This document shows positions 1 to 64,000 of a stretch of 64,000 nt of DNA, piece by piece. The stretch's first letter is position 1; each line of letters begins with the position of its first letter. Below the pieces are notes generated by a model. That model searched no databases, was not told where the DNA came from, and worked only from the letters and a program-made list of their open reading frames with translations. Origin of the DNA: Anthoceros angustus (lineage: Eukaryota; Plantae; Anthocerotophyta); the NCBI GenBank assembly GCA_010909165.1, contig VJWM01000025.1, positions 1,054,001-1,118,000 of the forward strand. The letters are read 5' to 3'. The position numbers and the translations under genes were made by a program.

Positions 1-2330
1 CCTGTAAGTGGCCGCTGCCAAAAGATGAGCGAGGGCAAGGGCAATCATCACGTTGCTCCTTTCACGTTTGCTCTTAGCGAGCCTCGGCCTTGGTACGCGC
101 CCTCATTAATTGTATTGTGGTCCCAGCCCCCTTAATTGTGCATGATTATCCTGCGGGCTTCCTTAAAGCCCTGCACATGTCTGCCAACAAACACCAACAC
201 TTGGGTGTATGCAGATGGCATAGGACCCTTGCAATGTAATGTTCGCTGTTGTAACTTCCTTTTCCCAGAATCCAATTGGGGACTTGTTCTTGATTTGTTA
301 ATCGTTCTTGCAGGTAAGCCGATGACTCATTCACTTGGCTCACACTAATGACAGAGAATTAAAATGAGTGAATCAAAGTGCCTTGAGTGGCGAGTGGTGG
401 AGGGGGGTGATAACCGAGGACGAGGCTTTAATGAGCACGCAACGGCATTTAGTGCCTGCAGGCTAAATATAAAGGGGAAGCAATCAGCGGTCCCGCTAAT
501 CCTGCTGATATTGTGCAGCCCGAGCCAGCCCGAATCGGGACGCGGCCCAGTTTGGGCCGCGTTTCCGCCCACCTCCGCTCAGGTAACTGTCACACCATCA
601 ATTCGAGCTCCCTGGAAGCGCTTTCACTTCGCGCCTTGCTTTGAGCTTTCCGTGCTGCATTTTTCCCAATCCTCCAAGCTTGTTCTAACAGCACCGCGCC
701 TCCGGCTTGTGCAGACGAGAACATGCGCGCAGCATAACTCAACTCGCATCTGGTGCATTACTCGGACAGAAGCGAGTTGCGGCGCATCTGCGTGGTGTGC
801 AGCAAGCGGCAACACTTCTGTCCGTCCTGCAACAGCTTCATGTGCCTCGGCCCCTGCTTTGTCAAGCATCACTCCGGCTGAGCTCAGCTTTCAGACTGTC
901 AGAGGCCATCCGATTCTGTCCTCTTCCTCCTCCTCCTCCTCCTCCTCCTCCTCCTGGCACTGCCTGATCAGCGAGGCTAGGTACTGGTAGTAATCTTGCC
1001 CCGAGCATCGGTGCATAGCAATTTTGGTTCGCATTCAATTTCTATCCAATCTTCTGGAGGACGAGCATCCAGGGTAGGATTCGAAATGTAACAAGTTACC
1101 ATACCTTAGAGCCACCATTCCAGCCTCGTGCAGGCGCAGGCCTCCTGGCCTTCAATCCGTCGGTGCAGGACAGCACAAATCATCCTGTTCAGCAACTGGT
1201 GCCAGTGCTGGAAATGGTGCGTCCTCATCCACAACCTTGTACATTCCTCCACACCTAATACTTCTACATCAAGCAATTCAACACTTTCTTTGCTCCAGGT
1301 CATCAGATTTCCATTTCGTCATTGTGAACTTGTGCTCCTTTCTTTCACGATTCTGTTCTCTTGGCAATGCCTTCCTCTGCAGAAAGCTATACCAGCTTAT
1401 CTCCAAGTCGCAAACTGGCATTGGTTACTTTTTTGCTCAGGATTCAAGGACAGTGTGGCTCACGACACTCGCATTCACAGCTACTCGCTGTGTCCACACA
1501 AATCACGAGCTTCCCTTGTCATCATCAGACACATGTTGGCACTACCTCTTATCTACAATATACCCTCGTCTATACGAGTCTATCTATTCTAGCAGCTGTT
1601 GTAACACCATGCAAAATATGCAAAACCAAAAATGGAAAAGCATGCATTGGGTGCTATGAAGCTAGGTGTCCAATCGGGCAGCAGCCGGCATTGATGAAGA
1701 AGCGAATATTATCGGTGGCTAAATTTATAATAAGCAGGGTTGATGAGCTTGTGGGATGGCAGCCTGTAAGTGGCCGCTGCCAAAAGATGAGCGAGGCAAG
1801 GGCAATCATCACGTTGCTCCTTTCACGTTGCTCTTAGCGAGCCTCGGCCTTGGTACGCGCCCTCATTGTGTATTGTGGTCCCAGCCCCCTTAATTGTGCA
1901 TGATTATCCTGCGGGCTTCCTTAAAGCCCTGCACATGTCTGCCAACAAACACCAACACTTGGGTGTATGCAGATGGCATAGGACCCTTGCAATGTAATGT
2001 TCGCTGTTGTAACTTCCTTTTCCCAGAATCCAATTGGGGACTTGTTCTTGATTTGTTAATCGTTCTTGCAGGTAAGCCGATGACTCATTCACTTGGCTCA
2101 CACTAATGACAGAGAATTAAAATGAGTGAATCAAAGTGCCTTGAGTGGCGAGTGGTGGAGGGGGGTGATAACCGAGGACGAGGCTTTAATGAGCACGCAA
2201 CGGCATTTAGTGCAGGCTAAATATAAAGGGGAAGCAATCAGCGGTCCCGCTAATCCTGCTGATATTGTGCAGCCCGAGCCAGCCCGAATCGGGACGCGGC
2301 CCAGTTTGGGCCGCGTTTCCGCCCACCTCC
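1..2330. repeat. Direct duplication, period ~1762 bp: 1-576 is repeated at 1763-2330 (first copy truncated by the window edge)
   Basis: cctgtaagtggccgctgccaaaagatgagcgag occurs at 1 and 1763. The ORF track shows identical peptides at 136/1894 and 146/1904. The copies diverge after cccacctcc (576 vs 2330) and otherwise differ mainly by small indels. Confidence 0.95.
364..881 (+). pseudogene. piggyBac-type C-terminal Cys-rich zinc-finger exon, copy 1 (exon 715-881, putative upstream exon 364-582), with a 1-bp and a 3-bp deletion
   Basis: After the acceptor gtgcag| at 714, the exon reads TRTCAQHN-(-1)-NSHLVHYSDRSELRRICVVCSKRQHF-CPSCNSFMCLGPCFVKHHSG*. The donor cag|gtaact at 583 gives a 132-nt phase-0 intron. 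The exon is 167 nt versus 171 nt in copy 2. Confidence 0.7.
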
Positions 2331-3597
2331 ATCTGTCGTATGCGTGGGAATGGCAAGCAATGATGCAGCAATCCAGGGAGCGGGGTCACATGCGCAGCGG
2401 TGGCCGCGGCCCACAGTTGGCCGCGCCTGGACGTAACCAGTTTCCCTTCCACGGACTGCCGCTCGCTCGCTCGATCATTCATTCAAGGTAAGGTGGATTG
2501 TATACAGCCCAGCGTGTACCCGACTCACATTCGCCCTGCCCCCTTTGTCCACATCAATTCCCGCACCACATGTTTCCGCCGCGCGCTCCCGCCTCCGCTT
2601 TTCGCACTATTGCACACTGGACACTGCACTTGCCTAATAACCAGGCCTGCCGCCTGCTATGCCACACACCTTCTCTCGCTAGTACCAGCTAGCTAGTAAC
2701 CACCGCTAAAACAACGTCACTTTCCACATCACCCAACACCAACACCCAACACCCAACACCCAACAATCTACCCGATAAAATCATAACACCAACTTAATAT
2801 AGAACCGAACCCTTAACGGTTATGTAAATCTTTCATGATCGTTAAGGATGTTGATGTTTTATCCCAAATATATATTATTTTTTAAATATCAATCATTATT
2901 CAATATAATAATATAAATATTAAATAAATAAATAGAAGTAAATTAAATTTTTAGTTTACTGAACTTAAGACTAATTTTATAATTGAAGATCGACCATGTT
3001 AAGGTCGTTCATCACAATTAGAAACCTGAAGAAAGGGGAGCAGAGATTTCCAATTTTGTAAGAGATAAGTCCTCCATCTTCAAAATCTTAAAAATTATCC
3101 AAGGCGAAGAAACTTAAGAACAATTTTTTTTATCACTAAGAAAATCATGAAAATTATCTTGGCTTCTAACCTGGATGTTATTGAGACCCTACCATATTTC
3201 AATGAGGATTATACATATTTTTTTAAGAAGAAATTGAAAGATTATGAAAGAGATTGTTAGTCCCGCATTTCAACCAAGTGCGAAAACTTTCCAAGTTAAA
3301 AAATAGTATTAATTAGTACATGTGGAAAGAGATGTATATATCAAGGAAAGAAGTTAGGACTACTAGAGAGGAGGTTTTAGAACAATATTTTAATTTGAAT
3401 CATTTTAATCATCTTATGTACACATGGCTTAGTCTTGGATGTTATCATGACCTTTAATCGATGAATACACAATCAAACTTGTCACCTTTACAGTTTCAAA
3501 TATCAGCTTTAAAGAGTTGGAATCATGACGCTATGAAGAAGGGGCTAAGTCAACATGGACAAGATGTACGAATTATTGAGTAAAACCCAAACTTTTT

Positions 3598-3830
3598 TTG
3601 AACTTTTAAGTCAATACAACTAACTTTTTAATACGTGTTACTAACCTAATTATTTACTGATTTTTGAACTTTTAAATCAATACAATTAACTTTTCAATAC
3701 GTGTTACTAACATAGTTATTTACTCTACATTGGAACACGAGATGAAAGAATAGTAGAGTGAAAATCAGTAAAATATACTTTACTTGAACTTTTAAGTCAA
3801 TATAACTAACTCAATATTTGATTACTAACA
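3598..3830. repeat. Three dispersed copies of a ~48-bp AT-rich motif (ttgaacttttaagtcaatacaactaac...ttactaac)
   Basis: Copies at about 3598, 3664 and 3784, read directly from the sequence. Confidence 0.85.
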
Positions 3831-4574
3831 TTATTATCTACTTTCCATAAAAGAGAGCTCAAAAGGAAAATTGTTGAAGAGAGAAAATTTTCTTGAAACC
3901 ACATCCGAATACACGAGCCCAGGCTCAAGCATTGATGAAACCAGCAAAAGCAGTGAAGCCAAATCATATAGCTAGTAGTGGCGTTCATGAAGCTAACATC
4001 AGCCTTTCCAACATCAAACCACGAATTTGGAAAATAAAATTTGACTTCAAGACATATCCGTCCTCTCTCTCCTACTTCCGCAAACTGCGTCAAACAATAT
4101 GTAAAAGAGGGACGGCTTCGAAAATCCATCCCGGACTGTTATTATACAAAGCGAAAAGATGCATACAAGGTGATTATGTTGTCACAGCGTGTAACTCATG
4201 AAGTTAATTTGTCTAGTATGAGGAATATTTTGAAAATGGTCTAAGAAGCCACCGGGCGGGACCCATAAGCTAAGCTAATAAGTTGGAGCTATGCTGCGTC
4301 GTGCGTGAGATCCAAAGTCATAGCTACATATCTACTTCATTTGAATATAGTTTGATTTACAGATTAGAGCATGTACGCTCCACTTCATGTATGTCATTGA
4401 TCCGCCATGGACCACTCTAAGTATAACAAGTCTCTCTCTCCCTTATGTACAGTACAGCTTATTAAAAGTGTAAGTCTGAATAATCTCATTATTTGATGAA
4501 GCAAGTACCAAGTTCAACAACAGGACCAAGACCCCTACGTAGGTCATTGCTTACTAGTTGTGTCTATGCTCACT

Positions 4575-4685
4575 ACCTCCCGCAACATGGGCCATTATGG
4601 TTTTGTGGAAGTTGATGAAGCCGACGTCAAGTTTTTGAACACCAAACATCAGAGATTGGAAAATAGAACTGTAGAAGTAAACCCT
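4575..4685 (+). pseudogene. Fragment resembling the C-terminal half of an RRM (RNP1 to last beta strand)
   Basis: SRNMGHYGFVEVDEADVKFLNTKHQRLENRTVEV resembles the hnRNP-A/Musashi pattern RGFGFV.F......V......H.L.G..VEV. No RNP2 half or complete gene is seen. Confidence 0.4.
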
Positions 4686-5058
4686 GTAAATCTCATACAT
4701 GCAATTCTTTGGCAAAAAAAAAAAATTAATAATATTTTCTTTAATACCACAATCTTTTCATTGTTTTGCAGGCTTGCTGTGACAATGAGACCATAGTCAG
4801 TCTTTCCAATACCAAATATTATAGATTCGAAAACACAAAGAAGAAAGCTAACGATTTCACCGATGAGTCTTTTCGGCAAATTGAAAGAAGCAATCCTAAC
4901 CTTGGCGAAACATGATGCAGAGAGTTCGACGGATGAGGTTTGGAACAAGAAGCATGAGAGTTTGGCTGAAGCCGTTTGGAGTAAGAAGTATGTGGCTGAG
5001 AGACGACGTTTTCTTCTCATTCTTGTCTTGTTGTTGTTGAATAAGTGAGTGAGTCCTG

Positions 5059-5213
5059 CGTTGATGAAGCCAGTGTCAACCTTTGCAATACCAAAAACTA
5101 TGGATTGAAAAATAAAAACTAGAGGAATAAGTCGGCATGTGCCACGTTGATGAAGCCAGTGTCAACCTCTGCAACACCAAAAACTATGAATTGAAAAATA
5201 AAAACTAGAGGAA
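5059..5213. repeat. Two ~70-bp direct repeats, period 86 bp
   Basis: cgttgatgaagccagtgtcaacct...aaaaataaaaactagaggaa occurs at 5059 and 5145. Confidence 0.9.
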
Positions 5214-7207
5214 GGTTAGTTCTTTCATATTTCATATTTTATTGCATCTTCGCATGTCTCATTATGCTGCTGAGGCCAGCGGGCAGAGAGTAAACCGATG
5301 AAGCTAGGGCCTCGCCGATCTAGATTCCACCATTAGCGCCAAAGCCCTATGGGGTGCGCTTAATAATTCTTCCATCGCTATGTGCATGCTGGCTTTTGGA
5401 TGATATATATTTTAACACAGTGCTCATCTGTTCAACAATGATGTTATTAGTGAGCTTATAACTTTCTGTTTTCTGGCGAATTGCTCCATTCAATTTCTCA
5501 TAGCGCTGTCGAGACATGATTGCAACGCCTCTTCCAAGAAAATACAACAAGCCTAACAAAAATAGAAAATTCTGATCAGTCGGATGATACAACAAGCCTA
5601 TGGCTTACTAAGATTTTACTAACCTAAAGAAAGATTTTGGTGTAATACATGCCAATGCAGACATCGTAAGTATCCAAAGGCCCCTTCGCTTTGGATTTTT
5701 CACACCCTCTTACCAAAAGAGTGTGTATGATTGTGCTACAAGTTTTGCCTAGATTTAGAGAGTAGAGTCAGTCGACTTTGCCCAATCTACGAAGTCGAGC
5801 TTAGTTGCTCCCTCGCACAGATTGAAAACATACAACTTTTTGAACTTGTGGGCGTGGATTATGAAATCTCCATCTCACAATCATTCACTCCATGTGCACA
5901 TATGGAATGTGGGAAGTTGAAGGATGTGAGTTTAGCAAGCCTTGTTGAAAGTGATTTGTTGGGAGGAAGTATATGCATCCAAGGTTCGTTGGAGTGTCTC
6001 CTACCATGGATTTGATTCGTGTGTTGGGCTGCGCTGGCTGGTGGCTGGTCGGTGCGCAGGAAGGGATGGGATGGATATCATATATGCGGAATGTGTGGAT
6101 TGCTGGATCTGCGGTTGAGCAGGCCAGTGGCCAGTGCGCAATGCCTCCAATTCCAATCCGGTAAAATGTTTGGAAGCATTGAATGGCAAGGTTTCCGGCG
6201 CCGCCGGCCGAGGCTTGCCGGCTGGCCTGGCCTGGCCTGGCCTGGGCAGCCTGGGCTTTGCTGGGCCCCCGCCGCCTCGGCAGAGCCAAAGACGGCGCGG
6301 GTGGGCCCTCCTGGTTCCGTTAGCTGCAATCGGGGCGGCTCTTTGTCTTTGCGGGAAATGGACCCAGCCACGCGGCGCTCGCCCCGAGATCTGTCTCGGT
6401 TGACCTCACTATTCCACATGCATCCGCATTAACATGGCATGCATACTACGCATACATGCACATCCCCATTCCACATGTCCTTCTACGACAGGAAGCCTCC
6501 AGGAAGGTAAATAATAATATTATATTGGCCCATTTAAGCAGAGCGCAGCAGTTGAGATGCCCGTACCTCGTCTCACGGGCCAACGGTATTCGTACGTGGT
6601 TGCCTTGCCCGCCGTTCCGTCAAAGGCACTCGGTCGTGAAGGCCCGCTTCGGGCCGCCAGGCCTGCCCTGCCCTGCCCTGCCCTGCGCCTGTCCCCCTGC
6701 GGGAACACGCCGTTCCGTTTGCCTGCTGGAAAACGGCCGTACGTGCTGCTTCACGACTGGCGGGTGAAGCGCCTGGGCCTGTCATGGTACATTGTAGAGG
6801 GCGGGACTGCATTTCAATACGCGGCGGCTCATTTAAGAGGAACTGGGCTCTCGGCGGGTCGCGCGGGGCGTTGGAACTCGCTACGGCCTCCAACATCTTA
6901 TTTACGCTCGCTCGCTGCCTTCACGCTCCGTGGCCGCCCTCGCCAGTCTGTGCTGCGTTTTCTTCTGTCTCTCTCGGAGACGCTCTCGGCGCGGTCTGGC
7001 CTGCGCCTGTTCCTCACATGCTTCACGCTGCGCCTCCGAGGCCTCATTCCTGACGCCCGCTCCCCGCGCGACGCCGCCGCGGTGTCGGAATTGGCGCCGC
7101 TCTTTGCGCTCGCTCGCTCGCTCGCTCTGCCCGAGCTGAGGCTCTCGGAAGCTCTGCTCGAGCTGAAGCTCTGAAGCTGCTGCCTGCTGCCGCCAGAGTC
7201 TCGGAGG

Positions 7208-7586
7208 ATGAAGAAGCTGGCCAGAGCCAAAGCCAAGGACAGGCAAGCCACCAGCTCCGCCACGGGCAGCATTCAGGACCACGACTCGCACGATGACGAC
7301 TCCTCCACGCACGAATCCGCTCCGGTGATGCCTCAGCCTTCTCCTTCGTTTCTTCCTGCGCTGTGCTCTTCTGCTCTGCTCTCTTCTCACAATTCTGGCT
7401 CCGGTTTCCCCGCAGATGAGGACGTGCGGCCCGCACAATGTGAACCCGCATTTGGTGCACTACTCCGACAGAAGCGAGCTGAGGCGGATTTGCGTGGTGT
7501 GCAGCAAGAGGCAGCATTTCTACTGCCCTTCGTGCAACAGCTTTATGTGCCTCGGGCCTTGCTTCGTCAAGCACCACTCCTCCTGA
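7208..7586 (+). CDS. Two-exon ~95-aa microprotein ending in a piggyBac-type Cys-rich zinc-binding domain (join 7208-7324, 7416-7586)
   Basis: Exon 1 is MKKLARAKAKDRQATSSATGSIQDHDSHDDDSSTHESAP. A 91-nt GT..pyrimidine-rich..CAG phase-0 intron follows. Exon 2 is MRTCGPHNVNPHLVHYSDRSELRRICVVCSKRQHFYCPSCNSFMCLGPCFVKHHSS*, with pattern C-x2-C-x7-C-x2-C-x4-C-x3-C-F-x2-HH. Purely synonymous divergence from copy 1 supports coding status. The start codon and any further upstream exons are uncertain. Confidence 0.75.
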
Positions 7587-9867
7587 CCAGGCGTCAGCTG
7601 GCGCTACCAGTTTTGGTGTTTCCGGCACTGGAGAGGGAATCCCCGTGATCCAGACCCCGCGTACTCGGTGATTTTCGCACAGACGGAGAAGAGAGAGCAA
7701 GTGTTTTCAACTTTTGTCGCGCAATCTTGGTGCTGTCCCTGCTGCGCCTTTCAGTTCTGCTTAGCTCCGGTGAAGGCGCGGGGATACGGGTTGAGGTCAA
7801 CATTTTTTTGTAACGGATGTAGCTTAGGAGGCTTACGCCATTTCGAAGAGAAGTAGAGACAGATAGCAAGTACACCGAGTCGAGAGCTTCAGACATGCCT
7901 GCAGGAGGATCTTCTACATCATACTTCCGGGATTGCTCTTAGGATACATGTACATACTTCGAACTTGGAGCTTCGTGACAGCAGCAATAAACAAGGCCTT
8001 GAAGCCGCGGGATTGTCATTGATTTGCTTTCGAACGCATCTCACTTTCTGTTCCTCGGGACTTCGTTCTTGCCTGCCTTCTTGTTCCTTCGGATGATTAC
8101 GGTCTTAGCCTCCGGTTACCACAGTCTTGGTTTCTGATGTCACACGCTCAATTGAGCCAGCAGTGTTGGATCTCGCAACTGTGGCCACATTCTTTGGATG
8201 AGGATCTTTTTTACCTCACATGACTAAGTGGGACGCACTACTTCATCGACTCGGAGGACAGTCAGCACGACAATTATAGCATGATTTCGTTGTGCGTTGG
8301 AGCTCTCTATCTTCACGCCCTTGTGTGGATTCGCAGCAACGGCACAGGAGATGCAGTCACTCTTGGACAGGCTGCTGTTCCTCGCCTTGTCTGCCTTTCA
8401 TCATCAGCTGCAGCCTGCCTGTCTTGCTCTTTGCTGCTGAGTTTGCCATGGAGGAAGTGTAGCAGTACCGCAGCACGCGGGTAAGCAGCAAGATAAGACA
8501 GCAGACATGATTCCCCTGAATCGCTGCTTCCACCCGATGTCGACAGCCGGAAGCCGGATTTGATGCAGCAAGGCAGGCTTCATTCAGCCTCGGATGCTTG
8601 CCTGGTACGGAGCAGGAACACGTAATGATGGCGACGACGCGGAACGCTCCAGCCAGCGCCGCCTTCTGTCGGGATGACGGAGATGGAGAAGACAAGACTC
8701 AAGTTCCCCGTGAGCGCAAACAGGTCTTGCCGGATACGTTTGGACTCTTGTGCTTCAACAACACCACCTCTGATTTCCTTTTTCCATGCATCACCTGTGT
8801 GATTGGTGTGCTGCCAGATCCTTGCTGCGCCGGAAGCCCTTGGAAGCGCAGCGCATGCATTCATCACGTCTTTCCGCCTTTTTGTCGGTTGTCCTTTCAC
8901 CACACTCCTCTACAGGTGTATGCCAGATCTATGCCGGTGCACTGCAGGCTGTAATCGCAGCCTCCGGCTCCGAACTTCACCATGTTGCGGCTCCGCACTG
9001 GGTCTCCCATTCCGGCTGGGGATTGCATGGTCTTGATTATGTAGCTGTGTTTTCCAAGTTCCTCCCTCAACCCTCAACAAATCAGGGTCTCGTTTAACAC
9101 TGGGGTTTGGATACTCTCTACAGTCCAAACTACGCACTCCGCGGGGAGAAGTCATTGGTCGGAAGCTGTGGAACTTGGTGTGTTGCAAGTCTTGTGTGTT
9201 CTCTTTTTATTTGCGTCTTTCCATGTGTCATGAATTGCGGATGGCGTGGGTACCACGGTTGGAAGCAACCCCTTGTTTGTCATTGTTGCTTATAGTATGG
9301 TTGTCTATCCCTAAACCAGGTTTGCCTAAGTAAGCGTGTGACTAGTGGCCAATCCTCCGTTTGACGTGTGTGGTTGTCAGAGGATCCTGTCTCATGTGCC
9401 CTCTGCTCATTGTTCGAAGATGCAAATACTGGTGAGCCCCGCACTCCGGTAATATTTCAACCTCACAGCAAAAGGTAGGCACCTTGCCTTGGGTTGCAAC
9501 TTGCAACAGCAACTTGAACAGGACAATGCGGCGCTTGGCGCAAAAGCAGCTGCACACTCTTCGGTCCTTATCTAAAATTCTACCTTGGGTTTATGAAAGC
9601 TCTTTCACCACTTAATACTGGGCCAGTGCTGGGCAACGAGGAATCCTAGCGCTCTGAAAGTATGAAGTCTAGACATTTAAGCACTTACACCAAGTTTTTG
9701 CCACGTTGGATTGTCTTACAGGATATGGCCACCTCATTGGGAGAGCGTGCAACCCCCTCAGGTTAGAGCCTTGTGTAAGCACAAACTGGTGAACTAGTGG
9801 CAGGATCACAAATTCCAATCCCTTGTCTGCCAGCTTCTGTGAATGCTCGCTCCCCGGCAGCTTGTAG

Positions 9868-12800
9868 ATGAATCTTTGTTGGAAAAGATGCGAGCACTCG
9901 CGGAGGATGGAGAGCGGCCGACGCCGTCCGTTTTTCACGCTCCCCAAGGACCGGATTTTGGTCAGGGTTGATTGCGCCCAGGCTCGTGGTTCAGGCACTG
10001 CAGTGCAATCCCCTACGGAGTCCAGCTCCGAACAGGTATGTTGAAATTGCATCTGGGCATCTTGATAAGTTGTGCTTGAATGTCTGCTTCTGCATCTAAT
10101 TTTACCAAGTGGTGTTGCAGAGGGATATAGACAGGCAATTGGTTGTGGTCGGAGGTGGAGCAGCTGGCATATTTGCCGCTCTGAGGGCGAAACAAGTGTC
10201 TCCCCAGTTGAAAGTCCTGGTGCTCGAAAAGGGACAGCCTCTTTCCAAGGTTGCTGAATAACACTCCCGTCATCCACCTTTTCCAAAGTTATTCCGCATG
10301 ATCTGAAAATCCAGAAAGAAATTCGTGTCATAGGTCAGAATCTCCGGTGGTGGTCGCTGCAACGTAACCACGGGCTTGTTCGTCGATCCCTTGGTAAGCC
10401 TCTCTGGTCCTTGCTGTACCGGCATGGTCGTTTTTTTTTCTTTGGTTGCTGGGGCAACTTTCAATGACCTTTGCTTGGATGGCCTCTCCTCCATCAGCCT
10501 TTGTCAGAGCAATATCCCAGGGGCCACAAGGAGCTCAGGGGGTCCTTCTTTCGTACTCACGGGCCCAGGGAAACCGCAGCCTGGTTTGCTGAACATGGAG
10601 TACCACTGAAGGTATGAAATGCTGAATCCATATATCGGCTTCGTTTTTTGGCCACCCTGGGAGATGATAGCTGGTGGTGGAAAAGCAGATTGAGGAGGAT
10701 GGTCGCATGTTCCCGGTTAGCGATAGCTCAGCCACCATAGTGGATTGCCTTCTGACAGAGGCTCAACGCCTTGGAGGTATTTGCTGAGAGCAGTCTTCCT
10801 GTGTTGTGCTCTTTCAGCTCTCAGTTTGCATGAGGGTCCTTGGTCTGCTGCTGCTGATGCTTCTGCTGCCGTCCTCTCCCAGTATGCTTGCAAACAAGCA
10901 CATCTGTAACTGCTGTGCACTTGAGGAACAGCGAAAGATTTTCACTTGAGACTGGCAGTCTCCTACGACGTAAGGAGACAATTTCAGCTGATTTTGTCCT
11001 TTTAGCAACAGGGAGCTCCCCTCAGGTACTTCACAGCAGTCCTGCATGTATAGCATAAGTTGTCGCCTGCTCAGCTGATGATTTTATCTCCTTTCACCAG
11101 GGCAAGGCGGACGGATTATAAGTTCAATGACCTGTGTTGGGCTTTCATCTTTAAAGCCGCAGGAAATTCTGCCTCTTGGTGACTTGCTAACCTTGAGTTC
11201 TGACCTCAGGGGTATCGCTTGGCGAAACAGCTAGGGCATTCTATTGTAGATCCGGTTCCAAGTCTATTCACGTTCAAAATCGAAGACCCTGCTTTGCATG
11301 AACTTGCTGGGGTAATACTCTTCAACTGTGTTTGCTGGCCTCTTCGCCCTGCAAATTGTAGTGTTTCTGCGAAGTGTGTCACAAAGAATCAGCCTCTTTG
11401 GTTTTGTGTCTCTGGACAGGTCAGTTTTGCACAAGTGAAGGCAGAACTTCAAGTTTCTGGAATCGAGCATTCCAGCACAAATTGGACCCAAGTAAGCCAG
11501 TGGCTTTCCCTCTTAAAAATGCAAGCTTGTTTTGCTTGGTGGATCTTTCTGGCAATCCATCCTAAACCCATCCTGTATAACCTAAGGACAACGAACTTGT
11601 AATCACGTAGGCTGGTCCACTTCTGATAACGCACTGGGGACTCAGTGGCCCAATTGTGCTCCGCCTCTCAGCCTGGGCTGCCCGTCAGCTTTTCTCATCT
11701 GACTATGAAGGTACCAGGTTTGGCTGCTGTTTGTATCCAAGTGTGAGGATCGGCTTGTCAGAGGTCTGACGATGTCCACTTGGTAGGTAGGTGTCTTGTG
11801 GGTTGATTTCATGCCTCACCTAAACTCAGAGAGTGCCTTGGACAGCTTCTTAAAGCACAAAGAGTCATTCATGGTGCGTACACAACTGCCCCTCCTCACC
11901 TGCTGCAGATAGAAGATCGATACCTCCATTTGGTGATCTTTTTACTTCTGTAGGTTTTTGAGTAGAGTGTGGCTACCATCTTCATACACACCATACCAGG
12001 CGATGGTCTGTGCAGAAGCGTAAAGTAGGTAGCCTGGCTCCAGCTAGTCTTGCAACAGTTCGACGAGCGTGGCATTATCTCCTTAAGAAACAGGTCTTGC
12101 CGGCTCTCTTTTACCTTCACTTGTCTTCAGTGAAGTTCGTGGTCTTTTTGTAATTTGCCGTCTTAAATGCTAATGCTCTCTAGTTTTTGCCTAAGGGTCT
12201 TGATGCAGACATGTTGTGGGCAGCACTACCCAAAAAGAGCATCACTCAGCTAGTGTCCAGGATAAAAAAATGCCCGTTCCACATCTCTGCTAAGGCAAGT
12301 TGATGACGCACACCATTGATGGCAATTGAAACCCAGTAAGTATTTAGGCTGATAAGTCAGTATCCTCGTTTGGAATTCAGGGACAATTCAAGGATGAGTT
12401 TGTGACGGCAGGAGGGGTGCCACTGACTGAGGTGTCTTTCAAACGGCAGTCATCCGATTCCGCTTAAATTTACATAGGTTGGTACGTACCCAGCTTACGA
12501 GGCTCTCTGCGCAGGTGAACCTGAAGACCATGGAGAGCAAAACCTGCGAACGACTCTTCCTCGCCGGCGAGGTAGGCCTTCTCGGTTCTCCACCATGGTC
12601 TCATAGAACATGTGACAGTATAATAAGCGTCGCTGAGTAGCTGCGTTGGTGCGCGGCAGATATTAAACGTTGATGGCTTGACAGGTGGCTTCAACTTTCA
12701 GGTACCGTATAGATCTTTGTCGTTTTCTATAGAATTTGCAAGCCGCTGTACTGTATTTTCGAGTTGGGTAGCTAGATATACTGTTTACCTTGTCCGCCCG

Positions 12801-12883
12801 TATCCTTGCAGAATGCCTGGACTGGTGGTTTCATCGCAGGCTCCACAATCGGCGAATTGGCAGCCCTAAAAACAAATTATTGA
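9868..12883 (+). CDS. HI0933/YhiN-family NAD(P)/FAD-dependent oxidoreductase (flavoprotein), multi-exon
   Basis: Spliced exons give [14 protein letters not shown] (FAD GxGxxG), [114 protein letters not shown] and a TGA at 12881-12883. The start is at 9868 or 9907. Confidence 0.93.
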
Positions 12884-13122
12884 AGGCCGTTACTACGTTG
12901 TAGTGCATCATCCCGCACCAAAGTGTACGTGTCTACATCGTATGTACAGACAGTATGTGCATACCATGTGTGGATAAAACACCTCGTCAAGTTGCTGACC
13001 GTCGGCGACTGGGTCTCTGACAATATCAAGCACGTGGAGAGCGGGCCTCGACCGCAATTATAGGTGCGAGGTATCTACTTCAACGCCACATTGGCATATT
13101 GCCTGCGTTCTAGTTCGATTTC

Positions 13123-15369
13123 GTGAGTTGCATGCGCCTCACCTCCATGGCGCTGCTAGGATCGTTGGTTGGTAGTTGTCTGACTGAGGCTGCTCTGAAA
13201 TTGGATAGGGACGACCATTTTTGCAGTCGCCGTTGGGATTGTTTGCTCGTCACAGCACCATCTCGGAGGCGCGCTTCTCATTTGCCAAGCCATTCTAGCA
13301 GGCATGCTGGAATTCTCCACCATGGCCGGCCTGTTTGTTGGGCGAAATCGAAGTGGAACAGTTTCAGTGTTCACAGGAGGAACACAGTACTCTGCATTGC
13401 CACAAGACCCGACCCTGTGGCGGCTGATGAGGCGGAAGCAGAAGGGGAAGCCGCTTATGATAGCAATGCACAGCCTCCCGCTGCCAGGCTGACTCCCACC
13501 TGGAGGCGGGCGGGCAATCTTGCCTCCCGATGGCGGGAAATTGCAGGCGAGAACAACTGGGAGGGGCTGCTGACACCATTGGACCCCGATCTCAAGAGGG
13601 AAATCATGAAGTGCGGGGACTTCATCTGGCCTGGCTACGATGCTATGGACGACATTCCTGAGTCCAGGTACAGGGGCAGCGCTCTCTATCACCCGTCCAA
13701 GCTCTTGGATAAGGTGAGGCTGCATGGTACGGGGTACCAGGTGACCAGGTACTTGTACATGCTGTCTGATGTGACTTGGGTCGACCGGTTTGCACCATAT
13801 TTCCAGCTTCCCGTGAGTGGTCAGGATGGTGAGCTCTGGGCCAAGGACAGCAACTGGGTCGGACTGGTTGCTGTGGCAACCGATGAGGAAGCTCAACGGC
13901 TGGGAAGAAGAGACGTCATTGTCTCTTTCCGCGGTACGCACACAGCCAAGGAGTGGGTGATGAACGTCTATGATTGGCTGCTGCCGGCGCAGAAGGCCGA
14001 TGCCAGCGTGCCCTGGCCGGACGTCGTGAAGGTGGAAGCGGGATTTTGGGAGATGTTCACTGGAAAAGCGGAAGACACGGTGTACAACAAGCTCAGCGCA
14101 GCCGAGCAAGTCCGTGAGGAGGTCATCCGGTTGATCAACAAGTACCAGGGGGAGGAATTGAGCATCTCGGTAACTGGGCATAGTCTCGGGGCGGCCCTAG
14201 CCGTGCTGTGTGGATACGACGTTGCTTACAACGGAGCCAATCGACTTCCAGCAGCGGAACCATCTGAGGTGGGTACATTCGATGTATGTAGGGACACGCC
14301 CTCAGCTTCTGAAGGCTGCCAGATGAATCTCACTGTGTTCTGAGATTTTGATGTTCTGCACAGGCTGCAATAGGAGGAAACACGGTGACTGGAAAAGTGA
14401 TCAAGGAGTTGGTGCAAACTGTTAAAACAATAATTCCAGGTGAGTCTGAACGAGTCTGGACTACATGCTGCTCCACCATCGTCCTAGCTCTGCTGCAATC
14501 TCCTTACACAAATCTGTTCTCTGCAGGTCTCACAGCCGAGAAGAAAGAGATTCCGAAGGGGTTTCTGCCTGGAACAGTGCCCATCACAGTATACACTTTC
14601 GGGTGCCCCCGTGTTGGAAATGACGACTTCCGAGATACCATCCATGCTCTTGGTGTAAAGGTATCACCAGTCTCTCAGCACTCTGCTGATACCATTGCCC
14701 AGAGTTTCTACTGCAATCAACTTGCCAGCACCACTTTCACGCTCAAACGCGCACGTTTTTTGCAGATTCTCCGTGTAGAAGGGGAGGGTGACATCGTGAC
14801 CCGGTTCCCTGGCGTGTTTTTCAATGAGTGGATTTTGAATGGGGCCGATAAGTGGTTGGGTCTCTTCTTTGACAGCTTGCCTTGGACATACATACATGTT
14901 GGTGTTGCGCTGAAAGTTAACTACAAGGACTCGCCTTACTTGAAAGCCAAAACGAAGTTCATGGATGTGCACGATTTACAGGTTAACCTCCATCTGATTG
15001 ATGGCCTCGGCGAGGTACGTCACAGTTGTATTTCCACACACTTCACTGCCTGCTGAAACGTTTTGGGTTCCAGAACTTCAGAGTTAGACGCATGTGAGGA
15101 ACATACATACTTGTGTTCTGACCCCAATGGTGTACTTGCAGCCGCCAAGCCTGGAGAGATTTAATCGCAACTATGACGAGAATAGGAGGGACTTTGCGCT
15201 TGTGAACAAGTACATTGGTTTGCTAGATCCCAAATACAGAATCCCTGAGGGATGGTTTCAGCTTGAGAACAAGGGCCTCGTCCTCAACCTAGAAACTGGT
15301 CGATGGGAAGTGCCCAATCGTGAATCGATCGATGAGCCTGTCAATTTTGTAGGACCCATTGATAGATAG
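13123..15369 (+). CDS. Class-3 lipase / phospholipase A1 (DAD1-like, PLA1-I type), multi-exon
   Basis: WREIAGENNWEGLLTPLDPDL, NWVGLVAVATD, LGRRDVIVSFRGT, nucleophile motif ISVTGHSLGAALA, ITVYTFGCPRVGN, DIVTRFPG, HDLQVNLHLIDG, RRDFALVNK and a TAG at 15367-15369. The exact start is uncertain (13123 or 13147). Confidence 0.92.
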
Positions 15370-15582
15370 TCATGAGTTATAATCCTGCTAATAAGAACAG
15401 AGGCCCAACTGGCTTGTACGCGCATTCAAGGAAACATGCCAGCCAACACGTTACTAAATTCCTGAAAGAGGCCAGAGCAATCGAGTCCAAACTCAACCAA
15501 ATAGGCTGCAAGTGCAGGACATCCCGCTATACCTAATTGTACAAAACGCCTGCTCACCTAATCCTGGATTGCTTCCAGGCGC

Positions 15583-17272
15583 TTAATAGGTGTAACTGCC
15601 TGCTTCGGGCCTGAGCCTCCAGTCCTCCAGAGATTGCGCAGTTAGCCACCTCCAGGTGTCCTCAGGCATCTCCACATCGCTGCAGAAGAGTGTGCAAGCC
15701 GGCAGAGTTCCCGTATCAATACTGGAGACGTTCACGTCAGCGGTCCCTTTCTTGCATCGTTGCCGGGGGTCGGTGAGCACAACCGGTTCGAAAAGAGGAC
15801 CTCTGTCGCATAGCTGTTCCTGTGTAGGATTCTTCACCAGGCCTGTGTTTTCGATGATGCTTTCATATGTGCTCATGAGCACGGCGAGGGAGAGGAGATG
15901 GCCTTCCGAGCTACACATCCACTCCAACTCGTCGTGTGCACGGTCGGCCATGGCTTCCATTTCCGCGTCATGTTGTTGCATATATTCGATTCTTTCAAGC
16001 AGGTCAGTGAAACTGCAAGAAAACGACACAACCAAGAGGAATTTCAGTCACTTAGGATGGATGCAAAAGTCAAGAAAGAAATGCAGCAAAGCCAGGAAAG
16101 GGAACGTACTAGTGAGAAGTCTCTGCGAAATGCTTCATAGGCCTTCTGAGAGGCGAGTAAAAGCTGTAGTAAGGGGTCTCTTGCTGTATCAGGACGCGCT
16201 TACTGATAATGGCATCACAGAAGAGCGAGCTGCTGTTGAAACCTCCATCCAGAAGCAGCTCGTACTTGTATTTCAGCTTGTCTGTGAAGTTCATACGTGC
16301 ACCAACCTCGATGCCTTGCTCCTCAAGCTCCGCCCGGTGCTTGTCATTCACATGATTCCATGAATCAACCCGGGCATCAAGCAATGTCGGATGGAAGTCG
16401 GTGAGCCTATGCAGCCTCCATTGAGGCGTGGCCTCCAAGCTCCCCGTGCGCCAGTGGTAGACCGCAGACGGTCCTCTGAACACCGCCCTAGCCTCCTTCT
16501 CTCTCCAGGAAATCTCGGGTGCATCCGGTACACTCATCCCGAGGAGAAGCGGATCTGGAAGCGGCACATCTAAGTTCACCGTGGTGGTGAAGGTGCTGAA
16601 GATGAGGAAGCCTGCGTAGTTGATCGTCAAGCTGCTGTCTGACGACATAGGGAAGTCGCAAGTGTTGAACAGCAGCTCCACCCGCAGGTCCTTCATATTG
16701 TATCTATCCACCATTGCCTCCAACGCCAGCACCATGCCATTGGCGCGTGCCAGCTGATGCGCATTGCCGGTGAAACCACCGTATCTGAAATACACTCTCC
16801 CGCTCACAATGCGGATATGCACACAGCACTCCATAAACCTGGGCTGCGTAGCCGCTCCCCGCACCGCCTGGACCTTCCACGTCCCCCGGCTACCGAATCC
16901 TTGTTTGATGTTCGGGATAGGCATCCAGCTCCCGAAGTAGAACCTCGCCAGCTTCAACAGACTCACAATCCTGGGATCCGACAGCTCCACCGTGTCCGGA
17001 TCCATCCTCAGAGCCTCCCATGCTTCCCTGGGAACCTTTTCAAAATGCACAGCCTGCCAAAACTCCTCCCCCCGGCTCGCCACCTGCCCTGCCTCCTCCT
17101 CCTCTACCGGAAAGCGGTCCACAGGTGCAAAGAAGACAACCGCGAGCACCGTGAAGAGCGTGAACATGATGATGAGCGAGCTCGGAGGCCATGGCCGCAG
17201 CACTGAGCAAAGCCACCGGCTTGGCATCCTTCCAGCAAAGCTCTCTTCCAGAAACGCAAGCTTCTGATTCAC
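15583..17272 (-). CDS. GT90 / CAP10-like glycosyltransferase (KDELC/POGLUT-like), type II membrane protein; intron 16013-16109
   Basis: N-terminal TM segment SLIIMFTLFTVLAVVFFA. Motifs include LRVELLFNTCDFP, DVPLPDP, WREKEARAVFRG, LLDARV, KYKYELLLDG and VLIQQETPYYSFY. A phase-2 intron (ta|gtacg...gcag|t) joins to YFTDLLERIEYMQQHDAEMEAMADRAH, the typical GT90 C-terminus. Confidence 0.88.
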
Positions 17273-17596
17273 CTCGGCAGCAGAAGCGTCTCGCTCGGCA
17301 CTCTCGCGCTATCTCAAGCCACAATGCGCGTCTTCATGCCGACCCTGATCAGTCGGTTTATCGGAGCGCCGCAGACAGGTCCCTGGCTGCCGGTCTCGTC
17401 CAAGGTCGGGGCACCGGGAGCATTTTGCTTCAAGCTGTCCGCAGACGAAGTCTACGCACGGGCTTCACATGGACCGAGCAACGCACCGACGTGAAAGCAC
17501 GAACGGGGTTCACCACTCCGTTCCGTAAAAACCGGCCTTGTCCGTCCCGCCTGCAAACCCTGACGACGGTAGGTTGCCTATGGAGGATTGGCGACG

Positions 17597-18823
17597 ATGG
17601 GAAGCTTCGGCGCCACGGGCCCCTGCCATCGCTGCGGCAGGGGCGGCCACCTGGCTCGAGATTGTTCCCACCACACGTGCTTCCGCTGCAATGCGTGCGT
17701 TTCTCGCAACACCTATGTCTCATTTCGCTGAGCTTAAGCTGACGGCCAAATTTGTTCGTTTTGTTGATCAGGAGAGGGCACATGGCCTGGGAGTGCGTGG
17801 AGGGGCTCACTTGCAGCAGATGTGGGGGCAAAGGTCACATCCAGCGGAATTGCAAGGATGTGTCATGTCACAGGTCTACACCTTCCCCTCCAGCTTTGCC
17901 ACCCTTTGTGTTTGTCATCCTGTTTGCTTGTCACAAGTTTGATGGAGGGAAGTGAATGTATGCCTTGGGGTTTTTTTTTCTTTTTTTCGAGCTCAGTGTT
18001 TGATGCAGGTGTGGTCGAAGGGGGCATATAGCAAAGTTTTGCAAGGATCCATTTGCAAAGGTATGAATGTCATTTTGTTCGCACAGTGTTTGTGGGGCTT
18101 GCCAAGGCTAGCCAGGTGTCTGAGCAGGCAGAAATAAGAGTTGAGTCATGTTGCAGATTTGTGCGTGACACGAGAGTGTTGTAGCTGGGTTAACCTATCT
18201 GGCGGCAGGCTGCAGAGGTGGAAAAGCAGGAGGAACAGCAGGCTTTGTGTCACATGCCCAGGACTGGTGGAGCTCCTGGTTCTCGTTTCGTGGGAGACAA
18301 TGGCAGAATTTCAGCTAGTGGGAGCAGGGGAGCACTGAAACCGGTAAAGCAGAAGGAAGCACCTAGTCCCTGGGACAATCTGGGAGTGGTGAGGGGTACG
18401 GGTAGTGAAGGGAAGGAGGAACAGTGCCGAGGTTTAAAGGGTTGCGATTCCACTACTGCTGACCGAATTACTGTCTTAAATACGAAAAGGAAGGGAGTTG
18501 TATCTGGATCGAGACCACCACTGCTAAAGAAGCGCAGTGCTAACAGTATGAAGCTTGACCTAGCTCCAAAACAAATCCTGCCAGCATCTGGTTGTCATCG
18601 GGAGATAGGGCAGCCAGGGCACAGCACTGGTGATGAGTGGCACGGTTTGGTTGGTTATGAGAGCGAAGATAGTGAGACTGAAGCGGAGTTTGTTACAGAG
18701 CAGGAACTTGCGGAACCTGGTGAGGTTGGAACGACTGTTCGTGTGGAGAGTCTTCCTGAGACCGCCTATGGCCCTGCTGATGAGTTCCACGTGGATAATT
18801 CAGGTGCAGCAAAGGATGAGTGA
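17597..18823 (+). CDS. Zinc-knuckle (4x CCHC) nucleic-acid-binding protein with low-complexity acidic C-terminus
   Basis: Exons 17597-17694, 17772-17873 and 18009-18060 splice in frame to CHRCGRGGHLARDC, CFRCNARGHMAWEC, CSRCGGKGHIQRNC and CHRCGRRGHIAKFC. An acceptor at 18208 leads into ORF 18218-18823. The 3' structure is less certain. Confidence 0.8.
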
Positions 18824-19399
18824 AGGAACTGGTGAACTTGTCCTGCGATATCCCAGGGAATATTTTGGAAGCTTGAAGGTTGAGCTCATCAGATGTGATT
18901 AAAAACTGCAGAAGCCCATGATGAAAATGGGGTGTTGGAGTTTGCTCATGTACTGCCTCAACGTGCCTCATGGAGGTTGTTTGCAGGAACGCCTTGCAAG
19001 CAGCGGGGTGGCTGGTGGAGATGGATTATGGTATGCAATTCGGAAGTTACAGTTGCATGGAGAGCGTTATGTGGAGTACGCACTTCTGAAGCTCATGAGG
19101 GGGACTTGTGAAGATCTGCAGGACCAGGTTATCTGATGATTTCCTGTTCTTGCCACCAGACTCGCTTCTCTTCTTGGAGGCACTGTCATGCATGGCCTGG
19201 GCTTGGGCTTTGCAGACGACCACTCGAGCTGTGAGTTTCTTTCCTTCCCTTGTCAAGAGTGATGGCTCAAATACTTCATTTCTAGCCGATCCATATGCAC
19301 TGAGTGGTGTAAGAAGTGTGACAAGTTTAACTGTTGTGTGCCAGGTTTGTAAGTAACTTAGTGGACGGGTAATATTCTTTATTCCTGGCTCAAACTGAA

Positions 19400-22300
19400 C
19401 AAAGGGGTTAGATTCGCAAAGGGATCAGAAGTCATCTACAGTCTAATGCAGCATGATAAATTCACCATTGCATATCATTTTAATTTATTTTCAGTTGTTT
19501 CGAACGAACCATTTCTCTCGAAGTAACTGTCCAGGAGAAGTCCAGAGTGTTGCACATTTGTCATGGTGTCACGCATTCGATAGATTGTTTTACAGTTTCC
19601 AGATTGCTATTACCCAGCACAAATATAGCAGATCTCTCTAGAATTTATTCCTCAGCAAACGTGGGCTCTGAGAATCTAGTATGAACAGTGCTTTGCCTTC
19701 ATACAAACGACGTTCCAAACCACGATTGTTCGAATCATTGCTGCAGGTACCTGTTTCGCAACACTCAATTTCAAATGTGGGCACGACGAAAAGTGGGCGC
19801 CCTCAATTTCTTCTCACCTGTGTAGTGTGTCGGCCACACGACTGGAGAATCGTTCTGGGGGAGGAGCTTGTTGAGCAGGAAATCGAATCGCTTGTCACCC
19901 ATAAACCAGTGAAATTGTTGATGGCATGTATCTTCATGAGAAGCACACAGCGCTAACTATCATACAGTCAGGACTGTCGTCTAAGGCACCATCGCAGAAA
20001 GGCTGTGCGAGCAAACACAGCTGTTGCTGGTCCTGTCAAGTATGTCTGATTGTCATCATCTTGCCAAACAATTTGCAAAGGAAAGTTGACAGTGCATTTC
20101 TCTGTCCAGGAATTAAAGAACGTCAAACCACATTATCAAGTGGACAGTACCACATCAATAGAACTCAAGTGTGCACACTAACATCATACAACCACACTTA
20201 CCCAGTGATCAAGACCGTCCAGTTCCCCTGCCACATGTAGGCCTGTCAATCAAACACGATGTCTTCTTTCTAGTTCTTTCTACCTCCCTTACCCAGCTCA
20301 TTCCCTTCGCTCACACAAGCATTTGCACGTTGGGAAATCGAAAGTACTTGCATGAGTCTGTTAACAGAAGGGTTTGGGTAAGTAATTTTGTTGCTTAAGC
20401 AAAAAGTAGGCGGGGAAGCTGTGTGCAATGCAAGTGCGCTTTCCTGCTAGAAAATCCGCTTGTTTGTCAACGACGAGACCACCTTCTGCCAGTGGCAAAA
20501 GCATGTCAAGAGCAAGCAGAGTACCACAGTCGACACTGAGACAGAAACGTACAAAATCCTACTCAAGAAAGTCATTCCAAACGTCTTGTGGAGATGGAAC
20601 TCGATCGTACGTCTATACCCTGCTCGATGTATGTCACACATTCAGAATTTCCCGTCCTGATACAGGTCACAATCCATTTCTTGCCAGCCACCACCAATGA
20701 TGTTCATCCAACTGAGTAGGGACCCTTCCAGGGAACGTCAGCTGGTTTCAAGGTAGCTGGCCCCATCCATATCCACTCCGATCTGTTGAATATTCGCTAA
20801 GGTGAATAGTGTCTAGAATTTCACGGCAATACACCGAAACGCCCAACCCAATACCTTGCATAAGAAACAAGCTTCTTGGAAGGTTTACAGCAAGAAAACC
20901 TGACCATGAGAGTCTTCTGCGTCCATGACAGATATCATCTAAATCAACTGACAGTATTGCTTCAATCAGGGGTGCAGCAAGGCCATGTTCAATCGCTTCT
21001 GGGCACTCCAAAGCAAATTCCCCTTCACTTCAGAGTGCTAAGGATATGCCTCCGAGATTCTGATGTGTTACACAACTTGGCAAGAACTTGAGCCACAAAC
21101 CGGATCCCACTGCCACACATCTACCAAAGTTACACCACAAGCATAGCAATCAGCTCGAGGAGAAAAGAGTCGCATTGGACAAACAATCTCAGGATCACGA
21201 CCATGCCAACGAAAGCAGTAGCCATGCCACTCACTCCATGCCACGTTTGAAAACTTTAGATGACTCCCTCTACTCCACTCCAAGTCCAAAGTTACGATCA
21301 GTTTAACGACTTGTGCTTCTGCGAACTTCGGCTCCAAGCCAGGAACATGCTCTCCGCTTTACACTCCCAACCACCAACCCACCGGGTACCCACAGTCAAC
21401 CAAAATCATTACCCTCATCCTTTGATGTCCTTAGGGTCTCCCGTTGATGTCCTTTGGTAGATGGGTAAACCCATCTCCTCTTTCCTTAACAAAAACCTCA
21501 CCCTCATCAAGGTGCACAGCTTTTCTGCAAAAAGTCCTTGACAAGTTCATGATGTAAAGGTCTTCCCCACGCTGAGAGAGCAACTTATTGTTCCGCCATG
21601 CACTGCCTGCTCACAACCACATAGACCACAGATTCCACAGCCAAGACTACCAACATTCGTGCAACGAACGTAAACTCTAGAAGCATGAAAATAGCGGCCG
21701 GCGATCCGCATCGCTGCCGCAGCCATGACGCCAAGGATAGTATTAGTGAGGACATGCACGAGGACAGCTAGAGTGCAGGAACAGGGAATGCGCCGCTCTC
21801 AACCATCGCCCTCCAACTAATTGGCTGAGCTCAATAAAATCTGAATTCCGTTCACTTCCAGAATCACTTCACTCAAAACTGGCAAGATGATTCCAAGTCG
21901 CCAGGTACTTCATGCCCCGAAGCAGGAACATGGGTTAGTCTCGCAGACCACGACCACAACCATTTCACCCACGACCATTCGCCCCCCATAAACGGAACTA
22001 GAAGATACAGACAAATCCTGCATATACAGCTCACCTCACCGCTACGCTGTGAATGTTCAACTTTTCTCCACCAGCTGGGAAGACCAAGCCTCGTGAGTGT
22101 TCTGACTCCTCCACTTCGCTCCACTGCAGCGTCTCAAGTGGACTACAGACTGTAAAGTCGATTTGCACCTCTAGACTGCAGTGCACAGGTGCAAGTCAAG
22201 AAGCTACCAAGCATACCCATCTACGAGTAGCCCTCACCTTTGTCCATTGCAAGTGCGCTTTCCTGCTAGAAAATCCGCTTGTTTGTCAACGACGAGACCA

Positions 22301-25300
22301 CCTTCTGCCAGTGGCAAAAGCATGTCAAGAGCAAGCAGAGTACCACAGTCGACACTGAGACAGAAACGTACAAATCCTACTCAAGAAAGTCATTCCAAAC
22401 GTCTTGTGGAGATGGAACTCGATCGTACGTCTATACCCTGCTCGATGTATGTCACACATTCAGAATTTCCCGTCCTGATACAGGTCACAATCCATTTCTT
22501 GCCAGCCACCACCAATGATGTTCATCCAACTGAGTAGGGACCCTTCCAGGAACGTCAGCTGGTTTCAAGGTAGCTGGCCCCATCCATATCCACTCCGATC
22601 TGTTGAATATTCGCTAAGGTGAATAGTGTCTAGAATTTCACGGCAATACACCGAAACGCCCAACCCAATACCTTGCATAGAAACAAGCTTCTTGGAAGGT
22701 TTACAGCAAGAAAACCTGACCATGAGAGTCTTCTGCGTCCATGACAGATATCATCTAAATCAACTGACAGTATTGCTTCAATCAGGGGTGCAGCAAGGCC
22801 ATGTTCAATCGCTTCTGGGCACTCCAAAGCAAATTCCCCTTCACTTCAGAGTGCTAAGGATATGCCTCCGAGATTCTGATGTGTTACACAACTTGGCAAG
22901 AACTTGAGCCACAAACCGGATCCCACTGCCACACATCTACCAAAGTTACACCACAAGCATAGCAATCAGCTCGAGGAGAAAAAGGGAGTCGCATTGGACA
23001 AACAATCTCAGGATCACGACCATGCCAACGAAAGCAGTAGCCATGCCACTCACTCCATGCCACGTTTGAAAACTTTAGATGACTCCCTCTACTCCACTCC
23101 AAGTCCAAAGTTACGATCAGTTTAACGACTTGTGCTTCTGCGAACTTCGGCTCCAAGCCAGGAACATGCTCTCCGCTTTACACTCCCAACCACCAACCCA
23201 CCGGGTACCCACAGTCAACCAAAATCACCCTCATCCTTTGATGTCCTTAGGGTCTCCCGTTGATGTCCTTTGGTAGATGGGTAAACCCATCTCCTCTTTC
23301 CTTAACAAAAACCTCACCCTCATCAAGGTGCACAGCTTTTCTGCAAAAAGTCCTTGACAAGTTCATGATGTAAAGGTCTTCCCCACGCTGAGAGAGCAAC
23401 TTATTGTTCCGCCATGCACTGCCTGCTCACAACCACATAGACCACAGATTCCACAGCCAAGACTACCAACATTCGTGCAACGAACGTAAACTCTAGAAGC
23501 ATGAAAATAGCGGCCGGCAGCGATCCGCATCGCTGCCGCAGCCATGACGCCAAGGATAGTATTAGTGAGGACATGCACGAGGACAGCTAGAGTGCAGGAA
23601 CAGGGAATGCGCCGCTCTCAACCATCGCCCTCCAACTAATTGGCTGAGCTCAATAAAATCTGAATTCCGTTCACTTCCAGAATCACTTCACTCAAAACTG
23701 GCAAGATGATTCCAAGTCGCCAGGTACTTCATGCCCCGAAGCAGGAACATGGGTTAGTCTCGCAGACCACGACCACAACCATTTCACCCACGACCATTCG
23801 CCCCCCATAAACGGAACTAGAAGATACAGACAAATCCTGCATATACAGCTCACCTCACCGCTACGCTGTGAATGTTCAACTTTTCTCCACCAGCTGGGAA
23901 GACCAAGCCTCGTGAGTGTTCTGACTCCTCCACTTCGCTCCACTGCAGCGTCTCAAGTGGACTACAGACTGTAAAGTCGATTTGCACCTCTAGACTGCAG
24001 TGCACAGGTGCAAGTCAAGAAGCTACCAAGCATACCCATCTACGAGTAGCCCTCACCTTTGTCCATTGCCAACTCGTCAGCCTGAGCTCACGTCCACGTG
24101 TCCACCACTGAAAGACCTGGCATGTTGTCCACAGGCAGTTAGCCTGAGCAGACCATCTCCATCCAGTCCAGAGCGGAAGCAAGACGAGAGCTAGGCTTTT
24201 CTAGCTGGAGGTGGTTCACGACTTCAGTACCCTGCTGCAAGCAAACTGTTCACCGGAATATACCTGGATCAGTTCAGACTCTCAAACCATAGGTGTCAAA
24301 TTGTGCTACTCCATGAGCACAACAATGTTCCAGAAGAGTTCGTGACAAAGATGGCATTTCTGACCAGTACGAGACACACTGACTTCACTGATCCAGGAGG
24401 AAGAGTCACTCCTGTTGCAGAAAGTCAGATGCATGGCAGCTGTTTCTCGAGCAGCCCTTGTGAGCAGTTCCTTGCCTCCTCTCACCGTGCAAGCCGGGAT
24501 CCCTTGCAGATGCGTACATTGAGGTGAGGTGTAAACACGCTATTATCTCCAGTCTCTCCATTAGGTACCCCAGGCTAGTTGATGAGTCCACTCAACCAGA
24601 AGGATCAGATTCTAAGCTCCAAAGAGAGACAATTCGCCGCAAAGCGCGCAAATTTTTGTCAGCAGCAGATACGCAATTGATCCAGGCTCCAACCTTTCTC
24701 ATGGCGAGTTGCGCGACAGCAGCAGGCAACTCCTGGCCAAGCTCACCCATTACCAGTTCTATGTAGACAAACAATGTAGACAGACCTGACAGGCTGACAA
24801 GTATGAAGGCTTGCGCAGACCTGTCAAGTATGGTCGCATGATCGATGAACCCGCGGAATGTGCCAATCTTCACCGATTTCAACAGCCTTGTCGGAAGGTC
24901 TTGATGAAATCTGTGGAATAACATCGCCATGGCGGACGGACGTTCCTGATTCACAAACGATTACGATTACAAACACAACGATCCTCGTCAGAGTCCAAGG
25001 ACCGACGATTCAGTTTCACGTATCATTGAACTTTGCAGCCTCTAACGAACGGGCGAGATGCGACCAAACTTGGAGGTGCCGATTGCAGGCTGCCGGCAGG
25101 CGCAGTGAAGTGGTACAATTGCAAGCTTGCGTCAGCTATCTGTTACAGTGCGTCAGAGCCAGCAGATGCATGAACAGTTCCAAAATCATTTCCAGCTGCT
25201 GATCAGAAGTGGCTGCCTAGACAGTTCACCCCGGATCCCACAGCTTGCTGAATCTGTACAAAAATCTGCATATCTCTGGCTAGCAGACACTGTGCTAGAT

Positions 25301-25330
25301 GTGTGCAGTGATTGCGTTCAGATTGCAGTA
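19400..25330 (-). pseudogene. Decayed coding-like segments of unknown family (possibly F-box-type), several related pieces
   Basis: Stop-interrupted protein-like minus-strand frames, e.g. SDQQLEMILELFMHLLAL near 25190 (weakly F-box-like). A shared motif cctgtcaagtatg occurs at ~20032 and ~24820. The family is not securely recognised. Confidence 0.3.
20429..24067. repeat. Tandem duplication, unit ~1819 bp (20429-22247 and 22248-24067), of a decayed minus-strand gene
   Basis: tgcaagtgcgctttcctgctagaaaatccgct occurs at 20429 and 22248. Paired near-identical ORFs occur at 21068/22884, 21547/23363 and 21873/23692. Differences are mostly 1-3 bp indels. Confidence 0.95.
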
Positions 25331-25934
25331 TTTCAATACTTCAGTAGAAACGTAGACAAAGAAGTGACTTGACAGTAGTGTGCGATCTTCCAATCATAAA
25401 TTGTGCAAACATCTGCACGTTGGAGCCGACCCAGCAATGTATGGCAGCCCTTACTTTGGGGCACAGGTAGTGGGGGGGAGTTTTAGTGGAGTTTTAGTGG
25501 GTGAGGAGTTTTTCCCAAGTCCCATATAACATGCAATGGTATCCAGGCAGGTATTCTTATGACCTTGGGAAGAGTGTAAGCGCTTTCTGTTGCGATAATA
25601 TGATGTGTAATAGGTATAGGGAAATAGGAACCCTTGCTGAAGATTTTCTTCCTAGGTTTGTTTTTGATTTATTTTCAAAATACCCATTAAAGAAAAAACA
25701 TGTGCATGTATTATCTGTGCAGCAGACAGTTACAAATAATGTGACCGTATGACAGTCGAGTATAGAATATAAATATATATAGATGCTCTTTAGAAGAGTG
25801 ATCACATGTAGAGGCCTCAATAGAACAAAATAAAGGCTAGCTGTATGGCGCTCATGGCCATGGAGTAGGAGGTTGAAGAGCAACTTGCTGAAGGTGGATG
25901 AGACATATGGAAGCATGTACAAGTCGTACAGCTG

Positions 25935-26460
25935 TTGAAAGATGGGCATGTGGCTGGTTTAGATGATGTAGCACTTCAGAAGTTGCAACGAAGAATCGCT
26001 CGTTACACATGGAAGGATGGCAGAATGTTTATGAGTGACCATGGTGTGATCAAGGGGGTTCCACCTGTAGAGGAGAGGGAGCAGATAGTGACCAAGGTGC
26101 ACAAGACACTTGGACATCTTTGTGTGAAGAGAACGCATCAGCTCAAGAATACATATTTTTGGTCAGGTATGTATGCTGATGTTGAGCAGGTAGTGTCCAA
26201 GTGTGCTGCTTGTGATGCAGTGAAAGCGAGATTTAACAGCCAGGATGTGGTGTTATACTCACTACCCATTAGAGGACTCTTCTTCAGGTGGTTTATCGAT
26301 TTGATGCCTGAATTGCTAATAACAAGGCAGAGCAACAAGCACTGTATGTTATGATAGAACATTTCTCAAAGTGGGTAGAGCTGGCTTTTCTTCTAGTAAG
26401 AACCTCACAGTATACAGCTCGGGCATTTTTGCAATATATCCTGAAGTACATGGAAGCCAC
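25935..26460 (+). mobile_element. Ty3/gypsy integrase fragment (H2C2 zinc-binding domain and start of rve)
   Basis: REQIVTKVHKTLGHLCVKRTHQLKNTYFWSGMYADVEQVVSKCAAC, LPIRGLFFRWFIDL, then EHFSKWVE after a stop. Confidence 0.88.
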
Positions 26461-26539
26461 TAATTGATCTTCCTTGTGAACTTTGTGGTCACATTACAGA
26501 GCCAGAGCCGATGCTCTTATGTGATAAGTGTAACTGAGG

Positions 26540-26994
26540 TTACCGTATGTTTTGCTTACTGTCAAGAATGTGAGTGCTACTGCCCTTAAGGCACCAACGC
26601 ACAGCGGCACAAAGGCAAGCAAAAGTAACCTCATCGGACACAATCAGCCCTCCTGCATTCGTCCATACAAAAATAGCGCCTCTTGACCAAGCCCTTTCTG
26701 TCCGTACCCAGCAATCAGAGCATTCCAAGTCACCACATCCTTTGGGCTTAGGAATTCAAAAACTCGATGCGCATCTTCCAGTTTGCCACACTTTGCCTCC
26801 ATGTCCACCAGGCAAGTGCCCACAAGTGTGTTATCTAGCTGTCCTCTCTCCACAATCTGTGAGTGCAGCTGCCTACCTTTTTGTTTAAAGGCACAAGTGT
26901 TTGCACAGGCCTTCGAAAGGCAAGCAAAGGTAACATGGTTGCCCACAATAAGGCCCTCCTTCTCCATTTGTCCATACTGAACAATACGCTAGAG
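26540..26994 (-). pseudogene. PLS-class PPR pseudogene, part downstream of the gypsy insertion
   Basis: VTFACLSKACA...GRQLHSQIVERG...LVGTCLVDMEAKCGKLEDAHRVFEFLSPKDVVTWNALIAGYGQKGLGQEALFLYGRMQEG, followed by an in-frame stop. Confidence 0.9.
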
Positions 26995-26999
26995 ATTCC

Positions 27000-29900
27000 T
27001 GTGGAATGGGTTTTTGCATGTGAAGACGCAAAGAGGCCACATTTACCCTCTATGTCGTTATAGTCCTAGGATTCGATCCCAAGGGAATGGTGTTGTGTCA
27101 AGGTGTGCTAAATCTATGGATTCTAGACACCGTCGCTCACTACCCCACCTTCTCCTACTGCCCAAACCCACCAGTGGTAGACTCGGCCACCGTGGCAGTT
27201 CGGCGTGGCCCCTGCAATACGCCGCCTTTCGCGGAGTCTATCGTCAACTTAACACGGACCTAGGGCTATCGGACACCTATCGCCTCACCTTGAGAATTTG
27301 CGATCCTACCACGCTTCCACTCCCCCCTGCGTTTCCGATTTTCCCTCACACTCTCACAATCCCTCGGTAGCGCTCACACTACCCTCGGAACCTTTCCCAA
27401 TGAACTCTCCCTCGTCTCACGGGCCACACAGACCCCTCCTTGGGCCACCAGACCCCTCTCTCATGGAATGAACACACAGTGGCGGCGGTTGGAAAGAGGA
27501 TCGGGAAAAACCCCGGTCGGTGCTTGGGCGATTCGCCTTCCGGTGATTCGCCTCGGCCGTCGCGGCATCCTACCTCTTTTCGGGCGCTTCTTCCGTTACC
27601 CGGTGGAGCTTGGCCACTCCGCTCTCGACCATCCGAGATCTTCCGGCCTTCTTGTGACGAAGGCGGTCGCGAACCCGTTTGATCTTGACGCGTCTCCAAT
27701 CAACTCGGCGGTTCGATACGGAAGTTCACACACGAAATCGCCTTGAGAGACACCCGGGGTCTCTTATACATCCGGCGTGGTCCAACACTCACTTCTCTTT
27801 AGTGTCTAAAATTGTAGCTCCTACCACGGCCCTTACCAATCTAAGCAACGCTCTGATGGAACTCCCTATCCTCTACGAAAAACCCCGGTCCTAGGCTATC
27901 GCGACTCCCCTAAAATCAGCTGCCGCCTCGCGATTCTTTGCCTCGCCTCGGCCCATGGGGACCCCTCTCGCTCTTGGCCTCGCCTCGATCCAGCGATTTT
28001 CCCCACAACCTCCACCTCGCTCTCCTGCTGAATTCCCTCGCGCCTTCCCGGTTGCGCGCCTGTGACCTCTATGTCCATTGTCCGCTCCTCCTCATTTGGA
28101 CAACCATACTGTGCTCCTCCCTCCATGCTCGCTGCGCCTCGCTCATCTCTTCCAGCACCACTTGCGGAGGATAGGCGCCCGCTCCTAGGAACCAGCGTAG
28201 CACTGTGGCGGTCAAGATGTCTGACCCGTTTACGCCCCTCCTGTCCCAACAACCACATACGCGTTTAGAGTGAGCACCCGCTCACCATGCGGCGGCGAGG
28301 ACATGAGCATCCTCATCCGGACGCCGTAGCACTGTCGCCCTTCGATCTGAGGTCCTTACCCTCTCCTCCCGTGGACAATCACAGGCGCTGTTGATTCTCG
28401 GGGATCATCCCTCCATCTGCGACACTCCGTCGGTGACTTCCCCACCTCGGTTCCCGTTCCACGGCGGTGGCTGGTTTAGCCACCGTGGTGGTTCTTCCAC
28501 GGTGGTTGTTTGCTCTGCGGTGGCATTGCTCGGCCTTCTTGGTTTGGCCACCTCTCTCTTGACCCTAGCCGTCTCTTTCCGCTTGTACCTCTCCATGATC
28601 TTGAATTTCTCCAAGGCGCCATCGCTTCCACTGCTCCTGGACTCGCGAGACCTCATCTTGAAGCTCTTCAATTGTAGCATCGCCCCTTGACTGATTTACT
28701 AAAGCTTCTGAGTGGACATGTGCCTTGCTCCTGCCTTGCATAAGGCCGCCGCACTCCGTCTGCGCTCCTCGGCGCGCCTCGCCTTCCGGGCTCTCCAACT
28801 TCTCCTTGAGCAACTTCTCCTGGCCTTGCACTCGGCCAAGTGAGAGCCATGGTTTGATCGAGGAGATCCGCGTCGTGCCATGGCCAAGTCAAACCACTGC
28901 AAATCCCAAATTGGGCTGTCCCTTGCCCATCCGCCTCCACAACAATTCTCGTGTCGGTGTCTCCTATCCCCACCTCAGTTCGGTGAAATGTCGCCAAAAT
29001 GTCCGGAGCTCGTTGCGGTCTCTGAAGTTAACCCCTCCTCTCCTAGGGGTTGGTGCACCCTTGCCTCTCCCCTTCATTCTCCCCTAGCGGCATTCATCCC
29101 ACAGGAGGGAGCAACTTGCCATTTCCCTTACTTTCTCCTCCTTACCCGCGTTCTGCTGCCGTCTTGACACAGGTGACCACAGGTGGCTGGTTCCTCCTCT
29201 CTGTGTGCCTCCCTTCTTCGCCGATCCCGTTCGACCGTTCGCCCTTCGCTTCTTACCCTTGGAAACTTCCCCCCTCTTAACCTTCCGAGCGCACTCCCAA
29301 GCTATGGAATCCTTGCCGAATCCTCCTTCAATTCCTCCTCTTCTACCTTGAGTTCCTGGCCGGCTTCCAACCATGCGGACAGACTTCAACTCCGTTAAAC
29401 ACGGAATGCAAATACATGATCGAAAATCAAGGAGGGCCGAGGAAGAAGAGTAAATTCGCCTTCTCCTCACAGCTCTTTCGAAAATCATCCTCCCCAATCA
29501 ATTTGTGTACCCTTGACCACCTCGTGAAGAAAAACCAAGAAGTGATCCGCCATATGATCCGACTTCCGGTTACGTAGGAACACAAAATCCATTTGGCCAA
29601 TCCCACCATGCGGAACACGAGTTGGCGAGTCACCCGACCATTGTTCACTCTCACTTCCCAGGCTTCATGGCAGCGGCTGCAGCTTTCAAGGTCTTCTTTC
29701 GGTCAATCACCAAGCTCCCATCCTCGATGCTTCTCGCCCTTCGCTCGAAAGAGGCCAATCCCGATTCTGCGGCCTTTTCCTCGCGTCACCCTCTTGCGAC
29801 TTGGTCCTTAATTGCGGGCGCACTCTTGCACCAATGCGGTCGTAGCACCATTTCTTCTCCATGAACTTGAGACCCGGCTCCACGCAGTGCCGGCTCTCAC

Positions 29901-30580
29901 TTTCCATGGTCCATGTTGGGCCGCTGCGTGAGTGAGATTTCGGCGCGGCGCGCCATCTCCTTCTCGTTGTCTCCCAAAACAAAACCTCGACTACCCTGCA
30001 GATCACGGTCGGAGAGAAAAAAATCGAGCCGCCCTCGCGCTCCACGCCTCCTCGCGAACTTGCGGCGCCGATTTCTCTCCCGCCCGCTGCACGATCGTCG
30101 CCTTTCCTCCTGCCCGAGGCAGGTGCTTTGGCGGCGTCGTGGTAGCGCCCCTCTTCTGCTCGCTCCGTGCCCCTCACGGAAAGTCGCGACCTCGCGGTCT
30201 TTGGGTGTGCCCTTCTCCCGGTTGCGCTCCGGTGGTAGTCCCGCTCCGCCACTAGGGTTGTAAATTCCCACAGTGCATGCGTCCGTTTCACCGTGGTGGA
30301 ACTAGCCACCACCCCTTGACTACCTGGTGGCATATTGTGAGCATCCCTAGCATATATAGACACCTTTTATTCTAAAATTCCCAATACCCAAGGACTCTAT
30401 TTCTACCCCACCTCGGGGTCAAACCTAAGGGTCGAAAAATTATTATTATCTCCAAGGGCCAAGGACCATTCCGTATAAAAGACTCGACGATTCTCAAAGC
30501 ACTCTATTCTAACACATCCAAAACAAAAAATCGTTCACCACGACACTTGGAGGCGGTTAGTTCACATGTGGTCTTCCATA
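27000..30580 (-). repeat. 3' LTR of the gypsy element (3581 bp)
   Basis: Begins tgtggaatgggtttttgcat and ends gtggtcttccata. It is colinear with 36433-40124 and followed by ctcccttctc (the PPT on the minus strand). Confidence 0.93.
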
Positions 30581-30590
30581 CTCCCTTCTC
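30581..30590 (-). other. Polypurine tract of the gypsy element
   Basis: The minus strand reads GAGAAGGGAG immediately before the 3' LTR. Confidence 0.8.
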
Positions 30591-33500
30591 ATTTGTTGGC
30601 GTCCTCGCCAACTTATTGGTAATATTTCTTGACCCGCCAACCGTTGGCCAGCGTTGGAGCCACTAAAATCGAGTTGAATTGATCCGTTGTCGAAAACTTC
30701 GAAAACTCGAAGGGCCCCATCCATCGAGATGTAATTTACGGAAATGCATGTATCGGTTATCGTATAGTAAAGCGGATCCCGGGAACAACGTATTCTTGGC
30801 GCTTCAATCTCTTGTCGTGCCACTCCTTCCTCCTGTCTTTGGACATCCCGCATAACTTGGAGGCTTGTTCTCTGTCCTCCGTGTGTCTCAAAACCAACCT
30901 TTCCAATGACTTTCCTCCACGGCATTCGACTTGGTTCCTGTATTCTCGGTGGAACTTGAATTCTATTGGCATGAGAGAATGCCGTAAGTAAGATATCGGG
31001 TTTCTGCGTTGTCACTTTTCCATGCGGTCCAGTCGCCGATCTTGAATGCGATTTCATATCGATCATACGCATAGTGATGAGTTTGGTTAGGATCTTGCAC
31101 AACAAGCCATTTGCCTTTTCCGTGTTGGCTTTTGGGTTATAAAGCGTGGACTTCACTGGCGGCGTTGAAGTGGTTGGTCATGTTGGAGATTACACGATTG
31201 ACGAAATGTGTTCCTGTCAGCGGACTCCAGCCATATCGGGTGATGATTTGCTCGAGCGAATCGCCACGTGCGCCGAATCTACGGCGTGCACGTGCTTCTA
31301 CCATCCGCGTGTCTGTGGCCACGGATGTATTGGTTTTGGCGAGCCTTGGTTTTGTGGATAGGGACAAAATCGATTCCCCATTTCTCGAATGGTGCGGTGC
31401 AAGTATGGGGACAAGGGGCCATTGGGTTGTTCTTTGGCTTGCCGACCCTTTGGCAAGCGTCACGGCTTCACGAACTCCACAGCATCCTTGTACATTGTAG
31501 GCCACCAATAGCCGCCTCAAAATTTTCCGCATGTGACATGCGGCATAATGACCTCCGCCTCTTCTTCGTGTAAAGAGCTCGGGACTCCGCTCACACCTTG
31601 ATGCGTGCCATAACCGCTCCACCGCCGTCGGGGCTCGGTATAAATTCATATTGTGCCGTGTGAATAGTGCGGAGTAGTGGACAAGCTTTGAATCATGTCT
31701 TGGATAGGTGTGGAGGAATTTGGCCTGCCAAGATAATCGTATATCTCGATATGTTGGTCTTGAAGCCACCCTCCCTTCTCAATCGATCTGGCTCCCTCCT
31801 TCCAGGCTTCACTGGTTGGTTTGCAACTCCTGCGACAGTGTCTCATCGGGAAAGTCGTCTTCTGGTCGTTTTCCACCTTCCTGTTTTCAATCGAGATATG
31901 AAGTCGGCATTGATATGCTTCTCTCGTTTCCTTTGTGAAGGTAAACTCACAGGCAAGATCCAGCGTGCTATCGTCCGAAAGGTCGAGTTTATTCACAAGG
32001 TGTTTCAAGGCAAAGTGGTCAACATGGAACACAAATTCATACGAGAGGAGGTGTGTCTCCAGGTAAACCATTCCAGTGCTTGCGCTCCGTGGTGGTATAC
32101 TTTCGCTCGCGTCCGTTAGTTGTCTCGGCATAGTAGATCGGAAAATCCTTCTTCTTCTCATCCCGGCGGCTAAGGGACCCAATTGCAAATCTTTGAAACA
32201 TCAACAGCGTGGAACTTCTTACTCGATCCGGTCCTTTTAGCGTGGGGCTGTAGCGATTGTGGTCGTAAGTCTGAATGCTTCCTCCCGTTGCGTCGTCCTC
32301 CCTCCGATCCTTCCTTAACAAGCTCGTTAGTGGGGCGCCGCTTGGCGAAATTTGGAGCAAGCGTCTATAATCGACCATCCCGGGAACCCGGAGTTCCTTT
32401 AGCGTTGTGGTGCTCTAAGGGTGGCGATGACCTTTACCTTGTCCGGATCTACTTCTATACCTCGGCTTGAAATTGATGCCCCAATTCCTCGACATGCAGT
32501 AGCACTTTTACGGATGCGAGCATAATTGCGTTGCTCGGCGCTCGAGCACTTCCGGGAGTGCGGCGGATGGTCCTTGGCGGCCGAATCGCAGTCGTCGGAA
32601 AACTTCCATAAAGTCGCGAGGAAGTCCTTGAAAATTTTGGATGGCTGCGCATGAAGGACCCAGTGCTCCGTCAACCCGTCGCTGCGCTTGTAAGCATATG
32701 TCCCCGATCGGTTGTAAAGCGGTCGAGGCCAATCGCTCTCCCTAAGGTGCGGTGATTATGCAGTACCGTCTAGGAATGAATCGCCATTACACTGCGACGG
32801 ATCCGAGGATATATCGATGAAGGGTAGCGGAAAGTGATCCTTCTTGGTGACCTTATTCAACCTTCTCCATCGACAAACTCGGATTTTGCACGCCTCTTAG
32901 GTACTACCACTATTGGAGCCACCCATTCGGTATTGACTATAGGATAGATCACGTCCTTGAGGTACATCTCCAAGCGATCCTTTACCTTGAGGAGTACTTG
33001 GATTTAACTCTTGTGGAATCCTTCTGGGATTGCTCGGTTCCAGTCAATCCTATGCTCGCCCCATTCTTTGGGGATCCCTTCATGTCTACCTCGGCGAAAA
33101 CATCGATGAATTACGCAGCGGTTGCTTCATTCCTTCCTCCAACGCCGCATCCATTGTTACGGAGAATTTGAGCACCTTCGGAAGAACCTCAACGTCCTTG
33201 ACTTCATCCTGTACCCTCGCTCTCGTGCGGTGCTAACCCCGAATCCTTCTTCGGCTCCCGTTCCTCTTCTCTCATGCCCCATTCCCTAAACAAATCCTCC
33301 GGCGTGTTGCGTGGCCTCCTCCACTTCTCCACTGCTGAATCGCCGGACCCTTTGAGCATTCGGCGGTTACCCGTGACCCTCGGGTTAATTGTATATGGGA
33401 TATCTCTGCGGTAGTCCCGCTCCTCATCGAGACCATGAGATGTGTGCGGGAACCTATCTTCCTCTCCCATCTCCCCCGTGTCCTGCCGAGTGTACCCTTC

Positions 33501-36411
33501 TGATTGGAGTTTCACTGCATACATGTCTTACTCCACGATAGGCACATCCTTCCCTCCTTGGTCTTGGGATCCCATTCCAGCGGTTTAAAACCGACTTCCT
33601 TCCGCCCCACTTGGCGTGCATTGCGATCGTACATCCATGTTCGGCCAATTAGGGGCGTCGTGCCACAGCGATTCTTTGGATGACTACATAATCCATCAAG
33701 TAGGGATGGTTCCAATGGTCGTTAGCACCCACAGTTCCCCAAACCATTACGGACATGTCGCTAGCCTCAAAACCTTGGTAGTATGTTCAATATCCAAGCC
33801 CAATTTCCTAGCCGTGTCTTCATAATATTTACCCCGTGTCGAGAGGCACTCCTTTGATGACACATCCGAAATTTCCACAGGTTGGTGGGCCTTGATCCAC
33901 CATGGATACCAAGTTCACCGCGAGCGCTGGGGCTGGTATAGGAACATTGCGCCTCTTTTGGGTTGCGCCTCTTTTAACGCCCTCGATCATTGCCTATACA
34001 GGATTGTCTCGGAGGAGTTGTCCGAATGTGATCATGAAATGTTGGTCCATGATGGCCTCGGCGAGATTGAAAAGCGGTGGCCCGACCTTCGCCATCCGAG
34101 TTTGGTTGGTTGGGTTCCCGGTTCGTCATGACTTGGATGCGGTGGCCCTTCCGGTGGGGTGGTGGACTCCCACAGGGTGGTGGAAATCGACACCGCCTTT
34201 TCCCGTAGCCTCCTTGCCAATTCTTCTTGTATCATATCCATGACTTCCGCCCGTCGTCCGGAAACCCTAACTCGGTTCGGTAACTTTCTCTCGAAATCGG
34301 TAGGGTTCCACCCCTTGACTTCGTGACCCTTCATTCACCTTTCCATTGGAACACTCAGTCTCATGCATCACTCTTTTGCACATATGGTCCATCCGCCAAG
34401 TCACTGCGGGACTTGTTTTTCGTCTTTGGCGTTCCGGTGTTGGTATTTCCCCATGGTGGCGACTCTCTCCCTCATCGATCCGTGGTCGTATCCGCCTCCT
34501 TTCTTCTTTTTTCCCCCCACGCCTCTCTTTTGCTTTTGTGCTCCTTGTTCTAACGACCATGGCGGAGGCTTCCCCATAATAATCGCTTCCTCTGCGTCTA
34601 ATCCCTCCAAGCTCCTCGGGGTTCCAATCTCGGCATCCTCCCATACCGCCATAAGTCGTCCTCAACATGCATGGCGGACCGGACTTGGGTTTGGTGGCGA
34701 ACTCCCGTTACGGGTGGGCTGCGCGATCCTCACCGTCTTCTGGGGCTTTGGCGAGCACACTTCACCAAATGCCCTGCTTACAATCTTGACATAGTTTATC
34801 AAAATCTCCATTGCCTTGAGTTGGATAAGGGCTATGCATAGTGTCAAGGTTGCGACAATTATAGCACAAGGCGGTACCCATTGGATTGTTACCCGGTGAT
34901 TCTGACGCCTACCCCGTGGAATTCGTAGGTTGGCGGGTACATGGTCTTTGGGTACACTTGGGTTGGAACCTCCGGATCGGTATGTATCTTCCACGGACCC
35001 TCTTCCTCCTCTTCCTCATATCCCGGTGTGTACCCTTGTCGTCGGACAATTAGCTTTGGAGTGTCCTGCTGCGCGTTGAGCAGAAGAGGTTGGCTCGTGG
35101 GTTCGTGTGACTCTCCGCCTCTCATGTTCCTTGACCGCATTAAGATGGAATTTCTCGAATTTTGCCATCATCTCCTCCATCTTGTTCCCTGTTGTTCTAC
35201 TTTCTTGGCTACCTCGGCCTCCCTTCTACTTTGTTCGCGTCCTTCTTTGCATCGCCTCTGTTTGCCCTTGCCGACTCCTTGTTGTCCGTGCACGACCCTT
35301 CATTTTCTTTTTCCATTTGGCGCTCCTCATCGATGGCGCTTCCTCCGATCACTCGTTTCCTCCTCAGGAACTTTAGAATCTTACTGGAGCTTTCTTCACG
35401 ATGAACTTCCTTAGGAGGATGAGGAATCCTTCTTTTTCCATCCACAGGCTTCTTCTTCTCCTTCTTAGCCTTCCTCCTCCCTTGCGGGTTGGATTCCTCA
35501 TAGTTTAGCGCCGCCTTGATAGCCTTGCCCAAATTCTTCTCCGCTTGTAACCTTCGTGTCTCCCCATCTTAGAACCCGGGCCTTTAGCGAACCACCGTGT
35601 GCACGCAACTCAGTGAGGGCCACTTGATCGCGTGGTGGTGAAACCTCTCCACATACGCTGCAAGGTTTCCTTCTTTCCTCTGCGGTTTTCAAGCTTGGAC
35701 AACACGTATCCTCTCGTCAAGCCCCTGAACCTTTCACAGGCGGTTTTAATTCTTCATAGGTTCTTTGGAGGTGTGGGCGACTTGAGGTATTCGCGCCTAT
35801 ACCACTTATTTGGACCCCGAAGAACTCCATAGAACAATGAATCTGGTGCATCTCCGCTTCTGGTTTGCAAATGTGCTCAAAGCGCTCAACAAATTCATCG
35901 GTCTTCATACCCCTTCCCTCTCCATACTGACGGATAAGGTTGCTTGGTGGTGACCACCACCGGTGGTGGTGGTGGTCATGACTATCGTTCTTGATTCGTG
36001 GTTGGTCCAACAACGGTTCTGCGAGTCGATTGATCTCCAACGATGCACACTTTTGGAAGAGGTCGTGGATGGAATTGGTCCGAGGTTCCTTGGTGGTGGT
36101 ACCTCGTCCAAGTCCAGAGGTTGGGGATCTTGCTCCAACAAGATCGGACCCCCGTCCCCTGGTTGCTTCCTTACCTCCTTTCTCCTTCCAACGGGTGCGT
36201 CTTCCGGCTGGACCCTCCTCAACTCGCGGTTTGCAACCCTTTTTAACCTTTCCAGTGCTTGGCGTTGTCGCTTCTCGTGTGGCCTTCCGTCCCGACTTGA
36301 CTCTGAACCCTCTGACTCAACCCGTGGCATCCATCTACCTAACTAGATACACTCCAAAACTAGACACCTAAGCTATGGTTAGTCCCCCTATAACCTTGAC
36401 AGCAGTTTCAT

Positions 36412-36429
36412 TCCCCGGCAACGGCGCCA
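36412..36429 (-). other. Primer-binding site, tRNA-Arg type
   Basis: The minus strand reads TGGCGCCGTTGCCGGGGA, 3 nt from the 5' LTR. This PBS type is typical of Athila/Tat/Ogre elements. Confidence 0.88.
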
Positions 36430-37208
36430 AAATGTGGAATGGGTTTTTGCATCCGAAGACGCAAAGAGGCCACATTTACCCTCTATGTCGTTATAGTCCT
36501 AGGATTCGATCCCAAGGGAATGGTGTTGTGTCAAGGTGTGCTAAATCTATGGATTCTAGACCTACGCTCTACCCCACCTTCCACCTGCCCAAACCCACCA
36601 CCGTGGTAGACTCGGCCACCGCGTGGCGGTTCGACCATGGCGGGCCCACAACGCCGCCTTCGCGAGTCTATTCGTCCGGCTTCTCTAACACGGACCTAGG
36701 CTATCGGACACCTACGCCTCCTGCCGCCAGAATTTTGCGATCCTACCACTTCCCTCCCCTCGCGTTTCGATTTTCCCTCACACGCTCTCACAATCCCTCC
36801 CGGTAGCGCTCACAACCCCTCGGAACCTTTCCCAATGAACTCTCCCTCGTCTCACGGGCCACAGACCCCTCCTTGGGCCACAGACCCCTCTCTCATGGAA
36901 TGAACACACACAGTGGCGGCGGTTGGAAGAGGATCGGAAGAAAACCCGGTCGGTGCTTGGGCGATTCGCCTTCGCGATTCCTCGGCCGTCCGCGGCAATC
37001 CTACCTCTTTTTCGTGGCGCGGCCACCTTCCGTTACCCAGGCGTGGAGCTTGGCCACTCCGCTCTCGACCATCCGAGATCTTCCGGCCTTCTTGTGACGA
37101 AGGCGGTCGAACCCGTTTGATCTTGACGGGCGTCTCCAATCAACCCCACTCGGCGGTTCGATACGGAAGTTCACACGAAATCGTCCTTGAGAGACACCCA
37201 AAGGGTCT

Positions 37209-37216
37209 CTTATACA
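37209..37216 (-). promoter_or_regulatory. Candidate LTR TATA box (TGTATAAG)
   Basis: The same motif is at 27763-27770 in the other LTR, and a cttatac motif lies at ~55647 in the related solo LTR. It sits about 0.6-0.8 kb from the U5 end and downstream of the embedded ORF. The role is inferred from position only. Confidence 0.4.
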
Positions 37217-37259
37217 TCTGGGTGGTCCAACACGGCTCACTTCTCTTTAGTGTCTAAAA

Positions 37260-39500
37260 TTGTAGCTCCTACCACGGCGCCTTACCAATCTAAGCAACAA
37301 CTCTGGTGATGGAACTCCCTATCCTCGCTGAAAAACCCGGTCCTAGGCTATCGCGACTCCCTAAAATCAGCGCCGCCTTCGCGATTCTTTGCCTCGCCCC
37401 TCGGCCCATGGGGACCCCTCTCGCTCTTGACCTCGCCTCGATCCGGCGATTTTCCCCACAACCTCCACCTCGCTCTCCTTTGCTTCCCCTCGCGCCTTCC
37501 AGCGGCGTTGCCTTTGTGACCTCTATGTCCATTGTCCGCTCCTCCTGGACAACCATACCGTGCTCCTCCCTCCATGCTCTGGGCTGCGCCTCGCTCATCT
37601 CTTCCAGCACCACTTGCGGAGGATAGGCGCCCGCTCCTATTCGAAGGAACCAGCAGTAGCGCTGTGGCGGTCAAGATGTCTGACCGGTGGTTTACGCCCC
37701 TCCTGTCCCAACAACCACATACACGTTTAGAGTGAGCACCCGCTCACCATGCAGGCAGAAGCCAGGGACATGAGCATCCTCATCCGGACGCCGTAGCACA
37801 ATACGCCCTTATGATACAGAGGTCCTTACCCTCTCCTCCCGTGGACAATCCTGGGCCGGCTGCTGTTGATTCTCCAGGGGATCTGTCCCTCCATCTGCGA
37901 CACTCCCGTCGGTGACTTCCCCCACCTCAGTTCCCCGTTCCACGACGGTGGCTGGTTTAGCCACCGTGGTGGTTGCTTCCCCCACGGTGGTTGTTTCGGC
38001 TCCTGCGGTGGCTGTTGCTCGGCCTTTCTTCGGTTTGGCCACCTCTCTCTTGACTCGGCCCTAGCCCGTCTCTTTCCGCTTGTACCTCTCCGTTCTTGAA
38101 TTTCTCCAAGGCGCCATCGCACACTGCTCTGGACTCATGAGACCTCATCCAAGCTCTTCAATTGTAGCATCGCCCCTTGACTGATTTACTAAAGCTTCTG
38201 AGTGGACATGTCCCTTGCCTCCTGTGCCTTGCATAAGGCCGCCGCACTCCGTCTGCGCTCCTCGGCCGCCTTGCTCTCGCCTTCCGGGCTTCCAACTTCT
38301 CCTTGAGCAACTTCTCCTGTTGGCCTTGCACACTCGGCCAAGTGAGAGCCATGGCTTGATCGAGGAGATCCGCTGCGTCGTGCCATGGCAAGTCAAACCA
38401 CCGTCCCAAATTGGGCTGTCCCTTGCCCATCCGCCTCCACAACAATTCTCGTGTCACGGTGTCTCCTATCCCCACCTCGGCCGGACGGTTCGGTGAAATG
38501 TCGCCAAAATGTCCGGAGCTCCGTTGCGGTCTCGGCTGAAGTTAACCCTCCTCTCCTAGGGGTTGGTGCCTTGCCTCTTCCCGCTTCATTCTCCCTAGCG
38601 GCGATTCATCCCACAGGAGGAGCAACTTGCCATTTCCCTTTACTTTTTCCTCCTTTACCGCGTTCTCTGCCGTCTTGACTGGTGACCACAGGTGTGGTGG
38701 GTTCCTCCTCTGTGCTGCCCTCCCTTCTTCGCCGATCCCGTTGCCGTTGCGCCCTTCGCTTCTTACCCTTGGAAACTTCCCCACCCTCTTCCGAACCTTC
38801 CGAGCGCACTCCCAAGCTACTGGAATCCTTGCCCGAATCCTCCTTCAATTCCTCCTCTTCTACCTTGAGTTCCACGGCCGGCTTCCAACCATGCGGGCGG
38901 ACCGACTTCAACTCAGTTAAACACCGGAATGCAAATACATGAATCGGAAAAGGCGAAATCAAGGAGGGCCGAGGGAAGAGAGTAAATTCGCCTTCTCCTC
39001 ACAGGCTCTTTCGAAAATCATCCTCCCCAATCAATTTGTGTACCCTTGACCACCTCGTGAAGAAAAACCAAGAAGTGATCCGCCATATGATCCGACTTCG
39101 GTTACAGAAACACAAAATCCATTTGGCCAATCCCACACGTGAACCACGAGTTGGCGAGTCACCCATTGTTCACTCTCACTTCCCGAGGCTTCATGAGCGC
39201 GGCGCTGCGGCTTTCAAGGTCTTCTTTGGGGTCAATCACCAAGCTCCCATCCTCGATGCTTCTCGCCCCGCTGCGAAGAGGCCAAATCCAGTTGCGGCCT
39301 TTTCCTCGCGTCACCCTCTTGCGACTTGGTCCTTAATTGCGGGCGCACTCTTGCACCAATGCGTGTCGTAGCACCATTTCTTCTCCATGAACTTGAGACC
39401 CGGCTCACGCACAGTGCCGGCTCTCACTTTCCGATGGTCCATGTTGGGCCCTGCGTGAGTGAGATTTCGGCGCGGCTCGGGCGCCATCTCCTTCTCGTTG
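37260..39500 (-). pseudogene. Degenerate accessory ORF inside the 5' LTR (second copy at ~27850-29930 in the 3' LTR): conserved helical domain plus coiled-coil/acidic tail
   Basis: Frame-corrected translation includes KFMEKKWCYD, ADHFLVFLHEVVKGTQIDWG(R)MIFERA, SLISPFPIHVFAFRCLTELK and QEKLLKEKLE...EELQDEVSR. The same motifs recur in the ORFs at ~51900 and ~58930. Confidence 0.7.
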
Positions 39501-40129
39501 TCTCCCAAAACAAAACCTCGACTACCTGCGGATCACGGTCGGAAGAGAAAAAAAAATCGAGCCTCGCGCTCCTTCCACGCCTCCTCGCGAACTTGCGGCG
39601 CCGATTTCTCTCCTCCGCGCCGCTCGATCGTCGCGCCTTTTCCTCCCTGAGGCGGTGATTTGGCTGGCGTCGTGTGCCGCCTCTTCTGCTGACTCGCTCC
39701 ATTGCCCCTCACGGAAAGTCGCGACCTGTCTTGGGTGTGCCCTTCTCCCGATTGCGCTCCGTGGGTAGTCCTCCGCCACTAGGGTTGTAAATTCCCACAG
39801 TGCATGCGTCCGTTTCTCGGACCGTGGTGGAACTAGCCACCACCCCTTGACTACACTGGCATGGCATGTGAGCATCCCTAGCATATATAGACACCTTTTA
39901 TTCTAAAATTCCCAATACCCAAGGACTCTATTTCTACCCCACCCTCGGGTCAAACCTAAGGGTCGAAAAATTATTATTATCTCCAAGGGCCAAGGACCAT
40001 TCCGTATAAAAGACCTGACTCAGACGATTCTCAAAGCACTCTGCTATTCTAACACACCCAAAACAAAAAAAATCGTTCACCCTGACACTTGAGAGCGGGG
40101 TTAGTTCACATGTGGTCTTCCACAATTCC

Positions 40130-40330
40130 ATAGCTTCAACGGCCTCAGTAAGCTTTCCCCACTCACATAACGTGCTCATGGTTACAGGCATCATGACTCC
40201 CATTTCCAATCCAGCACGCCTCCCAGGCTCAAGCTTTACCGGAGAGATCGACTTGGAAGGAGAGGCACAATGACCCACCTGCATGTTCAAAGAAACAAGC
40301 TTCTCATCTACCCAAGTTGGCTTGAACATG
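40130..40330 (-). pseudogene. Upstream part of the PPR pseudogene split by the gypsy insertion
   Basis: VTMSTLCEWGKLTEAVEAME joins across the single ATTCC to ESLA...QYGQMEKEGLIVGNHVTFAC at 26994 (one frameshift). Confidence 0.65.
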
Positions 40331-41602
40331 TTGTTTAACTAGAGGACCTCACCGGACTCCTTGCACCGAAGGCGAGCGAGAGCTCCTCTTACCTTGCCTG
40401 GTATCCCACGCTCAAGAGGGGAGTCCTAAGAAGTGGTGGTGGGAGGATGGTTACTTGGTGTGGTCACACTGAGAAACTACAAATTGAACAGGCTCGAATT
40501 GGCCTCGATTGAATCGAAGGAACATGAGGATGTGGGCCTGTTTGGGCAATGTAGGCCTTCACAATTCAGCTCAAACACATTTGGAGTTTTAACATGGTTC
40601 CAGTCCAGTCACATATCGCTATCTGTATATAGGATTATGAGGATTTGTTCACATTGCAATGTCACCATGGAGGACATGTCTCCGTTACCTATACCACCAC
40701 AACTCAATCAATGTGAGATTGAGGCACGTCAAAATACAATAACATGTTAAGCACCCAGCTACAAGAGTGATCATACCTGCAAGATCTTCACAGCTTTTTT
40801 GAGCAAATTTCAAAGTCACTGTGGTTCTAGCCTCCCCTCTAAGTTTAATGGTAGCCTCATCGGTTTTCACCCATATCAGCTCTTCGTTATTAATCTGCAC
40901 CGTCGCATCATCAGGGAGTATACTAGCACTTGCAGTGGGGCTCCCTTCTATTGGAAAATTTTATAGCAACATGTAAGTCTAGGTCTAATGTACTTCCTGC
41001 AATTCCTTTGGGAATACACAAGGAGAACTGCCTGATTGGCACATTACATTTCAATATTTGTAACACAATGATATGTAGATTTTTTACATATTAGCAGCAC
41101 AAAGTCAGGCCTAATGAATTGGTCAATCCAGAGGGCTAGCAGTGGTAGCCTTGCCCTGCTGAGCTAATTTCTAATAGACGCAATAGGTATAGAGTTTCTG
41201 ATAGGCCTACACGTAATCTACATAGTAGAGTTTATCGAAGGATGTCAGAAATGAGAACTTTTCCATGCAAATTGCTAATTCTAAGGAGGCTTTCAATACC
41301 ATTGTTGAATGCTTGTATCATGAAGAATGCAAACTAGTGTTTACTCTACCCCAAAGAAATCCACAAAACTTGCCTCAAGTGAGGGTTACACGTGCCTTTG
41401 ACGGCAGCGGGTAACCTAGTGGCTTCCACACAATGCATGCTGCACCACCAATAGGTGTGAACACATCAGTTGATAGATTGGAAGCACACAATAGGCGTGT
41501 GGATACACATTTTGGTCACATCACTCACAGCATTGCTGGCATAAACATTGACTTACAGGAAGTAAAAGAGCAAATCGCGCATTTGGACTTCAAACTTCTT
41601 TC

Positions 41603-44600
41603 TGATGAGAATCACGCACAAACGCACTTGCAAAAGAGTCTTGTAGAGTTGCATTACATAATAGAAAATACAAGAGTGTTTAAATAGTAGGTAGAGTCGG
41701 TGGTTACAACCATAAGTTGTTGTAACTATAAGTGGTTATAACCATAAGTGGTTATAACAACTAACTACCTAAATAACCACCTAAAGAAAACTACTTAGTG
41801 CCCTAGGCATATAATAATCATTAAGTAAAGGTGCCCTAGTGAATAGTGCCCTATACCTAATATATTTCATCACTCCACTCACTTTGTGAACTAGGGGTGA
41901 CAAAATAGAGGATTTTTCTAGCTTCAAAATGAGCCAAAATAGGCCTAAAAGCGAAGACTAGACCTTAAGCAAAATTAATTTAAAAACATAAAGGAAATAA
42001 CCTATATAAGAAAATAGGAAAATATTTTTAAAATGAAAATGCCGAAAAGAAAACTTAACGGACGGGCTTGGCGGTTCGCGTCTCCACCGCGAGGAGCCAG
42101 CGAACCGCCGCGTCGCGGCTATGGCGGGCGGAGCCGGCTCACGCCCCTCAGTGCGCCGTCGCCAGCCGATTTTTCCTGCGTCGACCATTTCCGGGCGCCA
42201 GCCTAGAGTTCTAGTGCAAATAGCTGGCGATTTCACATGTGTGGGGCTTGATTGCGATACCTCGTCTTCATACCTTCCTCATTGCGGCCATTGCGGCCAT
42301 TGTTTGCTTGTGTTCTCCCTCCAAACAGGCGCCCGGGTGCTCACAGGACATCCATGGCGGGAAACGCATCCGGAAGGAACTGCGAATTTGCAAAAGATCC
42401 TCCGACCTCCTACAACACCAGTCCGTTGGGAGGATTCCTTCCATTGCGGACCACAATTTCATACCACAACGGCATTGCGGCCATTGCGGCCATTGCGGCC
42501 ATTGCGGACCACAATTTCATACCACAACGGCATTGCGGCCGGGTCGGATGGTGCTGCGGCAAGGAAGAATAAGCGGCTTGCCAGTGCAATCATGGCGGAT
42601 ATCCATCTGTTTCCTAAAGTGGCTGGAAATTCACATATCATAAGGTCAAGCGAAGGCACGACGGCATCGTAGCTGGAAGATGGCGCCATGACTATACCAT
42701 TGGAAACAACAACAGTGTGGTGGAACCTCGGATGGTGAAGCCTCAAATTTTCGAACTTCTATATGAAAACATGGGTTGAATCGCGAATGGCGGTGGAATG
42801 CGGCAATTGATCTTCATCACAACACACCTCTGCAGTGCGTTGGTGTAATCGAGATATCATCGTCGGTGAAAATATAGTGATAACCTTCATGAAGAATCTA
42901 ATAGCAAAGGTAGGAACCAACTTTCATGCCCACATATGCTCATACGTTGAAATGTTCCACTCGACGATTCACGAAATTGATCTGATTTTTCTGAAGAAAA
43001 TTTATGCAAGGGCAAGTCTCCTAAGACTTGTGATCCACCCCATTAAGCCGCGAGTCCAAGCTATATTGCAAGGAAGTCCAAGCTAGCATGCATGCAGGTG
43101 GATTGACCACTACCACTTACATAGTGTGCCAGAGATTATGCGGCTTCTAACCCTCCAGTTGAATATGTGTACCAAATTACCGGAATCCACATGGTGTGAC
43201 TAGGTTCCATGTGTAAGGAGTTCGAGGAGGACACACTAAGCACATCTATAGTAAGTGTTCTCAATAAGCAAAAGTTATAATAAAGAAATATTATTTTGAC
43301 CCTTCTTGCACTATGGTTTAGGATGCTTGGGCACTTAGCAAGGATCTTTGGGGAATACTACGAAGACCATTTAGAAATTGAAGAGGAAATGGAATATGTA
43401 GTTAAGAAATGGGCTTGAAGAAATAAGGTTAACTTAATCGGCCCGGATAGCGATCTTCTTGGTTAGGTTGGTATTGACTTGGTATCTAATATACCTAAGG
43501 TCTTCATATGTTTAATATGTAATTCCGACCAAGGGACTTTGTGAATAAATCATGCGTTATCCCGAGTTTGAATATAACTAATATCAATAGTTTTATTTCC
43601 CAACATTTCTCTAATGTAATGGTATTCGACTATGTGTTTAGTCCTAGAATGGAAAGCAGGTTTGCTAATGCTATGGCTCCTTGACTATCAACGTATAGAG
43701 GTGTAGGGTTGTCTTGTGTGATTGAGCTCACTTAAGGCTAACCTACTCCATACAATATCCTTGGCAACCGAGGTTAGTACTCTATACTCTGACTCAGTGC
43801 TTGAAAGGGCAATGGTCATTTGTTTCTTACTTGACCATGATATGGGAGCTTTGCATAGCATAAGTACATAGCCAGATACTGATCGCCGTGTGTCGGGATC
43901 ACCAGCATAGTCGGCATCAGCATATGCCGTTAATATTGGTTTGTTCATACTTGGTGTATGTTGATAAACTAATCCTGTATTCATTGTACCCTTAAGGTAC
44001 CTAAATATACGTTTGACAGATGCCCAATGTTCACGACCAGGATTCTCCAAAATTGTGAACAAGCACTAACTTCAAAAGCTATATGGGCCTAGTGAAGTTG
44101 CTCAAATATATAAGTGTGCCAACATGTCGATAAGGCTAGCGACATCTAACTTATGCCTGCATTTTAGGACTCATTTCCAACGTGAGTCGTATCCCACTAG
44201 CAAAAGGAGTGGGAGCGGTTTAGCGTCTTCTAATCCAAATTTGATTAAGCTTTCCTTAATATATTTTGTTTGAAAACGCTTAAAGTCTTCTGCTTCTATC
44301 TCTCATAATATTAACACCAAGTCGTAAGTCGACTCTCCAAGATCAGTCATTTCAAAATGACTTCTTAACCAAGCTTTAATCTCGGCTAGGAGAGAGGATG
44401 AAGAGGAAGCCATAAATCGTCGTCGACGAGAGTAAGAGGTAAATTATCTCTTTTCCGAGATTAAGATATACATGCAAGAATCACTTGCTTTGTCTAAAAC
44501 CTCGTTTAATAAGCTTAATATGTATTACGGTGTTCCATTCCTTACCGGATTGCTTCAATCCGTAGATACATTTAATAAGCTTACACACCAAATCTTCTTT

Positions 44601-47600
44601 GCCTTTAACCTCATAACCCTCGGGTTGTTTCATGTATATTTCTTCTTGTAGATGCCCATGTAAATATCTTTGTCTTTACATCCATCATATGGAGTTCAAG
44701 ATCATAGGGGATAAGGCAAATATCATTCAAGGCTAGCAAATTTGGCTACAGGGCATAAGTGGCCCAAGGTCGTAGTCTAGGCCAGAATTTGTGTAAAGCC
44801 TCGCTACTAGACGTGCCTTATATCTTTCAATGGAACCATCTCCTTTTCTCTTGATTTTAAATACCCATTTGCTTGTCACTATCTTCCTCCCCTTAGGGGT
44901 TTGACGATTCCATGTAGAATTCTTGATCAAGGAGTCATATTCGAATCTCACGCCTTCCATAAGTCCTTTTCGTGGGATGAGAAGGCTTGTTTGAGAGTAG
45001 TGGGTTCTTGGGTCAATAGTTGCACGATATACGGCTTGAGTAGCTAGGTATCCCAAAGGAGGCTCCTTCCAACCTGCAGGACCAGGGATGGTTGGTCTGG
45101 TTCTGAGATTGTACCTTTGTGCAGGTTGCTCGTCTTCTACGTCTTCAAGAAGGGTTGATTCCTGAGGAGGGTCCTCAACTAAATACTCAGGGTCACGCTC
45201 AGGTTCGTCCGGATCATCAGGAATATCCTCAAAATGTTGAGGTTCCTCGGTATCTAATGAAGGTGAGTCGGGACGTAAGAAGGGGCTAACTCCTCCTCCT
45301 CCTGCATAATAGGTCCATCGGAAGGGACACGGAGAGCAGGAACAGGGAAGTCCATAATGTAGTCACTAGTATCAAAAGAAGAACATTCAGGCTCCGCATC
45401 AGTAGATGAAGGATGGGAGGCATTAGATCTCCAAGGAGAAAATAGGGAATGTTCATGAAAAGTGACAGCATAAAGAAGCTTTTGGTGGAAGGATCAAATA
45501 ATTTATAGCCCTTGATTCCTTCCGTATAACCAATAAAAGTATATCGGCGCTTCGGATCTAACTTCGCAATGCTTTAGGAATAAAGACATATGCCGGAGAT
45601 CCAAAAATGCGGAGATGATCAATAGAAGGCTTCTTGCCGATAAAGGCTTCATAAGGTGTCATACCTTGACCGCAGTGGGCGATCGATTCATGAGATATGT
45701 GTGAGGCCTGCCCAATATACTTTGGGTAAATTTGCTTGGGTTAACAAGCGGTGATCTCTTGAAGGCGCAGATTTTTATTTTCAGCTACGCCATTTTGTTG
45801 AGGAGTGTATACAACGTGAGTTGTTGAGCTATACCTTGAGCTCGGCAAAATCCTCAAAGCTTAGAAGTAAACTCGCCACCATTGTCGGACGTAAGGTCTT
45901 GAGTTTCTTCTCTGTCAATCTCTCCGCCCAAGCCATATAGTCCTTGAAGAAATGATAAGTATCACCCTTGTGATTAAGGATATAGGTGAGTGTAAAGCGG
46001 GAGTAGTCTCGATGAAGGTCAAAAATATACGCTACCGAAGGAAGGTGTAGAGATAGGGCCACAAATGTCTGTATGAACAAGCTCTAGAGGAGATGTCGCC
46101 TCTGTGGAGAGATGTTCGGAAAGGGGCTTGATGTCTTTTGGTAATGACACAAGTCTCACACCATGGAAGGTGTTGAATTTGAGAAAGGCGGGGTGTGTAT
46201 AGATTTCCGCCTTAGACATTTGTACTAATTTTTGGCTATTAGGATGGCCAGACGACAATGCCACAACATGGTATGGGTGGTGGTGCGGTGGGGGACGACA
46301 TTGATGGAATGTGTGGGACCCACTTGAGCTGAAAGTTTGTATAGCCCATCTTCTAGTATGCCTATGCGGATGGCATGTGACTTATTGGAGGTGTATGAAA
46401 TAAGACAACTATCTCGCATAAAGTGTGACTTGCATAGTATGTGCATGACATAAACTAGCGGCGAGACTAGATTTTTACACATGGCTGGTACATGAAGGAC
46501 ATGACGTAAGTGAAGAGTCGACTGTGGAACATCCGAGGACAAGCGAACCACTGACTATTGGGAGGTTGTGATCATCACCCAAGAGGACATCGGTGTCCTG
46601 TGGTTGGGGAATATGACTCAAAGGAGTCTTTGTCATGACGGATGTGTGAGGTAGCTCCACTATCAAGGTACGAATTGATTTGTAGGAGGATGCAGGCATC
46701 TGTAAGCGAAGGAGTTGAAGAGGATGGTTTCTTCACACAACATGTGCGCCAGGTGAGGCCTCTTTCCTAGGCTCACCATTTTCTTCCTTCTGCAGTCCTT
46801 CTCCATGTGATTTGGGATTCTGCACCAATTGCAAATAATTCCAGTCTTCTTATTACCTCTTGCGGTGTAGAAGAAGACGGAGAAGCTCCAGAAATGGATG
46901 AAGTGGCGGGCTTAGTGGAAGGAGGTCCGTTTGCGCGGCCTCGACCGCGACCACTTCCTCTGCCTCTTCCTGTACATCACTTGCTGCCGGCTAGTTCGTG
47001 AGTCTTGACGTCGAATGGACTCCTCCTGTATCAATGCTCCGATCAACTCATTTATACTTATGTCCAAGGTATCATGCTTGTCCATATTTTTCTGGGCTGT
47101 TCTCAATACAGCATTTTGAGTTGTCAAAAATGATCTATAGGAGGATGGAAGAGAGGATAATAATGCAACAAAGCATGTTAACTCGGAGAGCTTGGAGTTG
47201 GGCGACTTCAAGTTGGGATCTTGCCATTCGAAAAGCACTAATATGGTGTTCAATGGTGTCAGATTCCCTCATCTTAAGGTTGTGGAAGTTACGAGTAGCA
47301 GTCATCAGACTCATAACATCCTTGGAGGAGTATAATTGTGCGAGGTGATCCCACATTTCCTTGGAGGATCCTGCCTCGCTGATTTGCCGTACCATATGGA
47401 GAGAGAGACCACTGATAATCATATCCTGGGCTCTCTCATCCTTCGCATCCCAGGTGCGTTTTTCGTCAGCACCCCATACTGGGCGCTCTAAGGCTCCGCT
47501 GACAATATCCCATAGGTCACGGTTACGCAATACTCCCCTCATTCGCAGGCGCCAGACGTCGTAGTCCTTGCCATTGAATCTGTCCTTTTCTTTGAAGCTG

Positions 47601-48691
47601 TCTCCATAATTATTGACAACCATTGATTTGGTCTCAATAGGATCCTTGTTGATGTTGACTTCTTCGTCAAGTTGCTCTCCCTCATCTTCCCGACTAGCCA
47701 TGGCGGTGATGTTTAAAGACCACGACTACGTCGTGCGTCTTTATCTTGGAGGAGATTTCACCTGACGATGCTCCAATCATATCAAAAACAGAATCTGCAG
47801 GTAAAAATGTGAATTTCTAGAGAGAACTTTTAGACATTTTAGTATCTAAGTCTTCAATGCATTCAGTTAAATGATTGAAGGTACGAGCCAAAGACGACAA
47901 TTGTCTACAAATGACATCATGTCTAAGTTCGAATCTATTTTGATAGATTTAAGGAGAATGCGAGAATCATGCTACTAATCAGACCGGCATGTAGATTAGG
48001 AATGTGTTGGAGTGCTAAAACTAGAGATTCTACTTGTGATAAACTAAAACAAGTAAGTAAATCTCTCTTAGCCACCTCAATCAACTCTCCTTGATTCTCG
48101 ATTTTATAAGATTGCACCAATAAAATTGCTAATAAATTTAGAATCTCTTTCAATTGGATCTATAAATTTATCAATTATTATAATTTGATGCATTCTCCTT
48201 GATGCAGCCTTCAATCTCCTCCTACTTCCTTGCCCCATGAGAAGGAGTCAAGAAAGTGATGCACAATTTGTGCATCATAAAAATATGATGTTGAGCATAA
48301 TTGTAAAGTTGCCTCCAAGCCAAAATTCCATACTGCAAAATTAGCAATGCACAAAACAATTCATGCCTAAAGAAGAGGCAAGCAAGGTGCTCAAGCATCT
48401 AGAGCCGAAGCTCTGATACCATGATGAGAATCACGCACAAACGCACTTGCAAAAGAGTCTTGTAGAGTTGCATTACATAATAGAAAATACAAGAGTGTTT
48501 AAATAGTAGGTAGAGTCGGTGGTTACAACCATAAGTTGTTGTAACTATAAGTGGTTATAACCATAAGTGGTTATAACAACAAACTACCTAAATAACCACC
48601 TAAAGAAAACTACTTAGTGCCCTAGGCATATAATAATCATTAAGTAAAGGTGCCCTAGTGAATAGTGCCCTATACCTAATATATTTCATCA
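41603..48691 (-). mobile_element. Full-length Ty1/copia LTR retrotransposon, 7089 bp; gag-pol frameshifted
   Basis: 270-bp LTRs at 41603-41872 and 48422-48691 (TGATGA...TCATCA; one substitution seen). TSD CTTTC. PBS TGGTATCAGAGC at 48410-48421. gag DRFNGKDYDVWRLRMRGVL...SSKEMWDHL; LWHCRL; LELVHTDICGP; IVTSKWVFKIK..DGSIERYKARLVAR; AYADADYAGDPDTRRSVSGYV..ISWSSKKQ..IALSSTESEY. Confidence 0.97.
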
Positions 48692-48954
48692 CTTTCTTTG
48701 ATCAAGCCAGAATTGCTGAAAAATCTAGTCTTTAGAGGGATTTCACGAAGCATGGTTAGTCGTGAACGACGCAGCTATACACCTTATACGTAGTGGCTTA
48801 ACATCTGAAATGCTGAGGTAGACTGGTGGGGCAAAGTCAACTGCAGAGATCTTGAAGAGGTTGAAGAATCTGTATTTAGGACGAAATGTCATAAGTGTAA
48901 TGGTAGCATTGAGGAATTTTTGGTGATTCCATTGAAAAATACATAAGAGTGTTT

Positions 48955-49110
48955 AGAGGACATTTGCATAACATACTTGTGGGCGCATCCTTAGTGGACC
49001 TGTATGCTAAGTATGGGGAACTGGAAGATGCATGCCTCATTTTTGACAGCTTGGCCAAGAAAATTCTTACAACGACAGTTACAATGCGGCTGGCACTATT
49101 TATAAATCGA
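48955..49110 (+). pseudogene. PLS-class PPR fragment
   Basis: NILVGASLVDLYAKYGELEDACLIFDSLAKK. Confidence 0.8.
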
Positions 49111-49234
49111 TAAATTTTTAAAAACATTTTACAACGTATTTGCAATGAACATAGCATATCAACAATTTTACTAATATATAATCTCACAAATGACATAAAT
49201 TCAGGAAAAGGGCTCTTCCACAATTTTATAACGG

Positions 49235-49460
49235 CATTTGTGACAAGCTTCGAGATTACTTTTCTCCCGAGGATCCATTTAGTGGTTTCTCGAAGCTCTT
49301 CATTATGGCAGGGGTAGTGGCCAGGGGTGAGACTCCTCATTGGATCTTTCGAGTGTTAGATGCCAACAGGTTACTAGCTATGGAGAAGCCCACGCCTAGG
49401 GCGTGCCCTATCACCGTTGGGGAGGCATTCTCACGCCTCATAGGTTGCAGTATTGTTGTT
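49235..49460 (+). mobile_element. Non-LTR retrotransposon (LINE) reverse-transcriptase N-terminal fragment
   Basis: DKLRDYFSPEDPFSGFSKLFIMAGVVARGETPHWIFRVLDANRLLAMEKPTPRACPITVGEAFSRLIG matches the RLLAL.K..G.RPIAVGE..RL motif of non-LTR RTs. Confidence 0.75.
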
Positions 49461-52400
49461 GTGGACAAGGGACGAATGCTTTGACCTCCCGAGTCTTTGC
49501 TTCTCATTGGCCCTCTCCTTCTCCTGCTCCGCCCTAAGATCCTCCAGTTGCTTCGTCAAAAGATGAAGTCGACCCTCCACCAAGTGTAGTCGAACTATCC
49601 TCCAATTCTGCTGCCTGCATCGTTCCTCCAATTCTTCGCTTAGGCGGTCTACCTTTCGATGGAGTTGCTCCGGCACCTTCACCAACCTGCTAGTCTCTTC
49701 AAGGTCCTTGGTCAGCTGGTCGATGTCCATATGCTTTTCTTTGTTTCGGGCCTCCATTGCCTGAAGATTCAGCTGGAGGCGGTCTAACTCTTGCTCCAAG
49801 TCACCAATCCTGCCCAGTAGGATTTCGTTCCTCTGCGCCATTGTCTGAAGCCACAGGGACAGGGTTCCCTTCTCCCTCAGCGCTAGGCTCTCTCCATCTC
49901 CTGGTTTCTACTCCGGAGATCCGTCACCTCCACTACCCTTTCCAGCATCTCGTCCCTGTGGGCCTTCCGGGCTTCCTCCAAGGACACCTGGTCCTTGCGC
50001 AGGTAAGCAACCTCCAGCTCCAGCTCCTGCAACCTAGTGTTGGCTACCCCGGTTTCCTCTCTCAGCTGGTTCCGGTCCCGGTGGTAGTATTCTCGACCTG
50101 CCCGGTTCCTCTCCTCCTATCCTTCCCGACCTTGAGCAAGGCTTCCAGGGTCTCCCGTTCCTCCTGCCGGGCAGACTCCGTGGCTTTCCAGGCTTCCTCC
50201 GCTACCCACCGTGTGACCTCCTCCATCGCCCGCGCCTTCTCCGCCGCCTGTTGCGCCCTACGTAATTCTTGGCTTAGGGCCTAGAGCTGCTCGGCCTTGG
50301 GCCTCCTGCTCCTGCTTAAGAAGAGAGGCGCCGGGGGGCGAGATGCAGGTCCGCCTCCGAGCGACTAAGGTCCTGACTGCTGTGAAAAGCTTTAACCACG
50401 TGACTTGGTCTCCACGATTTCATGGCGTCTGGGCTGCGCACTACAGCCTTGCAGCTCCACCATCCACCGCCGCGTCGCCTCCACCTCCAGGGTCTTCTCG
50501 GTGGCGTAGTGAAGACCCGAGCCATCCCATTAGCCACCGCCGCCAACACTTGGCGGGCTCCTTGCACTGTTGCCATCGGTGAACTCCCTTCAAACCTCTC
50601 CGCAGGAGGTGGCATCTCCCAGTCCACTAGAGTGTGCCAGACCGCCTTACGGAGCTGGTCCTACGTGGTTACTCCTGTCTCTAGCAAAAGATCCAGGTCC
50701 CAGCTGTATGGCTCCGGCCCTTTGACTTCCTTGGCCCTCTTAGCTAATCGCTTCTCCGCCCTGACTAGCCCCTCGTAATTCTTGGCTTAGGGCCTCATTT
50801 GCTCGACCTTGGGCCTCTGCTCCTTGAGAAGAGAGGCGGGCGGATGCACGGTCCGCTCTCGAGGCGGCTAAGGTCCCTCTGACTGCTATGTGAAAAGCTT
50901 TAACCACCTTGGTCTCACGATTTCATGGCGTCTGGGCGCTTCTACCGCCTTGCAGCTCTCCACCGCCCGCGTGCCTCCACCTCGAGGTCTTCTCGGTGGC
51001 GTAGTGAAGACCCGAGCCATCCCATTAGCGCACCGCCGCCAACACTTGGCGGGCTCTTCTGCTTATTGCCATCGGTGAACTCCTTCAAACCTCTCCCGAG
51101 GTGGCATCTCCAGATCCACCAGAGGTGCTGCAGAACCTTGCACTGAGCTGGTCCTCACGTGGTTACTCCCTGCCTCTAGCAAAGATCCAGTCCGGTGTAC
51201 ATGGCTCCTGCCCGGCCTTTTGGCCCTCTTAAGCGGCCAGCCTTCTCCATCGTCATTTGAGGTCCCAAGGGTAAGGTGTCCGGGAGCTAGCTCACTTCCC
51301 TCTCCTAGTAGGGGAAAGGATTGGCCCAAGGTGGGGTTGCTGCTGCCAGTGTCCCTCGGCTCCCTGGGCGGCATCCCGCTCTGCCAAACGAAAAGCCAGT
51401 TCCGCTGCTACCCATTCGTCATCCACCGGCAGTGGTACCGGTGCTGCGAGTTTGGTTGCTACAGCCACCGTCTTCCTCTTCCGGCCCTCTGCCCTTGTTC
51501 CATTGTGGCGGCCGGGGTTGGTTCCGTCACCTCCAAAGTTGCCCTCCACAGGCGCGACTCACTGCCCCTGCATGGTCGTGGTTGAGTCCTTCCTCGATCC
51601 CTTGGCCGTTAGAATGTAGAGGGATTTCTCCAAAATCTCCTGGTGAGGGGTTCTGCCCGCTCGAATGGCATCCGAAATGCCCTCCCAATCTTCTTCATCG
51701 GCTGCTCGGGCCCCAGGCGGCCATCGCCTAGTGTCCTGCTCCTCCTCCTCTCTCCCTGCGATCAGTAGGTGGGTTAGCCCCCGGCGGAGCGCGCGTTCTC
51801 CTCACCTTCCTTAAGGAGGTTGTGATGCCCCCAGACATGCAAGATGTAGTGGGATAATCTTGACGGAGGAGAGCACTCCTGATGCAACTTCCTCGCTTCC
51901 TGCTCTATCCAGGCAAAAATAATCCACCTCCAATCCGCCCGTTTCCCTCTCATGAGGGCATGTAAGAACACTAGGAGTTGTCCCCTAGGTGGTCTACTTT
52001 CATGAGCATGTTCTAGTGGGCAATGATTTTGGCCAAAGCTCTCACTCGTCGATCCTTCAGATCCGACATCAACCACCCATTTGAGGACCTCTAGGCGTCT
52101 GTCCTCAAGAGCAGTGCCTTAGCAGCCTCTAGCTTTCCCTTCGCCTTCAGCGATTCTGGCACCACCCCTCCGATCTCCTCCGCGGGACGATTGTATACCG
52201 CCCGTAGCGCCTCCACCGTCCAACGCCTGGGATCCTCCCTCAAGCTATTCGAGCGGACGGCCTTGTTCGCTGTCGCTAGTGGCTTCCAGGCGTATTCCCA
52301 AACCAGCGCCACGTTGTCATAGGTCCAACCTGCGTGGAACACCTCTAGGTGCCACTCCTAGTACACGAGCTCGCCCGCTTCCCCCAGCCATGGCCTGAAG

Positions 52401-53170
52401 TTTGGGTAGCGATTGGTAGTGATGTTCTTCTCCCCCAGCGTCCAGGGCATGAGCGCTTCTTTCGGCGCTATCTCGCTGTGCTATGCATCCTACTGGGTGA
52501 AGGATCTCCGCGCTGTCACACGTCCTCCCTACTGTGGGTCGGGTGAGTTCCAGAGATGGGGGCACAGCTTAGTGTGTCGACGCTCTCTAAAGGAGATGCC
52601 TGAACATCGGAAGAGCAAGTGCCAAAGAGCATGGTGCCGGAGCGCAAGGGAGCGAGAAAACTGACAAGATACAAAAATTGAGAGTTCCTTCCTCCTTCTA
52701 GCTGTGGCACAGCGAGCGTAAGCGTCGTGCGAGAACGTGTCCTTTTGAGGCCTATAACTGCCACCCTACTACATCTCGTACCGTACCTTCACGCCGCCGT
52801 CTGGTACCTATCCACGGGTTGTGACTATCGCCCTAAACTGCCAATCACAACTTCTGGCAAGTCTGTGGCCCTGGTCGCTTGCACATCAAACGGCCCCATG
52901 CCACCGTCCACGTATCCAAACTTCCGTAACTACGACCCATTCCTCCGGACTTGCCTTTCCCATTACCTCCAGAGGTCCACCAGATCTTGCATATAGTGGA
53001 GTTGCCATTGCGCCGACGTAGCTGGCCAGATAGGCCTTATTATCCATGCCTATTCCATTCTTTTAACACACAAATCCTCAAAAAAAAAAAACAAAACCCC
53101 CTACGAACTGACTATAATCGAGGAACTCATGATTGAGGCTTCCCTCACTACTTCTCAAGACGCCGCATGG
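49431..53170 (-). mobile_element. Truncated relative of the ORF-bearing LTR (copy A), with degenerate accessory ORF ~52400 to 49431
   Basis: FHAGWTYDNVALV, EDPRRWTVEALRAVYNRPAEEIGGVVPESLKAKGKLEAAKALL and GQLLVFLHALMRGKRADWRWIIF...LSHYILHVW, then a coiled coil (LGRIGDLEQELDRLQLNLQAME). An A-tract at ~53090 matches the position near the other LTR ends. Boundaries are approximate. Confidence 0.65.
50270..51260. repeat. Tandem duplication, period ~505 bp, inside copy A
   Basis: cgtaattcttggcttagggcct occurs at ~50271 and ~50775, with colinear diverged sequence following each. Confidence 0.9.
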
Positions 53171-54599
53171 GCCAGATTGGAGGGCCTAGGGGAGGAGATG
53201 GCGCAACGAGCAGGAGCAGGCCCGTTTGCTGGAGCACGAGTGGCATAGGAAGTACCGAGTACTGCGGGCCCATGTAGAGGAGGTCATCCAGCAGATCGAC
53301 TTGGACTTTGCCTATTACCACGCGGAGCTCTGGAAGGCAGTGAGCGTGGTACATCAGCCTACTGAAGCGGCAGACCCGAAGGAGGAGTCGGAGGAGCCCA
53401 TGGGCGAGGAAGGGCTAGGGGAAACCGCACCCCCAAGGAATCTTGTTGCCCTGTTTGGAGATGGGAGCAGCGACGAGGTTCAACCGTTGGAGGAGGAGTG
53501 GCACAAGAGGAAACCAGGTGGACCAAGCACGTAAGCTCCGGCTAACAATGAGGTATGCTCCTCGGACCCCGTGCTTGACTTGGGAGTCCGAGGAGGGGGG
53601 AGTCTGGCAAGGAGGGAATAGTCGGAGTCAGGGGAAGGACTCAGGTCCTTCCTCGAGGAGGACTGGTGGATGAGGGGCCCACCGGAGGGCTGGGGGGAAA
53701 TACCCAAAACCCCATGCTGCTGTCAGCTGAAACGGAGCAGGACACTGTGGTGACAACGGTCGTCAGTGCAGCTCTTGGGGAGCTGCCCAATCGAGGCCGG
53801 AGTGAGATCCAGATTCCTTCTGAAAGGCAGGGGTCAAGAATAATTAGGTTAGACGCCCCTCCGGCGCCAGGGTTAGGGATTGGTCTGCCATGCGGAGGAG
53901 TTAGCCGGGGTCAGCAACCCAATCGCCGTAAGCATAGGTAGCCACACATGAGGGATCCAGTATCCTTCCCGCGTGTGTAGGTAGCTGGCGGTAGGGCCAA
54001 TCCATGGGTTGTAATACAGGCGTAGCTTTAGAGGCTGTACAAAAGGAAGGTCGCCGTCCTTGTAAAGTGATTTTTCTTTTGGGGGTTGATTCCGCATGGT
54101 GCATGAAGTCCTTCTTTACGCGGATACTGCAGCACCACATCCCGCCGGAGCGTGAAGCTAGACATTGAACAGAATGCGGAGATGCGCGTATGAGTAAAGA
54201 GTAGAGGACGGAGGAGAGGTGGCCTCAGTGGCGGTAACTAGAGGACGTGGACAAGTCCCTAAACGTCCGGTGGTACCGGGCCTGTTCGGTAGAGCTTGAT
54301 ATGGAATGTGGTAGGAATGAGAGGAAGGTGGGTGCGCAGTAGAGAGTTAGGGAGGTGGTGCGGATGGGTCCGAGGCTGTAATCTTAGGTCATTGATGCTT
54401 CATAAAGCGACTCGTAAGGTGGTCGATTCCTTAGGCGGGTCGAGTTGTCCCTCGGATATTTCTTTTGGTACAAGGCGTGCCTAGCCACACGAACGTAGTA
54501 GCGGATCATGACTGCTGGCCACGTCGGGCAATGGACTCAGGTGCTTGTGCGCCGATCGGGGTAGCATCACGAGCAGACCTTAGGGGGATAAGGGTCGGT

Positions 54600-55044
54600 T
54601 GAATACCACATCGGGGAAGGAGTCCGGAGGATGGGGCATGCCCACCGGCAAGCCGTCTCCTCCATCGGCACATCCACCCTCAAGTTCGAGGACGTGGTGG
54701 GTGCCCTTTTCCAGGAGAAACAAGGATGGATGATGTCATCTGGCGGGCCTAAGATGAAACAAGACAAAGTATTAACGGCACGTTTTAAAAACAAAGCGGG
54801 TAAGACGAGATCACTTGGTGGACGTGGGGATACTAGCTCAGCGTCCACTTCTTCATCAAAAAGAACCGGAAACTGCAACTGGTGCGGTGTGGCGGCCATT
54901 GGGCACGAGAGTGCCACAAGAAAAAGGTAGGTGAGCCACAACACTTGCAACATAAGCAATCAGCAAGTGTCGCATCAAGGACATGATTTTTGTATGCTTA
55001 CACTTTTAATTGATTTGCACATTCTCCATAATTTATCATTTTGG
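54600..55044 (+). mobile_element. Ty1/copia gag remnant with zinc knuckle; pol probably continues at ~60060-60500
   Basis: LKFEDVVGALFQE...NCNWCGVA(G)HWARECHKKK after correcting a 1-bp deletion. The right flank gives weaker EVKGVG, G..TLYAM and SSLWY motifs. Confidence 0.6.
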
Positions 55045-58000
55045 TGTGGGCGCGATTTGTCGACGGCCACCAAGCACAATCCTGCATGTCGTTGTAGTAA
55101 GGAGGTCCGTTCCCAAGAGAATGATAGGCTCACCACGTTCAACTGCTTTCTCACCCTCACGTAGCGCCCGCTTTAAACCCCACACGCACATTCCTCGTTT
55201 TACAACTAACTACCCGTAACATTCACCGGCAGCCCCGTAAGGTACAACGCTTTAAGGACTGCTCGTCTGTTATCGTGTTTGTCTCGTCCCTCCGGGTCCG
55301 CTTCCTCTCACCATTCACACTTCACTCAAGATCCTTGGGGAAAATCGCGGGTGGCTGGTCCGGACCTCCTCCGCCGCCTCCGCCAGCCTCCGTGCCTACA
55401 CGCCTCGAGTACCGCTCACGTGTTCGGTCCGTCCGATCTTGGTCGCCGCCGGACGAGCAAGGGTCCCGTCGCCTTCCCCGCACACACCACCATACGTTAG
55501 GGTCCGCTACTGTGACCTTGACTGGCCTTCCGAGCCGCACCGCTGCTGACTCGACTCACGCTAGCAAGAAGGCACACAAAGGCCTGCGAGAAGATGCGGC
55601 ATCAACACCAAGAGAAAGATACTTTACTTAGAGCAGCCTCAGCCCCCTTATACTACGCCAAGGTCGGCGCCTTTATTACACCCTATTCTCGAGCCGATGG
55701 TTACCTGGCGGTGCCCTACTCGGCCACCTACTATTTCCCCTTATTCCCTATCTCACGCTTGGTACCGGGTTGCCCCGATTCCGCCTTTGGCATCCGGTCC
55801 AAGGCCCACTGACAATCGCGCGCACCCAATCGGATGATCCGCGAGTGGCGGGCCTTCCTCTCCCAAGGTTACTGCCGCGCCACGGCGCGGCCGACAACGC
55901 GGCCACCACTAAATCTTCCTCCCATCTTCTTATCTCTGGCGGGCCCTGTACAAATGGACCCTCCAAGAGAAGGCTCGTCGGGTCAGGTGATTGGTGGCTC
56001 CCTCCTCTCCCCGAGTCCGACTTGTGGTCCATCTCGACCGAGTTCGACCTCTAGGTCCGGCCTTCTCTCGGTCCGGACCTCGGTCCGGTCTTCTTTCCAG
56101 TCCGGACCTCGGGTCCGGCTCTCCGACCCTGGGTCCGGCCTTCGAGTCCTGACCTCGGGTCCGGCCTCACCAGAGTCCGGACCTCCGAGTCAGACTTTCT
56201 CAGAGGCCGGCCGGCCTTTCTTTAGGTTTCTCCTCGCTGGACTTCTCGGTTCACCCACCGAGACCTCCTCCGGCTCCTCCACCGCCTCCTCCACCGCCTC
56301 CTCCTCCTCCTTCCGTGGTGGGTGCGTGAGTGCTTACCTCAGCGCAGTGACCTTCCCCGTCCGGCTCCTCCACCGCCTCCTCGCCGGGCCACGACGTCAA
56401 ATAGTGCTCCTAAGGTCTCGTGGCGTATTCCTCGGGGCCTTCCTTCCTCGCTCCTCCTTCTCCCCTGAAATCCGGGCCCACCGCCGAGGGTGGCGACACC
56501 TCCAAAGGCCTTGAGAAGCTCTGGTAGTAGGCAAAGTCGGTCGACTCGAATTGCCTCCTCCACATGGGCCCGAGCACCTGCATTCTCCTCCAGAGGTGCT
56601 CCGCACCGGGCGTGTTGCCCGGCCTGGCCGACCTCCACGCCAAGCTTGCCAATTGAAGCCGCGATTTTGATGCCGCCAAGGCGGCCTCCGACACCTCCTG
56701 CACGCCTCGGCGTGCTCCTCCTCCCTTCGCGCTGCAGCCCACCAACTTGCCGGGCCATGGAGCCGAGCTCCCTCCCGCACCGAACAAGCACCGCCTCCAG
56801 CCGCCTGCCCCTCCGCTCATCCTTACTTCCTGAGGTCCGCCACTTCCTTCTCCAAAGCGGTGATTCCCGCCCGACTCCTCGCTTCCTCCAGCCTTTAGCT
56901 CGGCGACGCCCAATTCCTTGATCGCCGCCATTCTCCTCCGCCTCAGCGGCCGAGGCGCTCAATCTCGTCAAGTCTTGATTCGCCATGAGAATTATGCTGA
57001 CGCATCTTGGAGTTGCAGCCTGTGGTGTCCTTGCCGCCCCTCCACTGCCGCCGCCTCCACTCTCGCACTGCACTGAGGTCCCTATTTCTGTGCCGGCCTC
57101 CATCTCTTCTTCGCGCTCGCCGCCTCCACCGCCTCCTCCACCGCCTCCTCCACCGCCTTGAAGTTCCACCATCCTCCTCCTCCACCGGCCCGATCACGTC
57201 GGTAGTGATCCCCAACCTTCGGCCTCCCGCGCTTTCACCGAGCCTCGCCGCAGGGTGTTGGTCTAGCCGCCGCCTCCGCCCGCCACGACCTCCTCCGCTC
57301 CCGCAACGGAACAAGCAGCCTCCTCCGCCTGCCCCTCCGCTCATCCTTACTCCTGAGGTCCGCCACTTCCTTCTCCAAAGTGGCTTGCATCCCGCCCGAC
57401 TCCGGCTTCCTCCGCCTCCTCCAGCCTCCGCCTCGGCGACGCCCAACCTTGATCGCCGCCTCCTCCGCCTCAGCGGCCGGAGGCGCTCAATCTCCTCGTC
57501 AAGTCTTGGATTCTCCCATTGAGAATCCCATGTTGCTCGACGCATCTTGGAGTTGCAGCCTGTGGTGTCCTTGCCCTCCAGCCTCCGCCTCCTCCACTTC
57601 TCGCACTGCACTGAGGTCCCTATTTCCTGTGCCGGCCTCCATCTCTCTCTTCTTCGCTCGCCCGCACTTGTTCCGCTACCGCCACTGCTCGCCTTCAGTT
57701 AGCCGGCTACCCCGCCTCCACCGGCCCGATCACGTCGGTAGTGATCCCGGCCGACCTTGCCGCGGCCTCCGCCTCCCGCGCCGCTTTCACCGAGCCTCGC
57801 CCGGCTTGGTGTTGGTCTAGCCGCCGCCTCCGCTTGCGAGGTCCTCACCTGCTCAGGGGCCTCTCACAGACGCTTTGCACAAATGAAGGATCTTGGTCCG
57901 GCCTTCCCGACCGTCCGACCTCTCGCCCACCTCCCGACGCTTCCTCCTCGATTCGAGCGAGGGACTCCGCGCCTCCCGGGCCGCCTCCACCGCCTTGAAG

Positions 58001-60059
58001 TTCCACCATCCTCCTCCGGGTGGCTCTACTTGGGTCTTCTCTGTCCCGCAGAGGCCCTAAAGCATCCCCCATGACGGTAGCTAAACCCACGCTGCTCTTC
58101 CACGGGAGATGCCCAGAAGTCCACTGTGGCGGGCATCTCTCGTCCGCTGGCGATCGCTGGGTCAGCGATAGTCCGGACTGGGCTCTCTCGGACTAATCAC
58201 CGTGGCCCTTAGGTCCCGAGGCCGAGGTCCCGAGCCTCACCTTCCTTGGCCCTCTTGGCCGCTTAACTCCTTCTCCCTTTTCTCCCGGGCCTTGAGGTGG
58301 TGAAGGTCCGGAGTCGCCTTTGCTTCTCCGGCCGGAGACAGACAGTGCCCCGGGCCGCCGCTGGCCTCCCCGCCTTGGGCAAGATTTTCTCCGCCAGACC
58401 GCCTCCTCCGCTTGCCACCTGGCGAGGCAATACAGGGCACGCCCCGGTGGCCTCCGCCTCCTCCAGCCTCCGCCTCTTTGGTTCCCGCCGAGTCCGGGGC
58501 TCAACTGCCGTTGTTGTTGGTTGCCGACCGGCTACCGGAACCGCCAACTCATGTCCCCGTGGTCGCCTCCTTCCTACGCCGATCGCCCGGGGCACCAGGA
58601 GGGAAGGGATGTCTTCCCACACTTCCCTCGGTGGCGAGGGGTCCGCTCAGTATGGAGTCCGGAATTCTCCCAATCGCCCTCCTCCCGACGCTTCCTCCGC
58701 CTCCACCGGGCGGGCCTCCGCCTCCGCCTCCTCCTCCGCCTCCCGGGCCGCCTCCACTTCCTTCTCCGGAGTGCCTGCCTCTTCACCCTCCTTCAGAGGT
58801 TCGCGTGCCCCCACACATGAATCAAAACGCGAGCAACGCCGACGGAGGTGGCTTCTCACACCCTCACCATGAGCTTCACCGACCCGGCGAAGATTATCCG
58901 CCCCGCAAGGCTTTCCCCTTCAGAGGTCGTGGAGGAACACTAGCAGATTATCCCCAAGGTGATCCACCTTGGTGAGCATGTTCCAGGAACGATAATCTTC
59001 GCCACTGAACGTACCCTCCTGCCCAGGAGGTCCGACATCAGCCATCCGTTGGAGGACCGCTGCGTTCCTGGTCGCAAAAGGGCCGCCCTGGCCGCTTCCA
59101 CCTTCCCCTTCACCTTCAGGGGTTCCGGTACTACTCCTCCTATTTTCCACCGGGCGGCTAACCGCCTCGTGACCTCCACGCCCACCTCCTAGGGTCCTCC
59201 GCAGTTCTTGGATCGACCTCCTATTGCCGCCAACATCTTCCGGCGATTTCTCAGGATACTGTCAAGGTCCAGCATGGAAAATGTCCAGTGCCACTCCTCC
59301 ACCAGCCTCCTCCGCCTCCAGCCCACGGCCCAAGTCCGGTAGCTTTGGTGACGATGTTGCGCCCACCAAGCGCCATGGCTCCCACGCCCGCCGCTTGGGT
59401 CCCATCTTCGCACTTCTTTTGTTCCACTGCTGAGATGTGAGGTTCGCAATCTCCGCCTCCTCCGCGGTCAGCCGCTTTCACTTGCCAAGTCGAATCAGCC
59501 AAGGATGCTCGAGCGAACAAAAGACAACGCCAGAGAGCCGTGTCGAAAGGCCGAGAATGCGAAACTCGCCGCGGTTGTTTGAAGAATGACCTCCGCCTCC
59601 TCCGCTTGGAAGTAACCGTCGCGGAGGGGCGTGCTCTTCGCCCTCAGAATCGCCTGCATGGCTTACTCTCGCCCACGCCCGCTTTTGGCCCACCGCCACG
59701 GTACTGAGCGTGAATACCGCCATAACGGCCATCGGCAATAATGCTACGGTGCCGGTTCACGGGCATGCCCTCTACCACTCAAGACCATCCACGTGGCGCC
59801 TGCCTAACTCACGCTCCAACTTCTAAGTTACTTTACTTGGCGATTTATCCTGCTTTGATCCGGAGGGGTCCTGACTTATCCCGATACTCCGGCGTAGTCC
59901 GGAGGTCCTCAGTGGCCTGTGGTCCGTTACTTACCGAGTCCGAGTGCGCCCGAGTACCGTCGCTTATTCCTCCCTTTCCGTCTTATTTTATACTCCATAC
60001 CTACGAAAAAAAACAAACCCAGCTTATTTCCTAACCCCAAGGAGAGTCCGTCGTCCACA
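55045..60059 (-). mobile_element. Candidate ~5.0-kb solo LTR (copy B) related to the gypsy LTRs, with degenerate embedded ORF
   Basis: Termini are TGTGGGCG...CGTCCACA. atgtcgttgtagt..gg.tccgttcccaagagaatg (55086) matches gypsy LTR atgtcgttatagt..ggattcgatcccaagggaatg. The ORF motifs EDPRRW..IGGVVPEPLKVKGKVEAARAAL and GDNLLVFLHDL are present. No intact TSD (tttgg vs gtgcc). Confidence 0.65.
56790..57845. repeat. Tandem duplication, period ~530 bp, in the coiled-coil part of copy B
   Basis: ccgcctgcccctccgctcatccttac..tgaggtccgccacttccttctccaaag occurs at ~56800 and ~57327. gacgcatcttggagttgcagcctgtggtg occurs at ~57000 and ~57540. Confidence 0.9.
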
Positions 60060-60755
60060 GTGCCCGTGCTGCACGTCTGCCTCCCTAGTCTCCCGTCCCG
60101 CCAGCCTCGTGGAAGGGCTGAAGTGAAGGGTGTTGGATGGCCAAGTTTCTCCAAATCTCAGCCTGCAAGTGATCCGGTGTGCAAATAGAAAACTTGAACC
60201 GACCGCACGGAAGGATGTGCGGTGCCGAGGAAAGGAGGTTGGGTTTGGTTTGTGTGTATGCTTCAAAGTAGCGGTTTTGGTGCATCCACTTTGTACGCCA
60301 TGGGTTCCGTCTGCCATCAAAGCGACACAATATAACATGCGAGCAAATGTGTAGTTTGGAAATTGGTTAGGTGTGAAAAAAAAATTGATGTGAAAAAATA
60401 TACGCCCCGTCCACTCTCTTCTCTTTGGTATGACATACACATGCCTTGAAAGTTGAGAGTTGAGACAGCACCAGCTGCATTGTCTGATCAAAACGTTCCA
60501 ATTATGTATCTGATACAAAGCTGCCTGAGGTCAGCCGCATTGAACTTCGATCTTTTCTGACATGTAATTGTACTTTTAACTTAAACTTGCCGCACAAGTG
60601 GTACCTTAAGCTTTAACGTGAAGCTTCCTCGACTCTGCTGACACGTGTTCAGGTCGAGAAACGAATTCGGGAAAGATGAATGATAGAGAATCTGATGTCA
60701 GGAAAGTGTCCAAAGTCTCGAACAATGTTGGCAACGGGCAAACAATCATGTTATT

Positions 60756-60957
60756 CCAGTTGCTGGCGCAACTCCAGTCACTGGCGCAACTCCAGTTGCT
60801 GGCGCAGCTCAAGTTGCTGGCGCAGTTCCAGTTGCTGGCGCAGCTCCAGTTTCTGGCGCAGCTCTAGTTTCTGGCGCAGCTCCAGTGGCTGGCGCAACTC
60901 CTGTGGCTGGCGCAACCCCAGTGGGTGGCGCAACTCAGTCCAGTCGCTGGCGTAACT
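60756..60957 (+). repeat. 18-bp minisatellite, 10 full units plus 1 shifted unit, reading as PVAGA(T/A) hexapeptides
   Basis: Consensus ccagttgctggcgcaact. It lies within a stop-free frame from 60696 to 61076. Confidence 0.95.
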
Positions 60958-63721
60958 GGCACGGTGCAATAGGACGCGTAATCGCTATATACGGAAAGAA
61001 AAAATTTACTTATCTTCTCCTATGTCGTCAGAAGGCTGCATTTGTTGCCAGTAGCGGTCTGTCATACGGTCTCTAGGCGTTAAACGAGAGGACAAGCATA
61101 AACATCATCGCAACTTTTGCAGGGAAAAGGCCTTGCCATGGATGGTGAATTGAGGAAACCGAATTCTGACTACAAGAATTAGACTGTTGCAGCAATGAAG
61201 ATGGAAAACGCACAGCGAAAGAAGCCTAGTGCTGCGAGAACACAATGAAAAGTAGTCCCGGCTGGCAGTGCACCCGGGCCATGCAACCACAAACGCAGGC
61301 TTCACACATGCGAAAACCTAAAGAGCACGCGCTACTGCAGTGCTCACTGCTCATGACAAGGCTTAGAATTCATCACACCTAATGATGTACGCGGGGCCAG
61401 CAGTTAGCACGCAGTCAAGGAGAAGCCAGCGGCAAAGATGTGGTTTGGGAAGAAGAGCTTTGTACGGTTCTACAAGCAAGTGAAGGCACTGGCTACGGGG
61501 TGGATTCGAAAGAAGACCTTTGTTCAATCCTGCAAACACAAGAAGCTGACTACGAAGAACTGCTGTTGACAAGAGGCTGGATCACCTGGAGCGCTTCTCC
61601 TTCGTCGCGAAACTGGCCCTGTAGCTGTGGACGGATTCGCGAGACGTCGGTTTCAAGGATTGGAGCAGCGACTCTTGGATGCACGCAGCTTGGCACGATT
61701 CACTGCTTAGAGGCTTGCTTGCTTGCTAGCTAATTTGTCGTGTGTCCGCGGAAAAGACAAGACCGAAGGAGACTCGGTCTAGATAGACCATCTTTCTGAC
61801 TCACTCGGACTCGCGGTCAAATATAACTCACCCTGGAACCCGCCCTCGGGATGACTGGTCGTCCCGAGCAGCGTTTAGCTAGATTTATAACGAAGTTGTG
61901 GACAGGAAGCGGAGGCTAAGAGCTGAGCCTGGTGAGCTCCGCTGTTGTGCACACATCGAAGCTGATGCAGCTGTGTCAGGGCAGAGGCAGGCGCTGAAAG
62001 ATAGAGGAACGTGCCAAGCTACGTGCTTCAAAGAGGAGAACTCTGCTGTCGACATCTTTTGCGGACGTCGTGAATGGACACTGTGTCGTTGGCCAAGATC
62101 GGAGGTGATGAGAGGCTGCGATCTTGCAGAGAACTGCTCTCAGGAGCGCGCACAGCGGACCTGCATATGAAGCCATGTGCAATTAGGATGACGATCAGCA
62201 TCTTTCTGCAGAAGTTCACAAACCTGTGCTTTACACACTTGTGGCAGACGGCTTTGTGCAAGTGACCTAGAACAGCAGCACTGATGACCCGAGATGCAAA
62301 CCTGCTTTGTGGAGAGTCTGCAGCCTGCTGCTGCAAGTCGAGGAGAAGCCAGCAAATGGTGAGCGGCACATGCAGAGGAGCAAGGCAAGCTAGAAGTGCC
62401 CTGGCCAGAGGGCTGCGAGTAGGGATATCTGCAAGGAAGAGGATGAAGAAGGCAGGAGGCCGCAGGGCGCATGTGCCAAGCTCGCTCCTCACACAGTTAG
62501 GCAGCAAGCAAGCGGGCTGTGCGGTGATAAAGAGCAATCGTATGGGGAGGCTCCTTATATACAAACCGCACCAGGTGGGGCGGGGCCCGGGCTGTGCTGT
62601 GCTGTGTGGACCCACAGCCCCTCCACTGCCGTAGAGATTCCACCAGCACGCGTACGCCCTCTTGGCTGCTTGCCCCAAGAGCAGCGGCGAGGAGCTCGCG
62701 AGCGGCAGGGCCGGGCCAGAGCGAAGCGGAAGAGCGCATATCTTTTACCTACTCACGTGGCCGCTGCAGCTCGCGGCCACGCACTGCTCCACGGCAGAGT
62801 TTCGACATCAAATTATCGGCATTGGCAGGGCAGCCCCGGTGATAGGGGGCGAGCTGGACGAGTTGGCGCGTTGCGAGAGCAAGGCGGAATCATGTGTGTG
62901 GCTGGCCTCTCATCAGCAGCAGCCTCGGACGCGCCTCGTCGAAGGTTTGTGGTTTGTGGCTCACACACCACAGGCCAGCTTACACTAGGTCGACCACTCC
63001 AGGTGTTTGATTCGCGAGTTTGTGGCTCACAGCCCAGCTTACTCACACCGAGTACCAACGTTTCATCACCACCATGGACCGTTGCCTCCTGTCTTGGTGA
63101 AGTGGAAGCGGTGTAGCCTGGCCCTGGCCTGTCTCCACACTGTGTCCACTGTGTCCATGGCCGATTCTCCGGGAGGGCTCGCTCGCTGGGCTGCCATTGG
63201 GCGGAGTTTCGTATGACAGGTTGCGCGCTCCCCTCGATGGTACGGTGCGGCAGTGGGTACATGCTATCCCATCGCGGACTCTACCTGCAGTGCAGCAGGA
63301 GGTGGAGCACTCGGGCCAGTGGGTAGGGAGCGGATTGGGGGGTGGATCAGAGAGAGAGGCCCATGTTGCCCATGTTGCCGTAAACCCGATTTGAGGTAGA
63401 AAGTAGTGAGGTCGGGGCCCGGTGCGCGCCATGGGATTTGGGCGTGACTGGACCGTGCTGGCCATAATCGGGTGTGCGCCTGCGCCGACATGGCGTGTTG
63501 CGTATGATTGGAGAGGGCCGCTGGGGCCGAGTCGCCAGAGTGGCCGCTGGCTGTCATCGTGCACCACAGAAACGGCGCGCCATCAGACTGTGACAGTGAC
63601 GTCGCCCATGATTGCTGCTTCTCTCCCTGGGCCCTGCACTAGGCTGCGTACAGTGCCTGGGTTGTGAGGGAGTGCAAAATGTTTTACAATATATATTAAT
63701 TTCAACGCACAGTGGTTGTGA

Positions 63722-63802
63722 GTCAACATGGCCGAGTGGTTAAGGCGACAGACTTGAAATCTGTTGGGTTCGCCCGCGCAGGTTCGAACCCTGCTGTTGA
63801 CG
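63722..63802 (+). tRNA. trnS-UGA: tRNA-Ser(UGA)
   Basis: Acceptor stem GTCAACA/TGTTGAC plus discriminator G. A-box TGGCCGAGTGG. Anticodon arm ACAGA-CTTGAAA-TCTGT. Long variable arm GGGTTCGCCC. T-arm GCAGG-TTCGAAC-CCTGC. Confidence 0.97.
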
Positions 63803-63887
63803 TGTCGCACTTGTTATGCCTGGAAATGTGGAGGAACCGGCTGTTGACGTGTCGCACTTGTTATGCCTGGAAAAGCGGAGGAACCGT
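63794..63887 (+). repeat. 47-bp tandem duplication starting in the tRNA 3' acceptor strand
   Basis: ctgttgacgtgtcgcacttgttatgcctggaaatgtggaggaaccgg is followed by ctgttgacgtgtcgcacttgttatgcctggaaaagcggaggaaccgt. Confidence 0.95.
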
Positions 63888-64000
63888 AGTAGCAATTCAC
63901 AGCTTTTCTTTGTTAGTATATAGGTTCACCGAAGAGTTATAATTAGATTATTAATTTATATTATTATATTATATCCACTAAGTTATAGGTAGGCGACGAA

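Follow-up and report, generated by a model that had tools for sequence, protein, structure and literature searches.

The locus at 7208-7586 on the forward strand of the 64-kb segment of the Anthoceros angustus genome analyzed here (the window, 64,000 nt in full, to which all coordinates refer) raises the question of why a zinc finger of the kind that closes piggyBac transposases is encoded by itself in a land plant, and whether it belongs to the host or to a decaying mobile element. According to the survey of Bouallegue et al. (2017; PMC5381638), piggyBac is found in eukaryotes "except in plants", in agreement with the preliminary description of the locus, in which this superfamily had been called atypical for seed plants; plants are listed among the PBLE hosts in PMC8086355.

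Gene Model of the First Copy

The 56-codon exon of the preliminary description is present, with the quoted peptide, as a 56-aa ORF at 7416-7586 (+) ending with TGA, and its assignment as a terminal exon draws on the ORF itself, phmmer, the alignment designated A3 and Atlas neighbours. Approximately 11 residues on its N-terminal side are piggyBac linker; the rest is the cysteine-rich domain (CRD). Sequence reading and a script placed a predicted first exon of 39 codons at 7208-7324 (+), a model derived from a single sequence: its ATG at 7208 is the earliest one past the in-frame stop, and the encoded peptide is basic on the N-terminal side, then acidic and Ser-rich. The same approach gave a predicted GT-AG intron of 91 nt at 7325-7415 (+), pyrimidine-rich, with the donor CCG/GTGATG at 7324/7325, a CTCAC branch-like site and the acceptor CCCCGCAG/ATG (slashes mark the exon borders). 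The proposed phase-0 junction thus fits both the GT-AG signals and the reading frame, and splicing as predicted would join the two exons in frame into a basic product of 95 aa with a pI of 8.8. An AATAAA motif is present downstream at 7986. Contigs from sequencing runs guessed to be RNA aligned nearby only at 7689-7876 and 9611-9761, without joints; none aligned within 7208-7586 or bridged 7324/7416.

Identity of the Domain

An exhaustive phmmer search against 1.84 billion representative proteins produced 12 matches to the exon at E ≤ 0.001. Four of them, P0006 (E 2.1e-4), P0009 (4.4e-4), P0010 (6.9e-4) and P0012 (8.9e-4), carry DDE_Tnp_1_7 (PF13843) upstream and are matched by the exon at their extreme C-terminus, i.e., in the last ~40-55 residues; two of these, P0009 and P0012, come from Lepidoptera and are annotated as PGBD4-like. 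Short ORFs from metagenomic or Logan contigs accounted for P0002, P0005, P0007 and P0011, and the remaining four were P0003, a protein from a diatom, plus others that are Cys-rich or repetitive. The similarity extends past the finger into the transposase linker, with the common motif (K/G)TC.P ... NP..HY, and the ESM-Atlas feature neighbours of the exon (score 0.94) fall into clusters with PF13842 (zf-Tnp_2) and PF13843. The phmmer matches, the A3 alignment and the Atlas neighbours therefore agree with the earlier proposal that the domain derives from the C-terminus of a piggyBac-type transposase and, judged by its sequence, the terminal exon encodes a piggyBac-type CRD.

The Pfam zf-Tnp_2 match that had been expected was not obtained: the exon gave no PF13842 hit and only sub-threshold matches to ANCHR-like_BBOX (19.8 bits, cut-off 27) and zf-HIT (14.3 bits, cut-off 24.7). 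When PF13842 was applied to 11 A3 members, including four from DDE-attached proteins, a single one touched the model (E 0.14), and the DDE-attached CRDs yielded equal sub-threshold B-box/HIT matches. Because these CRDs score likewise, the silence of Pfam is probably a property of the model and not of the exon, and the PF13842 model apparently does not cover this CRD subtype. A profile search of PDB sequences found nothing significant, the listed matches including ZNHIT3 at E 0.5 and piggyBat, at the right place, at E 4.4.

The putative ligand pattern reads H15...C26-x2-C29-x7-C37-x2-C40-x4-C45-x3-C49-x3-H53, and the block ends in HH. In the A3 alignment C26 and C29 are invariant and C37, C40, C49 and H54 nearly so. 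Such an arrangement was described by Guerineau et al. (PMC8086355) for PiggyMac and for PBLE transposases with similar Cys/His residues, as distinct from the T. ni type, and the upstream His of the PiggyMac-type pattern would explain that the block invariant between the two copies in the window (see below) starts at histidines before the first Cys. The AlphaFold model of the exon had a pLDDT of 71 overall and of 80-89 over residues 21-56. Fold searches with Foldseek against the PDB, the Atlas search and VIA-align returned weak generic cross-brace matches only: the neighbours of the model were HIT, MYND and B-box fingers, 5LME and piggyBat, all of them weak (Foldseek E ≥ 0.16, Z ≤ 4), the top ones by name being ZNHIT1, ZNHIT3 and ZMYND (HIT and MYND fingers). 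With the piggyBat CRD the model shared 32% identity over 40 aligned residues. The predicted fold is compatible with a piggyBac CRD, but not diagnostic of it.

The same observations bear on the possibility that the exon encodes an ordinary host cross-brace finger of the zf-HIT, B-box or MYND type, whose likeness to piggyBac would be a convergence in Cys spacing. The spacing C-x2-C-x7-C-x2-C-x4-C-x3-C-x3-H is nearly identical in these families, and they provided the top Pfam matches (the ANCHR-like B-box and zf-HIT), the top structural neighbours and the ZNHIT3 match of the PDB profile; every one of these matches, however, missed its curated cut-off, and the DDE-attached CRDs scored likewise. 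In the search of 1.8 billion proteins, on the other hand, the matches at E ≤ 0.001 with an informative Pfam domain were piggyBac C-termini, aligned end to end, the kinship with piggyBac tails continues into the transposase linker, and the Atlas neighbours are associated with zf-Tnp_2. An ordinary host finger is therefore considered highly improbable.

The Second Copy and Its Flanks

Comparison of the window with itself by blastn aligned 7412-7586 with 711-881 at 80.6% identity, and no further copy was detected by blastn within the 64-kb window. The terminal exon of this second copy, located at 715-881 (+) by blastn and sequence comparison, begins with ACG, not with ATG. It is preceded by an intron-like stretch of 132 nt at 583-714 (+; GTAACT ... 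TTCTAAC ... TGTGCAG; sequence reading and script) and by a weak candidate for exon 1 of 73 codons at 364-582 (+; sequence reading), which was without a Pfam match and lies almost wholly within the direct repeat 1-576. The likeness between the two candidate first exons is marginal at most (z 2.4) and the downstream flanks of the two copies are unrelated (z 0.1-0.2), and the final ~17-30 nt of the introns before the acceptor are weakly alike (z 3.5). Homology thus ends at the stop codon on one side and ~17-30 nt into the intron on the other, so that the acceptor must predate the split of the copies; in both, a branch-like site is retained and the AG falls at the same codon.

The direct repeat 1-576/1763-2330 is near-identical (1 mismatch, 4 small indels) and flanks a 1.19-kb segment with the second copy; the left arm extends past the window start, and 6 nt separate the end of the repeat from the candidate donor of this copy. 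Because the left arm leaves the window, an LTR pair, a LARD-like element and a segmental duplication are indistinguishable here.

An acceptor common to both copies behind unrelated upstream sequences would also be expected if the CRD were a captured 3'-terminal exon, into which different upstream host transcripts splice and thereby gain a C-terminal finger, as CSB splices into PGBD3 in primates. In such a case, the 95-aa model would represent one or none of the real products. The ACG at the beginning of the second copy fits in, since an upstream exon must then supply the start codon, and exon 1 of the first copy is itself a prediction from one sequence. Against capture, an ATG exon that is in frame and ends with a good donor is situated only 91 nt upstream of the first copy, and no fusion partner with a Pfam domain was found among the frames of ≥60 aa in 1-13000. 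We regard capture by several host transcripts as an unlikely alternative.

The second copy has two lesions. Because of a 1-nt gap near codon 10-11, around 741-744 (CTCAACTCG vs GTGAACCCG), positions 735-737 read TAA in the frame of the finger, and the shared acceptor (714/715) is out of frame; the residues before the gap (TRTCAQHNS) are conserved when read in the acceptor frame. In addition, one Tyr codon is missing between the two CxxC pairs; this Tyr gives the x7 spacing, which every other A3 member shows. Taken together, the frame break and the loss of Tyr mean that at least one of the copies may be dead. The quality of the assembly has to be considered at this point: gap openings exceed mismatches between the repeats 27000-30578 and 36433-40122 (199 vs 113), 20419-22250 and 22238-24069 (6 vs 3), and 1-576 and 1763-2330 (4 vs 1), which suggests indel noise, and therefore single-base frame breaks in this genome are not evidence of pseudogenization without raw reads. 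The 1-nt gap, located in an A-run, may be such noise; for the 3-nt loss of Tyr noise is a less likely explanation. As to the repeat at 20419-24069, it consists of two adjoining 1.83-kb units with 99.2% identity and a 13-base overlap at the junction (22238-22250) and looks like a very recent tandem duplication.

Selection on the Domain

In the block from His12 to Ser55, at 7449-7580 (+) in the first copy, 18 synonymous and 0 non-synonymous differences from the second copy had been counted by hand over 43 codons, and Nei-Gojobori counting gave the same result, with S = 26.5 and N = 105.5 sites. For this block pS was 0.68, dS about 1.8 and dN/dS about 0.01 (dN 0.019, binomial p 3.5e-11) in a test comprising two sequences only, so that the strong purifying selection claimed previously was borne out. 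The constraint is confined to the domain: the 11 leading codons, read in the acceptor frame, are far less constrained, with four synonymous and several replacement changes, and the final codon differs between the copies (Ser/Gly). Selection on the antisense ORF 7044-7700 was excluded as the source of this signal, which is assigned to the forward frame because the third positions of the latter are the first positions of the antisense ORF.

Since the CRD stayed unchanged in both copies at saturated synonymous sites, the domain must have been useful nearly throughout that time. From the ~105 non-synonymous sites, the neutral share of the divergence between the two copies is estimated at less than ~4%. 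On these substitution counts and this estimate, we infer that purifying selection acted after the loss of mobility; the beneficiary of the constraint could be either the plant or a long-lived resident element.

Absence of a Transposon and Relatives Elsewhere

The surroundings of both copies are devoid of a recognizable transposase. The two strands of 1-13000 contain 99 open frames of ≥60 aa; none of them matched DDE_Tnp_1_7, and beyond the finger and two chance-level matches no other Pfam family reached E ≤ 0.01. When five piggyBac proteins and every ORF of the closest element (contig L011) were used as tblastn queries, the two CRD exons were the sole matches across the 64 kb. Both results bear out the earlier statement that no DDD catalytic core is visible nearby. 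Among TTAA-flanked inverted pairs around either copy, none reached 11/14 matches within 12 kb. With looser settings (11/13 matches, within 4 kb) one pair in 234 had a 4-bp duplication, to be compared with about 0.9 (234/256) expected by chance. On the sequence evidence neither copy would thus qualify as a piggyBac-like element, as both are without a core and without TIR and TTAA.

Relatives of the 56-aa ORF were not found by a word-index search, and an exact-sequence look-up was without record; no orthologue or close relative was detected among 15 billion proteins, nor was any relative confirmed by a back-translated scan of the JGI metagenomes. A profile search recovered metagenomic transposase fragments only, of which P0152-P0155 run upstream into the same linker. 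Where the genomic context of a homologue could be seen, it was that of a transposase: on contig L006 the lone CRD ORF P0007 immediately follows a decayed DDE end (9438-9785; E 7e-30 against P0006), with which it forms one continuous but broken frame, and L011 contains a near-complete piggyBac split into four ORFs. All placeable homologues outside the Anthoceros angustus genome are tails of piggyBac transposases, and the homologue ORFs run uninterrupted through the point where the exon in the window has its acceptor.

L006 belongs, together with L001 and L007, to the decayed piggyBac copies of an AT-rich eukaryote (36% GC) represented in public metagenomes by several of them. L001 and L007 are located on one 113.7-kb scaffold and have more than 10 kb of repeat around the CRD ORF in common (82-92% identity). 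The CRDs of this eukaryote (L001/L007/L006) have lost Cys ligands.

In the preliminary description it had been foreseen that all intact homologues might turn out to be the ends of full piggyBac transposases, in which case the selection would predate the truncated copies. The former holds for every homologue that could be placed; the reading of the copies in the window as simple relics that was attached to it is disfavoured by the lack of termini and by the scarcity of neutral decay. Under this reading the two copies would be remains left only recently by two piggyBac lineages that had diverged long ago, selected before truncation and drifting neutrally at present. The tails of intact or decaying transposases on L011 and L006 are in line with it, and so are the frame break and codon loss of the second copy, and short lone CRD ORFs are common as gene-caller fragments. 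However, no DDE remnant exists in the 7.4 kb upstream of the first copy or across the 64 kb, and neither copy has the TIR or TTAA duplication that young deletion derivatives would be expected to retain. Moreover, all 43 residues match between the copies at a saturated dS, compared to 40-54% identity among transposase CRDs, and by our estimate the time of neutral drift in both copies simultaneously would have to stay under ~4% of the divergence; and the frame break of the second copy lies in an A-run of an indel-noisy assembly. Recent relics are, on balance, judged to be rather improbable.

Genomic Setting

The locus sits among ordinary plant genes. Sequence similarity identified a class-3 lipase of the PLA1-Igamma type at 13123-15053 (+) and a GT90 glycosyltransferase gene at 16109-17269 (-), which are arranged tail to tail; the best named relative, from Sphagnum, has only 46% identity. 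The same pair is present in the same order in the Logan contig L012 of a related species (1644-2939 and 5004-6176; 70% aa identity), whose sequence upstream of the lipase ends after 1.6 kb, whereas in the window 5.5 kb separate the lipase from the finger located upstream. Either a short intron or a frame error interrupts the lipase, which therefore appears as two ORFs at 13123-14343 and 14385-15056.

The region 8372-10331 (-) has 90-95% nucleotide identity to contigs of two other organisms, one of them 4.1 kb long with a depth of 309, and includes a 220-aa ORF at 9669-10331 (-) without a Pfam match; it is probably a gene that is well expressed and runs convergently to the finger gene. The interval between the two finger copies contains an AT-rich block (2780-6000, 39-40% GC), in which families of 58-86-nt repeats occur at 3983-5210 and repeats of 35-64 nt at 3591-3811; the block is probably an inserted repeat or transposon of some age.

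Proposed Origin and Function

We consider the locus to be a CRD-only derivative of piggyBac, that is, a spliced terminal exon that was duplicated and has been kept by selection as a domesticated family, and assign to this reading a probability of roughly one half. The 3' end of a piggyBac-like transposase frame, comprising the last ~10 linker residues and the CRD, would have been severed from the DDD catalytic core, placed as a terminal exon behind a splice acceptor, and duplicated afterward. If expressed as modelled, 7208-7586 would encode a basic protein of ~95 aa in which a two-zinc cross-brace finger follows a short, charged N-terminal tail. Such a protein would most likely be non-catalytic and act as a small nuclear DNA binder, with chromatin binding as the alternative, and may recognize motifs descended from piggyBac ends. 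More tentatively, a non-seed land plant might have domesticated the CRD tail alone, as a small multi-copy family of spliced mini-genes with at least two members in the window. Such a family might regulate in a sequence-specific manner or guard against piggyBac-like elements. A role as a trans-acting regulator or dominant-negative of a piggyBac-like element, suggested in the preliminary description, would be a further hypothesis.

Comparison with the CRDs of piggyBac and PGBD proteins (PF13842; 5LME; piggyBat 9C0F; PiggyMac) shows agreement in the homology to the extreme C-terminus behind DDE_Tnp_1_7 and in the upstream His followed by two CxxC seven residues apart and then C, C and H (PMC8086355); the small two-zinc cross-brace fold, if modelled correctly, would be a further common trait. 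In contrast to these CRDs, the exon in the window is free of a catalytic core, starts at a predicted splice acceptor, stays below the PF13842 threshold and occurs in a land plant, a group without piggyBac according to PMC5381638. The computed pI of its CRD is 8.9 and the charge +4, i.e., net positive like that of the DNA-binding piggyBac CRD and unlike the PiggyMac CRD, which is acidic and binds histone H3; the range of CRD functions is covered in PMC8086355.

The domesticated piggyBac genes, such as human PGBD1-5, CSB-PGBD3, Paramecium PiggyMac/PgmL and Tetrahymena Tpb2, are likewise transposase-derived and have lost the element ends. Purifying selection is a further common property, and their use of the CRD as a DNA- or chromatin-contacting module might, by analogy, apply to the exon in the window. 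The capture of PGBD3 by CSB via a splice acceptor is a particularly close analogy. A difference is that the known domesticated genes have kept the whole or most of the DDE_Tnp_1_7 core (PMC5381638, Table 1), compared to ~55 C-terminal residues in the window; in addition, none of the known cases comes from a plant.

Truncated transposase products retaining only the DNA-binding domain are represented by the P-element KP repressor and the THAP-only proteins, and small proteins of this kind could compete for element ends. Their THAP domain is N-terminal, unlike the CRD, and they stem from internally deleted elements with recognizable termini. The copies in the window, in contrast, are without termini and show the conservation of an old gene, not that of a recent deletion product.

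Significance

Domesticated transposases are a recurrent source of regulators, including FHY3/FAR1, MUSTANG and DAYSLEEPER in plants, and piggyBac-derived regulators are represented outside plants by the PGBD genes and PiggyMac. To our knowledge, neither a piggyBac-derived host gene of a plant nor the domestication of a CRD alone has been described. Should the copies be relics after all, they would still document piggyBac-type sequences in a land-plant lineage. If the domestication proposed here is true, the locus would be the first known example of both, in which the end-binding module of a transposase, a zinc finger of ~45 residues, was exapted on its own, and it would make a compact natural domain that binds DNA or chromatin available for study.

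Follow-up and report, generated by a model that had tools for sequence, protein, structure and literature searches.

A predicted accessory gene inside both long terminal repeats of an Athila-like Ty3/gypsy element of Anthoceros angustus

The window analyzed here, a stretch of 64,000 nucleotides of Anthoceros angustus (GenBank assembly GCA_010909165.1, contig VJWM01000025.1, positions 1,054,001 to 1,118,000 of the forward strand), carries on its minus strand a Ty3/gypsy element of 13.1 kb, whose LTRs are 3692 and 3581 bp long and flank an interior of 5852 bp. Self-BLAST revealed one long direct repeat, which pairs 27000-30578 with 36433-40122 at 88% identity including gaps, and a scan of 200-bp windows at both ends recovered 27000-40124 as the sole TG..CA pair with a 5-bp target site duplication (TSD), reading ATTCC on the plus strand and GGAAT on the minus strand. 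On the latter strand, the 5' LTR is followed by a 3-nt TTT spacer and then by the primer-binding site (PBS) TGGCGCCGTTGCCGGGGA, and the purine run GAGAAGGGAG directly precedes the 3' LTR. A sequence-only reading of the window had held that LTRs of these lengths together exceed the interior, and the repeat limits, the TSD and the size of the interior bear this out. The parts of the element are as follows (positions are those of the window).

40125..40129, no strand: TSD on the upstream side, ATTCC on the plus strand
36433..40124, minus strand: 5' LTR of 3692 bp, TGTGGAA...TTCCACA, from the direct repeat, TG..CA ends and TSD
36412..36429, minus strand: PBS of the tRNA-Asp/Asn type, from its sequence and the motif as for ATHILA
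33000..36330, minus strand: gag and protease region from reading frames, its limits set by eye, with a motif resembling a zinc knuckle near 34880
30619..32952, minus strand: pol, frameshifted, from reference-pol mapping (RT 32952-32408, RNase H 32369-31919, integrase 31513-30619)
30581..30590, minus strand: polypurine tract (PPT), from its sequence
27000..30580, minus strand: 3' LTR of 3581 bp, from the direct repeat
26995..26999, no strand: TSD on the downstream side, from the end scan

Rfam had 0 matches in 26000-61000. Other tandem duplications are present in the window, and a neighboring phospholipase is matched best, among named relatives, at 45-47%, by Sphagnum, Ceratodon, Marchantia and seed plants alike.

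The pol region was mapped with an intact 1521-aa Ty3/gypsy-type protein (locus L004), encoded on a contig in a bacterial MAG that is probably plant contamination. In frameshift-aware comparisons, six consecutive segments of this reference were colinear with the interior in the order RT-RH-INT and scored 83-156, as against at most 65 for shuffles (four each); its two gag/protease segments reached no clear significance. The integrase matches the reference up to residue 1506 of 1521, ending at 30619. Pol thus stops about 40 bp from the 3' LTR, which leaves no internal space for an extra ORF. Pfam returned nothing above cut-off for three frameshifted interior frames, a PDB search with one pol frame gave no relevant match, and viral contig scans with pol gave no match. 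The TG..CA-bounded LTRs, TSD, PBS and PPT are those of a Ty3/gypsy element. A tRNA-Asp/Asn PBS behind an AT-rich spacer of 3-6 nt and a 5-bp TSD are those of Athila, for which the motif TGGCGCCGTTGCC with an AT-rich spacer is given in the accessible text of 10.64898/2026.03.20.713144. We found no additional RNase H and no chromodomain, the stretch from RNase H to integrase being colinear with the reference and an additional RNase H (aRH) upstream of RT being less firmly excluded. This absence does not separate Athila from Tat, since Tat Z1/Z2 likewise lack aRH according to the available parts of PMC10508981 and PMC13468544. The extra ORF typical of Athila between pol and the 3' LTR is missing here, and an ORF sits in the LTR instead. 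On balance, the element is probably an Athila-like retrotransposon that was recently inserted.

The accessory ORF lies wholly within both LTRs, a layout like that of MMTV sag, and diverged homologues occur at two further places in the window, termed copies B and C below.

37290..39487, minus strand: accessory ORF of the 5' LTR, about 730 codons, frameshifted, 3' end approximate (~37250-37290), from motifs, periodicity and alignment
27850..29956, minus strand: accessory ORF of the 3' LTR, frameshifted, ATG at 29956, end near 27850, from motifs, periodicity and alignment
38897..39262, minus strand: conserved domain core, common to copies B and C, from tblastx, codon comparison and alignment
39883..39889, minus strand: TATA 1 (TATATAT), candidate motif 235 nt into the LTR, ahead of the ORF; also at 30358 in the 3' LTR
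39526..39558, minus strand: pyrimidine tract plus CAG in the sequence, splice-acceptor-like, ~40 nt before the ORF start
37209..37214, minus strand: TATA 2 (TATAAG), candidate motif shortly past the ORF, 781 nt short of the LTR end; also at 27768
49434..53147, minus strand: copy B, diverged ORF homologue (~52471-49434) behind an LTR-start-like stretch, with in-frame TAG stops, from BLAST, alignment and periodicity
55045..60059, minus strand: copy C, solo-LTR-like unit, TGTGG...CCACA, with an ORF from ATG 59405, TATAAG at 55652 and a U5-like end, from tblastx, alignment and periodicity

In the 5' LTR, the ORF starts at ATG 39487, is interrupted by many frameshifts and runs through a conserved N-terminal domain, a basic/acidic linker, a putative coiled coil and a charged tail. 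The claim that both LTRs hold the same sense ORF stands: the motif FLVFLHEVVKGTQIDWG is found in both, and LISPFPIHVFAF is intact in the 5' LTR only. Scored against 300 dinucleotide shuffles, triplet periodicity reached z 4.2 in the ORF of the 5' LTR (thirds -0.1, 2.9 and 3.9, the first ~590 nt being at -0.1) and a nonsignificant 1.4 in that of the 3' LTR. The LTR outside the ORF gave -2.2/-0.7 before it and -1.8/0.2 after it. For comparison, gag scored 1.7, pol 1.8, two host genes 4.0 and 5.3, and flanks 0.6 and 2.3; the last value, from a control, and GGA/GAG-rich low complexity, which can inflate the measure, limit the weight of these scores. Stop-codon depletion (z -2.1 and -2.4) was dropped as coding evidence, as a flank control gave -2.3.

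The comparative evidence for coding is stronger than the periodicity. Both LTR frames align with an unbroken stretch of 68 aa from copy B (z 7.1 and 5.5, with 0/60 shuffles reaching either), and two control regions do not; the N-terminal 88-aa piece of copy B gave no significant alignment to the focal LTR frames (z 0.9 and 0.8). By tblastx, a frame near 59000 in copy C is related to the LTR ORF, and by self-BLAST, a frame near 52000 in copy B is 69% identical to copy C. The 68-aa and N-terminal 88-aa pieces of copy B align to copy C with z 13.1 and 21.4, respectively. Periodicity in the ORFs of copies B and C is z 2.7/5.1 and 5.1/8.2, with flanks at -0.6, 0.3 and 1.7. Between these two copies, 155 gap-free nucleotides of the blastn match, a block chosen at the nucleotide level so as to avoid selection by protein match, hold 15/7/32 differences by codon position (p 1e-4), and four gap-free blocks picked from the tblastx list hold 24/12/55, with dN 0.18 and saturated dS over 88 codons of such tblastx-picked blocks. 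The focal ORF differs by 9/7/18 from copy B and by 7/4/12 from copy C in motif-anchored, overlapping blocks. The periodicity, the alignment of the 68-aa piece and the codon-position differences uphold the earlier suggestion of a protein-coding LTR frame, and on these sequence comparisons, the frame is coding and has homologues under purifying selection.

Copy C has the appearance of a solo LTR that belongs to a second family and shares the layout of the focal LTR. Its ATG lies 654 nt from the LTR start, as against 637 nt in the focal element, and its end resembles the focal U5 end with a score of 47, which 0/300 shuffles reach (best 41). The start and TATA regions of copy C gave no significant alignment to the focal LTR, and PBS and PPT are absent from it. 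The LTR-start-like stretch of copy B scores 38, against a shuffle mean of 23.9 and maximum of 40, and a U5-like end was sought in copy B and not found. TSD scans of both copies yielded chance pairs only. The string TGGCGCCG at 53869 was rejected as a PBS of copy B, being only 8 nt long and having no CA in front.

The explanation that we favor is that both LTRs hold a gene of ~730 codons, likely in U3, with TATA 1 upstream and TATA 2 downstream of it, to which we assign a probability of about 0.6. No canonical TATA other than TATA 1 (39889) occurs in the LTR, the number expected from shuffles being 0.17. The sequence-only reading had named a candidate TATA after the ORF; a TATAAG is indeed present at 37214, but as GTATAAG it departs from canonical TATAWAW, and the canonical box upstream had been missed. 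Moreover, the surroundings of TATA 2 score 22 against copy C, below the shuffle mean of 24.5. The next-best account accepts the gene and places it in R (or U5), with TATA 1 as the sole promoter and a U3 of ~270 nt. The ORF would then head the genomic RNA, much as a 5' extra ORF does, and its mRNA would be separated from gag-pol by early polyadenylation or splicing. In keeping with this, copy C too has its canonical TATA ahead of the ORF, 66 nt into the unit, and for rice Retrosat2, whose LTRs measure 3.2 kb, a short U3 with a 2-kb R has been put forward in silico, as far as the accessible text of PMC3485330 goes. However, a single upstream start would put the 2.2-kb ORF ahead of gag and would need ~3.4 kb of strong-stop DNA, and the TATAAG after the ORF lies at a comparable distance from the end of the LTR in the two families, 781 nt in the focal LTR and 607 nt in copy C. 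On the first of these grounds, a location in U3 between two promoters seems the better of the two placements, and one in R or U5 is a distinctly less probable one.

A set of contigs termed X2, whose origin in RNA is a guess, covers ~37155-39846, from ~40 nt past TATA 1 to ~60 nt past TATA 2. They give no cover on U5 or on the interior bins 30739 to 36861, an absence that proves nothing, and hold no joint matching the acceptor-like site. Their cover would fit a stand-alone mRNA of the ORF; it is given no weight, because starts, ends and strand cannot be read from contigs, and U3 and R are not separable by it.

An improbable alternative is that the ORF was once selected and is now a coding fossil copied along as a passenger inside the LTR. 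No copy in the window is open, copy B has in-frame TAG stops, and it is between B and C, the old copies, that the selection signal is strongest. Present-day selection within the focal family finds no support in the few X2 substitutions examined, which number 3/2/3 over codon positions in the gap-free linker (n=8), fall on third positions in 1/6 of those listed near the conserved domain and show no third-position bias among the 14 placed. Against this account, the pol of the focal element and a young copia are equally frameshifted, and the periodicity of the LTR frames (4.2, 1.4) equals or exceeds that of pol (1.8).

The X2 contigs are also longer than the stretches of the window that they match: one of 1690 nt covers 1560 nt, and 11 of the 12 indels listed, from a total of 126, are letters absent from the window. 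The X2 run differs from the window by 84 transitions and 42 transversions. Between the two LTRs, there are 92 substitutions (45 transitions and 47 transversions) and 190 gap events, and 46 of the substitutions have a gap no more than three columns away. The neighboring copia has LTRs identical at 271/272 bases (99.6%), yet no frame longer than 209 codons. These patterns suggest, with considerable confidence on our part, that the frameshifts come mostly from unpolished long-read error in repeats rather than from decay. The ORF is therefore degenerate, as had been stated, in the sense of its many frameshifts, and error looks likelier than decay as their source in view of the gap events, the X2 indels and the copia. 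If the breaks are read in this way, the element probably inserted recently. Two observations count against the error reading: homopolymers show no excess of single-base gaps (35 against 35.8 expected and 22 against 18.9), which is not the simplest pattern of long-read error, and gaps near CG are enriched in one LTR copy only (52 against 37.5 expected; 25 against 20.3 in the other). The assembly is error rich here and other duplications exist nearby, but it is very improbable that the long repeat is a mis-assembly or a post-insertion duplication around a short true LTR, since a single TSD encloses the entire 13.1 kb, PBS and PPT abut the long repeats, as the sequence-only reading had argued, and copy C, of a separate family, has the same LTR-plus-gene layout.

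The predicted protein has an N-terminal domain of ~230 residues with a helical prediction at low confidence only, followed by a basic patch, GKKRRAQRQRDRRRR, then by runs of acidic residues and a stretch that may form a coiled coil; a single-sequence fold of the copy B N terminus gave a mean pLDDT of 38.6. The layout of the ORF presumably resembles that of the Transposase_32 (PF20167) family. The sequence-only reading had named Transposase_28, Transposase_32 and ATHILA ORF1 as examples of families to search for, and the Pfam search, run on fragments, did not recover them: nothing exceeded the cut-off in 29 fragments, nor in a further 8 except for generic coiled-coil matches in the copy B tail. 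In the ESM Atlas, a 68-aa piece of copy B fell near two clusters, one unannotated and bearing the name 'plant transposon protein domain' (0.93), the other 50% PF20167 (0.90), and an 88-aa piece had no usable match. Pairwise tests against two PF20167 members were significant in 0/8 cases, and hhalign against PF20167, with thin profiles, gave a probability of 0.07. Kinship to Transposase_32 is accordingly a language-model lead that the Pfam, pairwise and profile tests left unconfirmed. PF20167 has been noted in an extra ORF of sunflower Athila in the accessible part of PMC11728184.

Searches of a set of 5.8 billion proteins (longer proteins only) with a 130-aa piece and a six-piece alignment, and metagenome contig scans with ORF pieces, found no homologue, and a viral contig scan with the ORF gave one 25-residue match (E 6e-4). 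The queries were short, error-bearing pieces, which makes these blanks weak. A search of 1.84 billion representatives with an 85-residue read-through of the core had as its sole match a repetitive, bacterial-looking protein of 1811 aa, which was rejected. By analogy with the gene23 protein of Grande, for which nuclear localization is reported (PMC7264820), we speculate that the product might be a soluble, likely nuclear, trans-acting helper, with counter-silencing or the guiding of integration as its most likely roles, a suggestion that is rather unlikely to hold in full.

A route to the favored arrangement, with the gene in U3, can be conceived in which plus-strand priming shifted to a purine tract right behind pol, after which an Athila-type ORF between pol and the PPT would have been copied into both LTRs in each round of reverse transcription. 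The precursor of such an absorption, a relative whose gene lies between pol and PPT, was not found. TATA 1 would drive the gene and TATA 2 would start the genomic RNA, which, by beginning past TATA 2, would retain a gene-free leader for gag. The gene may be expressed from a short mRNA of its own, produced from TATA 1 or by splicing at the acceptor-like site and ending near TATA 2. The helper, with its helical N-terminal domain, KKRR-type basic patch and coiled coil, would act in trans, and solo LTRs would continue to supply it.

Accessory genes held in LTRs are known from animal retroviruses, where MMTV sag lies in U3 and HIV nef and foamy-virus bel overlap it. As in the focal element, these genes are doubled at both provirus ends; their proteins are animal-retroviral, unrelated and much shorter, and no sequence kinship to the focal ORF is claimed. 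Among plant elements, Athila with ATHILA ORF/Transposase_32 (PF03078, PF20167) shares the PBS, the 5-bp TSD and one sense accessory ORF downstream of pol, and its mean length of 12.3 kb compares with 13.1 kb here, neither having an extra pol domain (PMC6317226, available text). However, the Athila ORF is internal, between pol and the 3' LTR (PMC7264820 and 10.64898/2026.03.20.713144, accessible parts), whereas the focal ORF is inside both LTRs and pol ends at the PPT. In what is accessible of the latter source, the Athila ORF is optional, being present in about a quarter of elements, and has no assigned function. Retrosat2/RIRE3/RIRE8 and Ogre combine LTRs of >3 kb with an extra sense ORF upstream of gag, but this ORF, upstream of gag-pol or between LTR and gag, is not LTR-duplicated like the focal one, according to the accessible text of PMC3485330 and PMC1142308. 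Soybean Diaspora, of an env-less Athila lineage, has a tRNA-Asp PBS, very long LTRs and a short pol-LTR interval like the focal element; it is read as a case of extra-ORF loss and, unlike the focal element, has no LTR-borne ORF described in the available portion of PMC1142308. In the main text of PMC7264820, extra ORFs are placed solely in the internal region; in the accessible part of that study, 5' and 3' sense ORFs are about equally common in TatII (23% and 26%), which could arise from an LTR-borne ORF and so may bear on novelty. A literature search made up mostly of titles and listings, outside the subscription journals, found no gene reported inside plant gypsy LTRs. What is new here is a known type of accessory gene at a position that we did not find described for plants.

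More broadly, we tentatively propose, at somewhat less than even odds, that an Athila-like plant lineage moved a gene with its own promoter into U3 and retained it in two diverged families at the least, and possibly in three, so that intact elements would carry the gene twice and every solo LTR would go on supplying a protein that acts in trans, in counter-silencing or targeting, and belongs to an undescribed family, the LTR design of complex retroviruses having been reached independently. LTRs are treated as noncoding, and the formation of solo LTRs is treated as the host's disarming of the element. A solo LTR lacks PBS, PPT and gag-pol and is therefore not itself mobile; the earlier description of every solo LTR as a self-contained mobile gene was overstated, and it would be a stranded expression cassette at most. 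If the proposal is true, an LTR holding a selected gene of ~730 codons would survive solo-LTR formation as such a cassette, and LTR-borne genes would escape annotation that is confined to the element interior.

The Athila-like Ty3/gypsy element whose LTRs carry the accessory ORF is inserted in a high-copy repeat, as both of its flanks (26500-26999 and 40125-40600) are covered by hundreds of contigs from X1 and X2, the two contig sets matched to the window (X2 being only guessed to be RNA). The window further contains the following features:

1-2330, near-perfect tandem duplication (unit ~1.76 kb, 98.4%)
13114-15056, + strand, phospholipase A1 (Lipase_3), a host gene
16109-17308, - strand, host-like frame of 399 codons
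20419-24069, near-perfect tandem duplication (unit ~1.82 kb, 99.2%)
41603-48691, - strand, Ty1/copia element with short LTRs, TSD CTTTC and a TGGTATCAGAG PBS at 48421
50236-51231, ~500-bp tandem duplication inside the copy B ORF
53190-53531, + strand, fourth fragment, in inverted orientation, resembling the copy C ORF tail (78% over 56 nt)
56768-57854, ~500-bp tandem duplication inside the copy C ORF
60736-60951, array of 18-bp units translating as APVAGA-type repeats

The copia element is frameshifted along its whole length, although its LTRs are nearly identical (271/272 aligned bases). In copies B and C, the diverged homologues of the LTR ORF, the internal duplications show 79-82% identity; the inverted fragment adjoins the start of copy B back to back. 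The two near-perfect duplications could be recent or assembly artefacts.

The phospholipase shares only 45-47% identity with its best named relatives, and the 399-codon frame presumably resembles a CAP10/GT90-like glycosyltransferase. Plant-type gypsy pol and PF20167 (Transposase_32) ORFs also occur on contigs filed under bacterial genomes or MAGs (L002-L009), where they probably represent contamination.
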